DNA of 64,000 nt from a phage. Within the stretch, counting starts at the first letter, position 1. Each line of letters starts with the position of its first letter. Under the pieces are notes generated by a model, which had not been told where the DNA came from, made no database searches, and worked only from the letters and a program-made list of their open reading frames with translations. Shown one piece after another: positions 1 through 64,000 of the stretch. Location of the stretch: the sequence record PX880100.1; one strand, 5' to 3'. The position numbers and the translations under genes were made by a program.

Positions 1-464
1 CCTGGCTCAAACCCAAACCATTTACGAACTTCTGCAGCCCACATTTCACGAATAGATGTATTCGTACAGATTACCAAAGTTTTCTGGCCAAATTTATACG
101 CAAGCGCAAGGGCTAGGATAGTTTTACCAAATCCAGGCTTACCATTAATAATACAGGTATCATCGCATTCTTCGTATATTGGAAGCTGATCTTCTTCACG
201 CAGCTTGAACTTAGGTTCTGGTATATCTACCGGAGCTAATGTGCGTTTATCAACTAATTCGTATTTTACTCCTTTAGCATCTAATAAATCCAGACGCGTG
301 ATAGGAATCCACTTAATCTCTTTAGCAACAACACCACTATTCTTATACATAATAGGGTATTTACTAGTCATTGTCTCTATGTGATAAGTGGTTTGCTTAC
401 TACAATAATCCCAAAGTTCATCATCGGGCTTGAAATAGGCTTTATTAGATATAACAACCTTCAT
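1..464 (-). CDS. helicase-like P-loop ATPase, N-terminal part (gene runs past window start)
   Basis: Reverse-strand translation from ATG at 464..462 gives MKVV...INGKPGFGKTILALALAY (Walker A GxxGxGKT); start overlaps the stop of the upstream ORF (ATGA). Confidence 0.55.
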   Translation of the reverse strand, partial: MKVVISNKAYFKPDDELWDYCSKQTTYHIETMTSKYPIMYKNSGVVAKEIKWIPITRLDLLDAKGVKYELVDKRTLAPVDIPEPKFKLREEDQLPIYEECDDTCIINGKPGFGKTILALALAYKFGQKTLVICTNTSIREMWAAEVRKWFGFEP

Positions 465-958
465 AATTTTATTCTAAGTCTAGGAATTTCAGGCTCCTCT
501 TGATGGACTTGATAAATAACAGGGCTATTATTTACCAGAATATAGCTTATATAAGCTGGAACATAGGATAATACAAATGGATATGGAACTTTAGCTACAT
601 AGCATTGGTATTTTCCGTTATAAATTCTAGCTGAATGCAAAACTTTAGAGGTGACAACATCATAGAACGTAGTTTTCTTCCAGTTAATAAGATTTCCATC
701 AGAATCTATAAATTGGCTACGCTTTGACCCAACTAATTGAGACAACATTGATATTCTACCTCTAATAGGATAGAGCTTGTATGGTAATTCTTTCCGTTTC
801 TCAAATAGAATAAGCCTACGTTGAGAAAAAGTGCCAGGCAACTTCCTGTTATCTAGCACATATTTATTATACCTTGTTGTAATTACGGAATAATCACCTT
901 CTTGTTCAATTGATACAAATGCCCGTAAAGCATATACGGGCAATTTGAAATCAAGCAC
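461..958 (-). CDS. hypothetical protein (165 aa)
   Basis: Track ORF; 8-nt overlap with the polymerase gene and ATGA overlap with the downstream helicase gene; no motif recognised. Confidence 0.5.
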   Translation of the reverse strand: MLDFKLPVYALRAFVSIEQEGDYSVITTRYNKYVLDNRKLPGTFSQRRLILFEKRKELPYKLYPIRGRISMLSQLVGSKRSQFIDSDGNLINWKKTTFYDVVTSKVLHSARIYNGKYQCYVAKVPYPFVLSYVPAYISYILVNNSPVIYQVHQEEPEIPRLRIKL

Positions 959-3518
959 CGAGAATCCTTCTCACGTTATCCAAATCTTTACATACAGCAA
1001 TAAACTTATCATCCTTGTATTTGCTATGATCTGGATGCTCTTTATCCATTGCAGCTAGTTTCTTATACTCGAACTCTGCATCAAGTAATACACCCTTGAC
1101 ATAACGAGTATATTCATCATCATCAATACAAGCGATTGATGGGTGCTGTTTCTTCATCTTACCACAAGAATAGTCACGAGAACCTCCAGCTTCAGAATCT
1201 GAGTCAATACCAATCGGACAACCAGGAATACTGATACCACGGTCTTTCTGAATATTACGAATCAGGATTTCATTGTATTGGTCGATCAAATCCTCACGAA
1301 CAATAGCAACTACGGAGTCGTGAACCAGCATAACAATCTTCATCTCTTGTTCTAGGCCAAGAGAAATGATCTCATTATCTGCATCTACAGCACCTAAAAG
1401 GAGACTATCAGAAGAAGCAGACTGAATGATTGCGTTAAATCCAGAACGGATTTCTTCACCCTGAACACCACGGTCTTCGGAATGGATATTATGCAGACGA
1501 CGTTTACGCCCAAAGTGACTATAGATAAATCCATGATTCTTGATCTGGTCGTGACATTTATCAATCCAACGCTTAAGCTGCGGGAACTGACCGAAGTAAG
1601 TTTCGATATAGTCCTTCGCATCCGCAACAGTACACTCTACAAACGGTTCTCCTGTCTTAGCAGCCTGTTCCAAAAGAGCTTCGTTAACAGAATGAGCTAC
1701 CTTAGCCGGGCCAGAACCATACAAAATACCAAAGGTGATTGCTTTAGCTGCTTGACGCAGAGCTGGGAATAACTTTTTAACATCACGAGGCTCGCATTGG
1801 AGCTTAAATACCATGTGTGCGATGTTAGAGTGGAAGTCAGGGTATTTATCTGGTTCATTTCTCATGTTGATAAATACTTGTTGCATATTTCTATCACCAG
1901 ATAGAACAGCAGCATAATAAACTTCCGCAGTTGTTAAGTCCCATGCAATTACACGATACCCGGGAGGGGCTACTACACAACCCTTGATAATAGATTCATC
2001 ACGAGGTAACTGTTGCAGATTCAGTTTACCAGAAGAACTCAGACGACCAGAAGTAGTCATATGTTCATGGAAGCCAGTACGAATGCAACCATCAGCATCA
2101 ATGCTCAGAAGAATCTTCTCAACGTAAGTAGAGATCAGCTTAGTCAGCTTACGAATCTCTAGTAGGGTCTTAGCAATTGGATGCTGCGTAGACAATTCGT
2201 TCAGAGCTTCTGCATCTGTAGAGTCTGCTCCAGTATCCGTCAATTTACCTGTTGGAGTTAAGCCAACATAATCAAACAGAAGAACACGGAGTTGTTTAAC
2301 AGAGTTTGGGTTAAACGCTTCGTTCTGATCTTTCTCTAGCTGAACGACTTCTGGATAAGTATACAGCTTTTCACGAGCTTTATTCAGATTATGAGTTAAC
2401 TGGTACTGTGCTTCTTTCAAGCGATCAATAGAAATTGGTACACCACGATCTTCAACACGCTGGAGAAATACGCAACCAGGCATTAGAACATCATAATACA
2501 GACTGCAAAGTTTTTCATTCTTCTCAATTTTTGGTAAGAAGAAATTGTGCAAACGTAGGGTGGCATCGGTATCTTTTGCAGCGTAAGGCCACATAATATC
2601 AAACGGAATTAAATCATAGGTGAAATCTTCTTTCTTGATCTTATGTGCTTTGCAGTAATCATCCTTGAACTTATCTAGTTCAAAGTCATAGTCACCCATA
2701 TCGGTATACTTCATTGCTAGAGATTTCAAGCCATGAGTACCACGACGTTCATCTAGAACATAATGCTGCAACATAGTATCATGGAGCCTGCGTTCTTTAT
2801 GCGCTTTATCAAAAGTAAGTCCCAGATGGTACTTATAAAAGTGCATATCAAACTTCAAGTTGTGAAAAACAATAGTGTGGTTTTCACTATCCAGAATTTT
2901 CTGGAGATAATATACTGCAACCTCTGTGAGACAATCAGAATCGATATATACACCCTGATATTCTTGGTGAGACATAGAAACACCAAGCAGATAACCATCT
3001 CGACAGTATAGTGCTGAGGTTTCGGAGTCGAATGCGACAGGTCCGATAACCATATTATACACCATCTTGATATATTCTTCCGCCTCGTCAGGGTCAGTAA
3101 TAGGACGGTAATCACCAGCTTTTGCAATCTTCTCACGACCATTGATAATATCGTGGATATTTTCTACTGTTGCATCGAAAACTGGTTTCATTTCAGGCTT
3201 AAAGTGTAACTGGGCTGGGCTGATACTCGCAATCCAGTTAGCATATCCATTATACTCTACACGTTTACCAGTATAGTCACCAATGCCTTTCTTACCTGCG
3301 AAATACAGGAAAGGTTCAGCACCTACCAGTATAACAAAATCATAATCATTCGGGTCAAATGGGTTTTCCGGAGTCCCAATAGTAATATGCTTTTTGAGCA
3401 AACGACCGGATAACTTCTCGTTACACATATGGAATACATCAACTTCCTCGCCGTATAGCTGGAAATGTTTATCGTAACGAGTGTTATTTAGAGCTTTATC
3501 AACTACTGCGATTTTCAA
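951..3518 (-). CDS. DNA polymerase, family A (Pol I-like) with 3'-5' exonuclease domain
   Basis: 855 aa; exonuclease motif FDSETSALY, polymerase motif B KAITFGILYGSG, motif C-like LVHDSVV; matches T5-type replicative polymerase architecture. Confidence 0.93.
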   Translation of the reverse strand: MKIAVVDKALNNTRYDKHFQLYGEEVDVFHMCNEKLSGRLLKKHITIGTPENPFDPNDYDFVILVGAEPFLYFAGKKGIGDYTGKRVEYNGYANWIASISPAQLHFKPEMKPVFDATVENIHDIINGREKIAKAGDYRPITDPDEAEEYIKMVYNMVIGPVAFDSETSALYCRDGYLLGVSMSHQEYQGVYIDSDCLTEVAVYYLQKILDSENHTIVFHNLKFDMHFYKYHLGLTFDKAHKERRLHDTMLQHYVLDERRGTHGLKSLAMKYTDMGDYDFELDKFKDDYCKAHKIKKEDFTYDLIPFDIMWPYAAKDTDATLRLHNFFLPKIEKNEKLCSLYYDVLMPGCVFLQRVEDRGVPISIDRLKEAQYQLTHNLNKAREKLYTYPEVVQLEKDQNEAFNPNSVKQLRVLLFDYVGLTPTGKLTDTGADSTDAEALNELSTQHPIAKTLLEIRKLTKLISTYVEKILLSIDADGCIRTGFHEHMTTSGRLSSSGKLNLQQLPRDESIIKGCVVAPPGYRVIAWDLTTAEVYYAAVLSGDRNMQQVFINMRNEPDKYPDFHSNIAHMVFKLQCEPRDVKKLFPALRQAAKAITFGILYGSGPAKVAHSVNEALLEQAAKTGEPFVECTVADAKDYIETYFGQFPQLKRWIDKCHDQIKNHGFIYSHFGRKRRLHNIHSEDRGVQGEEIRSGFNAIIQSASSDSLLLGAVDADNEIISLGLEQEMKIVMLVHDSVVAIVREDLIDQYNEILIRNIQKDRGISIPGCPIGIDSDSEAGGSRDYSCGKMKKQHPSIACIDDDEYTRYVKGVLLDAEFEYKKLAAMDKEHPDHSKYKDDKFIAVCKDLDNVRRILGA

Positions 3519-3580
3519 ATTTAATCTCCTCTTGGTAAGTAAGTATAACTTCAGTGTTTCTTCTCTAACTTACCAATATA

Positions 3581-4471
3581 TTATACCAAATCTTTAAGCG
3601 ATTCAGCAACTAAAATTTCAATACGTTTTGCTAACATATCAATTTCATCTTTGTTTAAGTCACCTGGATCTTTGCCTTCTGGTAGAAGAAAGTTAGCAAC
3701 TACAGGTGTTAAACGCGTTTTTGTACGAATTAGCTTAGCCAATGCTTGTGCAGCCTTATTACCAGAAGCATCATTATCTAATAAGATAACAACAACTTTA
3801 ACACCAGCAATAATATAAGGACTGAACTTATCTGCAATGTTATCCGAGGTAAACTGATGTGTACCAAAGCAGCAAGAAGCATAGTCTATACCATTATCCT
3901 CTAGGTTCAGCATATCAAAGATACCTTCAACTAGAATAAGAACTGGAGTATTATATCGTACAGGGAAAATCGGTGGTGAAACTTGTTTTGGTTTTACTAA
4001 GTATTTAGGAGGGGCAGAACTGTTTATAGAACGACCCAAAAATAGGATATTGCGTCCAACAGCATCTGTGATTGGGAATACAATTCTGCCTTCCCAGTCT
4101 GCTTGGTGTTGGAAAGCAAAATATTTCTTCAAGGTCTTAGAACTTATACCTCGGAAATCACCTTCGAAAAGGTAAGCAGATTCAGGAATTGCAAGATTTG
4201 TAGATCCATTCCTAATCTCTGAAATCTTTTTACGTACCTGCGATAGTCTTGGGGACTGTCGGTACTGAGTCTCATTAAAATAATGGTAAATGCTCGGTAT
4301 ACCTTTACCGAAGCCACAACTCAAGCAGTGCATAATACCTGTTTCAGGATCAATACGCAAACTTGGGTGTTTATCGTCATGATCTGGATTGAGACAACAG
4401 ATGAGGATGTCCCCACCTGTGTCTTTATATTCAATGCCTTTCAGATCAAGTAGTTCTGTTATTCTACTCAT
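3581..4471 (-). CDS. DNA primase (DnaG-like: zinc-binding region plus TOPRIM)
   Basis: 296 aa; N-terminal CCLNPDHDDKHPS...HCLSCGFG zinc-ribbon-like motif, C-terminal VVVILLDNDASG TOPRIM-like motif; 4-nt overlap with helicase gene. Confidence 0.8.
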   Translation of the reverse strand: MSRITELLDLKGIEYKDTGGDILICCLNPDHDDKHPSLRIDPETGIMHCLSCGFGKGIPSIYHYFNETQYRQSPRLSQVRKKISEIRNGSTNLAIPESAYLFEGDFRGISSKTLKKYFAFQHQADWEGRIVFPITDAVGRNILFLGRSINSSAPPKYLVKPKQVSPPIFPVRYNTPVLILVEGIFDMLNLEDNGIDYASCCFGTHQFTSDNIADKFSPYIIAGVKVVVILLDNDASGNKAAQALAKLIRTKTRLTPVVANFLLPEGKDPGDLNKDEIDMLAKRIEILVAESLKDLV

Positions 4472-5991
4472 ATATCGCTGGCCTGTTCACCTGTTGAATT
4501 TTCAGTTTTGTCTTTCTTAGCACGTTTAGGTTGAGCCGGCTTATCCTTCTCAATAGGGATAACGAACTCAGCTTCCATTTGAGATATATCTTCCATTGCT
4601 AGGTTGGTAGTGTTATCCATTCGCAGAGTTTCCCAGTTCATTTTAGGCATAAACTTCACGCTATCAGAAGAACGAGTCTTAACGAAGTCAAACATAATAG
4701 CACCTTGACCATTATCAGCTTTTGCAGCGTTAAGATTAGCAGCCATGTCGGCGGAATCAAGAATCCCCTTTGACATACGTGTTCTACCATCTTGATCAAT
4801 CTGGTAAGGAGCTACACCAGCCACGTTATGTTTCTGGCAGATAGATTTGAAAGACGAGCTAACAACCATCTGTTCTTTCCAGTCATACATATCAATGGTT
4901 TTAGAGTCTGGAAGTCGGGTTTGGTTAATATAGTCCAGTAAAGCTACTGTAACTTTATCTCCATATCTAGCAACTAATTTATTTAATTCTACGTCAACTG
5001 TTGTAATAGATAGCTCAGGGTCATAAACAATAATCATAGGAGTATGTAGCTCATACCCTTCTATTAGCTTACTTTCCATATCGTAGAAATCACTCATCTT
5101 AGCCATTGTGTACTGTTTAACGAAGTTATCGAAAAGCTCTTCACCCCCATTAAACATTCTAGCTCTAGTTCTGGCTAATCTCAATAGAGCTGCACCTTCT
5201 AGAGTATTATTACGCATTGCTAATGCTGATACACCAGCTAACATGGCTAGATTACGTCTAAATACTTCATGTTCTTTCATCTCAATTGAGAAGTATGGAG
5301 CAATATCTCCATTCAAATATTGCTGAACCTGTATGTTTGAACAGATAATGGATTTACCAGTACCACGCCAACCACCAAGCAGTAACGTTTCTGTGCGAGC
5401 TAAACCAATTTGAGCGTCGAACTCATTACAAATACCAAGAGCGATTAAGTTCAGTTTGGTATCTTCTTCTCTCTGGAAAATACGCATGTTATCTGCGTTG
5501 AATACTTTTCCAGTATTCGTTACTTTCTCTTCTAATTTTAAGTGAAGGGAGGCAACTCGGTTGAGAATTTCTCCCTGATCCAGCATTGTTAAATCTTGAA
5601 GCACGTCTGTTTCTAGAAGCTTCAGGAATAAATCTTGTGTATATTCGGCTTCTAGGACTTCAAGTGCCTGTTCCATGCTCACTTCTGGAATTTGAGTGTT
5701 AGCTAAGACGACTAGAGCTTGAGAAAGGCGGGCGTTCCTATTAGCTTCAAGCATAAGTGCGTCAATGGACGGCATTGTGTTATATTTTTTATAATAATTC
5801 TGGACGGCTTGGTAAATTGAGGAGAAAGCGTCATTAAAATGATCTTTATGCAGTTTTGAGAATGTTTCCAATGCTATTTGCTTCTGTTCGGAAGCTAGAA
5901 GCATCTTCAACACTACAGCTTGCACGTTAAACAAGGTCATTCTCCTTTGCACGCTTTCGTGCCTTCTAAATGCAAAAAGGGGAAGGAGCAT
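4468..5991 (-). CDS. replicative helicase-like RecA-fold ATPase
   Basis: 507 aa; Walker A LLGGWRGTGKS; GGAGG-type RBS before ATG at 5991 (alternative start at 5940); operon with primase and polymerase. Confidence 0.7.
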   Translation of the reverse strand: MLLPLFAFRRHESVQRRMTLFNVQAVVLKMLLASEQKQIALETFSKLHKDHFNDAFSSIYQAVQNYYKKYNTMPSIDALMLEANRNARLSQALVVLANTQIPEVSMEQALEVLEAEYTQDLFLKLLETDVLQDLTMLDQGEILNRVASLHLKLEEKVTNTGKVFNADNMRIFQREEDTKLNLIALGICNEFDAQIGLARTETLLLGGWRGTGKSIICSNIQVQQYLNGDIAPYFSIEMKEHEVFRRNLAMLAGVSALAMRNNTLEGAALLRLARTRARMFNGGEELFDNFVKQYTMAKMSDFYDMESKLIEGYELHTPMIIVYDPELSITTVDVELNKLVARYGDKVTVALLDYINQTRLPDSKTIDMYDWKEQMVVSSSFKSICQKHNVAGVAPYQIDQDGRTRMSKGILDSADMAANLNAAKADNGQGAIMFDFVKTRSSDSVKFMPKMNWETLRMDNTTNLAMEDISQMEAEFVIPIEKDKPAQPKRAKKDKTENSTGEQASDI

Positions 5992-6022
5992 AGCCCCCTC
6001 CCCTTAGGTTTAATTTACCAGA

Positions 6023-6790
6023 TTATTCAGCAGCCGCAGCTTTTGCATCCAGTTTAGCACGCTTAGCGGCACCATCATAGTCCTTAGCAACCAGACCGCG
6101 ACGAGACAGCATAGATTTAACACCGCGCTCAGACTTACCAGTTTTCTCAGCGATCTCAGCAACAGTCATGTTAACCAGATCCAGACCTTCTAACAGATCT
6201 TCACGAGTTTTAGCACTTGAAGTTTCCTGTACCGGCATAGCAGCGATACGACCTTCACGAAGTAGGCTCAGAGCTTTACCACGGATCTGCTTGATATTAC
6301 GACCGAAGTGAGCAGCGATAGCTTCAATAGTAGCACCAGCAACAACCTGATTAACAAAATCAGTTTCTTCATCCGGAGTGAAGGAACGAACAGCAGCAGC
6401 TTTTTCAGTTGGCTTAACAGAAGCGGTCATTTCCAGACTCAGGATCTTACCCTGTACCTGTTTAGCACCGAACTGACCACCAGCTACAGCAGCAGCGATT
6501 TCAGCATAGGTATACTGACCAGCATGAGCGTTCAGGAAATCAACCAGTTCAGCTTCCTGCTCAGGAGTCCACGGGGATTTCTGCACTTCGTTAGCTTTTT
6601 GTACTTCAAAACCTTCTTTACGCAGTTTAGAGCCAACAGAGCGAGCAGTAACATCTTTGCCAGTTTCAGCAGCCAGTTCAGCAGCAATAGCAGCTACTTG
6701 TTCTTGAGAGATTACAGAAACACCCAGAGCAGTGGCTTTTGCTTTCAGAGACTCGGTTACACCTTCTACGTTCCAGTTCAGTTTAGACAT
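6023..6790 (-). CDS. putative DNA-binding protein (T5 D5-like by size and position)
   Basis: 255 aa Ala/Glu/Lys-rich protein between helicase and ligase genes; assignment by synteny, not by motif. Confidence 0.4.
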   Translation of the reverse strand: MSKLNWNVEGVTESLKAKATALGVSVISQEQVAAIAAELAAETGKDVTARSVGSKLRKEGFEVQKANEVQKSPWTPEQEAELVDFLNAHAGQYTYAEIAAAVAGGQFGAKQVQGKILSLEMTASVKPTEKAAAVRSFTPDEETDFVNQVVAGATIEAIAAHFGRNIKQIRGKALSLLREGRIAAMPVQETSSAKTREDLLEGLDLVNMTVAEIAEKTGKSERGVKSMLSRRGLVAKDYDGAAKRAKLDAKAAAAE

Positions 6791-7556
6791 TATTATTTTT
6801 CTCCAATAGTTCTTTAATCGACAGGATTTCTATCCCATTCGTTTCGGCTTTCTTATAAGATGAGGAAGAACGTTTTGATTCATCCTCACAGATTAGGTAT
6901 TTGACGTCTTTGGTAACGGATTTCTTAACCGTATATCCTAGACCTTCTAAATAGTTTGTTGCATCCGTTCGATTTGCAAAATCTTGCAAAGATCCGGTAA
7001 TACATACCGCGATTCCATTTGGCTGGGCAACTAAATCATCAGTAACGACGGTTTTAGCTTTAGCACCAGTTGAGAATTTCCACGGTAGTTCGATAACATC
7101 CTTGCCTTGTGGGGAATTTAGCCAGGCTTTATAATTTTCTCCAGCCTTGCCGTCAGCCTTCACATCGTGGAAGCTAGTGCAATTTTGGGATAATTTCTTT
7201 GCTGCAACCTCTCCAATTAGAGGGATTCCTAAAGAACCGAGAACTGAACCAAAGTCAATGTCTCCGCGAACTTTAGTATTTAATTCGCTAATTAACTTAG
7301 CGGCAACCTTGCTACCCACGGCTCTAACCAAATCTTCTTCGGTTAGGTAAAATAGTTCTGAAATCTTCGTCAGCTCCAGCTTCTCAATAGTTTTCGGGCC
7401 AAAGCCCTTTAACTTCATTTTTGTACAGAAGTTCTCAATTAACTTACTTGATTGCGCTGAACAGTTGGACTTATTACGACAGAATAATTGTCCGTTGACA
7501 AGATCTAGCTTAGAACCACAAGAGGGACATTGTGTTGGAATTTCGATTTTCATCAA
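6783..7556 (-). CDS. NAD-dependent DNA ligase, C-terminal subunit (Zn-finger/HhH/BRCT part)
   Basis: 257 aa; CPSCGSKLDLVNGQLFCRNKSNC zinc finger, helix-hairpin-helix-like GFGPKTIEKL, BRCT-like tail; separate gene from the adenylation part. Confidence 0.8.
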   Translation of the reverse strand: MMKIEIPTQCPSCGSKLDLVNGQLFCRNKSNCSAQSSKLIENFCTKMKLKGFGPKTIEKLELTKISELFYLTEEDLVRAVGSKVAAKLISELNTKVRGDIDFGSVLGSLGIPLIGEVAAKKLSQNCTSFHDVKADGKAGENYKAWLNSPQGKDVIELPWKFSTGAKAKTVVTDDLVAQPNGIAVCITGSLQDFANRTDATNYLEGLGYTVKKSVTKDVKYLICEDESKRSSSSYKKAETNGIEILSIKELLEKNNNV

Positions 7557-7583
7557 ATTTCTTCCTTATCAATTTATATAGAT

Positions 7584-7612
7584 ATTATAGCAAGTATTTA
7601 AGCATTTAGCAA
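7584..7612 (-). promoter_or_regulatory. early promoter (TTGCTA -35, 17-bp spacer, TATAAT -10) for ligase C-terminal subunit gene
   Basis: Reverse strand reads TTGCTAAATGCTTAAATACTTGCTATAATATCTATATAAATTGATAAGGAAG upstream of ATG 7556; coordinates approximate. Confidence 0.6.
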
Positions 7613-7755
7613 CTACAATTTTAACTAACTTTGCTTACCCTCGCCATAACTTTCTATCCCTCAACTGAATGATAATAGTATATACCTAAGCGGCGAAAAT
7701 GTCAATAACCACTTTATAATTCCGATATGGTAGATGGGTAGCAAAGGGTTATGTA

Positions 7756-8730
7756 TTAATCGTATACTCGTTCTACTATGCATGGGATTACACCACCAGC
7801 ACGAATCACTCGAATCTGGCAACCGATCTCTAGATCAAGAGAGTTAATATAATCAACGTTATTAAGAGTCGCTTTAACAATTGTAGCATCATCAATAATT
7901 ACTGGTTCAAAATAACCTACTGGAGTTACTTTACCAGAAGCCCCTACCTGCCATTCAACTTTAGTAAGAGTTGTAATCTCGCCTTCTTCATCCTCTTTAA
8001 TGGCGAATGCTCCACGAGGGAATTTATTAGTCCAGCCTTCACGGAAGAATTTGTTGTTGTCATTAATACGAACAACTTTACCGTCCGTCGGAATCCATTT
8101 AAAAAAGGAACGCACATTAACAACTGTTAAGAAGTTCTCATTCTCTAGCCAAAGCATATCTTTTAAATATGCTTCTGTAATACCTACAGATTCAGCAGAA
8201 CACTGGATACCGTATGCAACGAAGATTAAGCCACCTTCCCCGATACGTTGTACGAAATCATCGCTATCTTTGAGGTTAATAGCACCAGAGGCAAAGTTAC
8301 GTTTATTTTCTACTTCTTTTGTAATTAGAACTTCACCAGTGATTTGAGTAGGTACTTTTTGGGAAATCTTTTTAGGGATGTTCAGCAATCTTACGTTGCT
8401 TGTGACATCATTTCCCAGAATACCGTTACCACGAGTTAATGCTTGAACAAATTCACCGTTAATATATAATAGAGAAATTGCACAACCATCTAACTTATCT
8501 GTTTCTACCTGACCTAAAGGATTAAATGGTGGTTTATCCCCACGATTATAATAAACTTTCTGTAAAGAATACATACGGTACAGATGTGGAATATCACCCT
8601 TAGGCCCGATCTCTTCTTCTAATGGGAAGCGTTTTACCAGGCAATCATACTCCTCATCAGAGATTAAAGACATGCCTTGATAATATGCTTCTTGACAACG
8701 CTTAATAAAGCCTTTTACATTATTCATCAT
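7756..8730 (-). CDS. NAD-dependent DNA ligase, N-terminal adenylation subunit
   Basis: 324 aa; KxDG adenylation motif (ETDKLDGCAISLLY); lies ~200 bp upstream of the C-terminal ligase gene. Confidence 0.82.
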   Translation of the reverse strand: MMNNVKGFIKRCQEAYYQGMSLISDEEYDCLVKRFPLEEEIGPKGDIPHLYRMYSLQKVYYNRGDKPPFNPLGQVETDKLDGCAISLLYINGEFVQALTRGNGILGNDVTSNVRLLNIPKKISQKVPTQITGEVLITKEVENKRNFASGAINLKDSDDFVQRIGEGGLIFVAYGIQCSAESVGITEAYLKDMLWLENENFLTVVNVRSFFKWIPTDGKVVRINDNNKFFREGWTNKFPRGAFAIKEDEEGEITTLTKVEWQVGASGKVTPVGYFEPVIIDDATIVKATLNNVDYINSLDLEIGCQIRVIRAGGVIPCIVERVYD

Positions 8731-8935
8731 CGGCGATTTCCATCTTGAGTTCTTTATTATATTGTGTAACCATATCCATCAAATCAGCAGATTCTTTCAG
8801 AAACGAATCTTTGTACGCCTTTTGATTTACTGTGCCTATGCTATCTTGATAATTAATACGTGCTGTGGAAAGTAGATTAAGTTTTGCTTGAATCTTGGGA
8901 AGTGTTACTGTCATAGCCATGATTGATCCTCTCAT
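8720..8935 (-). CDS. hypothetical protein (71 aa)
   Basis: Track ORF; promoter immediately upstream; overlaps ligase gene start by 11 nt. Confidence 0.5.
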   Translation of the reverse strand: MRGSIMAMTVTLPKIQAKLNLLSTARINYQDSIGTVNQKAYKDSFLKESADLMDMVTQYNKELKMEIADDE

Positions 8936-8949
8936 TAATTTATATAAAT

Positions 8950-8978
8950 ATTATATAACAAAACTGAGTTGAAAGCAA
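8950..8978 (-). promoter_or_regulatory. PN25-type early promoter
   Basis: Reverse strand: TTGCTT -35, 17-bp spacer, TATAAT -10, then ATTTATATAAATTAATGAGAGG; approximate coordinates. Confidence 0.6.
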
Positions 8979-9005
8979 ATACATTTATAAAGAAAAAGCC
9001 AAGAA

Positions 9006-9314
9006 CTAGGCATTCTTGGCTTTTAGTTCTTCAGCTCGTTTCTGTACTTCATGTAAAACCTCAGATTCACTAAGAATCTGTGTAAACGCATAGAAAAGCT
9101 GTGATGTTGTTTCTAGGGTGTAAGGAAAAGAGAAGCCAGATTTCGTTGGAAACCATTCATCATTAATATCAAGAAGCCAGTAACGAATACCCATGTATAG
9201 ATTCCCACGAAATTCAGATACTGTTAATCTTACTTGTTCCCCCTCCTTCTCCCAAAGTATGATGGACTGGTCATCAACGTGTCCTTCATAGTTTTGATTT
9301 ACCTGTTCGCTCAT
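9006..9314 (-). CDS. hypothetical protein (102 aa)
   Basis: Track ORF co-oriented with neighbours; no motif recognised. Confidence 0.5.
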   Translation of the reverse strand: MSEQVNQNYEGHVDDQSIILWEKEGEQVRLTVSEFRGNLYMGIRYWLLDINDEWFPTKSGFSFPYTLETTSQLFYAFTQILSESEVLHEVQKRAEELKAKNA

Positions 9315-9364
9315 TTACATATCCCAAATACACAAAAAGCCCCATATAGGGGCTAATTGTTTTC

Positions 9365-9661
9365 TTATCGGCCTACTGGAGAAGCACGATCTAACTCTGA
9401 TTGGAGGCTAGTCACACGACGGACTTTCTCGACAGGAATAAAACGGAAGCTATCATTAGTACGAGAGAAGACAAGGATTTCATCATCTTTCGCTTTACGG
9501 ATACGTTCGCGTTTAATACGCTCAGCCAGATATTTATCTTGGGCCGGATCAAATTCCATTGTACCCTGAAGGTACGTGGTTCCTTTCTGACGAAGTTTCT
9601 CGTAATGAAGATAAAACTCACCAAATTTTTCGCACTGTGCAATAATTTCAGCTTTAGTCAT
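9365..9661 (-). CDS. hypothetical protein (98 aa)
   Basis: Track ORF co-oriented with neighbours; no motif recognised. Confidence 0.5.
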   Translation of the reverse strand: MTKAEIIAQCEKFGEFYLHYEKLRQKGTTYLQGTMEFDPAQDKYLAERIKRERIRKAKDDEILVFSRTNDSFRFIPVEKVRRVTSLQSELDRASPVGR

Positions 9662-9698
9662 AGCTATAGTTCCTTTTGTTGGTGGATTTATCTAAATA

Positions 9699-10109
9699 TT
9701 ACTTAGTGATAGCTCGGATTGCTTCTGCCAGATGAGCAGCCGCTTTACCGGTCAGTTTGTCGATAATTGCATCATCCAGAAAATCTGGTGCTAGGCCAGC
9801 ATCAGAGAATGCTGAACGAAGGTCGGCATGAGCTTGGGCTTTGGAAGTACGAGAACCGCCAGAAGCTTTTTCTCCAGTAGATGCGCTAGATTTAGAAGCA
9901 GAGCCAGCAGCTTTCTTGATATACAAACCTGCTTTAGTCAGCTTCATACGAAAACCGTTCGGAGTTACACCATTTTCCTGGGCAATTTCGCTAACAATTT
10001 CCATGCTAACACCCGGACGTTCATCCTCTGGGAATTGCTCCATACGAGCAACGTATTCGGAAGACATTTTTTCGAACAGTTCATCAGTCCACTGAGTTGG
10101 AGTAGTCAT
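9699..10109 (-). CDS. hypothetical protein (136 aa)
   Basis: Track ORF; Ser/Ala/Lys-rich C-terminal half; no motif recognised. Confidence 0.5.
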   Translation of the reverse strand: MTTPTQWTDELFEKMSSEYVARMEQFPEDERPGVSMEIVSEIAQENGVTPNGFRMKLTKAGLYIKKAAGSASKSSASTGEKASGGSRTSKAQAHADLRSAFSDAGLAPDFLDDAIIDKLTGKAAAHLAEAIRAITK

Positions 10110-10212
10110 ATTTTATATTTCCTTAATTAAGAATTAAACAGAATAGTTCTTTCAAACTATGAGAATATTATATCAAGAATTATAGGATTAAGCAACTGAA
10201 ATTTTTCAGTAG

Positions 10213-10488
10213 TTACTCCACCAGGCCAACAGCGAGCATATCATCAATGCTGGCAATCTCCCAATCGTCGGCAATAGCTTCGCATACTGTTAATGTAACA
10301 ATCTCACTATAGGGATAATTACCAGCTACCCAGGTATGTTGGGTAACTACATCCGAATCAGTATCCAAAGTTAATAATACTAAACCGTTATTATCGTTAT
10401 TCCAACTTTTACGATACACGGTTTTTGTTTCACCATCTTTGAGCAAATCTGTTAGTTTACTCACGGCGTTTTCCTTTTTCTTTATCAA
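10213..10488 (-). CDS. hypothetical protein (91 aa)
   Basis: Track ORF co-oriented with neighbours; no motif recognised. Confidence 0.45.
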   Translation of the reverse strand: MIKKKENAVSKLTDLLKDGETKTVYRKSWNNDNNGLVLLTLDTDSDVVTQHTWVAGNYPYSEIVTLTVCEAIADDWEIASIDDMLAVGLVE

Positions 10489-11161
10489 GTTTCAGGGCAG
10501 CCTTAACAGCTTCGTTAATCAACGTAATAATTTCTTCACGAGTCCATTTATACCCCAGAGACTTTACATCAACCCCTAGCTTTTCCAGATGTTTAACAGA
10601 GGCCAACTCGTAATTCATATAATGAACGTTCTGTTGTTTGCCTTCTGATAAAAGCCATACACGGTAGCAACCAACAGGATTATCCATTGCTTTTTTGATT
10701 TCACCGATACACTGGTATCCAGGAACCCAAACAAGCTCACCAACTGCAAATTCTTCTGCTACAGCATCATCAGGAATAATCGGAGGATTCAATGGATCTA
10801 CAATATCATTCAAACGAAGTAGAGCACCGTAGCGTTCCAGAACAGATTTAACCATTGCTACAGAGCGATAATTACGATCGGCAATTTCTTCAAAAGAATC
10901 ACCAGATAAATACTGCTCAATAACGTTGGCTAACTCGATGCCTTCAATAAGTGTGCCACGTTTCTTTTTCTTCATTTCGGCAACTTGAATCTGGCGGTCT
11001 TGCCATTCTTCAATCATCCTTTCCATAGTTGGATTGGATGATACGCCGAGCATTTCACATGCTGCTTTCTTAGTACCACCGTTCTCCAGATGCTCTATAA
11101 CCTTTTTAAAGACTTCATCCGGAATTTCATGGATATGTTTCTTTCTACGAGAACCAGCCAT
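10457..11161 (-). CDS. hypothetical protein (234 aa), possible HTH regulator
   Basis: Track ORF; N-terminal LENGGTKKAACEMLGVSSNPTMERMIEEW resembles a helix-turn-helix; headed by a PN25-like promoter. Confidence 0.5.
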   Translation of the reverse strand: MAGSRRKKHIHEIPDEVFKKVIEHLENGGTKKAACEMLGVSSNPTMERMIEEWQDRQIQVAEMKKKKRGTLIEGIELANVIEQYLSGDSFEEIADRNYRSVAMVKSVLERYGALLRLNDIVDPLNPPIIPDDAVAEEFAVGELVWVPGYQCIGEIKKAMDNPVGCYRVWLLSEGKQQNVHYMNYELASVKHLEKLGVDVKSLGYKWTREEIITLINEAVKAALKLDKEKGKRRE

Positions 11162-11192
11162 ATTTAAACTCCTCTCTCAAATTTATGAATCT

Positions 11193-11222
11193 ATTATACA
11201 GAAATTTTTTGCACTATGCAAA
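11193..11222 (-). promoter_or_regulatory. PN25-like early promoter
   Basis: Reverse strand: AAAAATTTATTTGCATAGTGCAAAAAATTTCTGTATAATAGATTCATAAATTTGAGAGAGGAG just upstream of ATG 11161; approximate coordinates. Confidence 0.65.
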
Positions 11223-11229
11223 TAAATTT

Positions 11230-11514
11230 TTACGATTCCTTGAGTAAAGAAGCAAGTTCAGCATAGACTTTATCTAACTCAAAGCCGATGCGAAGAGACA
11301 CGTTTGTTTTCCGTTGTTTAAGTAACCACTCGGATATGTTAGGGATGCCAGCTAATCTATGCGGTACCACCCTACATAGCTTTTCCGAAGTGTCGTAAAC
11401 AGGAACTTTACGTTCCTTTACTGGGAACTTCCTTGTTTCCCATTTTTTATTCTTCACTGTCATTTCTAGCACCCAGCTCTGCCATTGCTTCATCATGCAT
11501 ATGTTTCTCCTCAT
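11230..11514 (-). CDS. hypothetical protein (94 aa)
   Basis: Track ORF overlapping the 3' end of the large ATPase gene; no motif recognised. Confidence 0.4.
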   Translation of the reverse strand: MRRNICMMKQWQSWVLEMTVKNKKWETRKFPVKERKVPVYDTSEKLCRVVPHRLAGIPNISEWLLKQRKTNVSLRIGFELDKVYAELASLLKES

Positions 11515-14236
11515 CAGTCATAAACTTATACGGGATTGGCATACACTCGATTTTACAATAGGTTCTGTACCAGTCTACAATATTCTCCGTGTTCATATCC
11601 TTACCAATACCCATCATACCAAGATACATTCTTGCATATTTTGGGTTAGCACTCTGACCTGTTTTAAGGAAGAAATCTTTCTTCTTACCTTTCAGAGCTT
11701 CTATGAATGGTTTGATAGTGACATTTGAACACTTCTTAATATCTTCCCAGAACATCTCGTGCATCTTATGGAAGAATGCAGCTCGATCATTCGGTTTATC
11801 CTTGATATATTGTTCAACATGCTCAACTGTTACATCTTTAATAGACTCAAGATGATAGTAGCGAACAAGAAGTAGTTTAGCTTCATACGCATCTGCATGG
11901 CGTGGAGCACAATAATCAGGAGTTGAATACAAAATAGCTTTGATTCGCTCTTCCGTATATTCCTTCCCAGCACCTTCGATAGTTCCCCAGCTTTCACTGA
12001 AAATATCAATAGTTGCACCCTGATCAAGCAAGTAATAACGTAAAGTACTAGTATAATTCCTAGACTCCAGCTCCCTGCGACGTGCGTATAATTGCTGTGC
12101 TAACTCCAGCCAACCTTCATCAATGTTATATTGCTCAGAACCTGCGGAGAATCCACTCGTAGATTTATCAATAAAATAATAAATGTTCTGAGCGCCACGG
12201 TCGCGCCTGATTGCTTGGAAACGCATGTTTGGCGCTTGGTTGCTGGTTCTAGTAATAACGAATACGTTATCAAAATAGTTGAAATCAACACCACTAGTTA
12301 CGGATGGGCTACATAATAAGCAATCAATTTGTTGGTCAATTAGCTCATTAGTTGTGTAATCCAGAATACGTCGAATATCCACATCAGATGTGGAGTTTGA
12401 GTGGATTTCCTTAACTAACGCACCCGTATTACGACGCAGCGCCATGCCCTTCTCATTCAGTTCATCAGGACCACAATCAGATACCAGAATAGATTTCTCA
12501 CCCATTTCTAGAGAAGTCTGAAGTGCAACCCAAATACTGGATTCATCCGGGAACTCATAAGCATGAGCTTTTGACAGCATCTTACGGTGATGATTATAAA
12601 ATGCTACTGGTTTATCAAACTCAATCAAAGAGCCATATGCTTCAATTGTTTCTGCACTAATATCCCCATCAGATAATATAATAATTTTTGCAGTTGCAAG
12701 AATGTCCCGAAGAACCTGAATACATTCACGACGTTGTTTAACAACCGGGGCGAATAATAGGTCATTCATTACAGCATCACATTCATCGATAAAGATTGCA
12801 TCAATTTGACCAATAAAACTCTTGAACTTATGCAAAGAGTGAATAGTTGTGGACATACGGTCAATAGCACCACGCTTAAAATTAAGCATATCTACAGACT
12901 TATCATATTGTCCTGCACTGAATTTCTTAGCATTTGAAGACACCAGCGCTCTAGTATTGGTAATTGCTAAGAAATTACCTTTAATAACTCCCGAATCTAA
13001 CCAACGCACAACCGCCGTAGTTTTACCTGTACCTAGACTTGCTTTTACAAAAGTCATATAACCTTCTGGTGGCACAGTATTTAATTTCAAGAAGTTATCA
13101 GTTTCTAGAGAATTAGTTTCTAGCTTTTTAAGTGGAATACCTTTTAAAACATCTGGTATATCACGTTTAGAATTATTAACAAATGCTTTCAGAGCCTGTT
13201 TACGACCATTATTAAAGTAATCTTGAATATTGCGACTATTATCTTTAGTTGCAATATATTCTGATAAGGCTGGACGAATTTCTTTTTCTAGCCATGCAAA
13301 ATCAACACCATCCTCCAAAGCTCTATGATAGAGTTTAGGGATAATACGTAGATACACCCCATCCTCAGCTTCTTCTAGTTCGCTGATAGTTTCCTCTACT
13401 TTATCAGAGGCAGCTTTTTTACCTTTAATTTGATCGAGTAAAGAGTAAAACTCCTCCTTAAACTCACCTCTAGTTGTTTCATAGTCAACCAGATTATTGG
13501 GTAAATTTACTTTAGAACCCTTAACAAATACCAGACGTGAAGCACCCTCCGCTTTAAACGGATCTACTATACCATCAATAAATAACGGATCTGCAAAATA
13601 ATGGAGCTGTACGGAAGAGTAATAAGCTAAGTCGGCAATATCAAAGCCATACTTTTGTCTACTACTTTCGTTGATAGATGTAAATAAGAATTTGATTTGA
13701 CCCTGAGTTACTTTAACATTAGATTCTAGTATTAAGTGCATTCGGATACCTGGTTTTAGCCCAGCCGAAGACGATGCATGAGCAATAAACCCTGCATCAA
13801 GAGGAAACATATCCTCACTAATACTATTTAACATTCTAATAATATGTCGAGCCATGCCAACAAGATCAAACTTGTTACAACCACCTGTATCTACAATACC
13901 ATCCACGTCCATTGCAATTATATGACTTGGGTTAGATACATTAAAGTTGCCCTTCTTACGTCGCACATTATTTTTAGGTGCAAGACATCGACCTCGTACC
14001 GCAACGATATGAGGGTCAGACGTTAAACGTCTCATAAGAGGAAGCATTTCTACTAGGGTTTGAGGATCAACTTCATCAATTACATCAAACTTGAAGGGCA
14101 TTGAAGCTGGTTTACCTTCAGGATGCTTTGAGGAAAATCTTTTAGCAAAAAGATAGTCTTCTGCTTTAACTTCTCGCCAATTGCCTGTGGCTAAATCGCG
14201 ATGAAATCCTGCATGACCTTGTAGGATTGAGAACAC
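11447..14236 (-). CDS. origin-binding/replication-initiation type P-loop helicase-like ATPase (T5 D2-like by size and position)
   Basis: Track ORF 11447..14314; Walker A SLGTGKTTAVV; GTG at 14236 preceded by ACAGGAG RBS is the likelier start; family assignment tentative. Confidence 0.6.
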   Translation of the reverse strand: MFSILQGHAGFHRDLATGNWREVKAEDYLFAKRFSSKHPEGKPASMPFKFDVIDEVDPQTLVEMLPLMRRLTSDPHIVAVRGRCLAPKNNVRRKKGNFNVSNPSHIIAMDVDGIVDTGGCNKFDLVGMARHIIRMLNSISEDMFPLDAGFIAHASSSAGLKPGIRMHLILESNVKVTQGQIKFLFTSINESSRQKYGFDIADLAYYSSVQLHYFADPLFIDGIVDPFKAEGASRLVFVKGSKVNLPNNLVDYETTRGEFKEEFYSLLDQIKGKKAASDKVEETISELEEAEDGVYLRIIPKLYHRALEDGVDFAWLEKEIRPALSEYIATKDNSRNIQDYFNNGRKQALKAFVNNSKRDIPDVLKGIPLKKLETNSLETDNFLKLNTVPPEGYMTFVKASLGTGKTTAVVRWLDSGVIKGNFLAITNTRALVSSNAKKFSAGQYDKSVDMLNFKRGAIDRMSTTIHSLHKFKSFIGQIDAIFIDECDAVMNDLLFAPVVKQRRECIQVLRDILATAKIIILSDGDISAETIEAYGSLIEFDKPVAFYNHHRKMLSKAHAYEFPDESSIWVALQTSLEMGEKSILVSDCGPDELNEKGMALRRNTGALVKEIHSNSTSDVDIRRILDYTTNELIDQQIDCLLCSPSVTSGVDFNYFDNVFVITRTSNQAPNMRFQAIRRDRGAQNIYYFIDKSTSGFSAGSEQYNIDEGWLELAQQLYARRRELESRNYTSTLRYYLLDQGATIDIFSESWGTIEGAGKEYTEERIKAILYSTPDYCAPRHADAYEAKLLLVRYYHLESIKDVTVEHVEQYIKDKPNDRAAFFHKMHEMFWEDIKKCSNVTIKPFIEALKGKKKDFFLKTGQSANPKYARMYLGMMGIGKDMNTENIVDWYRTYCKIECMPIPYKFMTDEEKHMHDEAMAELGARNDSEE

Positions 14237-14359
14237 AACAATACTCCTGTGTTGGAAATGAAATAAGTTTTCTTTAGGACTATTCAGAAAGAATAGAACA
14301 ACTGTTACTGTCAATTTCTCAACAAATTAATTGCAAATACTGAAGTGGGGTGGCAACTT

Positions 14360-14540
14360 CCACTTTCACGCTACACTGCCGCTTCACTATACCGCACAAA
14401 TCCTTGAGGATGGCCGCTAAGCCAGATTTGCTCACCTAATGCTTCATGTACTAGCTCATACTAGATGTAGTATACCTTACGTCATCACTTCTCAGAGTTT
14501 TTCACTCTTCCCGTCTCACTTCACAACCACCTCACACTAG
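14360..14540. repeat. iteron-like TCAC(T) direct repeats in ORF-free leader
   Basis: CTTTCACG, CTTCACTA, ATCACTTC, TTCACTCT, TCACTTCAC, CTCACACT recur at ~10-20 bp spacing in a GC-richer ORF-free stretch. Confidence 0.4.
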
Positions 14541-14735
14541 GTTGCTTCGAGGCCTTACCAGGGTTCCTACGGGATGTAGATCGCTAAGTATTCTATTAAT
14601 TATTTGTTTAAAAACCAACACGTAACAGTTAAAACAACCCTTAATGGGGCAGCCTAACTGTTCCGTATCGCGGATTGTAAACAAGAAAAATTAGCAAAAT
14701 CAATTTTTACTAATGTCTCTCGATTCAATATAAAT

Positions 14736-14764
14736 ATTATATCAAGATTTTGGGCATCCTGCAA
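14736..14764 (-). promoter_or_regulatory. early promoter driving ~500-nt leader and the large ATPase gene
   Basis: Reverse strand: TTGCAG -35, 17-bp spacer, TATAAT -10, ATTTATATTGAAT; approximate coordinates. Confidence 0.55.
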
Positions 14765-14840
14765 GTAAAATTTTCCGGATGGTGCTATCATTGGTCTTGA
14801 GTACGAGTAAAACCGAGCCAAAATGACTCGGTTATGTAGA

Positions 14841-15038
14841 TTAGACACTTAAAATACTTCTAATCTCTTCTATATACTTATCTACTTTTTTAGCATCTAC
14901 TTTACTTAGTTTTCCTATGTCAAAATCAGGATCAGTAAACATTCTAGCTATCTCTATCTCTAGAGACTTACTAATTTTCCCTGTAGTATTCCACTTAGAA
15001 ATCTTACCTTTTATCTTCCAAAATTCCTTATTCATCAT
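14841..15038 (-). CDS. hypothetical protein (65 aa)
   Basis: Track ORF co-oriented with neighbours. Confidence 0.45.
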   Translation of the reverse strand: MMNKEFWKIKGKISKWNTTGKISKSLEIEIARMFTDPDFDIGKLSKVDAKKVDKYIEEIRSILSV

Positions 15039-15118
15039 TTAACCCCGGAACATATATCCCAACACGGTTTAATTGTTCTTTAGCTTCTTTGAGAATATCT
15101 GGAGTGTACTCCCAAATA

Positions 15119-15421
15119 TCATCTTCCACCTGTAAAAAAATGGGGCGAACAACCATCATCCGGCACACGACATATGGCCAAACAACGTGGATGGAACAAA
15201 GAGAAATTTAGGGCAACAATTAAACCCATAGCAGACAATTCATTCCAATCCAATTCCCATTCCCCGGCGTATCCAGACAGGAAAACGCCAATGCATGGAT
15301 CATCTATTTGCTGCTCAGGAAAAGTGAAAGAGACTTGTCTTACCCCCAACCAACGTTGTAGCAGCTTCTCCGCACGTTTCACCAAACTAGGATCAATCTG
15401 ACGCCAATATACTTGTTCCAT
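15119..15421 (-). CDS. hypothetical protein (100 aa), paralog of the adjacent gene
   Basis: Shares DDPCIGVFLSGYAGEWELDWNELSAMGLIVALNFSLF with DEAPCIGLIVQVEEGLEEIVGWKELDEMGLVFALNYKLF in ORF 15431..15859. Confidence 0.55.
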   Translation of the reverse strand: MEQVYWRQIDPSLVKRAEKLLQRWLGVRQVSFTFPEQQIDDPCIGVFLSGYAGEWELDWNELSAMGLIVALNFSLFHPRCLAICRVPDDGCSPHFFTGGR

Positions 15422-15430
15422 TCTGCCTCC

Positions 15431-15859
15431 TTAAGCAGTTAAACCTGGGATCATATACCCGAAACGGCGAAGTTTTTGGATACCATCATTCACTTCTTCT
15501 GGTGAGTAAGACCAACCATAACGTTCATTAACCTGAAAACCAGGAGATTCACTAGTTTTATAGTTAACAACGAGGCGATGCTTAGCAGACATAAACAGCT
15601 TATAGTTTAACGCAAAAACTAAGCCCATTTCATCTAACTCTTTCCAGCCGACAATCTCTTCAAGGCCCTCTTCTACCTGAACAATTAAACCAATACAGGG
15701 GGCCTCATCAATATCATCTTTAAAAGCAAAGGAGATTTCGTTATTCTCACACCATATTTTCAAGGAGTTAATAGCCTCATTATACAGGCTAGCCGGGAGA
15801 GTACGCCAAAAGTTAACCAAAATTGGGTTAGCTTCTTTAGAGAAGACATTATTAAACAT
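15431..15859 (-). CDS. hypothetical protein (142 aa), paralog of the adjacent gene
   Basis: Track ORF; C-terminal half homologous to ORF 15119..15421 (tandem duplication). Confidence 0.55.
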   Translation of the reverse strand: MFNNVFSKEANPILVNFWRTLPASLYNEAINSLKIWCENNEISFAFKDDIDEAPCIGLIVQVEEGLEEIVGWKELDEMGLVFALNYKLFMSAKHRLVVNYKTSESPGFQVNERYGWSYSPEEVNDGIQKLRRFGYMIPGLTA

Positions 15860-15861
15860 AT

Positions 15862-16374
15862 TTACACCTTAAATTGTTGTAGGGCTTTACACATTTCAAG
15901 ATCTGGACTAAATTCTAACATATAGCTAACAGCTTTTAAATCCTGAAGATTTATCCCGGTCCTACCGTTGACTATAACCGTTGGATACTGATACATCATA
16001 GCACCCCCATCATCAAGCACACACCAATGTTTGAGCTTATGCTTTTCAACGAAGCGAAGAACAGAATTACCCCTAGATAATCCACCCCCAGTAAAATCCG
16101 TTGTACCAAGAAAACGATCGATAAGACCTAATCCGGTCATAATCTGAACGTTCTCCATCTCATTTCTGACAGAGAACCAAGATGATACTCCAACAATCAT
16201 TATCGGAGAAGGACGAATAAAGTCCTGAAAAGCCTTGAGAAGCGGTTTGAAAACCCAGTCACTTCCAAAGAAAATCTTTTCATCATCAGGTGCATGATGG
16301 TGGGAGATGCTTGAATTGAGCACCCCATCAATGTCCAGAAAAATAATTGGAGTATTACTTATTTCCTGACACAT
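15862..16374 (-). CDS. HAD-superfamily hydrolase (phosphatase/nucleotidase-like)
   Basis: 170 aa; N-terminal IIFLDIDGVLNS matches HAD motif I (DxDG[TV]); 20-nt overlap with upstream Sir2-like gene. Confidence 0.6.
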   Translation of the reverse strand: MCQEISNTPIIFLDIDGVLNSSISHHHAPDDEKIFFGSDWVFKPLLKAFQDFIRPSPIMIVGVSSWFSVRNEMENVQIMTGLGLIDRFLGTTDFTGGGLSRGNSVLRFVEKHKLKHWCVLDDGGAMMYQYPTVIVNGRTGINLQDLKAVSYMLEFSPDLEMCKALQQFKV

Positions 16375-17170
16375 GAGGTCTACCCCCTAAATGAGCTTCT
16401 ACACGAGCAATAAAATCAGGATCACTGAAAGCATCTACCGCACCTTTACTCCAGTAAGGGATACCGCGTTCTTCCAGCTGGTACATCTCACTACGAGTCA
16501 TACCTTGATAGCCAGGTTCCGCCGCTAGGGCACTATCATAGTAGTTAACAACCATTAGCTTGGCAGCAGTCAAATTAAGAACAGGAAATAGTTCCCAGTA
16601 GAAGTTAATTACTTGGTTAGAGCAACCAACCACAATGATCATATCTTGACTGGTAATACCATCAAAAACATTGTACATTTCCGCATATGCTGGAGCATGC
16701 TCTCCAAAGAAGATTACATTAGGTTTAACCCATTTATAATCATCTGGATCAATAGAATTGTATCCTACATCAATAATCCGTTTATTGCTACTATTGTAGC
16801 TATCAGCTACAACAACCTCTTTTAAATATCCGTGAATGTGCAGAATGTCACTATGTGGAACGCCAGCACGCTCAATAAGGTCATCAACGTTGGTAGTCAA
16901 GTTTACTACTTGACCTGGATATTGTTTATACCATTCACCAATACGCAAATGCGCAAGATTGGGTTCAACAGTTTTTAGCTCTTCACGACGCCTGTTGTAA
17001 AACATATGGGTTTTATGATAAAAATTACCACGAAAGGCATGAATATTGCATACCTCTTCTAAGTCATAATCATCCCACAATGCTTTACCACTAGCAGTAT
17101 CAGTACGGAAGGCTCGTACACCGCTTTCAACACTCAAACCTGCACCGCTAATAACAATTAATCTACGCAT
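16355..17170 (-). CDS. Sir2-family NAD-dependent enzyme (zinc-ribbon-less sirtuin-like protein)
   Basis: 271 aa; GAGLSVESGVRAFR, TTNVDDL, HIHG and NVIFFGE motifs in Sir2 order; no CxxC zinc-ribbon cysteines after the HG motif. Confidence 0.7.
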   Translation of the reverse strand: MRRLIVISGAGLSVESGVRAFRTDTASGKALWDDYDLEEVCNIHAFRGNFYHKTHMFYNRRREELKTVEPNLAHLRIGEWYKQYPGQVVNLTTNVDDLIERAGVPHSDILHIHGYLKEVVVADSYNSSNKRIIDVGYNSIDPDDYKWVKPNVIFFGEHAPAYAEMYNVFDGITSQDMIIVVGCSNQVINFYWELFPVLNLTAAKLMVVNYYDSALAAEPGYQGMTRSEMYQLEERGIPYWSKGAVDAFSDPDFIARVEAHLGGRPHVSGNK

Positions 17171-17384
17171 TTTTCACCTGTTCTCTGAAGTTTTGCCCAA
17201 TACTGTCTAATAGCTCAGCTAATTCTTTATTGCCTTTCTCCATTAAGGTATTAGCAATAACTTCTAGCATAGTAGCGCAGGATTCAATACCATCCTTATA
17301 GCCAGTTTCCCAGTGCTGCATTAATGCGTTTTCCAAAGCGGCGTTTAAACCCTTATCTGGTAGCATCGGCTTCGAGAATGCCAT
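17163..17384 (-). CDS. hypothetical protein (73 aa)
   Basis: Track ORF, overlapping neighbours in an operon-like chain. Confidence 0.45.
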   Translation of the reverse strand: MAFSKPMLPDKGLNAALENALMQHWETGYKDGIESCATMLEVIANTLMEKGNKELAELLDSIGQNFREQVKNA

Positions 17385-17577
17385 AAAGTTTCTCCTCTAG
17401 TTCCATAACACGATTTTCATAAGAGGCACGCAACTTTTCAATTGCCAGCGCACGCACTGTAACCTCATTAGAATTAATAGCTAACTGGGCCAGATCTTCT
17501 GTTTCCATACGTCCGTTGTAAATTAAGCGATATTTAAGGTGCTTCACATTCTTAGTCATTATTAAACTCCACTGCAA
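17353..17577 (-). CDS. hypothetical protein (74 aa)
   Basis: Track ORF, overlapping neighbours in an operon-like chain. Confidence 0.45.
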   Translation of the reverse strand: MQWSLIMTKNVKHLKYRLIYNGRMETEDLAQLAINSNEVTVRALAIEKLRASYENRVMELEEKLYGILEADATR

Positions 17578-17932
17578 CTGTTTCTAGGTCTTCATCAGAA
17601 AAACTAGAGTATATATCTTTAAGATACTGTTTAATACTCCAAGTAATATCTTCATACCCATTGGGGCTACGTTGGTATACTTTTAACACTCTATTATACA
17701 CAAATTCAAGATTACATTTTACTTCATCTCTGTCTTCATCAAACAAGCAATATGGGTTATAAGGCGATACATCTAGATTTGTTCCTACCCAATCGCCAAT
17801 AATGGTAGGGTATGCAACACCCTCTATACGCGAGTAATCACCTGTGGCAGCAAAGACAGCCTCCGCAATATCATCCACACCCAGATGGAAACTACCACAT
17901 GTAGATTCAACTATATAAGGCTTTAATTTCAT
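17552..17932 (-). CDS. hypothetical protein (126 aa)
   Basis: Track ORF; PN25-like promoter immediately upstream. Confidence 0.5.
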   Translation of the reverse strand: MKLKPYIVESTCGSFHLGVDDIAEAVFAATGDYSRIEGVAYPTIIGDWVGTNLDVSPYNPYCLFDEDRDEVKCNLEFVYNRVLKVYQRSPNGYEDITWSIKQYLKDIYSSFSDEDLETVAVEFNND

Positions 17933-17960
17933 ATTTTTCTCCTCTCAAATTTATAAATCT

Positions 17961-17989
17961 ATTATATATAAATTTTTGGCTGAAAGCAA
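17961..17989 (-). promoter_or_regulatory. PN25-like early promoter
   Basis: Reverse strand: TTTATTTGCTTTCAGCCAAAAATTTATATATAATAGATTTATAAATTTGAGAGGAG; approximate coordinates. Confidence 0.65.
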
Positions 17990-18024
17990 ATAAAATAAAA
18001 GCCAGGTCGACTAGCAACCCGGCT
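17990..18024 (-). terminator. putative rho-independent terminator after nrdD
   Basis: Imperfect GC-rich hairpin (GCCAGGT...ACCCGGC) followed on the reverse strand by a T-run; approximate. Confidence 0.45.
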
Positions 18025-18031
18025 GATTAGC

Positions 18032-19906
18032 TTATTTAGCTCGAATATCCTGATGTTTCACCCTGCCCATAACCTCGTGCTGTTTGCCGGGGTTAAATGG
18101 ACGAGCACCCGGATTTCCAAGATACCCACAAACTCGACGAGTTACTTCAAGAGTTTCGGGGTCATGATTACCACAGATAGGGCACTTAAATCCATCTTCG
18201 GATGCTATTGTTTCACCTAAGAATCCACATTTACCACAAGAATCCACTGGAGTATTAATACCGAAGTAATGAACCTTACTAGCCGCATAATTAATAACCC
18301 ATTCCAGTGCATCTGGGAATCGTTTCATATCCGGTAGTTCTACATAGGAAATGCACCCACCAGAAGCAATCGGAGTAAAGTTAGACTCATAATCAAATTT
18401 CACGTTAGGAGCAACTTTACGTTCCACATCAAGGTGGTGAGAGTTAGTGTAGTATCCTTTGGACAGAATATCTTCATGCTCCGGGAAATATTCACGGTCT
18501 AGACGACAAAAACGGTCGCATAGGGATTCTGATGGTGTAGCATACAGACTATAACCTAGTTTAGTTTCTTCCTTCTTCTGATCGACTCTATCCCGCATGT
18601 ACTGCAATACACGCTGAACAAACTTGATGCAGGTCTCGGACATTGTGTCTACATCTTTGCCAAACATGAACTGTAGCATTTCATGGCAGCCAATATACCC
18701 TAGAGATACAGAAGCACGGTTATAGAAATGATCGAATACATATTCCTCAGGCCCCAAGCGTAACCCAAAGGCTCCTGACATATAGAGGATGGGTGCAGCT
18801 TTAGCTTGAATGTATTTTAAGCGATCAACTCTCCACTCCAACGCTTTTAATGCTGTATCCACACGTAGCTCAAGCAAATCAAAGAATAGGTCAATATTTC
18901 CCTCAGCTTCGATAGCAATTCTAGGCAAGTTTACAGAAACAACACCTAAGTTATTACGACCGGCAGTTTCACCATCTTCTGTAGCAGCTAGGAATGAACG
19001 ACAGCCCATAGAAACTTTGTAGTCCCCAGTAACTTCCACAACCTTATCATAGCTGATATAATCTGGATACATACGTTCAGCAGTACATTTCATAGCTAAC
19101 TTCTTGATGTCATAATTAACATCTCCTGGTTTCATGTTAACACCATCACGAAGTACAAATACCAGTTTCGGGAAGATAGCTGTACGTTTATTGATACCTA
19201 AACCATCCATGCGTACTTTCAGTATTGCTTTCTGTACTAGACGTGCTTCCCAAGAAGTTCCTAGACCAAAACCAAAGGTAATAAATGGACTCTGACCGTT
19301 AGAGTTGAACATTGTATTGATTTCATACTCTAGACCCTGACAGGCATCATAGACTTCCTTTTCAGTCATCTCCGTAGCCATTACTGATGCTTTGGCTTCA
19401 TCCTTAGTCCAACGTTTTGCAAACGCATGATTTTTGTCATAGGATTTACGAACATAAGGGGCTAATACTTCATCAAGGCGATCTACAGAAGTACCACCAT
19501 ACTGATGGGAGCTAACCTGAGTGATAATCTGAGCAGTAATAGCCGCCGCAGTAGTAATAGAGTTTGGAGTGCTAATTTCAGCATTACCAACCTTCATACC
19601 ATTCTTCAACATATCTTCCAGAGCTACCAGACAACAGTTAGTCATGCCTAATGCAGCATAATCAGCATCATGGAAATGAATATCCCCAATCATATGAGCA
19701 TTTCGAATCTGAATTGGCATTTCTTCTAGAATCAGATACTTACTCAATTCACCTGCAAGCATATCCCTTTGTGTAGGGAAACGTTCTGAGGGTTTATTAG
19801 CATTATTAAACAGCAGCTCTTCATCTGCTGACCCTTCGATAATCTCTTTGCAGTTTCTAATTAACGCCTGCATTTCTTTATACTTTAGTTCTTCATTGCG
19901 ATTCAT
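18032..19906 (-). CDS. nrdD: anaerobic ribonucleoside-triphosphate reductase (class III RNR)
   Basis: 624 aa; C-terminal zinc ribbon CGKCGF...CPICG and glycyl-radical motif RVCGYLG. Confidence 0.9.
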   Translation of the reverse strand: MNRNEELKYKEMQALIRNCKEIIEGSADEELLFNNANKPSERFPTQRDMLAGELSKYLILEEMPIQIRNAHMIGDIHFHDADYAALGMTNCCLVALEDMLKNGMKVGNAEISTPNSITTAAAITAQIITQVSSHQYGGTSVDRLDEVLAPYVRKSYDKNHAFAKRWTKDEAKASVMATEMTEKEVYDACQGLEYEINTMFNSNGQSPFITFGFGLGTSWEARLVQKAILKVRMDGLGINKRTAIFPKLVFVLRDGVNMKPGDVNYDIKKLAMKCTAERMYPDYISYDKVVEVTGDYKVSMGCRSFLAATEDGETAGRNNLGVVSVNLPRIAIEAEGNIDLFFDLLELRVDTALKALEWRVDRLKYIQAKAAPILYMSGAFGLRLGPEEYVFDHFYNRASVSLGYIGCHEMLQFMFGKDVDTMSETCIKFVQRVLQYMRDRVDQKKEETKLGYSLYATPSESLCDRFCRLDREYFPEHEDILSKGYYTNSHHLDVERKVAPNVKFDYESNFTPIASGGCISYVELPDMKRFPDALEWVINYAASKVHYFGINTPVDSCGKCGFLGETIASEDGFKCPICGNHDPETLEVTRRVCGYLGNPGARPFNPGKQHEVMGRVKHQDIRAK

Positions 19907-19935
19907 TATACTCTCCTTCTCTAACTAAGACTACT

Positions 19936-19964
19936 ATTATAACTCATTCGAGGGCGGATGTCAA
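19936..19964 (-). promoter_or_regulatory. consensus sigma70 promoter for nrdD
   Basis: Reverse strand: TTGACA, 17-bp spacer, TATAAT, ~40 nt upstream of the nrdD ATG; approximate coordinates. Confidence 0.65.
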
Positions 19965-20156
19965 CAATATTTTACTATAAAGTTCTGTAACATGATCTGA
20001 GTCAAAAAATTTTATTTGCCAATCTCTATTAAAAATTGTATAATCACGCACTCGTGCACGCGATATAAAATGATTATCTAGTATCACACATCTCACGTTA
20101 AAAGCAAGCAAATTTTTTATTTAAATGCAATATCATAGGCTTATTTAAAATTGTAG

Positions 20157-20185
20157 TTGCTTTTTACTGTATATATTGGTATAAT
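20157..20185 (+). promoter_or_regulatory. early promoter for phoH operon (divergent from the nrdD promoter)
   Basis: TTGCTT, 17-bp spacer, TATAAT, then ATATTTGTAAGTTGATAAAC; approximate coordinates. Confidence 0.6.
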
Positions 20186-20258
20186 ATATTTGTAAGTTGA
20201 TAAACAAGATCTTTTTGTTGATCCTCTGTTAGCGAAGTACACTATAGGAGTGTTATTT

Positions 20259-21011
20259 ATGGGAAAAGCACGTCAAAAAAGAGAGAACCGCAATGGTTCA
20301 AGAAAGCGTGGCAACAAGTATGAGAATAACGTAATTCAGGCTGATTTTTCTAATGATTACGCTAACCCAGTTGCTAAATCCCTAGTAGGTAAAAACCGCG
20401 AGCAAAAATCATATATCAATATGATCAAGAACAACACAGTGACTGTGGGTATTGGTGAGCCAGGTACAGGTAAAACCTTTATTCCGTCTGTTCTTGCAGC
20501 TCAGGAACTTGTAGACATTCACTCAGATATTGAGCAAGTGATCCTCGTACGTCCTAATGAACCTCTAGGTAAGTCTCTTGGTATGCTTCCTGGTGATCTA
20601 GCGGAAAAGCTAGAGCCTTGGTTGGAGCCAATAGCTGATGGTATGAAATGGGCCATCGGCGATCATGCATATAAAGGATATGTCGAACGTCAGAAAATTA
20701 AATTTTTGGCTATCGAACATGCTCGTGGCAGAACTTTCAACAACTCCTATGTAATTGTCGACGAAGCTCAGAATATTTCCGTTGAGGCAATGATTTGTCT
20801 CCTAACTCGTGTAGGGCAAGACTGCCGTTTAATTATCTGCGGAGATATAGCTCAGAAAGACATTAAAGGTGACTCAGGTCTAGCACTCCTTATGGAAGTC
20901 TATGAGAAATACGAAAATGCCCCCTTCTCAATGATCGAATTGATTGATAACGTTCGTTCTGTTGAGTCTAAAGCATTCTATGATATTTTTAAAGACATGG
21001 GGAAGGTGTAA
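20259..21011 (+). CDS. phoH: PhoH-like P-loop ATPase
   Basis: Walker A GIGEPGTGKTF; ATG at 20259 with AGGAG RBS (track ORF starts at in-frame GTG 20250). Confidence 0.8.
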   Translation: MGKARQKRENRNGSRKRGNKYENNVIQADFSNDYANPVAKSLVGKNREQKSYINMIKNNTVTVGIGEPGTGKTFIPSVLAAQELVDIHSDIEQVILVRPNEPLGKSLGMLPGDLAEKLEPWLEPIADGMKWAIGDHAYKGYVERQKIKFLAIEHARGRTFNNSYVIVDEAQNISVEAMICLLTRVGQDCRLIICGDIAQKDIKGDSGLALLMEVYEKYENAPFSMIELIDNVRSVESKAFYDIFKDMGKV

Positions 21012-21012
21012 T

Positions 21013-21255
21013 ATGGGAAACGTCGTTCATCTGAGCCGTAAAACTAAAATACATCGTACTTCACTGAGTGCTGCTAATATGATTACACGTAAGGAAGGGG
21101 AAGAAAGTCCTAAGACAACCCTAGCGTGGAAAATTGTAACCTCAAATCCAAATAAACCATTCAATTATAACGAGCTAAGCACCTCTATAGATATTCTATT
21201 AAAAGAAGTAGCTAGAGCTAAAGTAATTGAACAAGCTAAAAAGCTAGACTGGTAA
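21013..21255 (+). CDS. hypothetical protein (80 aa)
   Basis: ATG at 21013 directly after the phoH stop, GGAAGGTG RBS; track lists a longer overlapping frame from 20944. Confidence 0.5.
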   Translation: MGNVVHLSRKTKIHRTSLSAANMITRKEGEESPKTTLAWKIVTSNPNKPFNYNELSTSIDILLKEVARAKVIEQAKKLDW

Positions 21256-21376
21256 TATACAGGGCCTGGGTATGAAAATACTCGGGCCTTTTCTATCAGA
21301 AAATTTTATTTGCCTAATGACCGATAATAAAGTAGAATATTCCTTAAATCCTGATAACTATAAAAAGGAAAGCCAA

Positions 21377-23707
21377 ATGAGCCATCGCATTGAAAAAGTA
21401 ATTAAACGTGACGGTACTGTAGAAGACTTTGCTCCTGAAAAACTCAATGGTTGGGCAGAGTATGGTTGCAAAACAGTTGATGTAAGTTGGTCAGCCATTA
21501 CTATGGCTGCTCAAAAAACTCTACCTAAAGGGGTTGTAGATTCCGATACTCTGATGGACGCATTAATTAAGGCTGCCGAAAGTCTTATCAAAGATAACCC
21601 AGCATATGATGTGCCCGCAAAGGAATTACGTCTTGCGCAAATGCGTAAACGTCTTTATGACTCTTTCGAACCGCCTTCTCTGCGCTTCTTCCACGACCAT
21701 ATGGTTAGCGTAGGTGCATGGGAAGACATGAGTGCATGGATTACCGATGAGCAATTTGAAGCTCTGAATCAGGTTATCGACCATGATCGTGACCGTCTTT
21801 TTACTAGTGGTGGACTGAAGCAGTTCTTTGATAAGTATTCCCGGCGTAACATAGCCACTGGTGAAATTTATGAAACTCCGCAGTTTGCCTACATGGGTAT
21901 GGCAATGGCGATGCTATCTCAACCTAACTGGACAATTCTAGATGCAATCGACCTCTACAACGCAATGTCACTCCACAAAATCAACGTTCCTACGCCGCCA
22001 CTGGTTGGTCTGCGCTCTAGTGACCGTGGATTTGCTAGTTGCTGCCTCGTGGATTCCACTGACACGTTGGATTCAATCGACACCGCCGAGCACATCGTCT
22101 TCAAAATGGTCGCAGCCAGAGCGGGAATCGGGTATCATCTTGAAAGCCGATCAATTGCTGATCCGGTGCGAAATGGGGCATTCCCGCATTCCGGAAAACT
22201 GCCATATTATCGACACATTGACCGCTCAGTAAAGGCTAATACTCAGCAAACTCGTGGTGGTTCTGCTACAGTGTCTTATCCATACTTCGATCCTGAAATC
22301 ATTCAATTGATGCAGGTTAAGCAACAACGTGCTACAGATGAGAATAAAATCGATAAGATGGATTATTCTCTGAGCTTCAACAATCTTTTGTTAAAACGTT
22401 ATCTGAAAAATGAAGATATTACGCTAATGTCATACTTCTATGCTCCAGAAGTTCATGAAGCGTTTTATAGTGATGACGAGGCTAAATTTGAAGAAATCTA
22501 CGTGGCAGCGGAGAAACGTGTGGCATCTCTTACAAAGATCGACCACGAAGGAAAAACAGTTCCAGCAGCTCCTAAAGTCTGTGCAAAAGAAATCCTAGAT
22601 ACTTGGCTACGTATCCGAATGGAAACAGGACGTATGTATGCTCATCACATCGGGGAATCTAATCGTCACGGTAACTTCCTTGATCCGATCCGTATGACAA
22701 ACCTTTGTGTTGAAATTACTCAGCCTACACGCCCGTTCCATCATATCACAGAGCTGTATAAGACAAAAGAGCAGCTTGATCAAATGAAGCCGGAGGATAT
22801 TGGTGAAGTATCTCTGTGTAACTTAGGTGGTGTTGTACTTGGACGCATGGAATCTCTGGCTGAGTGGGAAAAAACTTGCTACATCCTTCTGAAATTCGTT
22901 GATACAATTATTGAAATTCAGGATTATCCATTCCCAACTATGGAATATACGGCTAAGAAACGTCGTAATGTTGGTATTGGCCTGATGAACGCAGCAGGTG
23001 CAATGGCAGCAGAAGGTCTGGCTTATGAAGGTATTGAAGCCCGTAACTGGATTCACCGTGAGGCTGAAAAACTGTCTTACTTTCTGCATAAAGCCTCTGT
23101 ACGCCTAGCTAAAGAACAGGGTGCATGTGAGTGGTTTGATCGTACTAAACCATCTAAAGGAATTCTGGTAATCGACACTTACAAGAAAACTGTTGATGAA
23201 CTGGTATCCGTAGGTCTAGAAATGGATTGGGAGTCTCTGCGTGCAGATATTCTGAAATATGGTATGCGTAACTCTGTTCTGACTGCTCAGATGCCGGGAG
23301 AAAGTTCTTCTGTTCTGTTAGGTGTTACTAACTCTATTGAACCGCCTCGTAAGATTGTATCTATCAAAGGTAGTGCAGTGAATAAAGTAATTGCAATTGC
23401 TCCGGGTGCAACCGATTGGGAAACGTTAATGAGCTATAAACTGGCTTATGATGTAGATCGTATTGAGTGGATCAAATGGGTAGCAACTATGCAGAAATTC
23501 TTCAGTCAGTCTATCAGTACGAATATGTACTATGACTACACCAAGTTTGAGAATGAAATCATTCCTGGCCCAGTAGTAGTTCGTGATTTCATGACTGCTG
23601 TTAAGTATGGTTGGAAGACTTTCTATTACGCAAACTTCAACACCGCTAATGGTGGTGGTGCAGGAGAAGAATCCGCAGGCTGCGCTTCTGGTGGTTGTAC
23701 CATCTAA
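21377..23707 (+). CDS. nrdA: ribonucleoside-diphosphate reductase large subunit (class Ia)
   Basis: ATG at 21377 (MSHRIEKVIKRDG, ATP-cone-like start) with AAGGAAAG RBS; long RNR-alpha-like ORF; track lists an extended N-terminus from 21272. Confidence 0.85.
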   Translation: MSHRIEKVIKRDGTVEDFAPEKLNGWAEYGCKTVDVSWSAITMAAQKTLPKGVVDSDTLMDALIKAAESLIKDNPAYDVPAKELRLAQMRKRLYDSFEPPSLRFFHDHMVSVGAWEDMSAWITDEQFEALNQVIDHDRDRLFTSGGLKQFFDKYSRRNIATGEIYETPQFAYMGMAMAMLSQPNWTILDAIDLYNAMSLHKINVPTPPLVGLRSSDRGFASCCLVDSTDTLDSIDTAEHIVFKMVAARAGIGYHLESRSIADPVRNGAFPHSGKLPYYRHIDRSVKANTQQTRGGSATVSYPYFDPEIIQLMQVKQQRATDENKIDKMDYSLSFNNLLLKRYLKNEDITLMSYFYAPEVHEAFYSDDEAKFEEIYVAAEKRVASLTKIDHEGKTVPAAPKVCAKEILDTWLRIRMETGRMYAHHIGESNRHGNFLDPIRMTNLCVEITQPTRPFHHITELYKTKEQLDQMKPEDIGEVSLCNLGGVVLGRMESLAEWEKTCYILLKFVDTIIEIQDYPFPTMEYTAKKRRNVGIGLMNAAGAMAAEGLAYEGIEARNWIHREAEKLSYFLHKASVRLAKEQGACEWFDRTKPSKGILVIDTYKKTVDELVSVGLEMDWESLRADILKYGMRNSVLTAQMPGESSSVLLGVTNSIEPPRKIVSIKGSAVNKVIAIAPGATDWETLMSYKLAYDVDRIEWIKWVATMQKFFSQSISTNMYYDYTKFENEIIPGPVVVRDFMTAVKYGWKTFYYANFNTANGGGAGEESAGCASGGCTI

Positions 23708-23716
23708 TATTAACAA

Positions 23717-23738
23717 GGGGACGTATGTCCCCTTTATT
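23717..23738 (+). terminator. rho-independent terminator after nrdA
   Basis: GGGGAC-GTAT-GTCCCC hairpin followed by TTTATT; approximate coordinates. Confidence 0.6.
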
Positions 23739-23766
23739 AGGCCTTTTATGGCTGTAATTTTAAATT

Positions 23767-24249
23767 ATGGAAGAAAAATACAAAGAAATAGCGGGGTTAT
23801 TTGATTATAATCCAGAAACAGGGATATTTACCCATAAAGCTAGAGAAGATAAATCCTTCAATACTAGATTTGCTGGCAAAGAGGCTGGTTCTCTAGAAAA
23901 ATGCTCTGGATATATTGTAATGCAAGTAAAAGGCACTAAGTATTACGCGCATATCCTAGCATTCCTTATCGTTAATGGGTATATTCCAAAAGAAGTAGAT
24001 CACGATAATAGAATACGGCATGATAACCGAGCTATTAATTTAAAGGCCTCTGACAGACACAGTAATGGTAAAAATGTCGGGGCGCACAAAGATAATAAAT
24101 TAGGTATTAAAAATATTCACCAAAAAGCTAGTGGATCTTACCAGGTACAGATAGCCCGTAAAGGTGTAAAATATACTAAAACATTCAAAGAACTTGAGGA
24201 TGCTATAGAGTGGCGCGATATGAAACTATTGGAGCTTGATAGTTTATAA
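23767..24249 (+). CDS. HNH homing endonuclease-like protein with AP2-like DNA-binding domain
   Basis: 160 aa; HNH-type region EVDHDNRIRHDNRAINL and AP2-like segment GIKNIHQKASGSYQVQIARKGVKYTKTF; free-standing between nrdA and nrdB. Confidence 0.65.
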   Translation: MEEKYKEIAGLFDYNPETGIFTHKAREDKSFNTRFAGKEAGSLEKCSGYIVMQVKGTKYYAHILAFLIVNGYIPKEVDHDNRIRHDNRAINLKASDRHSNGKNVGAHKDNKLGIKNIHQKASGSYQVQIARKGVKYTKTFKELEDAIEWRDMKLLELDSL

Positions 24250-24255
24250 TTTTAC

Positions 24256-24284
24256 TTGCTAATCGCTACCTGATTTGCTATAAT
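24256..24284 (+). promoter_or_regulatory. early promoter upstream of nrdB
   Basis: TTGCTA, 17-bp spacer, TATAAT; approximate coordinates. Confidence 0.55.
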
Positions 24285-24315
24285 ATTCCTGAAATAGTGA
24301 GAAAGAGGAAAATCA

Positions 24316-25461
24316 ATGACTACTTTACTAAACCTGAATTGGGATCATACTAACGCTGATCTTTTCCTGGGCGATTCTCTAGGTATCGCAGATTATGTAC
24401 GTGTAGCACATCCAGAACTAGAACGTCTGGCACTTCTGCAACGCTCTCAATTTTGGACTGAAACTGAAATCAGTCTGGAAGCAGATAAGAAACAATGGCC
24501 CAATCTCCCACGTGAAATCCAGGAAATCACACTCCTGAACTTAGCATGGCAGACTCAAACAGATTCCTTTATCAGTCGTGCTCCTGAAGCAGCTATTATG
24601 CCGCTTGTAAGCCGTCCAGAATTGGAAGGTATGCTCAAGCAGTGGAGCTATTTTGAAGACCTGCATAGTCGTGCTTATAGTAATATTATTCGTAATGTGC
24701 TGACTGATCCAGCAGAATTTATTGATTCTGTAACCAAAAACCAAGAAGCATTCGCACGTATCGCTGATTCTGTTGAGCTGTTCGATGAACTGTACCAGTT
24801 AGGTCAGTATTTCATCGCGGTACGTGATCATCGTGGTGACAATACATATCCAGAAACTGAGTTCCCTGAAGTTAAGCGTGAAACTCAGGCTAAACTGTTA
24901 GATGCTTATTTTGCAATCTACGGTCTGGAAGCAATGCAGTTCTACGCATCCTTTGCATGTACTTTTGCTCTAGCAGAGAACGATATTCTGCAAGGTATTG
25001 CTAAAAATCTGCAATTAATCGCTAAAGATGAGGCTCTGCACACCCAGATGTCTAAAACAATCATCCAGATTATGTTCCAGCAGTTTGACAAAGATCTGGT
25101 AGATGAAGCAGTGGCTAAAGCACCAGCACAGCTCCTGAAAACTCTAAAAACTGAGATTGAATGGGGTCATTTCATTTTCAAAGGTCGTAGTCTGATTGGT
25201 TTGAATGCAGAACTTCTAGAAGAATACTTGTACTTTGTGGGGCGTAATGCATTTATGCACATTGGTGTAGAATGGCCTAGTCACTTACCAGTAATCACTA
25301 AAAACCCTATTCCGTGGATCATGAACTGGTTGGATACTACTTCTCTACAGCCTGCTCCACAAGAAATCCAGATTGGTGCAGCCTACCGTGTAGGTCAGGT
25401 AACTGAGACCTCTACTGATACTCTGGAAGATCTGGGCAATGAATTTGGAGATTTCCTATGA
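24316..25461 (+). CDS. nrdB: ribonucleoside-diphosphate reductase small subunit
   Basis: 381 aa; position after nrdA, iron-ligand-like EALH segment; 4-nt overlap with the DHFR gene. Confidence 0.8.
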   Translation: MTTLLNLNWDHTNADLFLGDSLGIADYVRVAHPELERLALLQRSQFWTETEISLEADKKQWPNLPREIQEITLLNLAWQTQTDSFISRAPEAAIMPLVSRPELEGMLKQWSYFEDLHSRAYSNIIRNVLTDPAEFIDSVTKNQEAFARIADSVELFDELYQLGQYFIAVRDHRGDNTYPETEFPEVKRETQAKLLDAYFAIYGLEAMQFYASFACTFALAENDILQGIAKNLQLIAKDEALHTQMSKTIIQIMFQQFDKDLVDEAVAKAPAQLLKTLKTEIEWGHFIFKGRSLIGLNAELLEEYLYFVGRNAFMHIGVEWPSHLPVITKNPIPWIMNWLDTTSLQPAPQEIQIGAAYRVGQVTETSTDTLEDLGNEFGDFL

Positions 25462-25991
25462 TTACAGCAATGTATGCAGTTGGGCCGAATGGGGAGTTCG
25501 GCCTCCGAGGTAAGCTTCCCTGGGGTTCTTTTAAAGAAGAACTAGATGCTTTTTATTCACAATTAGATGTACTAAATCCTGATAATATTATTATTGGGGC
25601 AGGTACTTATTTAGCTCTTCCATATGCCGTTAGGGAACGTATGATTGGAGCTTCTGACCTATTTATTCGTGCTGATCGTCCACTGCCAGATGATATTACA
25701 CATGATATTTACACTCCCATATCAATGATAGGTGATACATTACCTACTTTTCTAAAAGATCAGCAAACAGTAGTTCTAGGTGGAGCTAATCTTCTTCTAG
25801 AAATGTATCAACATGGGCATATTGAAAGTGCTTTTGTATCTACAATCTTTAGTGAACAGAAGCTAGAGGCAGATACACACCTAGATAGTATGATACTGGA
25901 TTATAACTATGAATCCACTCGATTAGTCTATGCAGTTGGCGCAAACAGTGATAACAGCCTGCGATTTGTACAGGAATTGGTTACTTATTAA
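25458..25991 (+). CDS. frd: dihydrofolate reductase
   Basis: 177 aa; N-terminal MITAMYAVGPNGEFGLRGKLPW typical of DHFR; start overlaps nrdB stop and end overlaps thyA start. Confidence 0.8.
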   Translation: MITAMYAVGPNGEFGLRGKLPWGSFKEELDAFYSQLDVLNPDNIIIGAGTYLALPYAVRERMIGASDLFIRADRPLPDDITHDIYTPISMIGDTLPTFLKDQQTVVLGGANLLLEMYQHGHIESAFVSTIFSEQKLEADTHLDSMILDYNYESTRLVYAVGANSDNSLRFVQELVTY

Positions 25992-26830
25992 TGCAACAAT
26001 ACTTAAAAATTTTGACAGATGTAATTTTACTAGGTGAACCCCGTAATGACCGTACAGGAACAGGCACAGTTTCAATTTTTGATTCCTATGCTAAGTTTGA
26101 CCTACGTGAAGGGTTCCCGGCTGTAACTACTAAACGCCTGGCCTGGAAATCAGTAGTAGGAGAACTCTTATGGTTCCTATCTGGGTCTACAAATCTCCAT
26201 GATCTGCGTGTATTCACATTTGGTCGTGACGAAGGACAGTGGACTATCTGGACCCCAAATTATGAAGACCAAGCTATAAGTATGGGGTATGATAAGGGTA
26301 ACCTAGGACCAGTATATGGTAAACAGTGGCGTAACTTTGGTGGGCGAGATCAGATTCTAGAACTTATTGAAGGACTCAAGAATAATCCTCATGGCCGCAG
26401 ACATCTAGTTTCTGCATGGAACGTAGCTGAACTAGACAAAATGGCGTTACCACCATGTCACTACGGCTTCCAGTGTTATGTAAGTAACGATGGATACCTA
26501 GATCTTAAATGGACACAACGTTCTGTAGATTGTTTCCTCGGTTTACCTTTCAATATTGCTAGTTATGCTTTATTAACGCATATATTAGCAAAACTGACAG
26601 GATTAAAACCTCGTTATCTTATCTTTAGTGGCGGTGATACTCATATCTATAATGACCACATGGAACAGGTAGAAGAACAGGTAAAACGTAAACCTCGTGC
26701 TTTACCTACTCTAGTAATGCCAGAGTTTGTAGATCTTTACGATTTATTAGAAAATAATACGGCAGCTTGGTCATTCCATTTAGAGGGGTATGATCCTCAC
26801 CCAGCTCTTAAAGCTAAGATGTCTTCTTAA
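25991..26830 (+). CDS. thyA: thymidylate synthase
   Basis: 279 aa; catalytic-cysteine motif ALPPCHYGFQCYV. Confidence 0.9.
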   Translation: MQQYLKILTDVILLGEPRNDRTGTGTVSIFDSYAKFDLREGFPAVTTKRLAWKSVVGELLWFLSGSTNLHDLRVFTFGRDEGQWTIWTPNYEDQAISMGYDKGNLGPVYGKQWRNFGGRDQILELIEGLKNNPHGRRHLVSAWNVAELDKMALPPCHYGFQCYVSNDGYLDLKWTQRSVDCFLGLPFNIASYALLTHILAKLTGLKPRYLIFSGGDTHIYNDHMEQVEEQVKRKPRALPTLVMPEFVDLYDLLENNTAAWSFHLEGYDPHPALKAKMSS

Positions 26831-26835
26831 CTCAA

Positions 26836-26860
26836 ATAGCCCTTCGGGGCTATTATATTT
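26836..26860 (+). terminator. rho-independent terminator after thyA
   Basis: ATAGCCC-TTCG-GGGCTAT hairpin followed by a T-rich tract; approximate. Confidence 0.55.
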
Positions 26861-26869
26861 AAATTTCAT

Positions 26870-26898
26870 TTGCTTACTGAGTGAAATTTAGATATAAT
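26870..26898 (+). promoter_or_regulatory. early promoter
   Basis: TTGCTT, 17-bp spacer, TATAAT; approximate. Confidence 0.55.
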
Positions 26899-26922
26899 AT
26901 ATTTTATAAATCGGAGACAACT

Positions 26923-27177
26923 ATGGGACTCTTTAAAAAGAAAGTTTATTTAACACAAAGTCAAGAACGTAGGTTCTTAGCTCTGTCTCAATATTATCAC
27001 TTACCTTTCGATCATTTTGTAGAACGGGCGTTAGAACAATTCCTAGAAAAGGAATTAAAGGCAATTAGACCTGAACCGCCAAGAGTACCAAATGATGCAC
27101 AGAGAGGTCATCCATGTATTCCTCCTATGCCGCCAATTCCTCCAGCGACTAGGGTAATTATAGAAGGCGAAAACTAA
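26923..27177 (+). CDS. hypothetical protein (84 aa)
   Basis: ATG at 26923 with GGAGA RBS downstream of the promoter; track ORF extends upstream to 26881. Confidence 0.5.
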   Translation: MGLFKKKVYLTQSQERRFLALSQYYHLPFDHFVERALEQFLEKELKAIRPEPPRVPNDAQRGHPCIPPMPPIPPATRVIIEGEN

Positions 27178-27446
27178 TGTCTATTCTTTTATCTGCTTTA
27201 GAAGCAAAACAAAATACTATTGCTGTTATTAAACAGGAAGTACTTAATCTAGAGTCACTTATTGCCGTAGAGATTGATAAAGCAATCAAAGAAAAAGAAT
27301 TTAACTGCCATATTCAGGGATTAACTGAATATTCAGAAAACGCCAGAAACAGCGTTATGCAACGACTCACTAAACTAGGCTATGTCGTAGAAGCTAAGTA
27401 TGAGCAGCGTGAAGGTTTTTGGCTTGAAATTGACTGGAGCAAATAA
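27177..27446 (+). CDS. hypothetical protein (89 aa)
   Basis: Track ORF, start overlapping the upstream stop. Confidence 0.5.
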   Translation: MSILLSALEAKQNTIAVIKQEVLNLESLIAVEIDKAIKEKEFNCHIQGLTEYSENARNSVMQRLTKLGYVVEAKYEQREGFWLEIDWSK

Positions 27447-27922
27447 TGTCGGTTTTCCACATTTACACAGATGGTGCTTGTAAGTCTAACCCAGGTCCAG
27501 GTGCTTGGGGTTTTATTGTCTATGATGATAACGACGATCGTTTAGGTTCTAAATCTGGTTATAATCCTAAAACTACAAATAATGAGATGGAACTCACAGC
27601 TATTGTAGAAGCTCTACGTTGGTCTGTTAAAAAAGATAATAGACCAATTGCTATCTATACTGACTCTGCTTATTGCAAAAATGGCATGGAAAGTTGGATG
27701 TTTTCTTGGCAAAAGAAAGGCTGGAAGAAAGCAGATGGTGAAGTTCCTCTTAATCTAGAACTTTGGCAGGAAGCATTTAAATTAACACAGCAGTATATCA
27801 ACTTTCATAATACTAATCCTACCTTTATTAAGGTTAAAGGGCATTCTGGTATTAGTGGTAATGAAGCTGTAGATGCATTGTGTAATACAGTTATTACCGA
27901 GCAAGAACTTGCCGATATGTAA
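27446..27922 (+). CDS. rnhA: ribonuclease H (RNase HI-like)
   Basis: 158 aa; MSVFHIYTDGACKSNPGPGAWG N-terminal motif typical of RNase HI. Confidence 0.85.
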   Translation: MSVFHIYTDGACKSNPGPGAWGFIVYDDNDDRLGSKSGYNPKTTNNEMELTAIVEALRWSVKKDNRPIAIYTDSAYCKNGMESWMFSWQKKGWKKADGEVPLNLELWQEAFKLTQQYINFHNTNPTFIKVKGHSGISGNEAVDALCNTVITEQELADM

Positions 27923-27942
27923 TAAATAAATTAAAAATTTTC

Positions 27943-27971
27943 TTGCTTAAAGCCCTCTAATTTAGTATAAT
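27943..27971 (+). promoter_or_regulatory. early promoter
   Basis: TTGCTT, 17-bp spacer, TATAAT; approximate. Confidence 0.55.
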
Positions 27972-27998
27972 ATTCGTATTGAAAGTGAGGAGGGCTTT

Positions 27999-28277
27999 AT
28001 GCGAATTTATAACTCAAATTCACTAGGATTTAAACCATTGAGAAAACGTGCACAATCACCTCGTCAAATAAGAAAGGCTAATATTGGTGAGCCAGAAACA
28101 CGTCTTCCACCCCCTCCAGAACAACGTTTAGTTTATCTGGACGAAGAATTAGCTAAACGCGAAAGAAAAGCTCAAGAAGAGATTGAGCGTAAGAAAATGT
28201 GTACTGCTCCGGCGTATAATAAAGGAGCGTATCAATATGTCTCAGATGCTGAACAAGCTAAGATGGTTGGTAGATAA
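27999..28277 (+). CDS. hypothetical protein (92 aa)
   Basis: Track ORF directly downstream of promoter and RBS. Confidence 0.5.
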   Translation: MRIYNSNSLGFKPLRKRAQSPRQIRKANIGEPETRLPPPPEQRLVYLDEELAKRERKAQEEIERKKMCTAPAYNKGAYQYVSDAEQAKMVGR

Positions 28278-28293
28278 TTTTTAAAAAATTCAT

Positions 28294-28322
28294 TTGCTAA
28301 ACGCTTCAAATTCTCGTATAAT
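28294..28322 (+). promoter_or_regulatory. PN25-type early promoter
   Basis: TTGCTA, 17-bp spacer, TATAAT, then ATACTTCATAAATTGATAAAC; approximate. Confidence 0.6.
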
Positions 28323-28360
28323 ATACTTCATAAATTGATAAACAAAAAGGAAAACAAATA

Positions 28361-28876
28361 ATGGCTAAGCAGAAAAACGCAAAAACTCAAGCAGCTCCGG
28401 CAGTTAAAACTTTCCCGCAGACTGAGGCTAATCGCAAAGCTCGTCTGGAACGTCACCTGCGTAAGCATCCTACCGATGCTCAGGCTGCTCAAGCACTGAA
28501 TAATCCGGCTCCGATTCGTCAGAAGCCTAAAGCTAAAAATGCCACCCGTAAATCCTACAAAATGGTTATGTATGTAGAAAATTACGGACACAAATCTGTC
28601 CCAGTTTCCCTGAGCTTCAACGCTGGGGCTGAATTGTTCTCTCGTAATGGTATGTCTATGAAAGACTATGAGAAGGCAGTTAACCAGAAACGTAAACCAA
28701 CAGCAGATGTATTGCGTGATACTCGTGGACAGTTTGGTTCTGTTAAGCCAAATATCTTTGGCGTAGAGTATAGTAAAGATAATGTTCGTGCTCTGTGTTA
28801 CGGTGTAGGCATTAAGTTCACGGGTGATTCTGCTCGTAAATCTGCTAAACCAGCTCGCAAGCGTAAAGCGAAGTAA
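28361..28876 (+). CDS. hypothetical basic protein (171 aa)
   Basis: Track ORF; Lys/Arg/Ala-rich, possibly nucleic-acid binding; no specific motif. Confidence 0.5.
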   Translation: MAKQKNAKTQAAPAVKTFPQTEANRKARLERHLRKHPTDAQAAQALNNPAPIRQKPKAKNATRKSYKMVMYVENYGHKSVPVSLSFNAGAELFSRNGMSMKDYEKAVNQKRKPTADVLRDTRGQFGSVKPNIFGVEYSKDNVRALCYGVGIKFTGDSARKSAKPARKRKAK

Positions 28877-28939
28877 TAGATAAATAGGGGCAGAAGCCCC
28901 TACAATCTACTAATTCTCTAACTAATCAAGGATATTTTT

Positions 28940-29155
28940 ATGTTCTCTAAGAAACCACGCTCCGTTACTGAAATCGTTGCTTCCTTTACCACTATCACTG
29001 ATGAGCTTCAAGCTCGTATTGAGGCTGATCAAAAAATTGCTGCGGATATTCAGAAACAGCAGGAAGAACTCGCTTTAAAGTTGGCTGAAACCAACAAGAG
29101 TGAAAAATCTGCCCAAACTATTATGGAAAATATCCTTAAACTGCTGGGCAAGTGA
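28940..29155 (+). CDS. hypothetical protein (71 aa)
   Basis: Track ORF followed by a terminator hairpin. Confidence 0.5.
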   Translation: MFSKKPRSVTEIVASFTTITDELQARIEADQKIAADIQKQQEELALKLAETNKSEKSAQTIMENILKLLGK

Positions 29156-29163
29156 TTTAAATC

Positions 29164-29188
29164 AGGGGGCGAAAGCCCCTCTTATTTG
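29164..29188 (+). terminator. rho-independent terminator
   Basis: AGGGGGC-GAAA-GCCCCT hairpin followed by CTTATTTGG; approximate. Confidence 0.55.
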
Positions 29189-29196
29189 GAGAAACT

Positions 29197-29433
29197 ATGC
29201 GTAATTTTGTAGCAAAGAATGATTTTAACCGTGCTAGCACTCATAAGTCCGCTAGAGATTATACACGACTTTCTAGTCATGAGGTAATGGATACCTGTTA
29301 TGAAGAGCTGGAAGGTAGCTGGAATGAGTGGCCCGACTTCTCTATGGAAGAGAACTGGGATGTCAGTGAGGATATGCTTCCTGGTTTTAAAGACCCCAAG
29401 AAGTGGGAGTCTATTAAAGAGACAGCTCTTTAA
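29197..29433 (+). CDS. hypothetical protein (78 aa)
   Basis: Track ORF, no motif. Confidence 0.45.
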   Translation: MRNFVAKNDFNRASTHKSARDYTRLSSHEVMDTCYEELEGSWNEWPDFSMEENWDVSEDMLPGFKDPKKWESIKETAL

Positions 29434-29461
29434 TAGTTTTCTACACAATAAAGGATAAGTT

Positions 29462-30163
29462 ATGAAAGTAAAACCATTTGGTATGCTAGATATTGAATCT
29501 CTGGGAACTCCAGGAGATTGTGGTACTACTCATATCGCAATGCCTTCTTTCGCTTTTGTGGCTATGCATGGAATTGATAAAGACCCTGATCTAATATTTG
29601 TTACTTTGGATGTACAAGATCAGCTTAATTCTGGTGCCAAAGTTACAGCATCTACTCTAGCATTCTGGATGGATCAAGCTAAAAATAGCCCGTCTGCTAT
29701 CCACATTATGGAAGCTATGAAGGAACGTAATCCAAAACTGATTGCCTTCCAAAATGGTAAACATCATTGCACTAATAAACTCGGCTCTAACTATGCTGCC
29801 TACTCTATGGCTAAAAATATTATGGAGTTGGCTTTAGGCGAAAATGCTTTGTATTATGGCAACGGTCCAGAGTTTGATATGACTATCTACTCTGCAAACA
29901 CGTTCCATGCTGGAACCAATGAAGAGGTAGTTCCGTGGAAATTCTGGAATTTGGGTAATGTTCGATCTCTTCGTAACCTCTGGATGCAAGCTGGATACAG
30001 TTATAAAGCTCTAGAGACCGAAGGTATTAGCTGGGCAATAGCTAAAATGGAGAAGATGGACACCATTCGTTATGGGATCTATCCGGTTAAGCACGACCCA
30101 GCATTTGATGCCTTAGTTGAAAGCTATTGTGTTGCAGCTATGATCGAAAAAATGAAAATTTGA
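29462..30163 (+). CDS. putative DEDDh-type 3'-5' exonuclease
   Basis: 233 aa; N-terminal FGMLDIESLG (exo motif I-like D-x-E) and C-terminal YPVKHDPAFDALVE (H-x4-D motif III-like); tentative. Confidence 0.4.
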   Translation: MKVKPFGMLDIESLGTPGDCGTTHIAMPSFAFVAMHGIDKDPDLIFVTLDVQDQLNSGAKVTASTLAFWMDQAKNSPSAIHIMEAMKERNPKLIAFQNGKHHCTNKLGSNYAAYSMAKNIMELALGENALYYGNGPEFDMTIYSANTFHAGTNEEVVPWKFWNLGNVRSLRNLWMQAGYSYKALETEGISWAIAKMEKMDTIRYGIYPVKHDPAFDALVESYCVAAMIEKMKI

Positions 30164-30164
30164 T

Positions 30165-30193
30165 TTGCTTCCGGCCCCAAAATTCTGTATAAT
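30165..30193 (+). promoter_or_regulatory. PN25-type early promoter
   Basis: TTGCTT, 17-bp spacer, TATAAT, then ATATTCATAAATTTGAGAAAAC; approximate. Confidence 0.6.
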
Positions 30194-30233
30194 ATATTCA
30201 TAAATTTGAGAAAACAACAAAAGGAAAACAAAT

Positions 30234-30416
30234 ATGCCAGTATCTAAAAATGTTCGTAAAAATGGTAAGAAAGCTACTCGTAATCTGGGTATCCGTCGTA
30301 TGGCTGAACGTCAATCAGGTGTCCAGAAAATCTTTGATCTGCTAAATCGTGCTAATCCTAAAATTGATAACAGTAAAGATACTGTTCTGCGTACCTTACT
30401 GGCAATGGGTCTGTAA
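30234..30416 (+). CDS. hypothetical protein (60 aa)
   Basis: Track ORF directly downstream of promoter. Confidence 0.45.
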   Translation: MPVSKNVRKNGKKATRNLGIRRMAERQSGVQKIFDLLNRANPKIDNSKDTVLRTLLAMGL

Positions 30417-30468
30417 TAGACCAACTTTAAACAAATTCAAATCTTAAACTTCATATAAGGAAGAAACA

Positions 30469-31107
30469 ATGACCACTCGTATTTCTAAAACTCGTGCTCT
30501 GGCAACCATCAAATCTCTGGAAGCTAAAATCCGTAAAGCTACTGAACAACAGCTTCTGATCGCTGTTGGTGAAGGTAAGGATAAAAACCAGGTTGTAGTT
30601 GGCGCTGCAATCGAAGTAGCTGATCTGTCTACTCGTATTAAGACTGATTTCCAGTCTCTGCTGGATATGATGTCCCAGCGCGATCGTATCAAAGCTGCTC
30701 TGATTAAAAGCAATGCGGAAACAATCGTTGAGATTGGCTCTCGTAAGATGACTGTTGCGGAAGCAATTGAAGCTAAGCGTTCTATGGAACTTAAAGCTCA
30801 ACTGCTGGCTAACATGCGTAAGCAGTTCCATGCCGCTACAGTTAAGTTTAATGCGCAGAAAGCACAGTTTGATGCTAAATATGAGCGTTTGCAGGATAGC
30901 ATGGCTACCCGCGATAAGAAAACTTCCGAAGATGAAGTTAAAATGCAGCTCAACCTGCTGGAACTCAAGAATACTCCATTCTTGATTGATCCGCTGGAAC
31001 TGGAGAAGCTGATTAAGCAGCATGACGAGGAATACCAGGACTTTGCAACAAATGTTGACTTTGTTCTGTCCGAGTCTAACGCCTCTACCTTCATTGAAGT
31101 AGAGTAA
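30469..31107 (+). CDS. hypothetical coiled-coil protein (212 aa)
   Basis: Track ORF; Ala/Glu/Lys-rich helical sequence. Confidence 0.5.
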   Translation: MTTRISKTRALATIKSLEAKIRKATEQQLLIAVGEGKDKNQVVVGAAIEVADLSTRIKTDFQSLLDMMSQRDRIKAALIKSNAETIVEIGSRKMTVAEAIEAKRSMELKAQLLANMRKQFHAATVKFNAQKAQFDAKYERLQDSMATRDKKTSEDEVKMQLNLLELKNTPFLIDPLELEKLIKQHDEEYQDFATNVDFVLSESNASTFIEVE

Positions 31108-31490
31108 TAATTTAAAAGCTAGTAAATCGGTAGACGAAAGCCCAAGCATCTTACCTCGCAGCAGCGGTTGAAATACGAGGTTAAATAAGACCGCTGACCA
31201 TACTATAAAGTATAATCTATTGGAGATTATGTTTATTACACCAGCCTTTTAAGCTGACACGTAAGAACAAAGCGTCGTTGATATTACCGACACAACTTCA
31301 AAGATCAACATTTAAGTATGAAAGCTGAAAAGTTTAAAGAACTCAAACTTCTAAACTTCTAAAGCTAAAAGATGCAAAGTATTCGTTGATGATTCAAACC
31401 CTAGATCAAAGGTACATGGCTCATAAGATATGGCCTGTGGCGCCTCTAGGCTGTTTATCGGTTTACTAGTTTCACAATTTAAAAATGTAT

Positions 31491-31519
31491 TTGCTAATTT
31501 ATTAAGTTATCTGTATAAT
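31491..31519 (+). promoter_or_regulatory. early promoter
   Basis: TTGCTA, 17-bp spacer, TATAAT; approximate. Confidence 0.55.
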
Positions 31520-31549
31520 ATATTTTTAAATTGATGAAACGAGGCTATT

Positions 31550-31867
31550 ATGACTTTTCATATTTTGATTGATGATGTGCGTAATCTTCACGGAATGGAC
31601 ATTATCATTCGAACCCCAGAAGCCGCTGTAGAGTTTCTGAATAAAACTGATACCACCGGCCATTTCGTTTATATGGATAATGACTTGGCTGTAGATGGTA
31701 TGGAAGGTTATCAAATTCTTCGTTTACTCTTAGAATTTGGGCAGAGACCAAAGAAAGTGGTACTAGTAACCTCGAACCCAGTAGCTAAGCAAAATATGCG
31801 TAATGATTTGCTTGACTTAGGGTATAAAGAAAATCCCAATCGTGTTGAATATGATTGGCAGGAGTAA
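31550..31867 (+). CDS. hypothetical protein (105 aa)
   Basis: Track ORF downstream of promoter. Confidence 0.5.
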   Translation: MTFHILIDDVRNLHGMDIIIRTPEAAVEFLNKTDTTGHFVYMDNDLAVDGMEGYQILRLLLEFGQRPKKVVLVTSNPVAKQNMRNDLLDLGYKENPNRVEYDWQE

Positions 31868-31872
31868 AAAGA

Positions 31873-32322
31873 ATGAAGGCAGCTTTGCTTTTAGTAGCTG
31901 CCCTTACCTTCAGCTTTAGTAGTCAGGCATCGCACGATGCAAAAGAAATAGATTGCATTGCTAAAAATATCTATTTCGAAAGTCGTGGTGAGGGCATAAA
32001 GGGAATGACGGCGATTGCACATGTTACTAAAAACCGTGTAAACTCCGGTAAATTCCCAGATTCCTACTGTAAAGTAGTATATCAGTCTAACCAGTTCTCT
32101 TGGGTATCTAAGAGACCAAAAGTTGATAAAACTGATGAGGCTTGGCAAACCGCTAAGAATTTAGCTAGAGTGATATACTACGTTGATTTACCACAAGATC
32201 CTACATATGGAGCACTTTACTTCCATAGTGGTAAAGATAAACCTTACTGGACAAAGAAGTTTAAGAAAACAACTAAGATTAAGGGACATACGTTTTATAA
32301 ACCTGTTGTCACTAAAACTTAA
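31873..32322 (+). CDS. secreted SleB/CwlJ-like cell-wall hydrolase
   Basis: ATG at 31873 with GGAG RBS; signal peptide MKAALLLVAALTFSFSSQA; conserved segment IAKNIYFESRGEGIKGMTAIAHVTKNRVNSGKFPDSYCKVVYQSNQFSW. Confidence 0.6.
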   Translation: MKAALLLVAALTFSFSSQASHDAKEIDCIAKNIYFESRGEGIKGMTAIAHVTKNRVNSGKFPDSYCKVVYQSNQFSWVSKRPKVDKTDEAWQTAKNLARVIYYVDLPQDPTYGALYFHSGKDKPYWTKKFKKTTKIKGHTFYKPVVTKT

Positions 32323-32330
32323 AAATTTAC

Positions 32331-32359
32331 TTGCTTAAATACTTAAATTTCCGTATAAT
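32331..32359 (+). promoter_or_regulatory. early promoter
   Basis: TTGCTT, 17-bp spacer, TATAAT; approximate. Confidence 0.55.
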
Positions 32360-32390
32360 ACTTCCATAAATTAATGAGAGGAAGCGAAAT

Positions 32391-32561
32391 ATGAAATCAG
32401 TTGTAATTATTGGTGTTAACACTCGCGGTATTCGTACTACGAAAACTGTTAAAACTTCCAACGTTGCTGAGATCACTACGAACCCTAAAAAGTTTGATTT
32501 CGCCAAAGTCTCAGCAGTTATGACAGAACAATCTTTTAACCAAGCGTTAGGAATGAAATAA
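32391..32561 (+). CDS. hypothetical small protein (56 aa, below track cutoff)
   Basis: ATG at 32391 with GAGAGGAAG RBS after the promoter; stop overlaps ATG of next gene (TAATG). Confidence 0.5.
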   Translation: MKSVVIIGVNTRGIRTTKTVKTSNVAEITTNPKKFDFAKVSAVMTEQSFNQALGMK

Positions 32562-33004
32562 TGGAAGAGAATATTTTAGATGTTTTGCGTAGAGCTTTGC
32601 AGGATTCTAAGTTTAATGGTTCTGATAAAGAAGTCGCTAAAAGCTATCAGACCATAATCGGGGATCTTCAGCGTATTGATAAAGATTTCATCACTTCTGA
32701 ACAATTTGTGTCTTATCTCAAAGCTCAACTAAAAAGCATTAACCAGATGAAAGCTAAACTTCATGGTCAAGATCTTGATAGTTATAGCTTGCAGTCCGCT
32801 CAGTATGAATACATTCTAAATAAGTGGTTGCAGGAGTATCTGCCTCCTCAGTTATCTGATACTGAGATTCGTAAATACTTTGCAGAATTAGTTAAGCTAA
32901 ACCCTGGAATTACAAAAGGTATGCTGATGAAAGCGATTAAGGAAGAATTTCCTGGGCGTTATGATGGTGGTACTGCTGCTCAGATTGCTGGCGAATTTAA
33001 TTAA
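32561..33004 (+). CDS. hypothetical protein (147 aa)
   Basis: Track ORF; translationally coupled to the upstream small ORF. Confidence 0.5.
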   Translation: MEENILDVLRRALQDSKFNGSDKEVAKSYQTIIGDLQRIDKDFITSEQFVSYLKAQLKSINQMKAKLHGQDLDSYSLQSAQYEYILNKWLQEYLPPQLSDTEIRKYFAELVKLNPGITKGMLMKAIKEEFPGRYDGGTAAQIAGEFN

Positions 33005-33012
33005 AAATTTAT

Positions 33013-33041
33013 TTGCTAAATGCTTATAAATTCTGTATAAT
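33013..33041 (+). promoter_or_regulatory. PN25-type early promoter feeding an ORF-free RNA region
   Basis: TTGCTA, 17-bp spacer, TATAAT, ATATTCATAAATTAGAGAAC; no ORF for the next ~800 bp; approximate. Confidence 0.6.
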
Positions 33042-33264
33042 ATATTCATAAATTAGAGAACAGCGAGCCGATTACGCTGAGTGCAGAATCCCAACCGGAG
33101 CGCATTGAATAGAGTCGGTGGGTTAGTTGTAAAACTAGTACACAGGGGGCGGCAATCCCGGTTAGTGGCTAGAACGTGTAAAATGAGGCGTCTGAAACCT
33201 CTCCCCTAAACTCTTCTCTAATTTATAAATAGTGGGGTGTGGAAATCACTTATGTAGTAACACT

Positions 33265-33336
33265 GCCGTCCTAGTATAATTGGTATTATCAAGCCGTAAC
33301 TGGTGGAAGATGTAGGTTCGAATCCTACGGTCGGTA
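33265..33336 (+). ncRNA. tRNA-like element (T-arm and acceptor stem present, anticodon arm not foldable by eye)
   Basis: GTAGG-TTCGAAT-CCTAC T-arm and GCCGTCC/GGTCGGT acceptor pairing (one mismatch); no convincing anticodon stem; possible pseudo-tRNA. Confidence 0.3.
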
Positions 33337-33838
33337 AGAACTGGATAACTGATGCTTTTAACGTAAAAGCTTCCGAGGTTAGTTGCGCACTGCCTAAACC
33401 ACGCGGTAGTTGGTTCCAGACTAACCAACCAGTCTGCTGAATAGTTTTATTACGATTTAACTATGTCCAGGCTAAAGAAGAACTTTAGAAGGTATTCTAG
33501 GATAGTGAAGTTCTTTCTCCACATCGGAGTAGTTTTTCAAGCTATCCACAAAGTGGGAAATGCTGACATGAGAGATGTCACTAATGGTGCACAATAGCAC
33601 AGGTAATTCGCGATAATTCCTGTTGAGTAGCAGCAAAAGGCGGGAAGTCATGACCCCAAGCCTAACCGAGTCCTCAATATACCGCAGGACATAACCACTA
33701 AGTCACCCTGACTTAAACTGGAAAATAATAGACGTTACTGTATTTTGTCTTGAAATACTTAATGAGTGAGACTTATGACTCTCCCGGTATCGTCTGTATT
33801 TTTAAGAGTTTTTACGAGAGTTCTTAAAAATACTTAAA

Positions 33839-33913
33839 CGGGGTGTAGTCTAAGGGAGAGGCAGGAGTCTTCTAAATTCCTTTATGCAGGTTCGAATCCT
33901 GTCACCTCGGCCA
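33839..33913 (+). tRNA. tRNA-Arg (anticodon UCU)
   Basis: Acceptor CGGGGTG/CACCTCG, D-arm GTCT..AGGC, anticodon arm GGAGT-CTTCTAA-ATTCC, T-arm GCAGG-TTCGAAT-CCTGT, encoded CCA. Confidence 0.7.
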
Positions 33914-33947
33914 ATTTTATTAACTGTAACTAAAACAAAGGAAATAT

Positions 33948-34895
33948 ATGTTTAATACTAAAAATATGAAAGAACTGACTTCTGAGCAGAAAGTAATTCG
34001 TACTATTAAACGTTGGGGGATTGGTGCTGTAGTTGGTTTAGCAGGTTTAGTTCTAGCTCTTAACTCCTATACCGTTGTTCAAGACGGTACTGTTAAGACC
34101 CAGACTTTCTTGGGTAAAGTTGATCCTAATCCAGTATTACCTGGTTTCCATGTTGTAAATCCTTTTGCTTCTTTTGATACTTTTAGTACTAAAGATATTG
34201 CTCTAAAATTAGATAAACTTCAGGTTCCTAGTCAGGATAAGTTTAAATCCACTGTTGACCTGACTGTTATGTTGCAGTTTGATGGTTCTAAAGCACCGAT
34301 TAACCGTATTAATGCAGGTAATCAGGATCAAGCGTTAGACAAATATGTAACTGAAAAATTACTGTCTACTATTCGTGAGTTTGGTAAGTCTGTACCTAAA
34401 GCACAAGATTTATTTGATGCTAAAATTCAGGCTCAATTGCAAACTGCAATTCAACAGGAAGTTGAAGAGTATGCACGCCCATATGGTTACACAGTTAAGC
34501 AGGTGTTCCTTCAGGATATTACTTTGCCACCGGTAATCATGGAACAGGTACAGAATACCAAAGTTCGTGAAGAACAGGTTAATGCTGCTAAAGCTGAATT
34601 AGCTCGTGTTGAACAGGAAGCACAGCAAAAAGTTAAACAAGCAGAAGCAGATCGTGAAGCTCGCAACAACCAAGCTATTGCTAATGAACGTGACGCAGAT
34701 GCTAAACTGTACGCAGCTAAGAAAGAAGCTGAAGCTAACGCCGCATTGCAACGTACCATTACTCCTGAGATGATTCGCTGGAAGCAACTGGAAGTTGAAA
34801 TGATCCGTGCTCAGAAGTATCAAGGTGGTGTACCACAGACGGTAGTTGGTACTGGTTATGATGGCCAAATGATCATGGATATGCGTAATAAATAA
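33948..34895 (+). CDS. SPFH/band-7 (prohibitin/HflC-like) membrane protein
   Basis: 315 aa; N-terminal TM helix (WGIGAVVGLAGLVLALN), central SPFH-like region, C-terminal coiled coil rich in A/E/Q/K/R. Confidence 0.6.
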   Translation: MFNTKNMKELTSEQKVIRTIKRWGIGAVVGLAGLVLALNSYTVVQDGTVKTQTFLGKVDPNPVLPGFHVVNPFASFDTFSTKDIALKLDKLQVPSQDKFKSTVDLTVMLQFDGSKAPINRINAGNQDQALDKYVTEKLLSTIREFGKSVPKAQDLFDAKIQAQLQTAIQQEVEEYARPYGYTVKQVFLQDITLPPVIMEQVQNTKVREEQVNAAKAELARVEQEAQQKVKQAEADREARNNQAIANERDADAKLYAAKKEAEANAALQRTITPEMIRWKQLEVEMIRAQKYQGGVPQTVVGTGYDGQMIMDMRNK

Positions 34896-34919
34896 TACCC
34901 GCATGTAACATCTGAAGTA

Positions 34920-34954
34920 AGCCCTGCGTTTCCTGGAGAGCGCAGGGCTTTTCT
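34920..34954 (+). terminator. rho-independent terminator
   Basis: AGCCCTGCG...CGCAGGGCT hairpin followed by TTTCT; approximate. Confidence 0.6.
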
Positions 34955-34991
34955 ATATAATGTAATTATAAAACTAACTAGGAGATTAAAC

Positions 34992-35510
34992 ATGGGTGTT
35001 GATGAATTAACACAGCATCTTCTATCTAGAGGATTTGATGCAGATAAATATCATTGCTGGTTAAGTCCGGAAGGATGGCTAACAGTCCCGTTGTATGATT
35101 TCTCTGGGATGTTGAGGGGCTATCAAACTTATAATCCTTCTGCTCCAAAAGGTCATGGTAAGTATCCCTTTGAAGCTAAATATTTTACCTATTCTACTAC
35201 CCAGTGTGTATGGGGATTAGAAACTCTCAATGGAGATGAAAAAGTAGTATTGATCGCTGAATCTGTATTTAAGGCAGTTGCGTTACATAACGCTGGTTAT
35301 CCAGCCCTAGCAATGTTGGGTTCTTCTCCAGGAAAAGCGTTATTAAAGCAACTGAAATTATTACCTTTTAAATTGGTAGCTGTCGGGGATAACGATCCTG
35401 CGGGTGAAAAATTTGCTAGAAAATTAAACGGCTTTGTTTCTCCTGTAGATGTGGATGAGATGTCTACCGAAAACTTGAAAAATTTTCTTGCTATGAAGCT
35501 AAATTTCTAA
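34992..35510 (+). CDS. hypothetical protein (172 aa)
   Basis: Track ORF with GGAGA RBS. Confidence 0.5.
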   Translation: MGVDELTQHLLSRGFDADKYHCWLSPEGWLTVPLYDFSGMLRGYQTYNPSAPKGHGKYPFEAKYFTYSTTQCVWGLETLNGDEKVVLIAESVFKAVALHNAGYPALAMLGSSPGKALLKQLKLLPFKLVAVGDNDPAGEKFARKLNGFVSPVDVDEMSTENLKNFLAMKLNF

Positions 35511-35531
35511 TATAATATATCTTATAAATTC

Positions 35532-35620
35532 GGAAGAATAGCATAACGGTATTGCAGCAGATTGCTAATCTGTCGGTTTGAAATATAGCCTTGTGGGTTC
35601 GATTCCCACTTCTTCCGCCA
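35532..35620 (+). tRNA. tRNA-Ser (anticodon GCU), class II
   Basis: Acceptor GGAAGAA/TTCTTCC, 3-bp D-stem, anticodon arm GCAGA-TTGCTAA-TCTGT, long variable arm, T-arm GTGGG-TTCGATT-CCCAC, encoded CCA. Confidence 0.7.
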
Positions 35621-35626
35621 AATTCT

Positions 35627-35704
35627 GGTTCTCAAGCTCATATGGTATGAGCACCCAGCTCATAACTGGAAGGTACGTAGGTTCGAATCCTCGGGGAGCC
35701 ACCA
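35627..35704 (+). tRNA. tRNA with CAU anticodon (Met or Ile2 type)
   Basis: Acceptor GGTTCTC/GGGAGCC with G-U pairs, D-arm GCTC..GAGC, anticodon loop CTCATAA, encoded CCA; T-stem has two mismatches, so fold is uncertain. Confidence 0.5.
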
Positions 35705-35922
35705 ACTTAATTAGGGGATTACAAGTGGAATTATACATAGTTTATGTTGTGTTTATTCAAGATAGAGAATACCCTGATGAATATAAAAAAGGATATAGGT
35801 TAGCCAGAGCTACCTCTGAAGTCCAAGCTATGGATAAAGTGGCAGATTATATGATTACGGTAGAAAACGTACACTATATCGACTACCTTGAGGCCTCAAA
35901 AGTAATTGACTAAGGAGACTAT

Positions 35923-36108
35923 ATGTCCAAGTTTCAAGAACTCAAGCAAGAGCTAGAAGAATGTGCCTGCCCTGAGTGTAGGGGAATTGGTGAAAGTTCT
36001 GATGCAGAAGCAGGAGATACTTTTTGCAATATCTGGGTTTGCCCAAATTGCAATGGTACAGGTATTAATCCTAACTGTGGTATTTCTCTAGATATTGAAA
36101 GAGGGTAA
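35923..36108 (+). CDS. small zinc-ribbon-like protein (61 aa)
   Basis: Track ORF; CxxC...CxxC cysteine pairs (CACPECRG, CPNCNG); AAGGAG RBS. Confidence 0.5.
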   Translation: MSKFQELKQELEECACPECRGIGESSDAEAGDTFCNIWVCPNCNGTGINPNCGISLDIERG

Positions 36109-36209
36109 TATCTGTGAAACTAAAAGATTATTATATTGGTTGGTTTGTGGGACTAGTAGTAGGATTTTCACTAGGCTATAATATGTATCAACTAATAAAC
36201 TGATTACAC

Positions 36210-36286
36210 GGGGGTGTAATCGAATTGGCATAGGTACTGGACTTAAAATTCAGGTTTTGTGGGTTCGAATCCCACCACCCCTACCA
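36210..36286 (+). tRNA. tRNA with UAA anticodon (Leu-type anticodon, short variable arm)
   Basis: Acceptor GGGGGTG/CACCCCT, anticodon arm CTGGA-CTTAAAA-TTCAG, T-arm GTGGG-TTCGAAT-CCCAC, encoded CCA; D-arm not cleanly resolved. Confidence 0.5.
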
Positions 36287-36301
36287 AATTAAGGAAATAA
36301 G

Positions 36302-36469
36302 ATGTATAGACCTCCACCTCCGCCAACACGTCGTTCTAGAGAAGTTATCCTCATGGAATTGACTAAAAACTTCAAGGCAACTCTTGAAGATAGAGATTTA
36401 GGCACGGATGAAGACATTGATTTTATTTGTAGACTATTAAAGATGAAACTGGAGAAACAACATGGCTAA
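36302..36469 (+). CDS. hypothetical small protein (55 aa, below track cutoff)
   Basis: ATG at 36302 with AAGGAAATAAG RBS right after the tRNA; proline-rich N-terminus; overlaps the next ORF start. Confidence 0.5.
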   Translation: MYRPPPPPTRRSREVILMELTKNFKATLEDRDLGTDEDIDFICRLLKMKLEKQHG

Positions 36470-36668
36470 TCCTGAAATTACCGCACAACGTTTCATGCTT
36501 AAAGGCATGATTGCTGAAGCAGGTATGACTCAAGAGGTTGCAGACTTTCATAAGCAAATTCTTGATATTATAACTCTAGCTAAAGAGACTGGAGAAAAAG
36601 AGCACGCAGCAGCAATTATGGCTATATCTCTTATTAGTCTAGACTTGGCTGAAGAATCTGGAGTTTAG
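36462..36668 (+). CDS. hypothetical protein (68 aa)
   Basis: Track ORF. Confidence 0.5.
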   Translation: MANPEITAQRFMLKGMIAEAGMTQEVADFHKQILDIITLAKETGEKEHAAAIMAISLISLDLAEESGV

Positions 36669-36698
36669 CTCCTCCAAATAGAATTTTTAAAAATGTAC

Positions 36699-36728
36699 TT
36701 GCCTTTTGCTTTAAATTTCTGATATAAT
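36699..36728 (+). promoter_or_regulatory. early promoter
   Basis: TTGCCT, 18-bp spacer, TATAAT, then AGTTATATAAATTGATGAAGGAG; approximate. Confidence 0.55.
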
Positions 36729-36758
36729 AGTTATATAAATTGATGAAGGAGTTAACTA

Positions 36759-37034
36759 ATGCAAAATCGTGTTATAGCAACTGGTATTGAAAGTGCAATC
36801 TGTAAATCCTGGGAAGGCTGGGAAGGTGAGATTGAATGGCTTTATTTCTATGATGTAGAACTTCTGCCGGAAGTTAAAGCTAAATGTGTTGAAGCTGGAA
36901 TGGCTCCAGATGCAAAAGCTGATATTGATATTTCAATGTCTGAACTTAAAGGCCGTGTAATTACTGTTAGTGATGAGGGTGAAGAAGTTTTCGAACTTCC
37001 ATTCTCCTTAACTGTCACTCCTAAGTTCGACTAA
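36759..37034 (+). CDS. hypothetical protein (91 aa)
   Basis: Track ORF downstream of promoter. Confidence 0.5.
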   Translation: MQNRVIATGIESAICKSWEGWEGEIEWLYFYDVELLPEVKAKCVEAGMAPDAKADIDISMSELKGRVITVSDEGEEVFELPFSLTVTPKFD

Positions 37035-37070
37035 CTAATACAGCACTGAGCAAGTTCTTTAAAATTTGAC

Positions 37071-37099
37071 TTGCTCAGTGCCTTAAAACTTGGTATAAT
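37071..37099 (+). promoter_or_regulatory. early promoter feeding a tRNA block
   Basis: TTGCTC, 17-bp spacer, TATAAT; followed by a 14-bp inverted-repeat leader hairpin and tRNAs; approximate. Confidence 0.5.
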
Positions 37100-37161
37100 A
37101 GTTATCTAATTTGGAAACATATTTAAAAGTGTTTAAACTAGTATTTGAATACTTTTAAATA

Positions 37162-37267
37162 TGTTGGATTAGTATCGTAGAGGTAGCGAAGCAGACTGTA
37201 AATCTGCCGACTCGGAAGGGTCTCGGGTGGTTCGACTCCATCATCCATCATCCATCATCCAACACCA
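37162..37267 (+). tRNA. tRNA-Tyr-like (anticodon GUA), class II, atypically long; boundaries uncertain
   Basis: Perfect anticodon arm GCAGA-CTGTAAA-TCTGC, D-stem TCG/CGA, T-arm GGTGG-TTCGACT-CCATC; 3' region carries ATCCATC-ATCCATC-ATCCAAC then ACCA; GTTGGAT pairs with the last copy. Confidence 0.5.
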
Positions 37268-37274
37268 AATTTAA

Positions 37275-37351
37275 GTCCTGTTAGACAAACTGGTAAAGTC
37301 ACTACCCTTTCAAGGTAGGATTTGCGGGTTCGATCCCCGCACAGGACGCCA
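37275..37351 (+). tRNA. tRNA-Glu (anticodon UUC)
   Basis: Acceptor GTCCTGT/ACAGGAC, anticodon arm CTACC-CTTTCAA-GGTAG, T-arm GCGGG-TTCGATC-CCCGC, encoded CCA. Confidence 0.8.
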
Positions 37352-37360
37352 ATTTCTGCA

Positions 37361-37436
37361 TTCCTAGAGTGTTACTGGACAGCATGTCGGTCTCCAAAAT
37401 CGTACGGTCTAGGTTCGAGTCCTAGTAGGTTTGCCA
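37361..37436 (+). tRNA. tRNA-Trp-like (anticodon CCA), acceptor pairing unresolved
   Basis: Anticodon arm TCGGT-CTCCAAA-ATCGT and T-arm CTAGG-TTCGAGT-CCTAG with encoded CCA; spacing to neighbouring tRNAs fits, but 5' acceptor strand could not be paired by eye. Confidence 0.4.
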
Positions 37437-37442
37437 AAATTT

Positions 37443-37517
37443 GCACCTTTAGCTGAGATGGATTAGCGCTTGCCTGAAGAGCTTGAGAGGTTCGTTCGAT
37501 ACGAACAGGGTGCACCA
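37443..37517 (+). tRNA. tRNA-Phe-like (anticodon GAA)
   Basis: Acceptor GCACCTT/AGGGTGC, D-arm GCTG..TAGC, T-arm GTTCG-TTCGATA-CGAAC, encoded CCA; anticodon loop CTGAAGA but stem has two U-U mismatches. Confidence 0.55.
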
Positions 37518-37519
37518 AA

Positions 37520-37807
37520 TTGAGGGGGCTGCTGATGCATCCTGAAAACTTCTTTATTTACTGCGCTGATAAGTCGCTGAAACGTAGAATTAACAAAGTC
37601 TATCATTATCGTGCTAGTCAACAGCCTTATGTATATGCTTTTGACGGTGATCACATTCCATTAGAACAATTATCTTGTGATTACATGATATTGAAGAACT
37701 TTGACGAGACAAAGATCTCAAGCGTTCATAATCGACAGAATCCCTTAACGTGGAAATATAAGAAGAAAAAGAAAGGCATCAAATTCTTAAAAAATGTAGT
37801 TGCTTAG
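37520..37807 (+). CDS. hypothetical protein (95 aa)
   Basis: Track ORF starting 3 nt after the tRNA; TTG start. Confidence 0.45.
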   Translation: MRGLLMHPENFFIYCADKSLKRRINKVYHYRASQQPYVYAFDGDHIPLEQLSCDYMILKNFDETKISSVHNRQNPLTWKYKKKKKGIKFLKNVVA

Positions 37808-37828
37808 TTTCCAAAAGTTCTGTATAAT
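37800..37828 (+). promoter_or_regulatory. PN25-type early promoter
   Basis: TTGCTT, 17-bp spacer, TATAAT, then AATTACATAAATTGAACTGGAG; approximate. Confidence 0.55.
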
Positions 37829-37857
37829 AATTACATAAATTGAACTGGAGAAGCAAC

Positions 37858-38082
37858 ATGACAGAACAAGAATTGAATGAACGTAAGCTGGTAATGCTCC
37901 GCTTACTAAACATTTTCTCTGGTATGGATGGGGGTATTGACTTTGTTCATCTACGTTCTTTTGTAGAAGAAGCAGAAGGTGAATCTATCACTAAAATCCT
38001 TAAACATATGGGTTTACTATTAGATGCTGCTGGTGTAGCAACGGAATATAACCTCGAAGATCTACCGGAGCGTATTAAATGA
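37858..38082 (+). CDS. hypothetical protein (75 aa)
   Basis: ATG at 37858 with GGAG RBS; track lists an extended frame from 37840. Confidence 0.5.
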   Translation: MTEQELNERKLVMLRLLNIFSGMDGGIDFVHLRSFVEEAEGESITKILKHMGLLLDAAGVATEYNLEDLPERIK

Positions 38083-38267
38083 AGAAGCCAAAAGCTAAAT
38101 TAGTTAAGTTCGACTGTTGTGACACAGAAATCTTATTCACTAAGTTTGGTGAATTTAAGATGTGTGAATGTGGAACATGTGGTTATGATCATGGTGATGG
38201 ATATTATTGCAGGACTCTTGGACCAGCAAATCTAATCCACTTTTCATGGCCGGAAGATAAAGAATAA
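38079..38267 (+). CDS. small zinc-ribbon-like protein (62 aa)
   Basis: Track ORF; cysteine clusters FDCCDTE and CECGTCGYDHGDGYYC; 4-nt overlap with upstream gene. Confidence 0.5.
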   Translation: MKKPKAKLVKFDCCDTEILFTKFGEFKMCECGTCGYDHGDGYYCRTLGPANLIHFSWPEDKE

Positions 38268-38269
38268 TT

Positions 38270-38344
38270 GCATCCTTGTCCGAGTGGCTTAGGTGACGGT
38301 CTGCAAAATCGTCTAGGTTGGTTCAATTCCAGCAGGGTGCTCCA
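38270..38344 (+). tRNA. tRNA-Cys (anticodon GCA)
   Basis: Acceptor GCATCCT/AGGGTGC, anticodon arm ACGGT-CTGCAAA-ATCGT, T-arm GTTGG-TTCAATT-CCAGC, encoded CCA. Confidence 0.7.
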
Positions 38345-38350
38345 AATTCA

Positions 38351-38433
38351 GGGTCGTTAGCCAAGCGGTTTGGCGGTGGACTGTTAATCCATGTCGAAAG
38401 ACAACGTAGGTTCGAATCCTACACGGCCCGCCA
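38351..38433 (+). tRNA. tRNA-Asn (anticodon GUU) with an enlarged (~13-nt) variable region
   Basis: Acceptor GGGTCGT/ACGGCCC, D-arm GCCA..TGGC, anticodon arm GTGGA-CTGTTAA-TCCAT, T-arm GTAGG-TTCGAAT-CCTAC, encoded CCA. Confidence 0.65.
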
Positions 38434-38535
38434 AATTCTGTGTAGAGTTAAGTAAACCGGTAGCCAACCAGCTATCATTGCTGACATCGAATTCAGCCAC
38501 AGATACCATTTTCATTAATAACTGAGGAAACAAGC

Positions 38536-38721
38536 ATGTCCAAGAATGTAATTGCGCAGCTAGAAGTTCATCGTGATAGCACTATCAACAATATTGAAGT
38601 TGAGAAGAAATACATCGAAGAACTTAAACATGATATACTAGTAAGTCTCAACCGTCTTAATGTACGAAAAGAGTTTCTTAAAGAACTTAATGCAGCTATT
38701 GAAAAACTCAAAGCTGAGTAA
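38536..38721 (+). CDS. hypothetical protein (61 aa)
   Basis: Track ORF with GAGGAAAC RBS. Confidence 0.5.
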   Translation: MSKNVIAQLEVHRDSTINNIEVEKKYIEELKHDILVSLNRLNVRKEFLKELNAAIEKLKAE

Positions 38722-38730
38722 ATGAATTAT

Positions 38731-38807
38731 GCGACCGGGGCTGGCTTGGTAATGGTACTCCCCTGTCACGGGAGGGAATGTGGGTTCAAATCCCATCGGT
38801 CGCGCCA
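38731..38807 (+). tRNA. tRNA-Asp (anticodon GUC)
   Basis: Acceptor GCGACCG/CGGTCGC, anticodon arm CTCCC-CTGTCAC-GGGAG, T-arm GTGGG-TTCAAAT-CCCAT, encoded CCA. Confidence 0.8.
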
Positions 38808-38824
38808 AATAAGGTAGGTTAGCT

Positions 38825-38983
38825 ATGGAACGTAGAGAGTTTACTCCAGAAGAGATAGAGCAGATAAAAGAATCTGCTACGAAAAATGCTAGAATATCTC
38901 TGTCACTAGAAGGTATCATTATTAGTGATGTAAACTTTGAAAAAATCAAAGCCATAGCTGATGAACTGGAAAAAGTAATTTAA
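38825..38983 (+). CDS. hypothetical small protein (52 aa, below track cutoff)
   Basis: ATG at 38825 with AAGGTAGG RBS between two tRNAs; acidic helical peptide. Confidence 0.45.
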   Translation: MERREFTPEEIEQIKESATKNARISLSLEGIIISDVNFEKIKAIADELEKVI

Positions 38984-38984
38984 T

Positions 38985-39060
38985 ACATCCATAGCTCAAT
39001 GGTTAGAGCTACCGCCTCTTAAGCGGAGGGTTCTAGGTTCAAGTCCTAGTGGGTGTACCA
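38985..39060 (+). tRNA. tRNA-Lys (anticodon CUU)
   Basis: Acceptor ACATCCA/TGGGTGT, D-arm GCTC..GAGC, anticodon arm CCGC-CTCTTAA-GCGG, T-arm CTAGG-TTCAAGT-CCTAG, encoded CCA. Confidence 0.65.
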
Positions 39061-39086
39061 AACTAAACTAGCACGAGAAATATACT

Positions 39087-39434
39087 ATGCGTAATGCTAA
39101 AGAAGAGTTGTTACTTGCCTTAAAAAATACTAATTCTGAAGTTAAGTGTATTAAAATAGAATTCGGGTATTATGGGGACAAAAAAGTTTGGGTATTACCT
39201 CTGGGGTATACAGAAGAAGATATTGGGGATTTTCTTAATAACCTAGACTTTGAGTATGATTCTGGTTATGGTGGACAACTACTTTATGGTAATGTATGGT
39301 TTGCCGATGGAACCTGGCTAGAACGTGGGGAATATGATGGAGCTGAGTGGTGGGAATACAAGGCTACTCCAGCAATTCCAGAGGAATGCCGAACAATTAA
39401 TGGTGAAGTAGATAATACTTTAAGGTTAAACTAA
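39087..39434 (+). CDS. hypothetical protein (115 aa)
   Basis: Track ORF. Confidence 0.5.
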   Translation: MRNAKEELLLALKNTNSEVKCIKIEFGYYGDKKVWVLPLGYTEEDIGDFLNNLDFEYDSGYGGQLLYGNVWFADGTWLERGEYDGAEWWEYKATPAIPEECRTINGEVDNTLRLN

Positions 39435-39438
39435 TAAA

Positions 39439-39538
39439 ATTTCAGTGCAGAACACGGAGCTAGCAATTCGGAAGTGCTGACTCATGATAAGCTGCCTATG
39501 TACTTGCAAAGCGGTCGTGTCCAAGACTCGGACTCTTG
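39439..39538 (+). ncRNA. structured ORF-free element closed by a ~10-bp long-range stem
   Basis: TTCAGTGCAG at the 5' end pairs with CTTGCACTGAA at the 3' end, enclosing internal hairpins (GTCC-AAGACTC-GGAC); no ORF. Confidence 0.35.
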
Positions 39539-39556
39539 CACTGAAAACAATCAAAC

Positions 39557-39684
39557 ATTCTAGCGTGGTTGATGGGGAAACCAGCTTGGCTAGGGCAGAA
39601 GCTCGTTCGATTCGAGTGAAAGAATGGTTCTCGTAAGTCCGCACAAGTGATAATAGGTTCGAGTCCTGTCTAGAATGACACTAT
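39557..39684 (+). ncRNA. tRNA-like element of atypical length (~128 nt)
   Basis: ATTCTAG...CTAGAAT acceptor-like pairing, D-arm-like GGTT-GATGGGGA-AACC, two T-arm-like motifs; too long for a canonical tRNA. Confidence 0.3.
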
Positions 39685-39826
39685 AAAGTTTACTTATTAT
39701 GTAGGTTCCGATAGATCGGCGGGTCTATTCTGGCATTTAAGAGAGGTCTCGCAAACTTCTTTGTCAGCCGTGGGGTTGGTAGCCTCCAGGTGGCCTACAC
39801 AATAAGTAAATTTATTAAAAATTCAT

Positions 39827-39855
39827 TTGCTATTTCTCTTAATTATCTGTATAAT
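39827..39855 (+). promoter_or_regulatory. PN25-type early promoter
   Basis: TTGCTA, 17-bp spacer, TATAAT, then ATATTTTATAAAGTGAAGAGAAGG; approximate. Confidence 0.55.
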
Positions 39856-39887
39856 ATATTTTATAAAGTGAAGAGAAGGAAAGCAAA

Positions 39888-40046
39888 ATGAAACACAAGA
39901 TAGCTCAAGTTTTTATGGCATTATGGTGTATGCCAATAGCTATAACAGCATTTAATCTAGATACTTTTACTATAGAAGAAAAATGTATCGGATTAGTTAG
40001 TGGCTTTAGTATGCTTGGCTTATCTTTGTTGTGGTTGAAGAAATAA
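39888..40046 (+). CDS. hypothetical small membrane peptide (52 aa, below track cutoff)
   Basis: ATG at 39888 with GAAGGAAAG RBS after the promoter; hydrophobic sequence; stops 4 nt before tRNA-Pro. Confidence 0.5.
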   Translation: MKHKIAQVFMALWCMPIAITAFNLDTFTIEEKCIGLVSGFSMLGLSLLWLKK

Positions 40047-40050
40047 TATT

Positions 40051-40128
40051 CTCCGTGTAGCTCAGTTTGGCCAGAGCGTTTCGTTTGGGGCGATAGGGTC
40101 GGGGGTTCAAATCCTCCCACGGAGACCA
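40051..40128 (+). tRNA. tRNA-Pro (anticodon UGG)
   Basis: Acceptor CTCCGTG/CACGGAG, D-arm GCTC..GAGC, anticodon loop TTTGGGG (stem with one U-U), T-arm GGGGG-TTCAAAT-CCTCC, encoded CCA. Confidence 0.7.
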
Positions 40129-40134
40129 AACAAT

Positions 40135-40212
40135 TGCGGGTTAGATCTCTGGTAGAGATCGCTAGTCTCATAAGCTAGAAAGAGGTAGGTTCGATTCCTG
40201 CACCCGCTTCCA
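40135..40212 (+). tRNA. tRNA with CAU anticodon (Met-type; T-T mismatch at pair 1-72)
   Basis: Acceptor TGCGGGT/ACCCGCT, D-arm GATC..GATC, anticodon arm CTAGT-CTCATAA-GCTAG, T-arm GTAGG-TTCGATT-CCTGC, encoded CCA. Confidence 0.6.
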
Positions 40213-40232
40213 TTTTAATAGAGGATTTCGAA

Positions 40233-40400
40233 ATGAAAGTATTTCGATTAGTAGTAAGTGACAAACGCTTAGGTAAGAATACATCAAAATCCTTACTTGC
40301 TCATTATGGTAGAAATTGGGATGAAGTAATGGCAGAGTTTAGTACTAATCACTCTTACTTGAAAGTTCACTCTATTAAAGAAGTATACAATGGTTACTAA
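40233..40400 (+). CDS. hypothetical small protein (55 aa, below track cutoff)
   Basis: ATG at 40233 with GAGGA RBS between tRNAs. Confidence 0.45.
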   Translation: MKVFRLVVSDKRLGKNTSKSLLAHYGRNWDEVMAEFSTNHSYLKVHSIKEVYNGY

Positions 40401-40401
40401 T

Positions 40402-40480
40402 AGATCGCTAGCTCAATAGGTTTAGTAGCATCCGACTTTTAATCGGAAGGTTCTGGGTTCAAGTCCCAGGCGATCTACCA
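40402..40480 (+). tRNA. tRNA-Lys (anticodon UUU)
   Basis: Acceptor AGATCGC/GCGATCT, anticodon arm TCCGA-CTTTTAA-TCGGA, T-arm CTGGG-TTCAAGT-CCCAG, encoded CCA. Confidence 0.8.
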
Positions 40481-40484
40481 ATTT

Positions 40485-40558
40485 GCTCGGTTAGTTTAAT
40501 GGGAGAACCCCGTCTTTACATGGCGGTTGAGATAGTTCGATTCTATCACCGGGTACCA
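40485..40558 (+). tRNA. tRNA-Val (anticodon UAC)
   Basis: Acceptor GCTCGGT/ACCGGGT, anticodon arm CCGTC-TTTACAT-GGCGG, T-arm GATAG-TTCGATT-CTATC, encoded CCA. Confidence 0.8.
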
Positions 40559-40577
40559 ATTAACTCAAAATAAGGAA

Positions 40578-40937
40578 TTGCAAATGCAATTATCAAGCAA
40601 GATTCAAGGTTATTTCGGTCATGTGACAATGGAGTTCGCTATCTCTAAAGGTTGGGACTTCGAACAAGATTTAGCTGAGTTCTACAAAGATATTGATCTG
40701 AACGTACCGTACATGGGACTTTCTACTGGTCAGGAGATCACAGAAGCCGATGTATTCAAGGCAAGTCAAGGTGAGGTAACACCTAGTTTTGCCGAGTTCT
40801 GGTTAGGCATTACGTTAAAAGAAGATGCACCAGATAGTGGTGTACTAATGTCTAGTATGCACTCTGGAAGTTCCGATTACCTTTTCATTAGCGATGTTAA
40901 GGAAATACAAGAAGTCTGCAAAAATGTACTTGCTTGA
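40578..40937 (+). CDS. hypothetical protein (119 aa)
   Basis: Track ORF (TTG start; in-frame ATG at 40584) with AAGGAATTG RBS. Confidence 0.5.
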   Translation: MQMQLSSKIQGYFGHVTMEFAISKGWDFEQDLAEFYKDIDLNVPYMGLSTGQEITEADVFKASQGEVTPSFAEFWLGITLKEDAPDSGVLMSSMHSGSSDYLFISDVKEIQEVCKNVLA

Positions 40938-40957
40938 TGCTTAATTTCTTGTTATAA
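40929..40957 (+). promoter_or_regulatory. PN25-type early promoter feeding an ORF-free leader and tRNAs
   Basis: TTGCTT, 17-bp spacer, TATAAT, then ATTTATATAAATTGATGAGGAG; approximate. Confidence 0.55.
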
Positions 40958-41195
40958 TATTTATATAAATTGATGAGGAGAAATCCTCATCATAGTTCAC
41001 TAAGGTATTAGCTCGACCTAGGACTGGCTGCCAAAAAGCACGATCCCTACGATTCGGGAGAAGTTCTAGATTGGTCCACTAGATTCAGCGGCAACTGAAT
41101 AGTGTATTGGGTTTGCGAGATGACGTAGTTCCTTCCGCTCTAAGCGAAGGTGCTGTAGTTACGCCGAGCTAATAGCCTTAGTAAACTAAAGAATT

Positions 41196-41274
41196 TGGGG
41201 AATGGGTCTGCATGGAGTGGACACCTCGCTTGCACCGAGGACATCAGAACGGTTCGATTCCGTTATTCTCCACC
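41196..41274 (+). tRNA. tRNA-Ala (anticodon UGC)
   Basis: Acceptor GGGGAAT/ATTCTCC, D-arm GTCT..GGAC, anticodon arm CCTCG-CTTGCAC-CGAGG, T-arm AACGG-TTCGATT-CCGTT, encoded CCA. Confidence 0.8.
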
Positions 41275-41279
41275 AAATA

Positions 41280-41356
41280 CGCGTGATTGATGGAATTGGC
41301 ATACATACCGTCCTTAGAAGTCGGGTTTTGAGGGTTCGAATCCCTTGTCACGCACC
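41280..41356 (+). tRNA. tRNA with UAG anticodon (Leu-type anticodon, short variable arm)
   Basis: Acceptor GCGTGAT/GTCACGC, anticodon arm CCGTC-CTTAGAA-GTCGG (one mismatch), T-arm GAGGG-TTCGAAT-CCCTT, encoded CCA. Confidence 0.5.
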
Positions 41357-41468
41357 AAATTTGATGGTCAGAGTAAATTAAACCTACTATCTCGGTTGAG
41401 CTGTTTTAATGGGTTCGAATCCCAGCGAGGCGTAACTGCCTGGTGTGATAGAGGCATCATCTTATTAT

Positions 41469-41559
41469 TGGAAGAGCAAATCGAATTGGCGACGAAAACC
41501 GCTTGGAAAGTGGCTGACTGGTAAAACGGCTTGAGAGTTCAAATCTCTCCTCTTCCGCC
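41469..41559 (+). tRNA. tRNA-Ser (anticodon GGA), class II
   Basis: Acceptor GGAAGAG/CTCTTCC, anticodon arm ACCGC-TTGGAAA-GTGGC, long variable arm, T-arm GAGAG-TTCAAAT-CTCTC, encoded CCA. Confidence 0.7.
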
Positions 41560-41571
41560 AAACAATTTATA

Positions 41572-41666
41572 TGGTAGGTCAATCCAATGGCTGGCGTGGG
41601 ACTCCGACTTGAAATCGGTTGATCGTAGTGATACGGTGTAAGGGTTCGATCCCCTTACCTACCTCC
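41572..41666 (+). tRNA. tRNA-Ser (anticodon UGA), class II
   Basis: Acceptor GGTAGGT/ACCTACC, anticodon arm TCCGA-CTTGAAA-TCGGT, long variable arm, T-arm AAGGG-TTCGATC-CCCTT, encoded CCA. Confidence 0.7.
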
Positions 41667-42032
41667 AAATCTTGAAGTATGCCGGAATCGGTAGACGGGG
41701 CTGCCTAAAAGGTTTATAGGGAACATCCACTCCCTGCAACATACCCCATAAAGCGGCTGAGATAAATGGTCTATCTCGTGAAGGTTCAAGTCCTTCTGCT
41801 TCTTGATACATCAATGGCTCAAAGTGTAACGGCGCTATTTGATGCGCTTAGTAAGACTTCCCCGACATGCGTTCGGGAGTAAGCTGCTAAGGCTAGAGTA
41901 GAAGAGTTTCTGAGAGCCGCCACAATTGAAGATTCGTACTCGTCTTGAGCTGCGTGCAATAGGAGATAACTTGATTAGTATTCTAGAACATGCTAATTGA
42001 GGAAGGTTTCGCTAACCCTGCGAGTTTTCAAT

Positions 42033-42109
42033 TGTGGCTATATCATAATTGGTTAATGATCCTGATTGTGAATCAGGCCTATGTGGATTCGAATTCCACT
42101 AGCCACCCC
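42033..42109 (+). tRNA. tRNA-His (anticodon GUG)
   Basis: Acceptor GTGGCTA/TAGCCAC, D-arm TCAT..ATGA, anticodon arm CCTGA-TTGTGAA-TCAGG, T-arm GTGGA-TTCGAAT-TCCAC, encoded CCA. Confidence 0.85.
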
Positions 42110-42135
42110 AAATTAACTTAAATAGGAAATAAAAT

Positions 42136-42330
42136 ATGGCTGATTTCTGCAAACAATGCTCCATTGATATGTGGGGCAGAGATACTGGTGATCTTTCTGG
42201 TTTGATTACAGAAGCTGAAGTTAAAGAAGGCTACGGTGCTGTTGTGATTTGCGAGGGATGCGGAGTTATTCGAGTAGATCATGAAGGCAAACGTTTGGAA
42301 GAATCTGAGCCAACAACAATTTTTCCGTAG
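42136..42330 (+). CDS. small zinc-ribbon-like protein (64 aa)
   Basis: Track ORF; CKQCS...CEGCG cysteine pairs; AGGAAATAAA RBS. Confidence 0.5.
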   Translation: MADFCKQCSIDMWGRDTGDLSGLITEAEVKEGYGAVVICEGCGVIRVDHEGKRLEESEPTTIFP

Positions 42331-42342
42331 AATAAAAATTAT

Positions 42343-42418
42343 TGGGATGTAGATCAATTGGCAGATCGTCGGCCTCTGACTCCGAAGGCTCCACGTTCGA
42401 TCCGTGGCATCCCAGCCA
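42343..42418 (+). tRNA. tRNA-Gln (anticodon CUG)
   Basis: Acceptor TGGGATG/CATCCCA, D-arm GATC..GATC, anticodon loop CTCTGAC, T-arm CCACG-TTCGATC-CGTGG, encoded CCA. Confidence 0.7.
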
Positions 42419-42424
42419 AATAAT

Positions 42425-42500
42425 TGGAGAGTAGTGTAACGGTTAGCACAACGGCCTTTGACTCCGTTAATGGTAGGTTCGATTCCTCCTTCTCCAGCCA
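42425..42500 (+). tRNA. tRNA-Gln (anticodon UUG)
   Basis: Acceptor TGGAGAG/TTCTCCA, D-arm GTGT..GCAC, anticodon loop CTTTGAC, T-arm GTAGG-TTCGATT-CCTCC, encoded CCA. Confidence 0.7.
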
Positions 42501-42508
42501 AATAATAA

Positions 42509-42584
42509 GCGGTTAAGCACACGGGTTGTGTCGCAGGCCTTCCAAGCCTCGCTGAGTAGGGTTCGATTCCCTCTAGCCGCTCCA
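42509..42584 (+). tRNA. tRNA-Gly (anticodon UCC)
   Basis: Acceptor GCGGTTA/TAGCCGC, anticodon arm AGGC-CTTCCAA-GCCT, T-loop TTCGATT, encoded CCA. Confidence 0.65.
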
Positions 42585-42600
42585 ACTTTAAGGGGACATT

Positions 42601-42822
42601 ATGCACGTTTTTGAGTTTCGTAATAAAAGTACCGATAAACGAGTTATTGTTATCGGGGAAACATACCGAGCATACGAACAAACTGACGGCTCTGTTATCC
42701 TGAATGACGAAAAAGGAGGTTTTAGCTTTTATCCCAAAGAAACTTACGAAGAATTTCGTACAAAGTTTCTTCTACCAGACTGGCTAGAAGTAGCGCAGCA
42801 ACGAGAACCCGAAGATGGCTGA
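42601..42822 (+). CDS. hypothetical protein (73 aa)
   Basis: Track ORF with AAGGGGAC RBS. Confidence 0.5.
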   Translation: MHVFEFRNKSTDKRVIVIGETYRAYEQTDGSVILNDEKGGFSFYPKETYEEFRTKFLLPDWLEVAQQREPEDG

Positions 42823-42979
42823 TAACCTAAAAGTCAAGATCGATAAACAAAAGAAACGTGTCGAAGTAGAGATTGGTGAAGAACGTGTAGCCTTCACCTT
42901 TGAATTTCTACAACAAATGGCAATGACAGTTATGACTGATAAGTCTCCTGTTATTGAAAAAGAAATCCCGTTGAAATAA
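42815..42979 (+). CDS. hypothetical small protein (54 aa, below track cutoff)
   Basis: ATG at 42815 overlapping the upstream stop; ends 10 nt before tRNA-Thr. Confidence 0.4.
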   Translation: MADNLKVKIDKQKKRVEVEIGEERVAFTFEFLQQMAMTVMTDKSPVIEKEIPLK

Positions 42980-42988
42980 CGGGCTATC

Positions 42989-43063
42989 GCTCCTAAAGCA
43001 TTGTTGGCGATGCAGTTGCCTTGTAAGCATCTGAACCGGGTTCGATTCCTGGTGGGAGCACCA
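42989..43063 (+). tRNA. tRNA-Thr (anticodon UGU)
   Basis: Acceptor GCTCCTA/TGGGAGC, D-arm GCAT..ATGC, anticodon loop CTTGTAA, T-arm CCGGG-TTCGATT-CCTGG, encoded CCA. Confidence 0.75.
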
Positions 43064-43078
43064 AATTTAAAAATTCAT

Positions 43079-43107
43079 TTGCTTTCTCTCTTATTTCTTG
43101 TTATAAT
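43079..43107 (+). promoter_or_regulatory. PN25-type early promoter
   Basis: TTGCTT, 17-bp spacer, TATAAT, then ATTTATATAAATTAATGAGAGGG; approximate. Confidence 0.55.
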
Positions 43108-43137
43108 ATTTATATAAATTAATGAGAGGGAAGCCAA

Positions 43138-43431
43138 ATGAAACGTTATCTTTCTGTTGTGTTCCAAACTGGTGGTCAGCGCTATACTTACGAATTTCCT
43201 GGCTCTTGGAAAGTCAAAGAAGGTGATCAAGTAGTTGTATTAACACCGCGTGACGGGTATAAGGTAGTAACGGTTAAGCAAGTATTTTCAAAAGACTATG
43301 AACCGTCTAAGTCTATTAACTATAAGATGATTCATGGTGTAGTTCGTCAAGTACCACGAGCGGAAGTCGAAATCAAAGTAGATAAAGATGATAAACTTAA
43401 ATATACCTCTTGCATAGACGAGTTGCTATAA
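43138..43431 (+). CDS. hypothetical protein (97 aa)
   Basis: Track ORF downstream of promoter. Confidence 0.5.
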   Translation: MKRYLSVVFQTGGQRYTYEFPGSWKVKEGDQVVVLTPRDGYKVVTVKQVFSKDYEPSKSINYKMIHGVVRQVPRAEVEIKVDKDDKLKYTSCIDELL

Positions 43432-43637
43432 TGAGGATTACTTTTACAGAAAAGATTATGAGTAATGGTGTTATGATCATTACCGCATGGGACAGTAATC
43501 AGTGGTGTAGTGTTTCAGGTATTAAGCCTGAAGAACAAACACTAGAAAATATCTCAAAGATTAAGCGAAGAATGGCAGAACGTGCACGACTTCCAGGTGC
43601 ACCTAGAAATGGCAAACGTTCTGCTGTGAAATGTTAA
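43431..43637 (+). CDS. hypothetical protein (68 aa)
   Basis: ATG at 43431 overlapping the upstream TAA (TAATG); track lists a longer frame from 43410. Confidence 0.45.
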   Translation: MRITFTEKIMSNGVMIITAWDSNQWCSVSGIKPEEQTLENISKIKRRMAERARLPGAPRNGKRSAVKC

Positions 43638-43638
43638 T

Positions 43639-43715
43639 GCTTCGGTAGCTTAGCGATCTAAAGCACTCGGCTGATAACCGAGAGATCGGGGGTTTAAATC
43701 CCTCCCGGAGTACCA
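43639..43715 (+). tRNA. tRNA-Ile (anticodon GAU)
   Basis: Acceptor GCTTCGG/CCGGAGT, D-arm GCTT..AAGC, anticodon arm CTCGG-CTGATAA-CCGAG, T-arm GGGGG-TTTAAAT-CCCTC, encoded CCA. Confidence 0.8.
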
Positions 43716-43811
43716 AATTTAGGAATTAAGACTATGCGTCCAGGAAAGTTTAGAAAAGCTAATTGGTCTAAAGAGTATAAAGAATACTTACTTAGTCTAG
43801 TAAAACATAAC

Positions 43812-43887
43812 AGTTAGTTGGCAGAGTGGTTATGCACCTCCTTCATACGGAGCGACTACAGTGGTTCAAATCCACTACTAACTACCA
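43812..43887 (+). tRNA. tRNA-Met (anticodon CAU)
   Basis: Acceptor AGTTAGT/ACTAACT, anticodon loop TTCATAC, T-arm AGTGG-TTCAAAT-CCACT, encoded CCA. Confidence 0.7.
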
Positions 43888-43924
43888 TTAAAACAGCTAG
43901 AGATAGCTAAATATAGGAGCAATT

Positions 43925-44119
43925 ATGTTAACAGTTAAAATAATGTCCACTGATGGTGGTGAGCAGATTCATGTTGGTAAAAGCGTAGGGTTTAACCCCA
44001 GAAATAAAAGCATAGCTATTTCTGGAATAGATCAAGCAATCTTCTTAAAAGAAGATGAAGTAGCATACGTTATGAACCAAACCGGTAAGACAGTTTCTGT
44101 ATATCGTGGTAAACTATAG
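43925..44119 (+). CDS. hypothetical protein (64 aa)
   Basis: Track ORF with AGGAG RBS. Confidence 0.5.
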   Translation: MLTVKIMSTDGGEQIHVGKSVGFNPRNKSIAISGIDQAIFLKEDEVAYVMNQTGKTVSVYRGKL

Positions 44120-44161
44120 AGAATAAAGAGCTGAGCCAATTTCTAACATCAGGGAGATCTA

Positions 44162-44530
44162 ATGAAAGCATATCAAAATCTTAAATCTGGAGTAATCAAC
44201 CTCGTTCATGAAAATCAGATCATTCAACTATACTCCGATAACGGTGAACTTAAACAGAAAGTTCTAGTTGAAGACCTAGAAGGTATCACACCACAATTCG
44301 ATCCCGAAGCCTTCCGTGAGGTCAAAGTGGAAGTCGCCCCTCAAATCGAAGGTGGTCAACACCTAAACGTCAATGTGTTAAGCCGTGATCAGCTTTTGGA
44401 TGCGCAGAAACATCCTGAAAAATACCCTCAATTAACTATCCGTGTTTCAGGGTACGCTGTACGTTTTAACGCACTGACGCGTGAACAACAGAACGACGTT
44501 ATTAGTCGTACATTTACTCAGGCGATGTAA
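44162..44530 (+). CDS. autonomous glycyl-radical cofactor-like protein (GrcA/YfiD-like)
   Basis: 122 aa; C-terminal [31 protein letters not shown] closely resembles the glycyl-radical motif RVSGYAVRF of GrcA and pyruvate formate-lyase C-termini. Confidence 0.7.
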
Positions 44531-44611
44531 TGGGGTTTGGATACGGTTTCTCCGAACTACGCAAGGTAGTCGAGCAAACTCCATTTATCTCTCAAGTTTT
44601 AGGAGAAATGT

Positions 44612-44926
44612 GTGGATCGAGCATTAAGACGTCATCACCGCCAACGTGTGAAGAACAACCGCAAGAAGTATTGGACAGTCTTTCCACATGAAGAAAGCCC
44701 TAAGCGGTTAGGTATTATCACTACTACTCCTTGCATCTGTTCTTGTTGGATGTGTGGGGACCCTCGCAAATACTATAAGAATAGTAAAGCAGGCATGAAA
44801 ATTTCGGAGATTAGAAAAATGGAAGCAATGATTATGGGCATCTCAAATGATGAATTTGATGGCTTTGTAGGATTCGGAGAAGGAATTAGCTCAGGCTGTT
44901 TCGAAGATGAACGCCCCGATCTGTAA
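44612..44926 (+). CDS. hypothetical protein (104 aa)
   Basis: Track ORF (GTG start) followed by a terminator. Confidence 0.45.
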   Translation: MDRALRRHHRQRVKNNRKKYWTVFPHEESPKRLGIITTTPCICSCWMCGDPRKYYKNSKAGMKISEIRKMEAMIMGISNDEFDGFVGFGEGISSGCFEDERPDL

Positions 44927-44934
44927 TTAATAAC

Positions 44935-44971
44935 AAACCCCAGCTATTGAATAAGTAGTCTGGGGTTTTTC
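44935..44971 (+). terminator. rho-independent terminator
   Basis: ACCCCAG...CTGGGGT hairpin followed by TTTTTCT; approximate. Confidence 0.6.
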
Positions 44972-45047
44972 TGTATACAGGTAAATAATCTATGTATAAT
45001 AAAATTCATCCACATTAGGTTAATTTAAAAGACTTAATGGAGGTAAT

Positions 45048-45395
45048 ATGAGCCGTACTTATCGTAAACAATCTGGTGATCAGTGGTGGAAGTCTAAAGA
45101 ACACTTCTCTCAAGAATATTCTTTCTTCAAAGAAAATGGCTACTGGATTCGTGTTATTTATGCCAAATCCTGGGACGACATCAAAAAAGAAATGAAGGAA
45201 GCAACCATTCGTAATGAGAAAAAGGATGGTTATAACTGGAATTCCATTAGTAAGAATGTTAAGTGGCACTCTAATAAAATGGTTCGTCAAGGGAATCGTC
45301 AAGAACTCCACCGCGTGATGAAAGATCCAGAAAATTACGATTATAATCGCGATCATGACATGCGTAAGCGTGGGTTATGGTGGTGCTATGACTAA
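45048..45395 (+). CDS. hypothetical protein (115 aa)
   Basis: Track ORF with GGAGG RBS. Confidence 0.5.
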   Translation: MSRTYRKQSGDQWWKSKEHFSQEYSFFKENGYWIRVIYAKSWDDIKKEMKEATIRNEKKDGYNWNSISKNVKWHSNKMVRQGNRQELHRVMKDPENYDYNRDHDMRKRGLWWCYD

Positions 45396-45412
45396 ATTCT
45401 GAAATAATTCAT

Positions 45413-45441
45413 TTGCTAAACCTCTCTTTTCTTGCTATAAT
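45413..45441 (+). promoter_or_regulatory. PN25-type early promoter
   Basis: TTGCTA, 17-bp spacer, TATAAT, then ATATTTATAAATTGATGAGAGAGG; approximate. Confidence 0.55.
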
Positions 45442-45471
45442 ATATTTATAAATTGATGAGAGAGGTTTGAA

Positions 45472-45753
45472 ATGAAAAATCGCCTAGACTGTGCCATTCA
45501 TGTTCTTGAACATGATGTTACTGGAACCTGTATGTCCTACCATGAAGCAGGTCGTTTAATTAAAGAACGTGTGGCAGATGTGTGCGGATTGAAGATTACT
45601 GCTGAGGAAGCTGATGATCTTTTAGGTCAAGCACTGGAGAAAACCGAAATGTTCCTCTGCGATTCTTGTTCTTGGTGGTGTGAAGCTCACGAACGTTCTT
45701 TCAACGATTATGATGTATGTCGTGATTGTAGTGGGGAGGATGAAGATGAATAA
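45472..45753 (+). CDS. hypothetical Cys-rich protein (93 aa)
   Basis: Track ORF; CDSCSWWC...CRDCSG cysteine pairs; acidic C-terminal tail GEDEDE. Confidence 0.5.
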   Translation: MKNRLDCAIHVLEHDVTGTCMSYHEAGRLIKERVADVCGLKITAEEADDLLGQALEKTEMFLCDSCSWWCEAHERSFNDYDVCRDCSGEDEDE

Positions 45754-46045
45754 GTTTATTATTGCACTGATGATCTCCGCAGTTAGTTTCGGTTCTCTGG
45801 CGTCTACCAAAGTTTCTATGAAAAATGGTAATGTTAAAGTCCAACAGAGCGGCATTATTACCGAGTATGGTAAAGTTCGTGATGTTAAAGAACGTAATGG
45901 TAAGGTAGAAATCTATACTAATAAAAACTTCTCTACTCCAGCCGTTACTATTAGCAAACGCGGTGAAATAACCACTCAACGTACTAATAGCTCCAGTTCT
46001 TTTACTTGTCGTTATGATTGCGACTTTGAAGGTGAAGATGAATAA
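45746..46045 (+). CDS. hypothetical secreted protein with signal peptide (99 aa)
   Basis: ATG at 45746 inside GAAGATGAATAA junction; N-terminal MNKFIIALMISAVSFGSLAS signal-like sequence; track frame extends upstream to 45680. Confidence 0.5.
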   Translation: MNKFIIALMISAVSFGSLASTKVSMKNGNVKVQQSGIITEYGKVRDVKERNGKVEIYTNKNFSTPAVTISKRGEITTQRTNSSSSFTCRYDCDFEGEDE

Positions 46046-46433
46046 TTTAGACCCTAGAATTAAATTTGCAATTACAGAAATCCAAGATCAAATTGATGAG
46101 GACTTCACTGTTTGGTCAAGGTCTGGTAATGGAGAATATTGCCAGCTTTATAGCATGAAAATGGGTATCTCAATTGAGCTTAATATCAACTCTGAAGGCA
46201 GAGTAGAAGCCCAACCCATGTTCAGTGTTCCAGGCTTCTCTGGATTTGTTGCAGGTATAAAATTGTGTCTACCAAATAACCATCTTCATCGAGTTATTTG
46301 TCAGCTAGAGACTATTAAGCATTTCTTGCCAGAAGATAACATTAATGACTACTACCACGAAGTTGTAGCAGCTCATATGATGAAAGAATCTAAACGTCGG
46401 AGAGAAGAACGTGAAAAGACTAAACATCAATAG
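46038..46433 (+). CDS. hypothetical protein (131 aa)
   Basis: ATG at 46038 inside a second GAAGATGAATAA junction; track frame starts at 46014. Confidence 0.5.
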   Translation: MNNLDPRIKFAITEIQDQIDEDFTVWSRSGNGEYCQLYSMKMGISIELNINSEGRVEAQPMFSVPGFSGFVAGIKLCLPNNHLHRVICQLETIKHFLPEDNINDYYHEVVAAHMMKESKRRREEREKTKHQ

Positions 46434-46707
46434 CACAGTGCAGATTCCAGCAACTAAGGATGTTTTAACATTCCTACGGAGTGAAAACGCTCAGTTTTGG
46501 CATGATCATGTTGTAAAGAACGGTAGTACTCCAGATGTAGTTGCCTTTGCTAAAAAACGTATCGAAGAATATAAAGATCCAGAGATTAAAGATGGGATGA
46601 TTACTATGCAATTGTGGGTAGCCATGAATACGTTTGGACCTACTATGAGTCTAGGAGTTACTCCACTGTTTACTAATATTCTAATTAATGAAAAGGATCT
46701 GAAATGA
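46411..46707 (+). CDS. hypothetical protein (98 aa)
   Basis: Track ORF overlapping neighbours. Confidence 0.45.
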   Translation: MKRLNINSTVQIPATKDVLTFLRSENAQFWHDHVVKNGSTPDVVAFAKKRIEEYKDPEIKDGMITMQLWVAMNTFGPTMSLGVTPLFTNILINEKDLK

Positions 46708-46988
46708 TTATCTCTCCATTTGCTCTTTGGTTCGTCATTGGATCTATAGTAGCTATTTACAGCTTGGTTGATGATCTGTATATTTCTAAGAATAAAGATG
46801 TAATATTATACGTTATACATAAAACTCGACCGTTAGATCTGCCTCCTCTTGATGATAAAACATTACTCAGATGTGCTAGATCTATGATATTTATTGTGGA
46901 TATTCTTCTAGGCCCAACATCTGTATTTTTCTTTTATAGAAAGACTCGTAATATGAAAAAATTTAAAGCTGAAATGCAGAATACCTAA
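46704..46988 (+). CDS. hypothetical membrane protein (94 aa)
   Basis: Track ORF; hydrophobic N-terminus ISPFALWFVIGSIVAIYSL. Confidence 0.45.
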   Translation: MIISPFALWFVIGSIVAIYSLVDDLYISKNKDVILYVIHKTRPLDLPPLDDKTLLRCARSMIFIVDILLGPTSVFFFYRKTRNMKKFKAEMQNT

Positions 46989-47098
46989 AGAACTCGCGTA
47001 GGACCGAGTTGCGTCACCTGCAGCTGTTACGGATAAGGGAGTCGTGCCCCTTAGTGCGGTAAGTGGTGAGGTGGCTGCTAGCCATAACTGGAGATAAT

Positions 47099-47443
47099 AT
47101 GACTACATTACTAATTCTTGTTACAACTTGGTTTTTAATCGGTGCTGGATATGCGATAGCTATTATTAGACATCTGGACGAATATTCTGCTGAATGGTTT
47201 GTTAAGTATCTACGTATTGATGATCAAGAACAGAAGTTTAAAGATGAAAAGCAGAAAAAAGCAGTAAATAATATGACAGCCAAAGAATGCTTGTTCTACA
47301 TGCGTATTGTAGGGTTCTTTGGACTATTAGTTGCTGGCCCAATTGGTTCTACCATTGCCCCGTATAAAGAAACAGTTGCTGACATCAAATTGTGGAGAAA
47401 TGCAGGGGTACTACGCAAAGCTAGAGAAACTAATATTACATAA
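47099..47443 (+). CDS. hypothetical membrane protein (114 aa)
   Basis: ATG at 47099 with GGAGATAAT RBS; two predicted TM segments; track frame starts at 47063. Confidence 0.5.
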   Translation: MTTLLILVTTWFLIGAGYAIAIIRHLDEYSAEWFVKYLRIDDQEQKFKDEKQKKAVNNMTAKECLFYMRIVGFFGLLVAGPIGSTIAPYKETVADIKLWRNAGVLRKARETNIT

Positions 47444-47538
47444 GATTGATATTAAAATCAACTTACTAGCAAAAGCAAATAATGACAAAGCCCAGCCTGC
47501 AAAGTTGCGACTGGGCTATTTTTATAATAAAATTTTAG

Positions 47539-47567
47539 TTGCTTAGATGCCCAAACTTTTGTATAAT
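47539..47567 (+). promoter_or_regulatory. early promoter
   Basis: TTGCTT, 17-bp spacer, TATAAT; approximate. Confidence 0.55.
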
Positions 47568-47598
47568 ATGTTTATAGATTGAGGCAAGAGGATTAAAT

Positions 47599-48297
47599 AT
47601 GAGGATTATTTCTAAGTTCGCCGATGTGTATGATTTGCAGAACAGTTTGTTAGACCCAGATCGTGTTTGGGAACGTAAAACTGAAGAGTTGCTGGTTAAA
47701 GTAACCGATGATGCAGAAAAGAACATTGTGCACACTCGCCAGGTATTTCGTGATGGTTCGCTATCTTTCCGTGGTGATTTCGAATATTTTGTAAACCCAC
47801 TATTTGTTGCAGGTGAAGTTTACTGGTTACACGAGCTATACTGCTGGCATCCAGCATTTAGCTTCAAAACGTTTAATCTCGACACTATGTTCGATAAAAT
47901 GGAAGAGATGGGATTGCATGCTCGTTCTTACTTAATGGATAAGAGTCGCGGAGATGTTCGTGAAACAATGCGTGATTTGCTCGCTGAAGCAAAACCTAAA
48001 GCAGAACGTATCTTATCCGAACTGCGTGTACCGATTGCATATGTGAAAGGTATTAAAAAGAACGATAACGATGATGTTCGTAACTTCGTGATTCAGACTA
48101 ACATTCGTTTCCATCAGTCAGGTATTCCGTGGCAGGAAATTGAAAGTAACTTATACCGTTTACACCAAGTTCTCGAACAGTATATCTTTGGAGTACTAGG
48201 AACTGGTGAGCCTGATATGATTAAAGTATCAGATAAAGACAGGTTAGCAGCGCATGGATTTGATACAAAAACTTCTTTCAGGAATATGGCACGGTAA
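47599..48297 (+). CDS. hypothetical protein (232 aa)
   Basis: Track ORF with AGAGGAT RBS. Confidence 0.5.
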   Translation: MRIISKFADVYDLQNSLLDPDRVWERKTEELLVKVTDDAEKNIVHTRQVFRDGSLSFRGDFEYFVNPLFVAGEVYWLHELYCWHPAFSFKTFNLDTMFDKMEEMGLHARSYLMDKSRGDVRETMRDLLAEAKPKAERILSELRVPIAYVKGIKKNDNDDVRNFVIQTNIRFHQSGIPWQEIESNLYRLHQVLEQYIFGVLGTGEPDMIKVSDKDRLAAHGFDTKTSFRNMAR

Positions 48298-48703
48298 GTG
48301 GTATATCCTGGGAGCAGGTCTAGCGATAGGCATCGGGTTTGGTACTTATCACTTAGTAGATAAAGTGGAGACTCTAGCAGGTGATCTTGCAGTAGCTACT
48401 AAAAAGATCTCTTCTCTAGAGACTTCGCTTAATAAGGTGAAAGCTGAAAGCGAACTTCGTGAGACTAGAATGAATCAGTATTTCACGATGAATAACATTT
48501 CGCAAACAGATCTAGACAAAAAGATTAAGCAGTTAGATAAAGCTCTTAGTCGACAAGATATTATAGCTGCAAAGCCTGGATTGGTAACATTAATTGCTAA
48601 AAAGCAGAGTAAAGAGTTCGAGGAAAGATTAGCGTGTTTAACTGGAAACTTGGAATACTGCTCGCAGCCGCAATCACAATCACAGGCTGTGCAGAAGAAA
48701 TAA
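48254..48703 (+). CDS. candidate i-spanin (TM anchor plus coiled coil)
   Basis: 149 aa; one N-terminal TM helix (WYILGAGLAIGIGFGTY) followed by helical, charged periplasmic-type sequence; lipoprotein gene embedded in its 3' end. Confidence 0.45.
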   Translation: MDLIQKLLSGIWHGKWYILGAGLAIGIGFGTYHLVDKVETLAGDLAVATKKISSLETSLNKVKAESELRETRMNQYFTMNNISQTDLDKKIKQLDKALSRQDIIAAKPGLVTLIAKKQSKEFEERLACLTGNLEYCSQPQSQSQAVQKK

Positions 48704-48987
48704 AACCAGAGCCATCTCATGAGTTAAAGCAAGCTCATGTAGACTGGCCTAAAGGACTTCAACCGTGTAGCTTTGACTTTAAGTTTGAAAAGAAATTAGC
48801 TACAAATGGAGAAGATGGCGTAGTAGTTGTTGTACCATATAAAGATTGGAATATGTTGGCAAAATGCCGTGAGGCAGAATATTCATATATTTCACGACTG
48901 ACTGGTATGGTTTGCTTCTATCGCCAAGATTTACAAGAAAAACGTTGCTTAGTTTACTATCCACCAATTAACAATAGGAAAGATTAA
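48634..48987 (+). CDS. candidate o-spanin (outer-membrane lipoprotein)
   Basis: 117 aa; GTG start with GAGGAAAG RBS inside the preceding gene; signal peptide with lipobox-like LAAAITITGC; stop overlaps dNMP kinase ATG. Confidence 0.45.
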   Translation: MFNWKLGILLAAAITITGCAEEIKPEPSHELKQAHVDWPKGLQPCSFDFKFEKKLATNGEDGVVVVVPYKDWNMLAKCREAEYSYISRLTGMVCFYRQDLQEKRCLVYYPPINNRKD

Positions 48988-49739
48988 TGTCAGTATTAGT
49001 CGGTTTACATGGTGAAGCTGGTTCGGGAAAAGATACCGTTGCAAAATTAATTATCGATTGGTGTAATGACACGTATCCAACGTGTTTATCCCGTCGTTAT
49101 AGTTTTGCTAAGCCCGTTTATGAACTTGCATCCGTAATCCTCGGTGTAACTCCAGAGTTTCTAGGAGAGCGCAGGGGAAAAGAGATTGACCAATGGTTTA
49201 CGGTCACACAATCTCAGTTGGAGCGAGCCAGGGATGTATGGTTTAAGTACGGTATCGATAAGTTCGAAGATTTCTCGTACGTTTGGCCTATTTTTGAGGA
49301 AAAATATCTTAATCCTCAACAACTTATATCAGAGAATAAAGAAGACGGTCTTTATAGTTTATTTATTTCTCCGAGAAAAATGTTACAGCTCGTAGGAACA
49401 GAGCTAGGAAGGCAGCTGGTGCATGAACGCATTTGGCTCATAATTCTGGAGCAATCCATCTCTAAAGACGACCCAGATGTCGCCGTAATAACAGATGTTA
49501 GATTCCCCAATGAAGGAGAGCTACTCAGAGAAACAAACCATTTAGATATGGATTCTTTGATAGTAAATGTAGTACCAGCTGAGCAGAAGTTCACTATTAA
49601 ATCAGATCATCCATCTGAAAGTGGTATTCCTGCAAAATATATTACTCACGAATTAGTTAATAAATTCGATGGTATCAATAACCTTAAACTAGAAGTTTAT
49701 AACTTCTGTGACTTAGAGCTAGAACCACTAGTTGGATAA
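48987..49739 (+). CDS. dnk: deoxynucleoside monophosphate kinase
   Basis: 250 aa; P-loop LVGLHGEAGSGKDT at the N-terminus. Confidence 0.7.
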   Translation: MSVLVGLHGEAGSGKDTVAKLIIDWCNDTYPTCLSRRYSFAKPVYELASVILGVTPEFLGERRGKEIDQWFTVTQSQLERARDVWFKYGIDKFEDFSYVWPIFEEKYLNPQQLISENKEDGLYSLFISPRKMLQLVGTELGRQLVHERIWLIILEQSISKDDPDVAVITDVRFPNEGELLRETNHLDMDSLIVNVVPAEQKFTIKSDHPSESGIPAKYITHELVNKFDGINNLKLEVYNFCDLELEPLVG

Positions 49740-49751
49740 TCAAGGATCGCT

Positions 49752-50351
49752 ATGACTAATAAAAAAGAAGAAAAGACTAACCTGTTTCACTCCATTCGCC
49801 AATCTAATGAGTATACCTTTTTCTTTGATGAAGAATTAGGCCCGCCGGATGAATACCGTGATTTATCAATGGTACTTATGCAGGCAAATGAGGACGACGA
49901 AATTAATCTGATGATTAATGGCCCAGGTGGTTATGTTGATACTGCTGCACAGTTATCTAACTTAATTGCTAATTGCCGTGGAACAGTTATAGGGCATCTG
50001 GTTGGTCCTAGTGCTTCTGCTTACTGTACAATTTTCCTATCCTGTCATGGATGGGTAGTACATCCACATGCTACGCTAATGGGACACACGTTCTCTGGCG
50101 GATTCTGTGAGAAGGGTCAAGAAATCAAGAAAGCCTATGAATCTTACAACAAGTTCGTAGAAGATATGATGCTAGATGTCTACTATCCGTTCTTCTCAAT
50201 AGACGAAATCGACGAGATGGTAAAAGACAACAAAAATATCTATCTAGATAGCAAAGAAATCCATAAGCGTATTGAAATCTTGGCGAAATATCGATCTGAG
50301 CAGTATAATAAAGCCCAGTTACCTCAATCCGAGGAGTATAACGAAGAGTAA
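49752..50351 (+). CDS. ClpP-like serine peptidase (S14 family-like)
   Basis: 199 aa; INGPGGYVDTAAQ (cf. ClpP INSPGG), GPSASAYCTIF (catalytic Ser context), VVHPH (His). Confidence 0.55.
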   Translation: MTNKKEEKTNLFHSIRQSNEYTFFFDEELGPPDEYRDLSMVLMQANEDDEINLMINGPGGYVDTAAQLSNLIANCRGTVIGHLVGPSASAYCTIFLSCHGWVVHPHATLMGHTFSGGFCEKGQEIKKAYESYNKFVEDMMLDVYYPFFSIDEIDEMVKDNKNIYLDSKEIHKRIEILAKYRSEQYNKAQLPQSEEYNEE

Positions 50352-50360
50352 GTAGTTTTA

Positions 50361-50393
50361 AGCCAGGGTTTAACGACCCTGGCTTTTCTTTTA
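50361..50393 (+). terminator. rho-independent terminator
   Basis: AGCCAGGG...CCCTGGCT hairpin followed by TTTCTTTTAT; approximate. Confidence 0.6.
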
Positions 50394-50454
50394 TCTAAAA
50401 TTCTTCTTGACAACGACAAAATTTTGTGCTCCAAAGAAAATCTTTAAAAACACA

Positions 50455-50482
50455 TTGTAATTTTCCTCCAAAATTAGTATAA
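50455..50482 (+). promoter_or_regulatory. promoter for the holin-endolysin pair
   Basis: TTGTAA -35-like, 16-bp spacer, TATAAT; approximate. Confidence 0.45.
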
Positions 50483-50507
50483 TGGTACTGGTTAGAGGAG
50501 GTTACAA

Positions 50508-51164
50508 TTGGAAAAGTTCTTACAATTATTAACGGTACTGCTCCAAGAAGCGAAAGATCCAGCATCGCTTCTTAAACGTCTGCTAACTATCTTAGTTGCT
50601 GTCATTATTTTCTTATTTGTTAGTAATACTAGCGAGGTGATGTCATTCTTAAAGACTTTCTCCACGTCTGCGGTTCTACAGGATGTTCAAACTCAAAGGA
50701 TAGATAACTTTCCTAATGTAGCTAGAGAAAAGAGCATGGTACTCTTTTCTCAAACGGGTGCGGATGCTGTTTTTGTAGTCAAGTATAAACCCGATGCCAT
50801 TAATGATTATTCTAACATTATTGCATGGGAAAGCAATGCGCAATTAGATAGGGCTGACTTGGCCGATAAAGCAGTAAATAAAACGTCTGAGCTATACAGA
50901 CGTCACTTAGAGGGCTTTAACTACGCATCGGATTTAAGTGTAAGAGTAAATAAATATACGGGGTTAAATATACCTGCGTTTAAGAATGTTACTTTTAATT
51001 ACATATACACTTGTCCATATTTCAATCTAAACAATATCTATGCTGGATATATTGGTATTGCTTGGAAAGATAATCCTGTAGATGCAGCCGATTCTGAGAA
51101 ATTCAAGGAATATTTAACAAAGCTCTGTTCCCCACAACAGAGATCTTTAGGTAGATCAATATGA
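50508..51164 (+). CDS. holin-like membrane protein
   Basis: 218 aa; TTG start after GAGGAGG RBS; TM segment LLTILVAVIIFLFV; stop overlaps endolysin ATG (ATGA). Confidence 0.5.
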   Translation: MEKFLQLLTVLLQEAKDPASLLKRLLTILVAVIIFLFVSNTSEVMSFLKTFSTSAVLQDVQTQRIDNFPNVAREKSMVLFSQTGADAVFVVKYKPDAINDYSNIIAWESNAQLDRADLADKAVNKTSELYRRHLEGFNYASDLSVRVNKYTGLNIPAFKNVTFNYIYTCPYFNLNNIYAGYIGIAWKDNPVDAADSEKFKEYLTKLCSPQQRSLGRSI

Positions 51165-51574
51165 GTTTTAAATTTGGTAAAAACAGCGAAAAACAATTAG
51201 CTACCGTTAAGCCAGAGCTACAAAAAGTAGCTCGTAGAGCTTTAGAATTATCTCCATATGATTTCACGATCGTACAGGGTATTCGTACAGTAGCACAAAG
51301 TGCCCAGAATATTGCTAATGGTACCTCATTTTTAAAAGATCCTAGTAAAAGCAAGCATATTACTGGGGATGCGCTTGATTTTGCTCCATATATTAATGGC
51401 AAAATTGATTGGAATGACTTAGAAGCATTTTGGGCGGTTAAAAAGGCTTTTGAACAAGCGGGTAAAGAACTAGGTATTAAACTTCGTTTTGGTGCTGATT
51501 GGAATAACTCCGGAGACTATCACGATGAAATAAAACGTGGTACCTATGACGGCGGTCATGTCGAACTAGTTTAA
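51161..51574 (+). CDS. lys: endolysin, L-alanyl-D-glutamate peptidase (M15 family)
   Basis: 137 aa; zinc-ligand pattern SKHITGDALDF ... GDYHDEIKRGTYDGGHVE typical of M15/VanY-type peptidases. Confidence 0.8.
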   Translation: MSFKFGKNSEKQLATVKPELQKVARRALELSPYDFTIVQGIRTVAQSAQNIANGTSFLKDPSKSKHITGDALDFAPYINGKIDWNDLEAFWAVKKAFEQAGKELGIKLRFGADWNNSGDYHDEIKRGTYDGGHVELV

Positions 51575-51585
51575 TTAATAACTGA

Positions 51586-51608
51586 GGCGGGAATATTCCC
51601 GCCTTTTT
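51586..51608 (+). terminator. rho-independent terminator after endolysin
   Basis: GGCGGG-AATATT-CCCGCC hairpin followed by TTTTT. Confidence 0.65.
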
Positions 51609-51651
51609 AGGCAAAGGGGGCTTTAATAATTTTTGAAGATAGGAGAAAGCC

Positions 51652-52068
51652 ATGTTTGCAGAACTATTCACTATGATGCTGCTAGGTATCTGGAAAATAA
51701 GTCTAGTAGTATTCGTTTTAATGATAGTCTTCACTATCATTGCATTAACTACCCGAAATAGCTTATTAATAAAGGTTATTCACGGACTAGAGTATATAAT
51801 TATGGGTTCATTCGGCGTTTGTAAATGCAATTGCCATAGAGATACGAAATATTGTTGGTTATGGATGGAACTAGAGAATCCTATATCCATAGCTTTGGCT
51901 GTTTCATTCGGTATGATTCTTATGGCCCTTACTCTAGCATTAATACCTTTGATGTTAGCTGGGGGAGTTACAGCGTATTTCACCCTTTTCTCCCCGATAC
52001 TTATGTACTCAATTTACCCAGTAACTATGTATCTAGTTAGGAAAAAATTTATACATGCAGTAGATTAA
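51652..52068 (+). CDS. hypothetical multi-pass membrane protein (138 aa)
   Basis: Track ORF; several hydrophobic segments. Confidence 0.5.
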   Translation: MFAELFTMMLLGIWKISLVVFVLMIVFTIIALTTRNSLLIKVIHGLEYIIMGSFGVCKCNCHRDTKYCWLWMELENPISIALAVSFGMILMALTLALIPLMLAGGVTAYFTLFSPILMYSIYPVTMYLVRKKFIHAVD

Positions 52069-52081
52069 GATAAAAAAGTAG

Positions 52082-52110
52082 TTGACTTTTAGCCCTAGTT
52101 ATTATATAAT
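52082..52110 (+). promoter_or_regulatory. early promoter
   Basis: TTGACT, 17-bp spacer, TATAAT, then ATATACATAAATTAGTTAAGAGAGG; approximate. Confidence 0.55.
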
Positions 52111-52143
52111 ATATACATAAATTAGTTAAGAGAGGTATATATT

Positions 52144-52575
52144 ATGTCTGATCGTTTCTATACTCAAATGGCGGAGCATTTTCGTATACCACATTACGAG
52201 CTAAACATTGCACTCCGTGATCATGACTCTCCTGAGTACAAAAAGCTCGAAAAGAAAGCGGAAAAATCTATTGATACAAAGGTAGGTGCATCTATGTCTA
52301 AGGGCAAAAAGTTAACTCGTCTTGATCTTAATAAAATTTTAACTGAACTTTTGGGTACTGATATTGAGGGTGCTAAATTACCGCTTATTGTACTAGAGAC
52401 TATGATTAAAAAGGTCAAAAATAAAGAATATAAGAAGGTAGAAGTCCCAGAAGGCAGATTAAAGGCTCCTTATCAGGAAGCATTAACCGAGTGTTTGGGT
52501 GTAAATCTTGATCTGAGCACCGCAACCGTAAAAACTATGAAAAACTTCTTAGAGGCCATTAATAACTATGAGTAA
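52144..52575 (+). CDS. hypothetical protein (143 aa)
   Basis: Track ORF downstream of promoter. Confidence 0.5.
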   Translation: MSDRFYTQMAEHFRIPHYELNIALRDHDSPEYKKLEKKAEKSIDTKVGASMSKGKKLTRLDLNKILTELLGTDIEGAKLPLIVLETMIKKVKNKEYKKVEVPEGRLKAPYQEALTECLGVNLDLSTATVKTMKNFLEAINNYE

Positions 52576-52858
52576 ATTAGTATATCTATTGAAAGGTTCC
52601 ACCTGCAATCCTTGCAAGATGTTTGAGCCAGTATTTGATAAAGTAGTCAGTGACTATAATTTGGAAATCCATAAAGAGACTGATAATACAGAATTAATGC
52701 AGAAATTTGGTGTGCGCCAAGTTCCTGTAGTAGTTCTAGCAGATCGCTTACCTAATGGTCGAGTAGAAGCCAATCATATTTTGATTGGACGTCAGCTTCG
52801 TAAAGAAACTATGCACGAAGCTATTAAAAATTTCCTGGATGATAATCCAGAGGACTAA
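52568..52858 (+). CDS. thioredoxin/glutaredoxin-like protein
   Basis: 96 aa; N-terminal CxxC active-site-like motif STCNPCK. Confidence 0.55.
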   Translation: MSKLVYLLKGSTCNPCKMFEPVFDKVVSDYNLEIHKETDNTELMQKFGVRQVPVVVLADRLPNGRVEANHILIGRQLRKETMHEAIKNFLDDNPED

Positions 52859-52865
52859 TAAACAA

Positions 52866-52896
52866 AGCCTGATCTTAGCGGATCAGGCTTTTATTT
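52866..52896 (+). terminator. rho-independent terminator
   Basis: AGCCTGATC...GATCAGGCT hairpin followed by TTTATTTTAC; approximate. Confidence 0.6.
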
Positions 52897-52899
52897 TAC

Positions 52900-52928
52900 T
52901 TGCTTTTTGCTAAAAATTTTGGTATAAT
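52900..52928 (+). promoter_or_regulatory. early promoter
   Basis: TTGCTT, 17-bp spacer, TATAAT; approximate. Confidence 0.55.
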
Positions 52929-52955
52929 ACTTATATAAATTGATTGGAGGATTAA

Positions 52956-53201
52956 ATGTTAGCGGAACAGGCAAAACGTTTAGCCAGGATAAATAGAGCT
53001 GCCCTTCTTAAGAGCAGAAAGAAACCATATAAATATGTTAAAAAGAGAATAGTTTCTTCTGTGGGGATTGGAGGTTCTTTTGTACAGTTTAATCGTGATG
53101 AAATCAGTTATGAGGCTATAAAAGCCCTCTATAAAGAGGGTTATACTCTACAACTATCTAATGATTATGGCACAACTATTTTAACTGTTATTTGGGAATA
53201 A
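52956..53201 (+). CDS. hypothetical protein (81 aa)
   Basis: Track ORF. Confidence 0.5.
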   Translation: MLAEQAKRLARINRAALLKSRKKPYKYVKKRIVSSVGIGGSFVQFNRDEISYEAIKALYKEGYTLQLSNDYGTTILTVIWE

Positions 53202-53203
53202 TT

Positions 53204-54067
53204 ATGAAAAAAGAATTTAATGTACATAAAACTCTAGTAGTGCCAGATGACGCCAACTTGTTTTTCGTCGGTGATATTCATGGATGCAATGATTTGCTAG
53301 AAGATGCACTGAAATTAGCTGGGTATAATAGCAAAAAAGATTGCTTAGTATGTGTTGGTGACTTAATTGACCGAGGCACACAAAACCTACAAGTTTTAGC
53401 CAAATTCCTGTATAATCCACATTTTGTCAGTGTCCGTGGTAATCACGACCAGTTTATGATTGCAGGAGATTGGGCTAATTGGATGTATAACGGTGGTATA
53501 TGGGCTATGGAAGAGCTGGATGCAGACACCATTAAAAATATCGCCGAAGATATGGCTGAAAAAATGCCAGTATTCCTAACTGTTAGACATCGTGGTAAGA
53601 AGTATGGTGTTGTTCATGGTGGTGTACCTTTTACATACAAAGAATGCGGTAATGAGGTAGAAACCCCAGTATGGGATAATCTTATTGCACAAGTAGAAGC
53701 AGCTAAGGAAGACCCACATGACCATCCTGGATACCATATTGAACCATATTTATGGGATCGAGATGTAATCCAAGAAATAGGCTTCTACTTGTCCAAAAAC
53801 GGTGAGGAACATCCGTATTTTCAGCGTTATGCAGGATTTAAAGAAAAATACATGGTAGAAGTGCCCGAAGTTAAAGGGGTAGATTTCGTGTTTCATGGAC
53901 ATACTGGAGTACCTTACCCACTTCTTTATAAAAACCGTGTTTACCTTGATACTGGCGGTGTTTTCAACGGGCAGTTGACGGTTGCGCAAGTTAACGATGA
54001 AACTGGCAAAATCACCACATTTACCACAGACAAAAATAATAGCTGCGGTGTACAGAGGATTCTTTAA
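53204..54067 (+). CDS. Ser/Thr protein phosphatase (calcineurin-like metallophosphoesterase)
   Basis: Motifs GDIHGC, GDLIDRG, GNHD in canonical order; ATG at 53204 (track frame begins at TTG 53192). Confidence 0.8.
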   Translation: MKKEFNVHKTLVVPDDANLFFVGDIHGCNDLLEDALKLAGYNSKKDCLVCVGDLIDRGTQNLQVLAKFLYNPHFVSVRGNHDQFMIAGDWANWMYNGGIWAMEELDADTIKNIAEDMAEKMPVFLTVRHRGKKYGVVHGGVPFTYKECGNEVETPVWDNLIAQVEAAKEDPHDHPGYHIEPYLWDRDVIQEIGFYLSKNGEEHPYFQRYAGFKEKYMVEVPEVKGVDFVFHGHTGVPYPLLYKNRVYLDTGGVFNGQLTVAQVNDETGKITTFTTDKNNSCGVQRIL

Positions 54068-54366
54068 TGAATGATAGAATGAAAGAGGTACGAGAAGAAT
54101 TACAAGCCATGCATATTGATGCCCTTCGTTGGAGGGCATTAGTTAATGCTTTCGTCAAAGGAGATACCGGAGTAATATATTCTGGAATAGCAGTCAATTT
54201 TTGTTTTAATTCTCCTGCTGAAATAGAGATAGAGACAAGGCTTACTACCTATCTTAATGAGGTAGACCTTAAGGAAGGAGAGACTCCTGAGGAGTTTAAA
54301 ACCAAAGTGTTAACCTCTTGGGTTGATAGTTTAATACAGAATAAGGAAAAGAGTAATGAAAGTTAA
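54067..54366 (+). CDS. hypothetical protein (99 aa)
   Basis: Track ORF, start overlapping upstream stop. Confidence 0.5.
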   Translation: MNDRMKEVREELQAMHIDALRWRALVNAFVKGDTGVIYSGIAVNFCFNSPAEIEIETRLTTYLNEVDLKEGETPEEFKTKVLTSWVDSLIQNKEKSNES

Positions 54367-54946
54367 ATTCTGGTCAGACTTGCACTTAGACCACCCTGGA
54401 GCGTTACGTTTCCGTCCGTGGTTTAAGAACATGAAAGAGCACGATGAGTATATTCTAGATACTTTGTCCAAGCATATTGGTAAGCGAACAAAACTTATTT
54501 TGCTAGGGGATATTGCAGTAGGTCGTGAAGGTCTGGCCAAATTAAAGTCGGTTATCCACAATGTTCCTAACCAACTCATTATGGGTAATCATGATGCGGA
54601 ACGTCAAGGACTGAGCATTAGGGACTTAGCAGAAGTTTATGATGATATTCAGGCTCTAGGTAAACAGACTGGAGGTGGCAAAAAGTTTTGGCTATCTCAC
54701 TGCCCTTTACATCCTAATGAACTTCGTGGCAAACTAAATATTCACGGACATGTACATACTATTTCTTTACGTGACCCACGTTATATTAATGTCTCATTTG
54801 AAATGAGTAAAACTCCAGTTCCACTAGAGGATATTGTGTCTGGTAAGTTTACTAGCTATGACAGAGTAGTTAATTGTACTACCGGTGAAGTATTACAAAT
54901 AGGGGAAGATGTAGCTGCTGTATTACGTGGTGATATAAATGTCTGA
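54356..54946 (+). CDS. metallophosphoesterase (second calcineurin-like phosphatase)
   Basis: 196 aa; LGDIAVGREG and MGNHD motifs, GHVH near C-terminus. Confidence 0.65.
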   Translation: MKVKFWSDLHLDHPGALRFRPWFKNMKEHDEYILDTLSKHIGKRTKLILLGDIAVGREGLAKLKSVIHNVPNQLIMGNHDAERQGLSIRDLAEVYDDIQALGKQTGGGKKFWLSHCPLHPNELRGKLNIHGHVHTISLRDPRYINVSFEMSKTPVPLEDIVSGKFTSYDRVVNCTTGEVLQIGEDVAAVLRGDINV

Positions 54947-55054
54947 GTATATAGCTGAGGCTATTATTAAACGAATCATACAAGCGATAGCAATACTTAT
55001 AATCCTTTGTATTGCTATTGGTACGGGATTAGGCATTTTAATTAAAAGTTTTAT

Positions 55055-55083
55055 TTGCTAAAATGCTTAAGTTTCTGTATAAT
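55055..55083 (+). promoter_or_regulatory. early promoter
   Basis: TTGCTA, 17-bp spacer, TATAAT; approximate. Confidence 0.55.
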
Positions 55084-55113
55084 TACTTTATAAATTGATG
55101 AGAAGGAATCAAA

Positions 55114-55545
55114 ATGAACAAAGTTGATAAAGCTCTAGTTTTCGCAGCAGCAGATAAGTTTGAACAAGTTAAGGCAACTTTCCGAACCCTGTTCCAGTCT
55201 TACGTTCAGGATAAGTCTAATCCTATTTCTGAACGTTTGATGGTCTGGGAATGCCATGCCTGCAATGCCCTATTAATTGCGGATTATCGTAGCGATATAG
55301 ATAAAGATCTGTGCGAAATCCTTATCCCTGAGGAGGCAGAACGTTATCAGTTAATCTCTTTCCAAGATTTGGCGGAACATATCATTCCTGATGATCTTTG
55401 GGATAAATACTACGGTGATCCTGAGGACGAAGGAATGACTCCAGAAGCCTGTATTGAGCTGATCTGCAAAGATCATCCTGAAATTGCAGAGAAATTTGAA
55501 AAAGTTTTTGCTTCTGAGTTCTCCGGCGTTGTTAACGATTGGTAA
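55114..55545 (+). CDS. hypothetical acidic protein (143 aa)
   Basis: Track ORF downstream of promoter. Confidence 0.5.
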   Translation: MNKVDKALVFAAADKFEQVKATFRTLFQSYVQDKSNPISERLMVWECHACNALLIADYRSDIDKDLCEILIPEEAERYQLISFQDLAEHIIPDDLWDKYYGDPEDEGMTPEACIELICKDHPEIAEKFEKVFASEFSGVVNDW

Positions 55546-55562
55546 GTAATTAAAAAATTCAG

Positions 55563-55591
55563 TTGCTTTAAGCCTTAAAATTCTGTATAAT
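55563..55591 (+). promoter_or_regulatory. PN25-type early promoter
   Basis: TTGCTT, 17-bp spacer, TATAAT, then AAGTTCATAAATTAATGAGAGAGG; approximate. Confidence 0.55.
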
Positions 55592-55623
55592 AAGTTCATA
55601 AATTAATGAGAGAGGAAATTCTA

Positions 55624-55875
55624 ATGGAAAACATGACTAAAAACGAAATGGCTAACGTTCTGGCAATTCTCCTCGACATGCAGGGTTTTGAGGGTCAGCT
55701 CATGAAGATGTCTATTCCGGCAATGAAAAAGATGTATGATTCTCTGAATAAGAATGCTATGGCGTTCAACCTCGCAAAACAGGAAGCACGTTTTGCGAAA
55801 GAGCATCAAGCGACTGCCGAACGTCGTGCAGCATCTTTTGAGCGTGAAGTTAAGCAACTGAAAGGTAAGAAATAA
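55624..55875 (+). CDS. hypothetical protein (83 aa)
   Basis: ATG at 55624; track frame begins at 55606. Confidence 0.5.
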   Translation: MENMTKNEMANVLAILLDMQGFEGQLMKMSIPAMKKMYDSLNKNAMAFNLAKQEARFAKEHQATAERRAASFEREVKQLKGKK

Positions 55876-56039
55876 TGGAAAGGGTATCAATTGCACTCCT
55901 ATCATTACTTATAGGAATACTAGTATATAATATGGTTGCTCTTAACATACACTTAACCGAAGTAGACAAGTCTCTCCATGAGCTAAATGTAGAGATTTGC
56001 AAAGTAACTCCAAATAACGAAAAATGTAAGGGTATTTAA
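55875..56039 (+). CDS. hypothetical small membrane peptide (54 aa, below track cutoff)
   Basis: ATG overlapping the upstream TAA (TAATG) and stop overlapping the next ATG; hydrophobic core IALLSLLIGILVYNMVAL. Confidence 0.45.
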   Translation: MERVSIALLSLLIGILVYNMVALNIHLTEVDKSLHELNVEICKVTPNNEKCKGI

Positions 56040-56320
56040 TGTTAATTGAAATTCTTATTGGATTGTTAGTGCTTATGACACTAGCAGCGATTGGTGGGAT
56101 TATTGGTATTGTAAGCATACGAAAAAATATGGAGAGTATGCTTATTACTAATAGTGGACTCCACTGTCGCTTAATAGAACAAGAACAAGATATTGAACTA
56201 GCACAAAGACGCTCAGATATTCTAAAAGAAAAACTAAACAATATTGAAGCAATAGTTGGGAATACAAAATTACCTAATAAAGTGATGCGTGCACAGATAA
56301 TTACGGAGATTAAAAAATGA
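56039..56320 (+). CDS. hypothetical membrane protein (93 aa)
   Basis: Track ORF; N-terminal TM segment. Confidence 0.5.
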   Translation: MLIEILIGLLVLMTLAAIGGIIGIVSIRKNMESMLITNSGLHCRLIEQEQDIELAQRRSDILKEKLNNIEAIVGNTKLPNKVMRAQIITEIKK

Positions 56321-56562
56321 TGATGTTTATTCTAGCGTTTTATCTAATTGTGGTTGGTGTACTGGTTACTAAATACCACACATGGACGCCAAAGAATGTT
56401 GTTAAGGTAGCCTTATTTGTTATCCCAGTTCCACTTATTATCTTTTCTATGTTACTGGTGATGTTAGTTGGTAAAGTAACAAAAACCGATATTAAACGTA
56501 TTGCTGATGAATTACAACAGTCTTGTGATATGGTAGAGGATATTCTCAAAGATGAAGCTTAA
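56317..56562 (+). CDS. hypothetical membrane protein (81 aa)
   Basis: Track ORF; two hydrophobic segments. Confidence 0.5.
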   Translation: MMMFILAFYLIVVGVLVTKYHTWTPKNVVKVALFVIPVPLIIFSMLLVMLVGKVTKTDIKRIADELQQSCDMVEDILKDEA

Positions 56563-56878
56563 TTTTAATGAATTAAATACCTTACATGAGATACTACAGT
56601 TTGTAAATAATAATATTAGTATTCCAGATGATACATTAGAAGTTCTCACGTTAATCGAGAAAAAGGTAGGAATTGAGATTGAGGACTCTTGGAAACCACT
56701 CTCTGTATTAACACCACTTAATATGAAAGTGATAGTTAAAAATATTGATACTGGTGAAGAGTGTGAAATGATTCGTAAAGAACTAGCTGATAGCTATTCA
56801 CCAAAGTCTGTAGTAATGTACCATGATGATACCGCTAAGACTCTACAGACAGCTAATTACGTATGGCGTCTCCCATGA
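56552..56878 (+). CDS. hypothetical protein (108 aa)
   Basis: Track ORF. Confidence 0.5.
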   Translation: MKLNFNELNTLHEILQFVNNNISIPDDTLEVLTLIEKKVGIEIEDSWKPLSVLTPLNMKVIVKNIDTGEECEMIRKELADSYSPKSVVMYHDDTAKTLQTANYVWRLP

Positions 56879-56977
56879 TTGATTTAGTACCAATTACTGC
56901 GGGGCTACTAGCACTATTAGTGCTCGCAGTTTTTATTATTGTGGAGCAGGCCAAAGTAATAAGGAGACTTAAAAACA

Positions 56978-57178
56978 ATGATAAAACGTCTTGTTTATCA
57001 GGCACCAAAGATTGTAACTGAGTATTTTGTATTACTGCCTCAGATTGTATTTCTAACAGCGTTATTTAATATACTTTTTCAACATCTAGGAATAACGGAA
57101 AATATCTTCTACACTTCTGAACTACTTCCTTTTATGTACGAAGGCATCATCGTGGCAATTAACGGAGTTCGTAAATGA
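56978..57178 (+). CDS. hypothetical membrane protein (66 aa)
   Basis: Track ORF; hydrophobic. Confidence 0.45.
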   Translation: MIKRLVYQAPKIVTEYFVLLPQIVFLTALFNILFQHLGITENIFYTSELLPFMYEGIIVAINGVRK

Positions 57179-57636
57179 CAGCACTACAACAACTACAGAA
57201 TTACTGGTTTGATAACCAATTTAACGATCTCTTTATCCAGTTATTTGTCGAAACGAACGGACGCTTCAACTACCGATTCTTTAATAAGTTTCACGAAACA
57301 AAATTCTCGCATACAGAAATTAATGCAGCGATCCAAGACCTAACTGGTTCTAAAGTAATCCAGTATCGTGAAGTCTACTTCACACCAGATTGTTTTGGGT
57401 TTGAATTGTTTAAGAAAGCATATAAATTTGGTAAGTTTGAAGATGCTCGTCAATGGGTTTACGATTTCTGGTACAACACTGATATTGTTCCTAGTCGTGT
57501 GCTGATTCTTAACTGGATTGCTAAGCAACATCCACCTAAAGCTCAATCGTCCTTCTTACCAACTGACACAGGAAATCTCTACCATGACAGAAAAGAAAAA
57601 TCCATTGCTGGAGCAGATGAAGGAATGGGAGAGTAA
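57175..57636 (+). CDS. hypothetical protein (153 aa)
   Basis: Track ORF. Confidence 0.5.
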   Translation: MTALQQLQNYWFDNQFNDLFIQLFVETNGRFNYRFFNKFHETKFSHTEINAAIQDLTGSKVIQYREVYFTPDCFGFELFKKAYKFGKFEDARQWVYDFWYNTDIVPSRVLILNWIAKQHPPKAQSSFLPTDTGNLYHDRKEKSIAGADEGMGE

Positions 57637-57955
57637 TATTGAATCTGGTCTAGTAGACGGAGAAGATATTGTTAACTCTATGTTAGAAGTAACAATAGAT
57701 AATATTAACCCTATTTTGGCCAGTGAAACCTCAGATCTTATAGGACTTTCTAGTACTTTCGATTCTTTAGCTAAATTAGCTTTAGATGATGAAGAGATAA
57801 CCAAAGAAGATCTCGCCTCAGCTATGAATATGGCTATTAACGCTTACATTGGCAAACGTACCGATGAACTTGACAAACAAATCAAAAAGCGTGATACAAC
57901 GTTAAATCTTATGGAAACGGCCACTATTTTAAGAAGTGGTAAACAACTTCATTAA
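57584..57955 (+). CDS. hypothetical acidic protein (123 aa)
   Basis: ATG at 57584 with AGGAAA RBS, in frame with track ORF 57518..57955. Confidence 0.45.
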   Translation: MTEKKNPLLEQMKEWESNIESGLVDGEDIVNSMLEVTIDNINPILASETSDLIGLSSTFDSLAKLALDDEEITKEDLASAMNMAINAYIGKRTDELDKQIKKRDTTLNLMETATILRSGKQLH

Positions 57956-57960
57956 TTCTA

Positions 57961-57994
57961 GAGGCCAGGACTTAATTGTTCTGGCCTTTTGTGT
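57961..57994 (+). terminator. rho-independent terminator
   Basis: GGCCAGGA...TCTGGCC hairpin followed by TTTTGTGTTT; approximate. Confidence 0.55.
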
Positions 57995-58009
57995 TTCAAG
58001 GAACTTCAA

Positions 58010-58213
58010 ATGCAAGTATATGTCCTTACTAGAGATATAAATGAGTATAATCAGGATGGAGAGTATTTTGTAAAAGTATTCGCTGAAAAGCCAAGTAAAC
58101 AACAATTATTAGATGCTGGAGTACCAGAAGACCAGGCTAAGTGTATACTACAAGATAAAGAGTTTACTGGTGATGCTTACGAATGTTTCTACCTTAGCTG
58201 TGAGAATATCTAA
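58010..58213 (+). CDS. hypothetical protein (67 aa)
   Basis: ATG in frame with track ORF 57989..58213. Confidence 0.45.
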   Translation: MQVYVLTRDINEYNQDGEYFVKVFAEKPSKQQLLDAGVPEDQAKCILQDKEFTGDAYECFYLSCENI

Positions 58214-58214
58214 T

Positions 58215-58661
58215 ATGAGAGAAAAAGTAAATGAATTATTAATCGAGGAAGCTAACAACTTCCCAATAAATAGGTTTATCAAATCGGATGGATCTATTAA
58301 TAGAACTAAGATTAAGCAGCTACATCCCGACTTTCAACAAGAAGCGCTAAACCTTATATTTATCAAGAAAGCTGTTGCAGCTCATGGAGTTTTCTTTGGG
58401 TATGAACGTGTAAATTATAAGACAATGCAACAGCAAGTAGAGATCTATTGTCCAGATCATGATGGTTATTACTGGCAAACTGCTAGATCTCATTTAGAAG
58501 GGCATGGTTGTCGACTGTGTGCACACAAGGTTGTGCAGCGTGTCACGGATTATGGAACTTATACAGTACCAGCATGTTATCATAAATTTGTAATTGACGA
58601 TAATCATATAGTTTGGTATAATAAGTTTTCAAAGTTAAGAATGGAGATAAATAGTGAGTAG
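58215..58661 (+). CDS. hypothetical protein (148 aa)
   Basis: ATG at 58215 in frame with track ORF 58113..58661; Cys/His cluster CPDHDGYYW...HGCRLCAHK. Confidence 0.45.
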   Translation: MREKVNELLIEEANNFPINRFIKSDGSINRTKIKQLHPDFQQEALNLIFIKKAVAAHGVFFGYERVNYKTMQQQVEIYCPDHDGYYWQTARSHLEGHGCRLCAHKVVQRVTDYGTYTVPACYHKFVIDDNHIVWYNKFSKLRMEINSE

Positions 58662-58944
58662 CTATATTATATGGTCAAACCCATTAGCAGCACTTAGTAA
58701 CAAACTATTTAAAACAACGTGGGGATATAATGAAATAGACTTAAGCAGTCGCCCAATATCAAATACATGCTCTCTAGTCCCAGATCTGTATAAAGTAGTA
58801 ATAAATAGCGTAGAATATTTGGTTGACGAATTTGATAGAAGACATATACTAGAGGGCATTTATGATAACAATACATCAATGAATGAATTGATAGAACATG
58901 CCCAAATGTGTGATAAAAGCTGGATGTTAATATGGAAGTCATAG
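58654..58944 (+). CDS. hypothetical protein (96 aa)
   Basis: Track ORF. Confidence 0.45.
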   Translation: MSSYIIWSNPLAALSNKLFKTTWGYNEIDLSSRPISNTCSLVPDLYKVVINSVEYLVDEFDRRHILEGIYDNNTSMNELIEHAQMCDKSWMLIWKS

Positions 58945-59165
58945 CAATTATTTTAGTAATTATGTTATTCATCGTAATACTTGTATCTTTTGCTATTATG
59001 CATAGAGCCAGAGAATTAGCAGAAGATGTAGTAAAATTACGGGGTGAGTTGGCCGCTCTCAAACTACAACGTGAAGCTCTCAAGCTATTCGTAGCTCAAG
59101 GTAGCGTGGAGCATACAGCGGAAGACTTCATCATATATCTCAAACGTTACATGGGAATCAAATAA
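58932..59165 (+). CDS. hypothetical membrane protein (77 aa)
   Basis: Track ORF; N-terminal TM segment. Confidence 0.45.
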   Translation: MEVIAIILVIMLFIVILVSFAIMHRARELAEDVVKLRGELAALKLQREALKLFVAQGSVEHTAEDFIIYLKRYMGIK

Positions 59166-59350
59166 TGGAAACTCTTTTTCTTTTAATGCTCGTAGGTTCA
59201 CTGCTATTAATACTAGCACTTCTGCTAATCTGCAACATTCTTAATAATAAGAATCTAGAGTTAAAGTGTGAGAACCAAATCCTTAACCGTGAACTTAAAC
59301 AATATAATCTAGCAGCCCATAAACTGTTAGACAAACTGGAGAATAAATAA
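59165..59350 (+). CDS. hypothetical membrane protein (61 aa)
   Basis: Track ORF; N-terminal TM segment. Confidence 0.45.
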   Translation: METLFLLMLVGSLLLILALLLICNILNNKNLELKCENQILNRELKQYNLAAHKLLDKLENK

Positions 59351-59964
59351 TGTTTACACAACAACCTATTCAAGTAGTACCAGACCATGAACTGAACACA
59401 TGGGATTATAGCTTTAAAGATTTAACTGCTACTGTACAATTCAAATCTATGAAGCTAACATTTGCACACACTGACCTTAGAGCCTGTAAAGATCTTGAAA
59501 GTAAGCTCGAAGATGCTCGTAAGATTTTTGGCACGGCTCGCATCCCGGCTGATAACCTGATTAATGCACTGATCGATGCAGGGTACAAACTTGTGAAGAC
59601 TGAGGTAAATCGTCCCAGTACCCCAGTGACTATTAGAGATCCGTGGCAATCAGGGCCAATCGCAATGCTAAATAACTCCGATAAAAGATTAATGTCGGAT
59701 ATGCACAATGTTCCTTGTGGGGGTGTGATAAGTAGTACGCAGTCATATAAGTTTGCGGAAGATTACGGCCCATCTGTGCAGTTAAAACATACTCAAGAAG
59801 CTTTTGAATCTGATATACGAAGCGCAGCACCTGCGGATGCTGGAGTTTCTAGGAGTTCTGTTTGTACTACTCATTTTAATAATCCTAGTAAACATGGAAG
59901 TTTAGAGGATGCTATTATGGAGGCGTTAGGAGCTGCTCTTAATGAAGATAAGAGAGGTAATTAA
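59350..59964 (+). CDS. hypothetical protein (204 aa)
   Basis: Track ORF, start overlapping upstream stop. Confidence 0.5.
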   Translation: MFTQQPIQVVPDHELNTWDYSFKDLTATVQFKSMKLTFAHTDLRACKDLESKLEDARKIFGTARIPADNLINALIDAGYKLVKTEVNRPSTPVTIRDPWQSGPIAMLNNSDKRLMSDMHNVPCGGVISSTQSYKFAEDYGPSVQLKHTQEAFESDIRSAAPADAGVSRSSVCTTHFNNPSKHGSLEDAIMEALGAALNEDKRGN

Positions 59965-60854
59965 TGGGATTTTATAGTAATAGAAAACCAAAAGGTGTAA
60001 CTGGTAAATTCGCAGTTGAAGAAAGACCTTTTCCACCAGTAGATGTAGAGAAACTACGTGAACTTCTAGAAATGCTAGAAGGTTGCCATGAACGTTGTTA
60101 TTCTGAACTCTCTTTAAATGAGAAACGTGTTGTTGAGATGTTCTGTATTCGTTCAGCTAGAACAGCTAAAGGTACTTCTCCAAAAGATGAAGTAAAAGAA
60201 TACAGAGTTCTAGTGATGCATGCTTGGGCACAACGTTTTGCAGTTCATTCACTTCAGGAATGGTTTAATCTTCCAGCATATAAAGATTTCCATGTTTATG
60301 AAGATGAAGTTATGAATTATAATGAGTTGTATGGTTTGTCTTTCAAAAAGACAGGCTCACCGATGCATGATGCACTCAATTCATTCCCTGATCATTACCT
60401 TCCAGTTCGTGAATACAGAGATCGTGAAGGAAATAAACCCTGCTTCACTATTTGGAACAAGTCTAAGACGATATCTGATCTAGATAATTATTGGTTCCGC
60501 ACAAAAGAAGGATTCCTAGGAACAGAGCCTTTACCTAAGGATCTCAAACCTATCCTTCCGCCTGCGAAACCTAAGCATGAAGTAACGATTGCTATTAATA
60601 GAATAATTCTAGGAGCAGATGATCTTACTAAACAAATCGCCGCAGTTATCGCAGTTCTATTTGATGGTACAAATTCTTCTGCACGTTATGAGAAGCTAAC
60701 AGGTAACAAATTGCAGATACCTAACGAGTTATATGAGAGTTCGTGCAAGATCTATGATAATTTTAGTAAAGTAGATTACCCCGTGAGGTCCATCAAAGAA
60801 CTCATGGAGTATGCGGAGATGGGGATGAAAGGAAATCTCATGTTCGATGAATAA
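59964..60854 (+). CDS. hypothetical protein (296 aa)
   Basis: Track ORF; last rightward gene before the repeat region. Confidence 0.5.
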   Translation: MGFYSNRKPKGVTGKFAVEERPFPPVDVEKLRELLEMLEGCHERCYSELSLNEKRVVEMFCIRSARTAKGTSPKDEVKEYRVLVMHAWAQRFAVHSLQEWFNLPAYKDFHVYEDEVMNYNELYGLSFKKTGSPMHDALNSFPDHYLPVREYRDREGNKPCFTIWNKSKTISDLDNYWFRTKEGFLGTEPLPKDLKPILPPAKPKHEVTIAINRIILGADDLTKQIAAVIAVLFDGTNSSARYEKLTGNKLQIPNELYESSCKIYDNFSKVDYPVRSIKELMEYAEMGMKGNLMFDE

Positions 60855-60861
60855 ACTCTAC

Positions 60862-60890
60862 TTGACGTTATGATTTCTGCATGTTATAAT
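60862..60890 (+). promoter_or_regulatory. promoter directed into the ORF-free repeat region
   Basis: TTGACG, 17-bp spacer, TATAAT; no ORF downstream; approximate. Confidence 0.45.
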
Positions 60891-61193
60891 AACTCTATGA
60901 AATAACATAGAATAAAGAGATCCACCCGGATACGGATAGTGGATGGGAAACTTCTATTTCCCCCGTAGCTTGTCGGAGGGCTAGGGAAATCTTAAGAAGT
61001 TTTGTACCATCTCACGCAATTCGTATCCCAGGGGTGGAGCATCTCTTCCAATCTTTGGGGGATCTTATATTTAAATTAAAGGTAAAACTTTTGACCACAT
61101 AATTTACATTCAAGATGATACACTTGTTGCCACCGCTCTTCCTAGGATGGCACGACACTTTCTAGTAGACTCCTAAGTTTCTAGGAAAATCCT

Positions 61194-61930
61194 GTCGTAT
61201 TTGCACATATTATAGGGCAGTTTCTCTCCTGCTATAAATATCCTAGGCCGGTTTTCCTACACAGGGCGGTTATTGGGAGGGCGGTTATTTCTAGAAGACA
61301 TTTTTCCAAAACACATTTCCAGAATTCATTGTCGGATTCGCACATTGTGTTTCTAGAAATTTATGGTCGGATTTGCACAATCGCCTAAGTTTTTAGGAAC
61401 ATATAATCTCCTGAAAATGGCAGCATTATTTCGGGCCGAAGGCCCATGATTGCCTGAGTTTTTAGAGCCACAAGAATTTTCGCTTGTCAAGCTATTTTGC
61501 CCCATTTAGCTAATAAAATTTTACCTTTTCTGCACTTATCTCAAATTAACCCAAATCTTCTCAACTCTTCCCCAAAATCCCCGCAAATCAGGTGCTCCGC
61601 ACCAAACATGCACCTCTCTCACAGTTCTCTCAAATTTTTCTCGCTCTCTCAACTTCTCCCCGAACTCATACAATCACACACCCTCTAATCGAAGTCACAA
61701 AAATCTTGTCGGATTCGCACAAATAAACCCATGTCGGATCTGCACATACTCTAGCTAATTCCACAGGATTGATGCGCAGCATCGGATTGCTGGAGTTTTT
61801 GGGAAAATTCATTGTCGGATTTGCACACTATAAAAATTTTTCGGGTCGGATTTGCACACTACCAAAAATTGTCGGATTTGCACATACACGCCCACGCGTA
61901 ATCCATGGGGGCAAATGTCGGATTTGCACA
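61194..61930. repeat. nine dispersed copies of a 14-bp motif GTCGGAT(T/C)(T/C)GCACA
   Basis: Copies at about 61194, 61331, 61366, 61708, 61733, 61814, 61845, 61871, 61917, all in the same orientation with irregular spacing (25-342 bp). Confidence 0.7.
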
Positions 61931-61934
61931 AAAG

Positions 61935-61952
61935 CGCAGGGCAATTGCCCTG
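61935..61952. repeat. perfect 18-bp palindrome GCAGGGCAATTGCCCTGC
   Basis: Read directly; could form a hairpin or cruciform. Confidence 0.7.
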
Positions 61953-61972
61953 CTCGCCTGAATGCGAATAAA

Positions 61973-62150
61973 AATGAGAATGATTCTCATTTAAAAAGCG
62001 GAATGCGAATGATAATGATTCGTATTTAAGAATGGAAATGAGAATTATTCAGGAAGTGAAACGATTCTCATTTAAAAAGTGGAATGATTATTAGTTACAT
62101 AGTAAAACGCGAATGATAATGATTCGTATTTAAGAATGGAAGAGAGAAAC
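61973..62150. repeat. interleaved direct repeats and palindromes
   Basis: Unit GATTCTCATTTAAAAAG(C/T)GGAATG occurs twice and unit GCGAATGATAATGATTCGTATTTAAGAATGGAA twice; palindromes AATGAGAATGATTCTCATT and CGAATGATAATGATTCG inside. Confidence 0.65.
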
Positions 62151-62163
62151 ACTATTATTTAAG

Positions 62164-62172
62164 TTATCCACA
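62164..62172 (+). promoter_or_regulatory. DnaA box (TTATCCACA)
   Basis: Exact 9-mer consensus; second copy 73 bp downstream. Confidence 0.55.
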
Positions 62173-62236
62173 GACTTATTAACAGCACGATTTGACTTGA
62201 CAGAATCCTAGCCATTTTGAGGCGTTATTAACAGAC

Positions 62237-62245
62237 TTATCCACA
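62237..62245 (+). promoter_or_regulatory. DnaA box (TTATCCACA)
   Basis: Exact 9-mer consensus; flanked by permuted CAGACTTAT / TTAACAG motifs shared with the first box. Confidence 0.55.
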
Positions 62246-62263
62246 GCTTATCCTACTGTATAA

Positions 62264-62283
62264 ATATACAGTATTCCTACGCA
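62264..62283. promoter_or_regulatory. LexA (SOS) box-like palindrome TACTGTATAAATATACAGTA
   Basis: CTGT-N8-ACAG with AT-rich spacer and palindromic flanks, matching the E. coli LexA-box consensus pattern. Confidence 0.45.
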
Positions 62284-62467
62284 GTGAATAATTCTAATAT
62301 AGCGTTAAAACGTCCTAGATCGCATTCTAACGCGTTTAATTTTGTTGGGGATACTAAAACAAGGGCAAAATTGGAGGAGGCTTAGAAATTAGTTAGCTCG
62401 CTAACGATCACACAAGGCGACACGTAACACCCTAACCATTAGCAGGCTAACCATCGCGGGCGCGGTC

Positions 62468-62488
62468 AAATGAGAATCATTCTCATTT
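62468..62488. repeat. palindrome AAATGAGAATCATTCTCATTT
   Basis: Read directly; related to the AATGAGAATGATTCTCATT palindrome ~500 bp upstream. Confidence 0.65.
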
Positions 62489-62639
62489 GAGAATTGGGGG
62501 CACTTCCCGATAGTTGCGCCCCGTGATTATTACAGTAGTGGGCAACCGTTACGTTTTGCCCACTCCCGCCACTCATCTTGATACCTAGACTTGCGACGGC
62601 GTACTAAAAACCGTTTATACCAGTGATTAAACCATTGTT

Positions 62640-62873
62640 TCATAAATCCTCCTCCGGTAGTCGATGCGTGATTTTTTCCTCCTCCCCGTAGGAATCCGCC
62701 AAATGCTGATAATAACCATCGTGATCATAAATCACTTTATCATACTCGCCACGCTCGACCGCTTGCCGATTCTCCGGCGTATCGGGCACATAAAAAACAT
62801 CAACCATTGTACTAGTTTTGGTCACAATAATTTTATTGCTCATAATAACTCCTAGTAAATATATTTTTGCCAA
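62640..62873 (-). CDS. hypothetical protein (77 aa)
   Basis: Track ORF; higher GC than the rest of the window; GGAGG-type RBS upstream on the reverse strand. Confidence 0.5.
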   Translation of the reverse strand: MAKIYLLGVIMSNKIIVTKTSTMVDVFYVPDTPENRQAVERGEYDKVIYDHDGYYQHLADSYGEEEKITHRLPEEDL

Positions 62874-62943
62874 TAGTGGCGAACGTTATCGCCACCAGCG
62901 GAATCATTAGCTGCCTCAACATTACCAACGAAAATATATAATT

Positions 62944-63327
62944 TCATTGCGCCACCTTTCGAAACGCTGTTTCAATACTATCAGCGGTGGATTGAATATA
63001 CGCGCCTTTCATTATCAGGCGCTCGGTGCACACCTTGCGGAAAATATTAATAAAATCATCTTCATTTTCTGCAATTAACGCTTCACCCATAACCTGAACA
63101 TCACAAGATGCAAAGGTCAAAAATTGAAACGCTAGTTCACGGGCAACGACCGCATTGATTTTATAATGCGCCTTGCCCTCATAAATATTAATAACGCCCT
63201 TATAAGCGGGTGAAAGCTGATTCAAATAGTTTGCTAGTAATGCCGGACGGCAATTAGCAACAAAACGATTGCCTTCATAAATAACCATTTTATAACACCC
63301 CACGAAACGCAGCGTAAAAGGTGGCAA
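62944..63327 (-). CDS. hypothetical protein (127 aa; alternative start at 63288)
   Basis: Track ORF; the ATG at 63288 lies 1 nt after the upstream gene stop, suggesting coupling. Confidence 0.5.
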   Translation of the reverse strand: MPPFTLRFVGCYKMVIYEGNRFVANCRPALLANYLNQLSPAYKGVINIYEGKAHYKINAVVARELAFQFLTFASCDVQVMGEALIAENEDDFINIFRKVCTERLIMKGAYIQSTADSIETAFRKVAQ

Positions 63328-63502
63328 AGTGTTTAACCGTTTCAGCGATCACGTTGCCGCGCTTGTCGAATTTTTTCTCAGTAACACGAAAGGCATTTTT
63401 ATTACGTGCTACATATTCGATTTTACAGTCTTCACGCTCGAACGTGTTAACGTCCACCAGCTTAAAGCCTTTCGAACGTGCAAGGGAAACGTTACGAATC
63501 AT
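63290..63502 (-). CDS. hypothetical protein (70 aa)
   Basis: Track ORF with reverse-strand GGAGA RBS. Confidence 0.5.
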   Translation of the reverse strand: MIRNVSLARSKGFKLVDVNTFEREDCKIEYVARNKNAFRVTEKKFDKRGNVIAETVKHFATFYAAFRGVL

Positions 63503-63519
63503 TTTTATTCTCCTTTACC

Positions 63520-63652
63520 AGTCATGCAGCCCAGCAGATAAGAAAACGCAGCAATTACCGCGCCAATAATAACGGCGTGAACACCGAAAGCTATTGCAAA
63601 CAACGATAAAATAGCGCCCAAGATACCCGCCAGAATAGCTCGAAAAATAATC
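63520..63652 (-). CDS. hypothetical small membrane peptide (about 44 aa, below track cutoff)
   Basis: Reverse-strand ATG with AGGAGA RBS; product MIIFRAILAGILGAILSLFAIAFGVHAVIIGAVIAAF is one TM helix; coordinates approximate. Confidence 0.4.
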
Positions 63653-63700
63653 ATTTTTATTCTCCTAGTCAGTGGGGGATATAATATCCCCCGTTACTAA

Positions 63701-63931
63701 TTACATTAAAACAATTTTTGCAGCTTGTTTTTTAGTACAGTGTTCCGCTTTCAGCGTGTCCAGCAAAAAGCCCGCCGTTTGCTGATCGATTTTATCGGCG
63801 TTGTATAGTTCTTGGATGGTGTTATAAGTTTTAGCAATGCCGAACTCCTGCACCATTTCATGAATGATTACGCGATTAGACACCCAACCTTGAGCGGTGA
63901 ACAGATGACTAGCAGAAGAGTATGCAACCAT
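63701..63931 (-). CDS. hypothetical protein (76 aa)
   Basis: Track ORF; followed on the reverse strand by the GGGGGATAT-A-ATATCCCCC hairpin. Confidence 0.5.
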   Translation of the reverse strand: MVAYSSASHLFTAQGWVSNRVIIHEMVQEFGIAKTYNTIQELYNADKIDQQTAGFLLDTLKAEHCTKKQAAKIVLM

Positions 63932-64000
63932 TTTAAGCCTCCAAATTTTTGGGAAATTTTCAATCCACCGTTTTGGTGTAAAGGCATTATAACAAAAAAG

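What the first reader, a model, noticed from the sequence alone, without database searches (positions are those of the whole stretch)
44162..44530. Stand-alone GrcA-like glycyl-radical protein; nrdD present without a recognisable activase
The 122-aa product ends in [31 protein letters not shown], a close match to the glycyl-radical motif of GrcA/YfiD and pyruvate formate-lyase C-termini. The window also encodes a full class III RNR (nrdD, 18032..19906) with its own RVCGYLG motif, but no ORF here carries a CxxxCxxC radical-SAM activase motif. The phage seems to rely on host activating enzymes while carrying a spare glycyl-radical domain, possibly to repair oxygen-cleaved host or phage glycyl-radical enzymes.
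Basis: partly seen in the sequence, partly recalled or inferred. Interest (0 to 1): 0.5.

Follow-up and report, generated by a model that had tools for sequence, protein, structure and literature searches.

The report
T5-like phage GrcA spare-part protein
This is the T5-type phage copy of a known small "spare part" protein that lets oxygen-damaged pyruvate formate-lyase work again; both it and the missing anaerobic-reductase activase are already annotated or published, so the finding is correct but ordinary.

Summary
The window is a T5-like phage (Tequintavirus), 95-97% identical in DNA to many GenBank records. The ORF at 44162..44530 (+) is real. It encodes 122 aa, has a good Shine-Dalgarno site, and ends in a PFL-type glycyl-radical domain (Pfam Gly_radical 3.7e-18; E. 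coli YfiD/GrcA structure 6OWR 1.4e-30; 49/62 identical to the PflB C-terminus). It is full-length homologous to the T4-type vs.6/Y06I protein, which was shown in 2001 to be activated by host PFL activase and to rescue O2-cleaved PFL. It occurs in about 436 T5-like and about 1150 T4-like phage records, is often already annotated "autonomous glycyl radical cofactor", and is under strong purifying selection.

nrdD (18032..19906, minus strand) is confirmed. No NrdG or PflA homologue exists in the window or in a complete 97%-identical genome. Published work (Dwivedi 2013) already lists T5 among phages described as carrying nrdD with nrdAB but no nrdG.

One reader statement is literally wrong. A 104-aa ORF just downstream (44612..44926) contains CICSCWMC, which fits CxxxCxxC. 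Its first Cys is not conserved and it is not an activase.

The only possibly new angle is that in other phage lineages the GrcA-like gene lies inside nrdD/nrdG operons. This suggests it protects the formate supply for the class III reductase.

The parts
44162..44530 (+). GrcA/Y06I-type autonomous glycyl-radical cofactor gene (122 aa plus stop).
   Evidence: ORF. Pfam Gly_radical 3.7e-18. TIGR04365 GrcA 121 bits, below the 170-bit cut-off. 6OWR YfiD 1.4e-30. phrog_1209 8e-48 over residues 1-122. pN/pS 0-0.2 against T5-like relatives.
44151..44156 (+). Shine-Dalgarno-like AGGGAG, 5 nt upstream of the ATG.
   Evidence: Read directly from the sequence.
44162..44341 (+). N-terminal half (aa 1-60). 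It is variable and begins with a phage-type MKAYQ.L start. In E. coli YfiD the corresponding region is disordered and promotes radical installation by PFL-AE.
   Evidence: Alignments. 16 of the 20 variable positions among T5-like copies fall here. The role of the YfiD N-terminus is from PMC13450708.
44342..44527 (+). C-terminal glycyl-radical domain (aa 61-122). It is PFL-type, with the radical glycine Gly97 at 44450-44452 in RVSGYAV.
   Evidence: 49/62 identical to E. coli PflB 699-760 and 48/62 to E. coli GrcA. RVSGYAV is present in 80/80 viral loci.
44530..44691 (+). 53-aa ORF whose ATG overlaps the GrcA-like stop codon (TAATG). Function unknown; it is context only.
   Evidence: phrog_31464 1.5e-36.
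44612..44926 (+). 104-aa small basic Cys/His protein containing CICSCWMC, the only CxxxCxxC match in the window. It is not a radical-SAM activase.
   Evidence: Motif scan. No Pfam hit. phrog_4499. Only RHH...TP.CSC.MC..RK is conserved in homologues from Erwinia, Rhizobium and Vibrio phages.
18032..19906 (-). nrdD, the class III (anaerobic) ribonucleotide reductase. It has no ATP-cone, a formate-type active-site motif and a Zn-ribbon, and no cognate nrdG.
   Evidence: Pfam NRDD 4.4e-172. 54% identical to E. coli NrdD 113-705. It keeps the residues aligned to E. coli C175 and M382-G-C384, the CxxC...CxxC pairs and RRVCGYLG.

Best explanation
The ORF encodes the T5-group version of the phage and enterobacterial 'spare part' protein GrcA/YfiD (T4 Y06I, gene vs.6).

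Proposed mechanism, by homology with the two characterised members:
1. The host pyruvate formate-lyase activating enzyme PflA (radical SAM) abstracts a hydrogen from Gly97 in the RVSGYAV loop of the small protein.
2. When O2 cleaves host PflB at its own radical glycine (Gly734), the radical-bearing small protein docks in place of the lost C-terminal glycyl-radical domain.
3. This restores pyruvate -> acetyl-CoA + formate.

For the phage, this keeps fermentative ATP and acetyl-CoA production and formate production running in an infected cell under microaerobic conditions. T5 is known to shut off host gene expression and degrade host DNA early in infection (my own knowledge, not tested here), so such a cell would no longer be able to resynthesise PflB or GrcA.

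The phage encodes no activase of its own. Both this protein and the phage NrdD must therefore be radicalised by pre-existing host enzymes, PflA and NrdG respectively.

Shown here: the sequence family, the conserved radical motif, purifying selection, and the absence of any activase.
Inferred: activation by PflA, docking to PflB, activation of NrdD by host NrdG, and the physiological benefit.

A likely additional purpose (about 35%) is to protect the supply of formate, which is the reductant of E. coli/T4-type class III RNR.
For: Family and domain:
- Pfam Gly_radical 3.7e-18. The best NCBIfam model is GrcA (TIGR04365, 3.5e-35).
- 6OWR YfiD 1.4e-30 and PflB 5e-27, with every residue of [14 protein letters not shown] identical.
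- 49/62 identical to the PflB C-terminus and 48/62 to E. coli GrcA.
- Full-length homology (59%) to T4-type vs.6 with a shared MKAYQ N-terminus. phrog_1209 8e-48 over 1-122.

Precedent: T4 Y06I and E. coli YfiD are activated by PFL-AE and restore O2-cleaved PFL (Wagner 2001, as described in PMC8683613, and PMC13450708).

Conservation:
- RVSGYAV is present in 80/80 viral loci.
- Eight relatives encode an identical protein despite 19-25 synonymous differences (pN/pS 0-0.2).

No activase: including a complete relative genome.

Formate link:
- Formate is the reductant of E. coli-type NrdD, and PFL makes it (PMC4390871; the Mulliez 1995 reference).
- The window NrdD keeps the residues aligned to E. 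coli M382-G-C384 and C175.
- The GrcA-like gene lies inside nrdD/nrdG operons in Aeromonas phage Ah1, Salmonella jumbo phage 7t3 and four IMG/VR contigs.
Against: - There is no biochemical or genetic data for any T5-group protein.
- The N-terminal 60 residues, which in YfiD promote radical installation by PFL-AE, are poorly conserved with E. coli GrcA.
- The protein scores below the curated TIGR04365 equivalog cut-off (121 < 170). The T4-type protein also does (153 < 170).
- 13 of 62 domain residues differ from PflB, so docking is not guaranteed.
- In this genome the gene is about 24 kb from nrdD, in the tRNA/small-ORF early region, so local context gives no functional clue.
- From my memory of Young et al. 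1994 (not verifiable here), T4 NrdD needed its own NrdG even in E. coli. That would make activation of the T5-type NrdD by host NrdG uncertain.
Confidence: 0.8

Rival explanations
1. The small protein is a spare glycyl-radical domain for the phage's own NrdD, replacing the C-terminal piece lost on O2 cleavage.
For: The phage encodes both proteins. In other phages the GrcA-like gene lies between or next to nrdD and nrdG. Reviews note that spare parts for GREs other than PFL are conceivable but not known.
Against: The domain is PFL-type, 49/62 identical to PflB. It shows no significant similarity to the window NrdD (BLASTP E=5.8). The NrdD radical domain has RRVCGYLG preceded by a CxxC...CxxC Zn-ribbon, which the small protein lacks. 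The T4 homologue was shown to work on PFL.
Confidence: 0.03
2. The protein is a decoy or sink. It competes with host PflB/GrcA for PflA, or binds PflB, to shut down or redirect host fermentation rather than to rescue it.
For: Phages often encode mimics of host protein fragments. The N-terminal half differs from host GrcA. No direct functional data exist for the T5 group.
Against: The radical glycine and its whole loop are invariant, and the domain is under strong purifying selection. That fits a catalytically competent cofactor better than a mere binder. T4 Y06I restores PFL activity in vitro. T4-type copies are 60/62 identical to host GrcA in the domain, which fits an identical function.
Confidence: 0.07
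3. The ORF is a functionless remnant of a captured host pflB or grcA 3' end.
For: The domain is a near-copy of the 3' end of host genes.
Against: The full-length ORF with its SD site is conserved in about 436 T5-like records at 80% identity or more. pN/pS is 0-0.2, with up to 33 synonymous changes. The N-terminal half is shared with T4-type phage proteins, not with pflB.
Confidence: 0.02

Closest known systems
Bacteriophage T4 Y06I (gene vs.6), autonomous glycyl radical cofactor
   Same: It is also a stand-alone phage protein of about 120 aa. Homology is full-length: 59% identity to a Tequatrovirus copy, with a shared MKAYQ.L N-terminus. Both fall in the same PHROG, phrog_1209. The RVSGYAVRF radical loop is identical. 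Neither phage encodes a PFL activase of its own.
   Different: The T4-type domain is 60/62 identical to E. coli GrcA. The T5-type domain is equidistant from GrcA (48/62) and PflB (49/62) and ends in a PflB-like ...TFTQAM. T4 also carries its own nrdG next to nrdD, and this phage does not. The T4 protein is biochemically validated, and the T5-type is not.
E. coli GrcA/YfiD (PDB 6OWR; TIGR04365)
   Same: It has the same size class and the same C-terminal glycyl-radical domain (74% identity over 74 aa). The mechanism is presumably the same: PflA-activated replacement of the cleaved PflB C-terminus.
   Different: The N-terminal roughly 50 residues are barely alignable. The protein scores 121 bits against the 170-bit equivalog cut-off, whereas E. 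coli GrcA scores 234. It is encoded by a lytic phage in a tRNA-rich early region rather than as an FNR/acid-regulated host gene.
C-terminal glycyl-radical domain of pyruvate formate-lyase PflB (residues 699-760)
   Same: 79% identity over 62 aa, including the Gly734 loop.
   Different: The roughly 700-residue catalytic barrel, including the Cys418/Cys419 active site, is absent. The protein cannot be a formate acetyltransferase, although many GenBank relatives label it 'pyruvate formate-lyase' or 'acetyltransferase'.
Phage class III RNR systems with nrdD plus nrdG (T4, Aeromonas phage Ah1, RaK2/7t3-like jumbo phages, Vibrio Demerecviridae such as Dax)
   Same: The NrdD is of the same E. coli/T4 type (about 53-54% identity to the E. 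coli and Dax proteins by BLAST), with conserved Cys, Met-Gly-Cys, Zn-ribbon and Gly motifs.
   Different: There is no nrdG anywhere in the genome. Dwivedi et al. 2013 already describe many phages as carrying only nrdD with nrdAB, and discuss T5, SPC35 and EPS7 among these RNR arrangements.

Membership tests
[quoted passage not shown] | Small stand-alone protein (about 120-130 aa), not the C-terminus of a full-length GRE. | tested here: met
   The ORF is 122 aa with its own SD and ATG, and in-frame stops bound it. 65 of 80 related viral loci are likewise small ORFs. The 15 longer stop-to-stop frames are mostly full or truncated PflB on host-derived contigs (10 loci); 5 are only 169-180 aa with no PflB hit.
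[quoted passage not shown] | C-terminal PFL-type glycyl-radical domain with the RVSGYAV motif. | tested here: met
   Pfam PF01228 scores 66.4 bits against a 22.2-bit cut-off. The motif is identical to GrcA and PflB and invariant in 80/80 loci.
[quoted passage not shown] | Reaches the curated NCBIfam equivalog score (TIGR04365, 170 bits). | tested here: not met
   The score is 121 bits, and only residues 50-122 align. The T4-type vs.6 protein, whose T4 orthologue is one of the two validated members, also falls short at 153 bits, while E. coli GrcA scores 234. The cut-off therefore delimits bacterial GrcA, not the functional class. I file the protein under the phage Y06I/vs.6 type, not as a strict TIGR04365 equivalog.
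[quoted passage not shown] | Full-length homology to a biochemically validated member (T4 Y06I or E. coli YfiD). | tested here: met
   tblastn covers residues 1-122 at 52-56% identity in Tequatrovirus and other Straboviridae. The pairwise alignment gives 59%. phrog_1209 scores 8e-48 over 1-122.
[quoted passage not shown] | Glycyl radical installed by PFL activating enzyme, and restoration of activity to O2-cleaved PFL. | not testable with these tools
   This needs anaerobic biochemistry. The precedent exists only for YfiD and T4 Y06I.
Radical-SAM GRE activase (NrdG/PflA), considered for the 104-aa ORF at 44612..44926 | Conserved CxxxCxxC [4Fe-4S]/SAM cluster motif within a radical-SAM fold of about 150 aa or more, and a match to NrdG/PflA or Radical_SAM profiles. 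| tested here: not met
   The regex matches in the window protein (CICSCWMC). However, the first Cys is replaced in the Rhizobium and Vibrio homologues, and only CxCxxC is invariant. The ORF has no Pfam hit at E<=0.1. It is absent from the hit lists of the NrdG-profile and PflA searches, whose best E is 0.5. The matching PHROG profile is 88 positions long.
Class III ribonucleotide reductase NrdD (E. coli/T4 formate-type) | NRDD domain, the residues aligned to E. coli C175 and C384, a C-terminal Zn-ribbon and the RVCGY glycyl-radical motif. | tested here: met
   Pfam NRDD 4.4e-172 and Gly_radical 1e-22. The alignment shows NC, SMGCRSF, CGKC...CPIC and RRVCGYLG. That M382 marks the formate-type mechanism is from my own recollection of Wei et al. 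2014, which I could not retrieve.
Class III ribonucleotide reductase system (NrdD + NrdG) | A cognate activase gene nrdG in the same genome. | tested here: not met
   None is present in the window or in the complete 97%-identical genome OQ885479.1. This is consistent with Dwivedi 2013.

The most novel reading that the evidence does not exclude
Phage GrcA-type proteins may be accessory components of phage anaerobic dNTP synthesis rather than general fermentation helpers. By keeping host PFL alive after oxygen hits, they would secure formate, the obligatory reductant of E. coli/T4-type NrdD.

Support:
- Every GrcA-carrying phage lineage I checked for nrdD also carries it: T5-like, T4-like, Aeromonas Straboviridae and RaK2/7t3-like jumbo phages. 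A further group of metagenomic contigs (L086-L095) could not be checked.
- In two lineages the gene sits inside the operon: nrdD-grcA-nrdG, and nrdD-nrdG-grcA-nrdC-nrdH.

In the T5 group, which has lost or never had nrdG, anaerobic dNTP supply (phage NrdD, formate from host PFL) would then run on host activases plus phage-supplied radical-bearing proteins. I found no paper in the searchable library that makes this link.
Probability: 0.35. Interest if true: 0.5.

Novelty: already known. Interest (0 to 1): 0.2.

Why it matters
As it stands the finding matters little. It adds one more copy of a gene family found in about 1,600 phage records, and near-identical genomes already label it 'autonomous glycyl radical cofactor'.

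It is useful for annotation. Labels on relatives such as 'pyruvate formate-lyase', 'acetyltransferase' and '2-ketobutyrate formate-lyase' are misleading, because only the 62-residue radical domain is present.

If the formate-supply link to class III RNR were demonstrated, it would explain why unrelated enterobacterial phage lineages keep this tiny gene. It would also give a clean example of a phage protecting a host enzyme in order to feed a phage enzyme. The T5 group would be a natural test of whether a phage NrdD can be activated by the host NrdG.

Tried and rejected
- Hidden activase: I scanned all six frames for CxxxCxxC. I ran Pfam on the ORFs flanking nrdD and the GrcA-like gene, tblastn with E. 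coli NrdG and PflA, and an NrdG profile plus PflA phmmer with a T4 positive control. Nothing was found, in the window or in a complete relative.
- The 104-aa CICSCWMC ORF as a mini-activase or Fe-S partner: rejected. The CxxxCxxC spacing is not conserved. The family also occurs in Erwinia, Rhizobium and Vibrio phages; the about 3-kb loci I fetched around those genes show no GrcA-like gene, though I did not check the whole genomes.
- Spare part for NrdD: rejected on sequence.
- Is the T5-type NrdD more host-like than T4's, which would hint at host NrdG compatibility? It is not. It is about 52-54% identical to E. coli NrdD, against about 56-59% for T4. This is uninformative.
- Orthology between the window NrdD and that of the Vibrio demerecvirid Dax, to infer loss of nrdG: inconclusive. 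Dax is 53% identical to the window protein and 58% to E. coli.
- Promoter and terminator scan around the gene: no more sites than in shuffled sequence.
- Papers I could not retrieve: Wei et al. 2014 (PMC4246965) and Miller et al. 2003 (PMC150520).
- I did not use the large protein-database searches, structure prediction or fold search. Family assignment was already unambiguous from a solved homologue.

Full report
**What the window is.** Megablast of 43000-46000 and of 1-24000 finds hundreds of Tequintavirus/Epseptimavirus (T5-like, Demerecviridae, Markadamsvirinae) genomes at 95-97% identity over essentially the whole query. The window holds 24 tRNA genes between 33839 and 43887. It also holds the T5-type nucleotide-metabolism block: nrdD, a phoH-like gene and nrdA.

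**The observation.** The ORF at 44162..44530 (+) exists as described. It encodes 122 aa, starts at an ATG preceded by AGGGAG with a 5-nt spacer, and ends ...[33 protein letters not shown]. Its stop codon overlaps the ATG of a 53-aa ORF (TAATG). The similarity is not chance:
- Pfam Gly_radical scores 3.7e-18.
- The best NCBIfam model is the GrcA equivalog TIGR04365 at 3.5e-35.
- The best solved structure is E. coli YfiD/GrcA, 6OWR, at 1.4e-30, followed by PflB at 5e-27.

Over the last 62 residues the protein is 49/62 identical to PflB and 48/62 to E. coli GrcA.

nrdD is confirmed at the stated coordinates, but on the minus strand. It is 624 aa, with Pfam NRDD at 4.4e-172, and is 54% identical to E. 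coli NrdD residues 113-705, so it lacks the ATP-cone. It keeps the residues aligned to E. coli C175 and M382-G-C384, the CxxC...CxxC ribbon and RRVCGYLG.

**The activase question.** The 104-aa ORF at 44612..44926, immediately downstream of the GrcA-like gene, contains CICSCWMC. I followed this up:
- It has no Pfam hit.
- It belongs to phrog_4499, whose profile is 88 positions long.
- It has homologues in Erwinia, Rhizobium and Vibrio phages.
- In these only RHH...TP.CSC.MC..RK is conserved. The first Cys of the apparent CxxxCxxC is replaced.

It is a small basic Cys/His protein, probably metal-binding, and not a radical-SAM enzyme.

Independent searches gave nothing in the window or in the complete genome of the 97%-identical phage SUT_E1520 (OQ885479.1). 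tblastn with E. coli NrdG and PflA gave E>0.8. An HMM built from four NrdG sequences, and PflA by phmmer, were run over every six-frame segment of at least 40 aa. The best E was 0.5, while the T4 NrdG control scored 5e-77.

Dwivedi et al. 2013 already state that many phages carry only nrdD with nrdAB, and they describe the phoH gene between the two RNR classes in T5, SPC35 and EPS7 (PMC3653736). The absence is a trait of the enterobacterial subfamily, not of the whole family. The Vibrio demerecvirid Dax has an unannotated nrdG homologue (57% identical to E. coli NrdG) 3 kb downstream of its nrdD.

**What the protein is.** tblastn against 50,697 phage records finds it in 1,586 of them. About 436 are T5-like at 80% identity or more. 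About 1,150 match at lower identity (below 80%); in the sampled rows these are mostly T4-like and other Straboviridae, matching at 47-56% over the full length or at 66-72% over the C-terminal domain alone. In those records the gene is vs.6. I equate vs.6 with UniProt Y06I from my own knowledge; the regB-denV neighbourhood fits. Many records already call it 'autonomous glycyl radical cofactor (GrcA)'. Others mislabel it 'pyruvate formate-lyase' or 'acetyltransferase'.

The T5-type and T4-type proteins share the N-terminus MKAYQ.L, which E. coli GrcA lacks, and fall in one PHROG. The protein scores below the curated TIGR04365 cut-off (121 < 170). So does the T4-type protein (153), whereas E. coli GrcA scores 234. 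The cut-off therefore separates bacterial GrcA from phage versions rather than functional from non-functional ones.

The gene is clearly maintained by selection. RVSGYAV is present in all 80 IMG/VR loci retrieved. Eight T5-like relatives encode the identical protein despite 19-25 synonymous differences. pN/pS is 0-0.2 throughout. Sixteen of the 20 variable positions lie in residues 1-60.

**Mechanism.** The two characterised members, E. coli YfiD and T4 Y06I, receive a glycyl radical from the host PFL activating enzyme. They then bind O2-cleaved PFL and replace its lost radical domain (Wagner et al. 2001, as summarised in PMC8683613 and PMC13450708). Given 74-79% identity to GrcA and PflB in this domain and an invariant radical loop, I assign the same mechanism with about 0.8 confidence. 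Activation by host PflA and docking to host PflB are inferred, not shown.

Repair of the phage NrdD is very unlikely. The small protein has no significant similarity to NrdD (E=5.8) and lacks the Zn-ribbon that precedes the NrdD radical loop.

**Something noticed beyond the finding.** In Aeromonas phage Ah1 the order is nrdD-nrdG-vs.6-nrdC-nrdH. In Salmonella jumbo phage 7t3 it is nrdD-GrcA-like-nrdG. Three RaK2-like jumbo contigs and one 235-kb contig in IMG/VR show the same adjacency. Formate is the reductant of E. coli-type class III RNR, and PFL produces it (PMC4390871; the Mulliez 1995 reference).

A reasonable but untested reading is that phage GrcA mainly protects the formate supply for phage NrdD. 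I found no paper in the searchable library that makes this connection. In T5- and T4-like genomes the two genes are far apart, and the number of independent lineages is small. I therefore rate this at about 0.35.

**Verdict.** However, both halves of the finding are already in the public record: the GrcA-like spare part in a phage, and nrdD without nrdG in T5-like phages. Novelty is 'already known' and interest is low.

Noticed in passing
window 44612..44926 (+); homologues L010:1435-1728, L011:1492-1782, L012:1486-1710, L013:1501-1776: A small basic Cys/His protein family (phrog_4499) has the invariant pattern RHH...TP.CSC.MC..RK. It occurs in T5-like, Erwinia jumbo, Vibrio and Rhizobium phages. 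In the Rhizobium phage, as here, it lies in or next to a tRNA gene cluster. Function is unknown; it may bind metal or nucleic acid. Annotation in relatives is inconsistent: SUT_E1520 splits it into two ORFs.
   Followed up: partly
L014:1367-4947 (Aeromonas phage Ah1); L015:1824-4471 (Salmonella phage 7t3); L045, L046, L047, L075: In other phage lineages the GrcA-like gene is embedded in the class III RNR operon, either as nrdD-nrdG-grcA-nrdC-nrdH or as nrdD-grcA-nrdG. This suggests a functional coupling, possibly formate supply, that I did not find in the searchable literature.
   Followed up: partly
L096:5001-5483 (Vibrio phage Dax, Demerecviridae, Thalassavirus): A gene annotated 'hypothetical protein' (gp77) is an NrdG homologue, 57% identical to E. 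coli NrdG, about 3 kb downstream of nrdD. Some members of the T5 family therefore do carry the activase, and the enterobacterial subfamily does not.
   Followed up: partly
window 15862..17170 (-): Downstream of nrdD, on the same strand, lie a Sir2-family protein (271 aa; Pfam SIR2 8e-25) and an overlapping 170-aa protein with the 'HAD domain in Swiss Army Knife RNA repair proteins' (HAD_SAK_2, 9e-20). This is an NAD-dependent and RNA-repair-like pair in a tRNA-rich phage.
   Followed up: no
window 18032..19906 (-), NrdD residues about 88-92: The window NrdD, the 7t3 NrdD and the Vibrio phage Dax NrdD have a Cys-Cys pair (M/L-T-N-C-C-L-V) where E. coli and Ah1 have N-C-M/Q. That is an extra cysteine next to the residue aligned to E. 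coli C175. Its significance is unknown.
   Followed up: no
window 44162..44530 versus L002:4001-4363: T4-type vs.6 is 60/62 identical to E. coli GrcA in the radical domain. The T5-type is equidistant from GrcA and PflB and closest to the jumbo-phage 7t3 copy (52/62). All phage copies nevertheless share an MKA.Q.L N-terminus. This pattern suggests repeated recombination with host genes on a common phage-type N-terminal half.
   Followed up: partly
window 33839..43887 (+): There are 24 tRNA genes interspersed with small ORFs. The GrcA-like gene lies about 275 nt downstream of the last one (tRNA-Met, 43812-43887), separated from it by a 64-aa ORF.
   Followed up: no
window 20250..21011 (+) and 23767..24249 (+): A PhoH-like P-loop protein (GTGKTF) sits between nrdD and nrdA, as Dwivedi 2013 described for T5. 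A 160-aa ORF directly after nrdA looks like a homing endonuclease: it has an HNH-like 'DHDNRIRHDNR' stretch, and relatives have HNH genes annotated nearby.
   Followed up: no

What the first reader, a model, noticed from the sequence alone, without database searches (positions are those of the whole stretch)
48254..48987. Candidate two-component spanin with embedded architecture, 1.5 kb upstream of holin/endolysin
ORF 48254..48703 encodes a single-TM protein followed by long charged helices, the i-spanin pattern. Inside its 3' end, in another frame, a GTG-initiated ORF (48634..48987) with a strong RBS encodes a signal peptide ending in a lipobox-like ITGC, the o-spanin pattern. The lipoprotein stop overlaps the dNMP kinase ATG. 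The holin-like gene and M15 endolysin sit downstream at 50508..51574 with no spanin next to them, so this pair may supply the missing outer-membrane disruption function.
Basis: partly seen in the sequence, partly recalled or inferred. Interest (0 to 1): 0.6.

Follow-up and report, generated by a model that had tools for sequence, protein, structure and literature searches.

The report
T5-type overlapped spanin gene pair

Summary
The window is a T5-like phage (Tequintavirus), 99% identical in DNA to Escherichia phage IME178. Both ORFs exist exactly as described: 48254-48703 (149 aa, one N-terminal membrane helix followed by a long heptad-periodic helix) and 48634-48987 (117 aa, GTG start, signal peptide with lipobox ITGC, Cys19, Ala at +2).

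They match PHROG 739 and PHROG 812 ("Rz-like spanin", E 4e-37 and 5e-30). These are the same two families that hold the experimentally validated T4 spanins PseT.3 and PseT.2. The identical ORFs are annotated i-spanin and o-spanin in phage DaisyDussoix. They belong to the curated "T5 family" of Kongari et al. 2018, which has a 149/117 aa pair with a 70-bp overlap.

Across 27 T5-like genomes both frames are intact and every cysteine is conserved. Substitutions concentrate at the third codon position of whichever frame is coding, and diversity halves in the overlap. The gene order is kept in Klebsiella, Enterobacter and Proteus relatives.

One correction: the architecture is "overlapped", not "embedded". 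A terminator and a promoter-like site separate the pair from the holin/endolysin operon.

No direct experiment on T5 spanins was found, so function rests on homology.

Verdict: real, correctly interpreted, already known; low interest.

The parts
48254..48703 (+). i-spanin gene (149 aa): type II inner-membrane protein with an N-terminal transmembrane helix, periplasmic helices and a C-terminal Cys motif
   Evidence: The ORF is. It matches PHROG 739 'Rz-like spanin' at E 4e-37. The same ORF is annotated i-spanin in MZ501058. It is 96% identical to the AKFV33 i-spanin of SpaninDB. BLASTP against T4 PseT.3 gives E 2e-5.
48302..48358 (+). Transmembrane segment of the i-spanin (residues 17-35, YILGAGLAIGIGFGTYHLV)
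   Evidence: This is the only 19-residue window with mean Kyte-Doolittle hydropathy above 1.4. It lies inside the predicted helix 2-79. Lys6 and Lys15 sit on the N-terminal side and acidic residues on the C-terminal side, which fits an N-in/C-out topology (read directly from the sequence).
48347..48490 (+). Heptad-periodic (coiled-coil-like) helix of the i-spanin periplasmic domain (residues about 32-79)
   Evidence: The heptad score peaks over residues 32-79, and 15 of 500 shuffles reach it. Pepcoil predicts a coiled coil at residues 33-76 in the 96%-identical AKFV33 protein (PMC6139136, supplementary file 4). The AlphaFold2 model has a helix over 2-79.
48635..48661 (+). i-spanin C-terminal CxxGxxxxC motif (Cys128...Cys136), encoded by the same DNA as the o-spanin signal peptide
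   Evidence: Both Cys are conserved in all 27 T5-like sequences. They are also present in the Klebsiella, Enterobacter and Proteus relatives and in the split-gene variants, but absent from T4 PseT.3.
48620..48624 (+). Shine-Dalgarno (GAGGA) for the o-spanin start
   Evidence: Read from the sequence.
48634..48987 (+). o-spanin gene (117 aa precursor, 99 aa mature lipoprotein), GTG start
   Evidence: The ORF is. It matches PHROG 812 'Rz-like spanin' at E 5e-30. It is annotated o-spanin in MZ501058. tblastn finds it in 552 phage records. BLASTP against T4 PseT.2 gives E 7e-7. Third-codon-position bias of substitutions: 49 of 74 variable sites.
48679..48690 (+). Lipobox ITGC (Cys19 is the predicted lipid-modified first residue of the mature protein; Ala follows it at +2)
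   Evidence: Pattern match. G18 and C19 are invariant across T5-like, Klebsiella, Enterobacter and Proteus phages and T4 PseT.2.
48634..48703 (+). 70-nt dual-coding overlap: i-spanin residues 127-149 plus its stop codon, and o-spanin residues 1-23
   Evidence: Nucleotide diversity is 0.047 here against 0.100 and 0.094 in the flanking single-coding parts. Kongari et al. report the same 70-bp overlap for T5, AKFV33, EPS7 and SPC35.
50360..50385 (+). Intrinsic-terminator-like hairpin (11 pairs followed by a T run) after the Clp-like protease gene. It closes the transcription unit that holds the spanin genes.
   Evidence: This is a consensus scan only.
50455..50483 (+). Sigma-70-like promoter (TTGTAA, 17-nt spacer, TATAAT) in front of the holin gene
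   Evidence: This is a consensus scan only, and the number of such sites in the region does not exceed the shuffle expectation.
50508..51164 (+). Holin, class III, T4 gpt type. Functional partner in the lysis pathway.
   Evidence: Pfam Phage_holin_T at E 2.8e-112. PHROG 860 holin.
51161..51574 (+). Endolysin (M15-type peptidase). Functional partner in the lysis pathway.
   Evidence: PHROG 465 endolysin at E 1e-54. Pfam Peptidase_M15_4 at 24.4 bits, just below its 25-bit cut-off. The Enterobacter phage homologue is annotated L-alanyl-D-glutamate peptidase.

Best explanation
The two ORFs are the two-component spanin of a T5-like phage, in the 'overlapped' gene arrangement.

Shown here:
- The first gene encodes a 149-aa protein with one N-terminal membrane helix and a mostly helical, partly heptad-periodic periplasmic domain. 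It ends in a conserved Cys-x7-Cys motif.
- The second gene starts 70 nt before the first ends, in another frame. It encodes a 117-aa precursor with a lipoprotein signal peptide (ITG|C, Ala at +2) and four further conserved cysteines.
- Both are homologues of the T4 spanins PseT.3 and PseT.2.

Inferred from the established spanin model (lambda Rz/Rz1 and T4 PseT.3/PseT.2):
- The i-spanin sits in the inner membrane with its C-terminal domain in the periplasm.
- The o-spanin is lipid-modified at Cys19, cleaved by signal peptidase II, and sorted to the inner leaflet of the outer membrane, because residue +2 is not Asp.
- The two periplasmic domains bind each other and are stabilised by intermolecular disulfide bonds, forming complexes that thread through the peptidoglycan meshwork.
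- Once the T-type holin (50508-51164) has let the M15 endolysin (51161-51574) destroy the peptidoglycan, the freed complexes fuse or disrupt the inner and outer membranes. That completes lysis.

The pair appears to be transcribed with the upstream 232-aa gene, the dNMP kinase gene and the Clp-like protease gene. That would make it a separate unit from the holin/endolysin operon, as the T4 spanin genes also lie away from t and e.
For: - PHROG 739 and 812 matches at E 4e-37 and 5e-30. T4 PseT.3 and PseT.2 hit the same two PHROGs at E 6e-37 and 3e-41.
- Pairwise BLASTP against T4 PseT.3 and PseT.2 gives E 2e-5 and 7e-7.
- Cys87 and Cys98 of PseT.2 are reported as essential for lysis in PMC6139136. 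They align with Cys94 and Cys105 here and are invariant in the alignment.
- The same ORFs are annotated i-spanin and o-spanin, or Rz-like spanin, in many T5-like records.
- They are curated as the overlapped 'T5 family' with a 70-bp overlap, and the i-spanin is 96% identical to the AKFV33 entry.
- Transmembrane segment, lipobox and +2 Ala; heptad periodicity and helices.
- Both frames are under purifying selection, and all cysteines and the o-spanin start codon are conserved in 27 genomes.
- The pair and its synteny with dNMP kinase, protease, holin and endolysin are kept in Klebsiella, Enterobacter and Proteus Demerecviridae at 24-47% o-spanin identity, always with a lipobox and the i-spanin Cys motif.
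- It is the only credible lipoprotein gene in the window.
Against: - No experiment on the T5-family pair itself was found. Lipid modification, outer-membrane sorting, complex formation and a requirement for lysis are all inferred.
- There are no Pfam or NCBIfam hits for either protein, so support comes from PHROGs, literature curation and pairwise similarity.
- The single-sequence AlphaFold2 model of the o-spanin has low confidence (pLDDT 49).
- The genes lie in an operon of nucleotide-metabolism and protease genes, not in a lysis cassette. This is also true of T4.
Confidence: 0.93

Rival explanations
1. The lipoprotein is not a lysis protein but a receptor-blocking or superinfection-exclusion lipoprotein, like T5 Llp or the Cor proteins. 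On this reading the upstream membrane protein is unrelated to it.
For: T5-like phages are known to encode a small lipoprotein, Llp, that blocks FhuA (mentioned in PMC4342426). The pair lies in an operon of non-lysis genes rather than next to the holin.
Against: - The only PHROG matched at E below 0.01 is the spanin family 812, which also contains T4 PseT.2.
- The essential C-terminal Cys pair of PseT.2 is conserved.
- The lipoprotein gene is always preceded by, and usually overlaps, a gene for a type II membrane protein of the PseT.3 family, even in distant Demerecviridae.
- From general knowledge, Llp is encoded next to the receptor-binding protein gene, not at this position.
- Shivani lacks llp but keeps this pair.
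Confidence: 0.03
2. The out-of-frame ORF 48634-48987 is a chance open frame or an annotation artefact. Only the 149-aa protein, or neither, is made.
For: Many GenBank records do not annotate it or annotate only 'hypothetical protein'. It uses a GTG start here.
Against: - It is open in 27 of 27 T5-like sequences, and its start codon toggles only between ATG (20) and GTG (7).
- Beyond the overlap, 49 of 74 variable sites fall at its third codon positions. No other ORF covers that 284-nt stretch, which would otherwise be a non-coding gap before the dNMP kinase gene.
- The protein is recognisable at 24-47% identity in Klebsiella, Enterobacter and Proteus phages and in T4, with an invariant Gly-Cys lipobox.
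- Kongari et al. explain the missing annotations by gene-caller bias against overlapping genes.
Confidence: 0.01
3. The pair forms an envelope-spanning complex whose main role lies outside terminal lysis, for example an early envelope function tied to its co-transcription with early metabolic genes. On this reading, outer-membrane disruption in T5 is achieved in some other way.
For: A terminator-like hairpin and a promoter-like site separate the pair from the holin/endolysin genes. No direct test in T5 was found.
Against: - The homologous T4 genes are likewise distant from t and e, yet they complement the lambda spanin defect (PMC6139136).
- No other spanin candidate, whether a lipoprotein or a unimolecular spanin, exists in the window.
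- In lambda the spanins accumulate before the holin triggers and stay inert until the peptidoglycan is degraded (established spanin model). Separate or earlier transcription is therefore compatible with a role in lysis.
Confidence: 0.03

Closest known systems
SpaninDB 'T5 family' of two-component spanins (T5, EPS7, Stitch, SPC35, AKFV33, FFH1, DT57C; Kongari et al. 2018, PMC6139136)
   Same: The proteins have the same lengths (149 and 117 aa), the same 70-nt overlap and the same ITGC lipobox. The i-spanin is 96% identical to the AKFV33 entry. The flanking genes are the same. The window's pair is simply another member.
   Different: Only point substitutions. The o-spanin start is GTG here and in 6 of the other 26 compared relatives, and ATG in the remaining 20.
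T4 PseT.3 / PseT.2 (i-spanin / o-spanin; experimentally shown to complement lambda Rz/Rz1)
   Same: - Both pairs fall in the same PHROG families, 739 and 812, with pairwise E-values of 2e-5 and 7e-7.
- The i-spanin has the same plan: a transmembrane helix, then helix 1 (coiled coil), then helix 2 and a conserved KPGL turn.
- The o-spanin shares the CYYRQ.L.E..C end, which carries the two cysteines essential in T4.
- In both phages the spanin genes lie away from a T-type holin and its endolysin.
   Different: - T4's genes count as 'separated' (a 4-nt overlap), whereas these overlap by 70 nt.
- The T5-type i-spanin has a roughly 25-residue C-terminal extension with a conserved CxxGxxxxC motif; PseT.3 has no periplasmic cysteine.
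- The T5-type o-spanin has two extra conserved cysteines (Cys45, Cys78) and a C-terminal tail.
- Identity is only about 27-28%.
Lambda Rz / Rz1
   Same: The functional class and the general logic are shared: an inner-membrane type II protein with periplasmic coiled coils, an outer-membrane lipoprotein encoded in another frame of the same DNA, and periplasmic cysteines.
   Different: - Rz1 lies wholly inside Rz (embedded), whereas this o-spanin gene runs 284 nt beyond the i-spanin stop.
- No detectable sequence similarity: neither protein has a significant Pfam hit to any family.
- The o-spanin here is 99 aa when mature and has predicted strand-helix-strand elements, unlike the 40-aa proline-rich unstructured Rz1 (at low confidence; PMC6139136).
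Shivani / phiR201-type split T5-family spanins
   Same: The proteins are the same. The o-spanin is nearly identical apart from its signal-peptide N-terminus.
   Different: In those phages, and in loci L026-L028 here, a roughly 700-bp insert carrying a 232-aa ORF separates the two genes. Kongari et al. identify that ORF as a GIY-YIG homing endonuclease. The insert removes the overlap and replaces the i-spanin tail after the Cys motif.

Membership tests
Two-component spanin (functional class) | i-spanin: small type II inner-membrane protein with a single N-terminal transmembrane domain | tested here: met
   There is one hydrophobic segment, residues 17-35, inside the predicted helix 2-79. Lys residues flank it on the N-terminal side and acidic residues follow it.
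Two-component spanin (functional class) | i-spanin periplasmic domain is largely alpha-helical with coiled-coil propensity | tested here: met
   Heptad periodicity over residues 32-79, reached by 15 of 500 shuffles. AlphaFold2 helices at 2-79, 84-99, 109-116 and 120-129, pLDDT 64. Pepcoil predicts a coiled coil at 33-76 in the 96%-identical AKFV33 protein.
Two-component spanin (functional class) | o-spanin: signal peptidase II signal with a lipobox Cys, and a +2 residue compatible with outer-membrane sorting | tested here: met
   LLAAAITITG|C fits the lipoprotein pattern, and +2 is Ala. The Gly-Cys is invariant in all relatives. Actual lipid modification and sorting cannot be tested with these tools.
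Two-component spanin (functional class) | The i-spanin gene immediately precedes, overlaps or contains the o-spanin gene | tested here: met
   70-nt overlap in another frame. The same order is found in all relatives examined.
Two-component spanin (functional class) | At least one periplasmic cysteine available for intermolecular disulfide bonds | tested here: met
   The i-spanin has Cys128 and Cys136. The mature o-spanin has Cys45, Cys78, Cys94 and Cys105. All are conserved in 27 of 27 T5-like sequences.
Two-component spanin (functional class) | Required for outer-membrane disruption; complements lambda Rz(am)Rz1(am) | not testable with these tools
   This needs wet-lab work. It has been reported for the T4 homologues (PMC6139136). 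No report for T5-family proteins was found.
SpaninDB T5 family (Kongari et al. 2018; at least 40% identity over at least 40% of the length) | Sequence identity to family members above the clustering threshold | tested here: met
   The i-spanin is 143/149 identical to the AKFV33 entry. The o-spanin is 91-97% identical to 28 T5-like loci.
SpaninDB T5 family (Kongari et al. 2018; at least 40% identity over at least 40% of the length) | Overlapped architecture with a 70-bp overlap (the majority form of the family) | tested here: met
   The overlap is 48634-48703, 70 nt. Supplementary file 5 lists 70 for AKFV33, EPS7 and SPC35.
T4 PseT.3 / PseT.2 family (PHROG 739 / 812) | Significant match to the same profile families as the T4 proteins | tested here: met
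   Window proteins: E 4e-37 and 5e-30. T4 proteins: E 6e-37 and 3e-41.
T4 PseT.3 / PseT.2 family (PHROG 739 / 812) | Two C-terminal cysteines of the o-spanin (PseT.2 C87 and C98, essential in T4) | tested here: met
   They align with Cys94 and Cys105, in invariant columns.
Lambda Rz/Rz1-type embedded spanin | o-spanin reading frame wholly contained within the i-spanin gene | tested here: not met
   The o-spanin gene ends at 48987, 284 nt beyond the i-spanin stop at 48703. The definition of the classes is in PMC6139136.
Lambda Rz/Rz1-type embedded spanin | Sequence similarity to Rz or Rz1 | tested here: not met
   Neither protein has a significant Pfam hit.
Receptor-blocking lipoproteins (T5 Llp / Cor) | Sequence match to such a family | tested here: not met
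   The PHROG scan at E up to 0.01 returns only spanin family 812 for the lipoprotein. No direct comparison with an Llp sequence was made.

The most novel reading that the evidence does not exclude
The T5-family spanin may be a mechanistic variant of the T4 type. It has gained a conserved CxxGxxxxC module at the i-spanin C-terminus and two extra o-spanin cysteines. The i-spanin module is encoded by the very nucleotides that also encode the o-spanin signal peptide. Covalent linkage could therefore differ from T4, for instance through i-spanin homodimers or i-o heterodisulfides instead of o-spanin dimers only. Dual coding could also lock the Cys motif and the signal peptide together in evolution. 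In addition, the pair may be expressed earlier than, and independently of, the holin/endolysin operon. None of this has been tested experimentally in T5.
Probability: 0.3. Interest if true: 0.25.

Novelty: already known. Interest (0 to 1): 0.08.

Why it matters
It matters little beyond correct annotation. The pair supplies the third step of Gram-negative lysis, outer-membrane disruption, for a T5-like phage, and it explains why no spanin sits beside the holin and endolysin genes.

Two practical points follow. Many deposited T5-like genomes still miss, truncate or mislabel the o-spanin gene, so the coordinates and features given here can be used to repair annotation. And the T5 family has never been tested directly, so the extra conserved cysteines offer a small, well-defined experimental question within an established framework.

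Tried and rejected
- Pfam and NCBIfam scans of both proteins gave only sub-threshold noise: CNOT1 and MctB in Pfam, and FtsL-like at 20.9 bits against a cut-off of 50 in NCBIfam.
- A sequence search of the Protein Data Bank found no relative with a solved structure for either protein.
- Single-sequence AlphaFold2 gave a moderately confident helical model for the i-spanin (pLDDT 64). The o-spanin model was low confidence (pLDDT 49), so no fold search was run on either.
- Deeper alignments for structure prediction were not possible. Locus-derived sequences are not accepted by that tool, and the expensive protein-database searches were not justified for a question already settled.
- The 'embedded' label was considered and rejected, because the o-spanin gene runs past the i-spanin stop.
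- The idea of a chance ORF was rejected on the codon-position pattern.
- An Llp/Cor-type exclusion lipoprotein was rejected because the only profile match is to the spanin family and the pairing with the i-spanin gene is conserved.
- A window-wide lipobox scan looked for a second spanin candidate next to the endolysin and found none.
- The first attempt to fetch the T4 pseT region used the wrong coordinates; this was corrected.
Full report
**What the window is.** A 1.2-kb query around the finding matches 449 phage records. The best is Escherichia phage IME178 at 99.1% identity, and almost all hits are T5-like Salmonella and Escherichia phages. The best fully annotated relative, Escherichia phage DaisyDussoix (MZ501058; Demerecviridae, Tequintavirus), has ORFs of the same lengths in the same order: hypothetical protein, i-spanin, o-spanin, dNMP kinase, Clp-like protease, holin, endolysin. 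A cluster of 24 tRNA genes at 33839-43887 fits a T5-like genome (one search lists the large ORFs; the tRNAs).

**Checking the observation.** Both ORFs are present at the stated coordinates.
- The 117-aa ORF begins with GTG at 48634, which is 380 nt into the 149-aa ORF and so in another frame. The two share 70 nt.
- GAGGA at 48620-48624 precedes the GTG.
- The TAA stop of the second ORF shares its last A with the ATG of the dNMP kinase gene.
- The 149-aa protein has a single hydrophobic segment, residues 17-35.
- The 117-aa protein matches the bacterial lipoprotein signal pattern (LLAAAITITG|C), with Cys19 followed by Ala.
- Heptad periodicity is strongest over residues 32-79 of the first protein; 15 of 500 shuffles reach the observed score.
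- A single-sequence AlphaFold2 model puts helices at 2-79, 84-99, 109-116 and 120-129 (pLDDT 64).
- The o-spanin model is poor (pLDDT 49) but shows a strand-helix-strand-strand pattern in the C-terminal half.
- The downstream holin is a T4 gpt-type class III holin (Pfam Phage_holin_T, E 3e-112).
- The endolysin matches PHROG 465 (E 1e-54), and Pfam Peptidase_M15_4 just below its cut-off.
- A scan of every ORF in the window for a lipoprotein signal finds no other candidate with a ribosome-binding site. The statement that no spanin lies next to the endolysin therefore holds.

**Is the out-of-frame ORF real?** I extracted the homologous 734 nt from 26 T5-like loci (IMG/VR contigs and DaisyDussoix). 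With the window this gave 27 distinct sequences that align without gaps.
- Both frames are open in all 27.
- The o-spanin start is ATG in 20 and GTG in 7.
- All seven cysteines are invariant: i-spanin 128 and 136; o-spanin 19, 45, 78, 94 and 105.
- Where only the i-spanin is encoded, 73 of 122 variable sites are third positions of the i frame.
- Where only the o-spanin is encoded, 49 of 74 variable sites are third positions of the o frame.
- In the 70-nt overlap, nucleotide diversity falls to 0.047, against 0.100 and 0.094 in the flanking parts.

This is the signature of two translated, selected frames.

**What it is.** The two proteins match PHROG 739 and PHROG 812, both named 'Rz-like spanin', at E 4e-37 and 5e-30. 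The T4 proteins PseT.3 and PseT.2 hit the same two families at E 6e-37 and 3e-41. Direct BLASTP gives E 2e-5 for the i-spanins and 7e-7 for the o-spanins.

Kongari et al. 2018 (PMC6139136) report that pseT.3 and pseT.2 complement a lambda Rz(am)Rz1(am) lysogen, and that Cys87 and Cys98 of PseT.2 are both essential. Those cysteines align with Cys94 and Cys105 of the window's o-spanin, in invariant columns of an alignment that also includes Klebsiella, Enterobacter and Proteus phage homologues.

The same paper curates a 'T5 family' of two-component spanins: T5, EPS7, Stitch, SPC35, AKFV33, FFH1 and DT57C are overlapped, while Shivani and phiR201 are separated. It states that the T5 genes overlap by 70 bp. 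Its supplementary tables list 149-aa and 117-aa proteins and a Pepcoil coiled coil at residues 33-76 of the i-spanin. The window's i-spanin is 143/149 identical to the AKFV33 entry. The finding is therefore a known, catalogued gene pair.

**Correction of the label.** In the nomenclature of that field, 'embedded' means the o-spanin gene lies wholly within the i-spanin gene (lambda). 'Overlapped' means it extends beyond the i-spanin frame (P2). 'Separated' means the genes do not overlap (T4). Here the o-spanin gene runs 284 nt past the i-spanin stop, so the pair is overlapped.

**Wider conservation.** tblastn with the o-spanin finds 552 phage records, 109 of them at under 60% identity. I examined three distant Demerecviridae:
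- Klebsiella phage vB_Kpn_K7_rec4: 47% o-spanin identity, lipobox ASGC, 88-nt overlap.
- Enterobacter phage KKP_3711: 41% identity, lipobox LVGC, 43-nt overlap.
- Proteus phage M4H10_20: 24% identity, lipobox LVGC, 34-nt overlap.

All three keep the order unknown ORF, i-spanin, o-spanin, dNMP kinase, protease, holin, endolysin. All keep a CxxGxxxxC motif at the i-spanin C-terminus and four periplasmic cysteines in the o-spanin. T4 PseT.3 lacks the motif and PseT.2 has only the last two cysteines.

In the window, the motif (48635-48661) is encoded by the same nucleotides as the o-spanin signal peptide.

Three IMG/VR loci (L026-L028) have the pair split by about 700 bp carrying a 232-aa ORF. There the i-spanin tail changes after the Cys motif and the first residues of the o-spanin signal peptide change. 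This is the Shivani/phiR201 arrangement that Kongari et al. attribute to a GIY-YIG homing endonuclease.

**How it most likely works.**

*Shown:* the anatomy, the homology and the selection on both frames.

*Inferred from the lambda and T4 spanin model:*
- The i-spanin is anchored N-in/C-out in the inner membrane.
- The o-spanin is lipid-modified at Cys19, cleaved and sorted to the outer membrane (+2 Ala).
- The periplasmic domains associate and are disulfide-stabilised, forming bridges through the peptidoglycan mesh.
- When the T-type holin releases the M15 endolysin and the peptidoglycan is degraded, the complexes are free to act. They fuse or disrupt the two membranes, which completes lysis.

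*Transcription:* a strong terminator-like hairpin at 50360-50385 follows the protease gene, and a promoter-like site at 50455-50483 precedes the holin gene. This suggests that the spanin genes are transcribed apart from the holin/endolysin operon (consensus scans only). A separate T5 holin/endolysin operon is the subject of Chernyshov et al. 2024, which I saw only as a citation in PMC12894885. Separate location is also the T4 situation.

**Rivals.**
- A chance ORF is excluded by the substitution pattern.
- An Llp/Cor-like exclusion lipoprotein is unlikely. The only profile match is to the spanin family, the gene is always coupled to a PseT.3-type gene, and Shivani lacks llp yet keeps this pair.
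- A non-lysis role for an envelope-spanning complex cannot be formally excluded, because I found no experiment on T5-family spanins. Nothing positive supports it.

**Verdict.** The feature is already known and curated. Interest is low. The only mildly open question is whether the extra conserved cysteines of the T5 family change the disulfide chemistry relative to T4.

Noticed in passing
window 51652-52068 (+): A 138-aa protein with several hydrophobic segments (by eye from the translation) is encoded directly after the endolysin gene. It matches only PHROG 5944, of unknown function (E 2e-82), and has no NCBIfam hit. A gene of similar size sits in the same position in DaisyDussoix and in the Klebsiella and Enterobacter relatives. 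Its position would suit a lysis regulator such as an antiholin, but nothing tested here supports that.
   Followed up: partly
window 47599-48297 (+): The 232-aa ORF upstream of the i-spanin overlaps the i-spanin start by 44 nt. It matches only PHROG 4243, of unknown function. Homologues precede the spanin pair in the Klebsiella, Enterobacter and Proteus phages. Public records call it variously 'putative DNA polymerase III subunit epsilon', 'putative terminase' or hypothetical, and these names are inconsistent and unsupported here. In locus L004 the ORF that ends at the i-spanin start is instead a different 165-aa ORF, and the first 14 residues of the i-spanin differ.
   Followed up: partly
L026, L027, L028: about 2815-3513: In three T5-like IMG/VR contigs a roughly 700-bp insert carrying a 232-aa Cys-rich ORF splits the spanin pair. 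This converts the overlapped arrangement to a separated one and rewrites the i-spanin tail and the first residues of the o-spanin signal peptide. It is the Shivani/phiR201 arrangement described by Kongari et al. as a GIY-YIG homing endonuclease insertion.
   Followed up: partly
L032 3501-3830 (Klebsiella phage vB_Kpn_K7_rec4) and other GenBank records: The o-spanin gene is often missing, truncated or mislabelled in deposited T5-like genomes. PQ569730 annotates only a 51-aa 'Rz-like spanin' at 3675-3830, which lacks the signal peptide. MT074464 (bobsandoy) shows 'i-spanin' under the o-spanin match. Several records have no feature or only 'hypothetical protein' there.
   Followed up: partly
window 50360-50385 and 50455-50483 (+): An 11-bp G+C-rich hairpin with a T run follows the Clp-like protease gene, and a TTGTAA-17-TATAAT site lies about 25 nt before the holin start. 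Together they suggest separate transcription units for the spanins and for holin/endolysin.
   Followed up: no
window 33839-43887 (+): A cluster of 24 tRNA genes on the + strand, interspersed with small ORFs.
   Followed up: no
window 50508 (+): The holin ORF starts with TTG behind a strong GAGGAGG Shine-Dalgarno, and its stop region overlaps the endolysin ATG by 4 nt (51161-51164). DaisyDussoix annotates a holin of the same 657-nt length.
   Followed up: no
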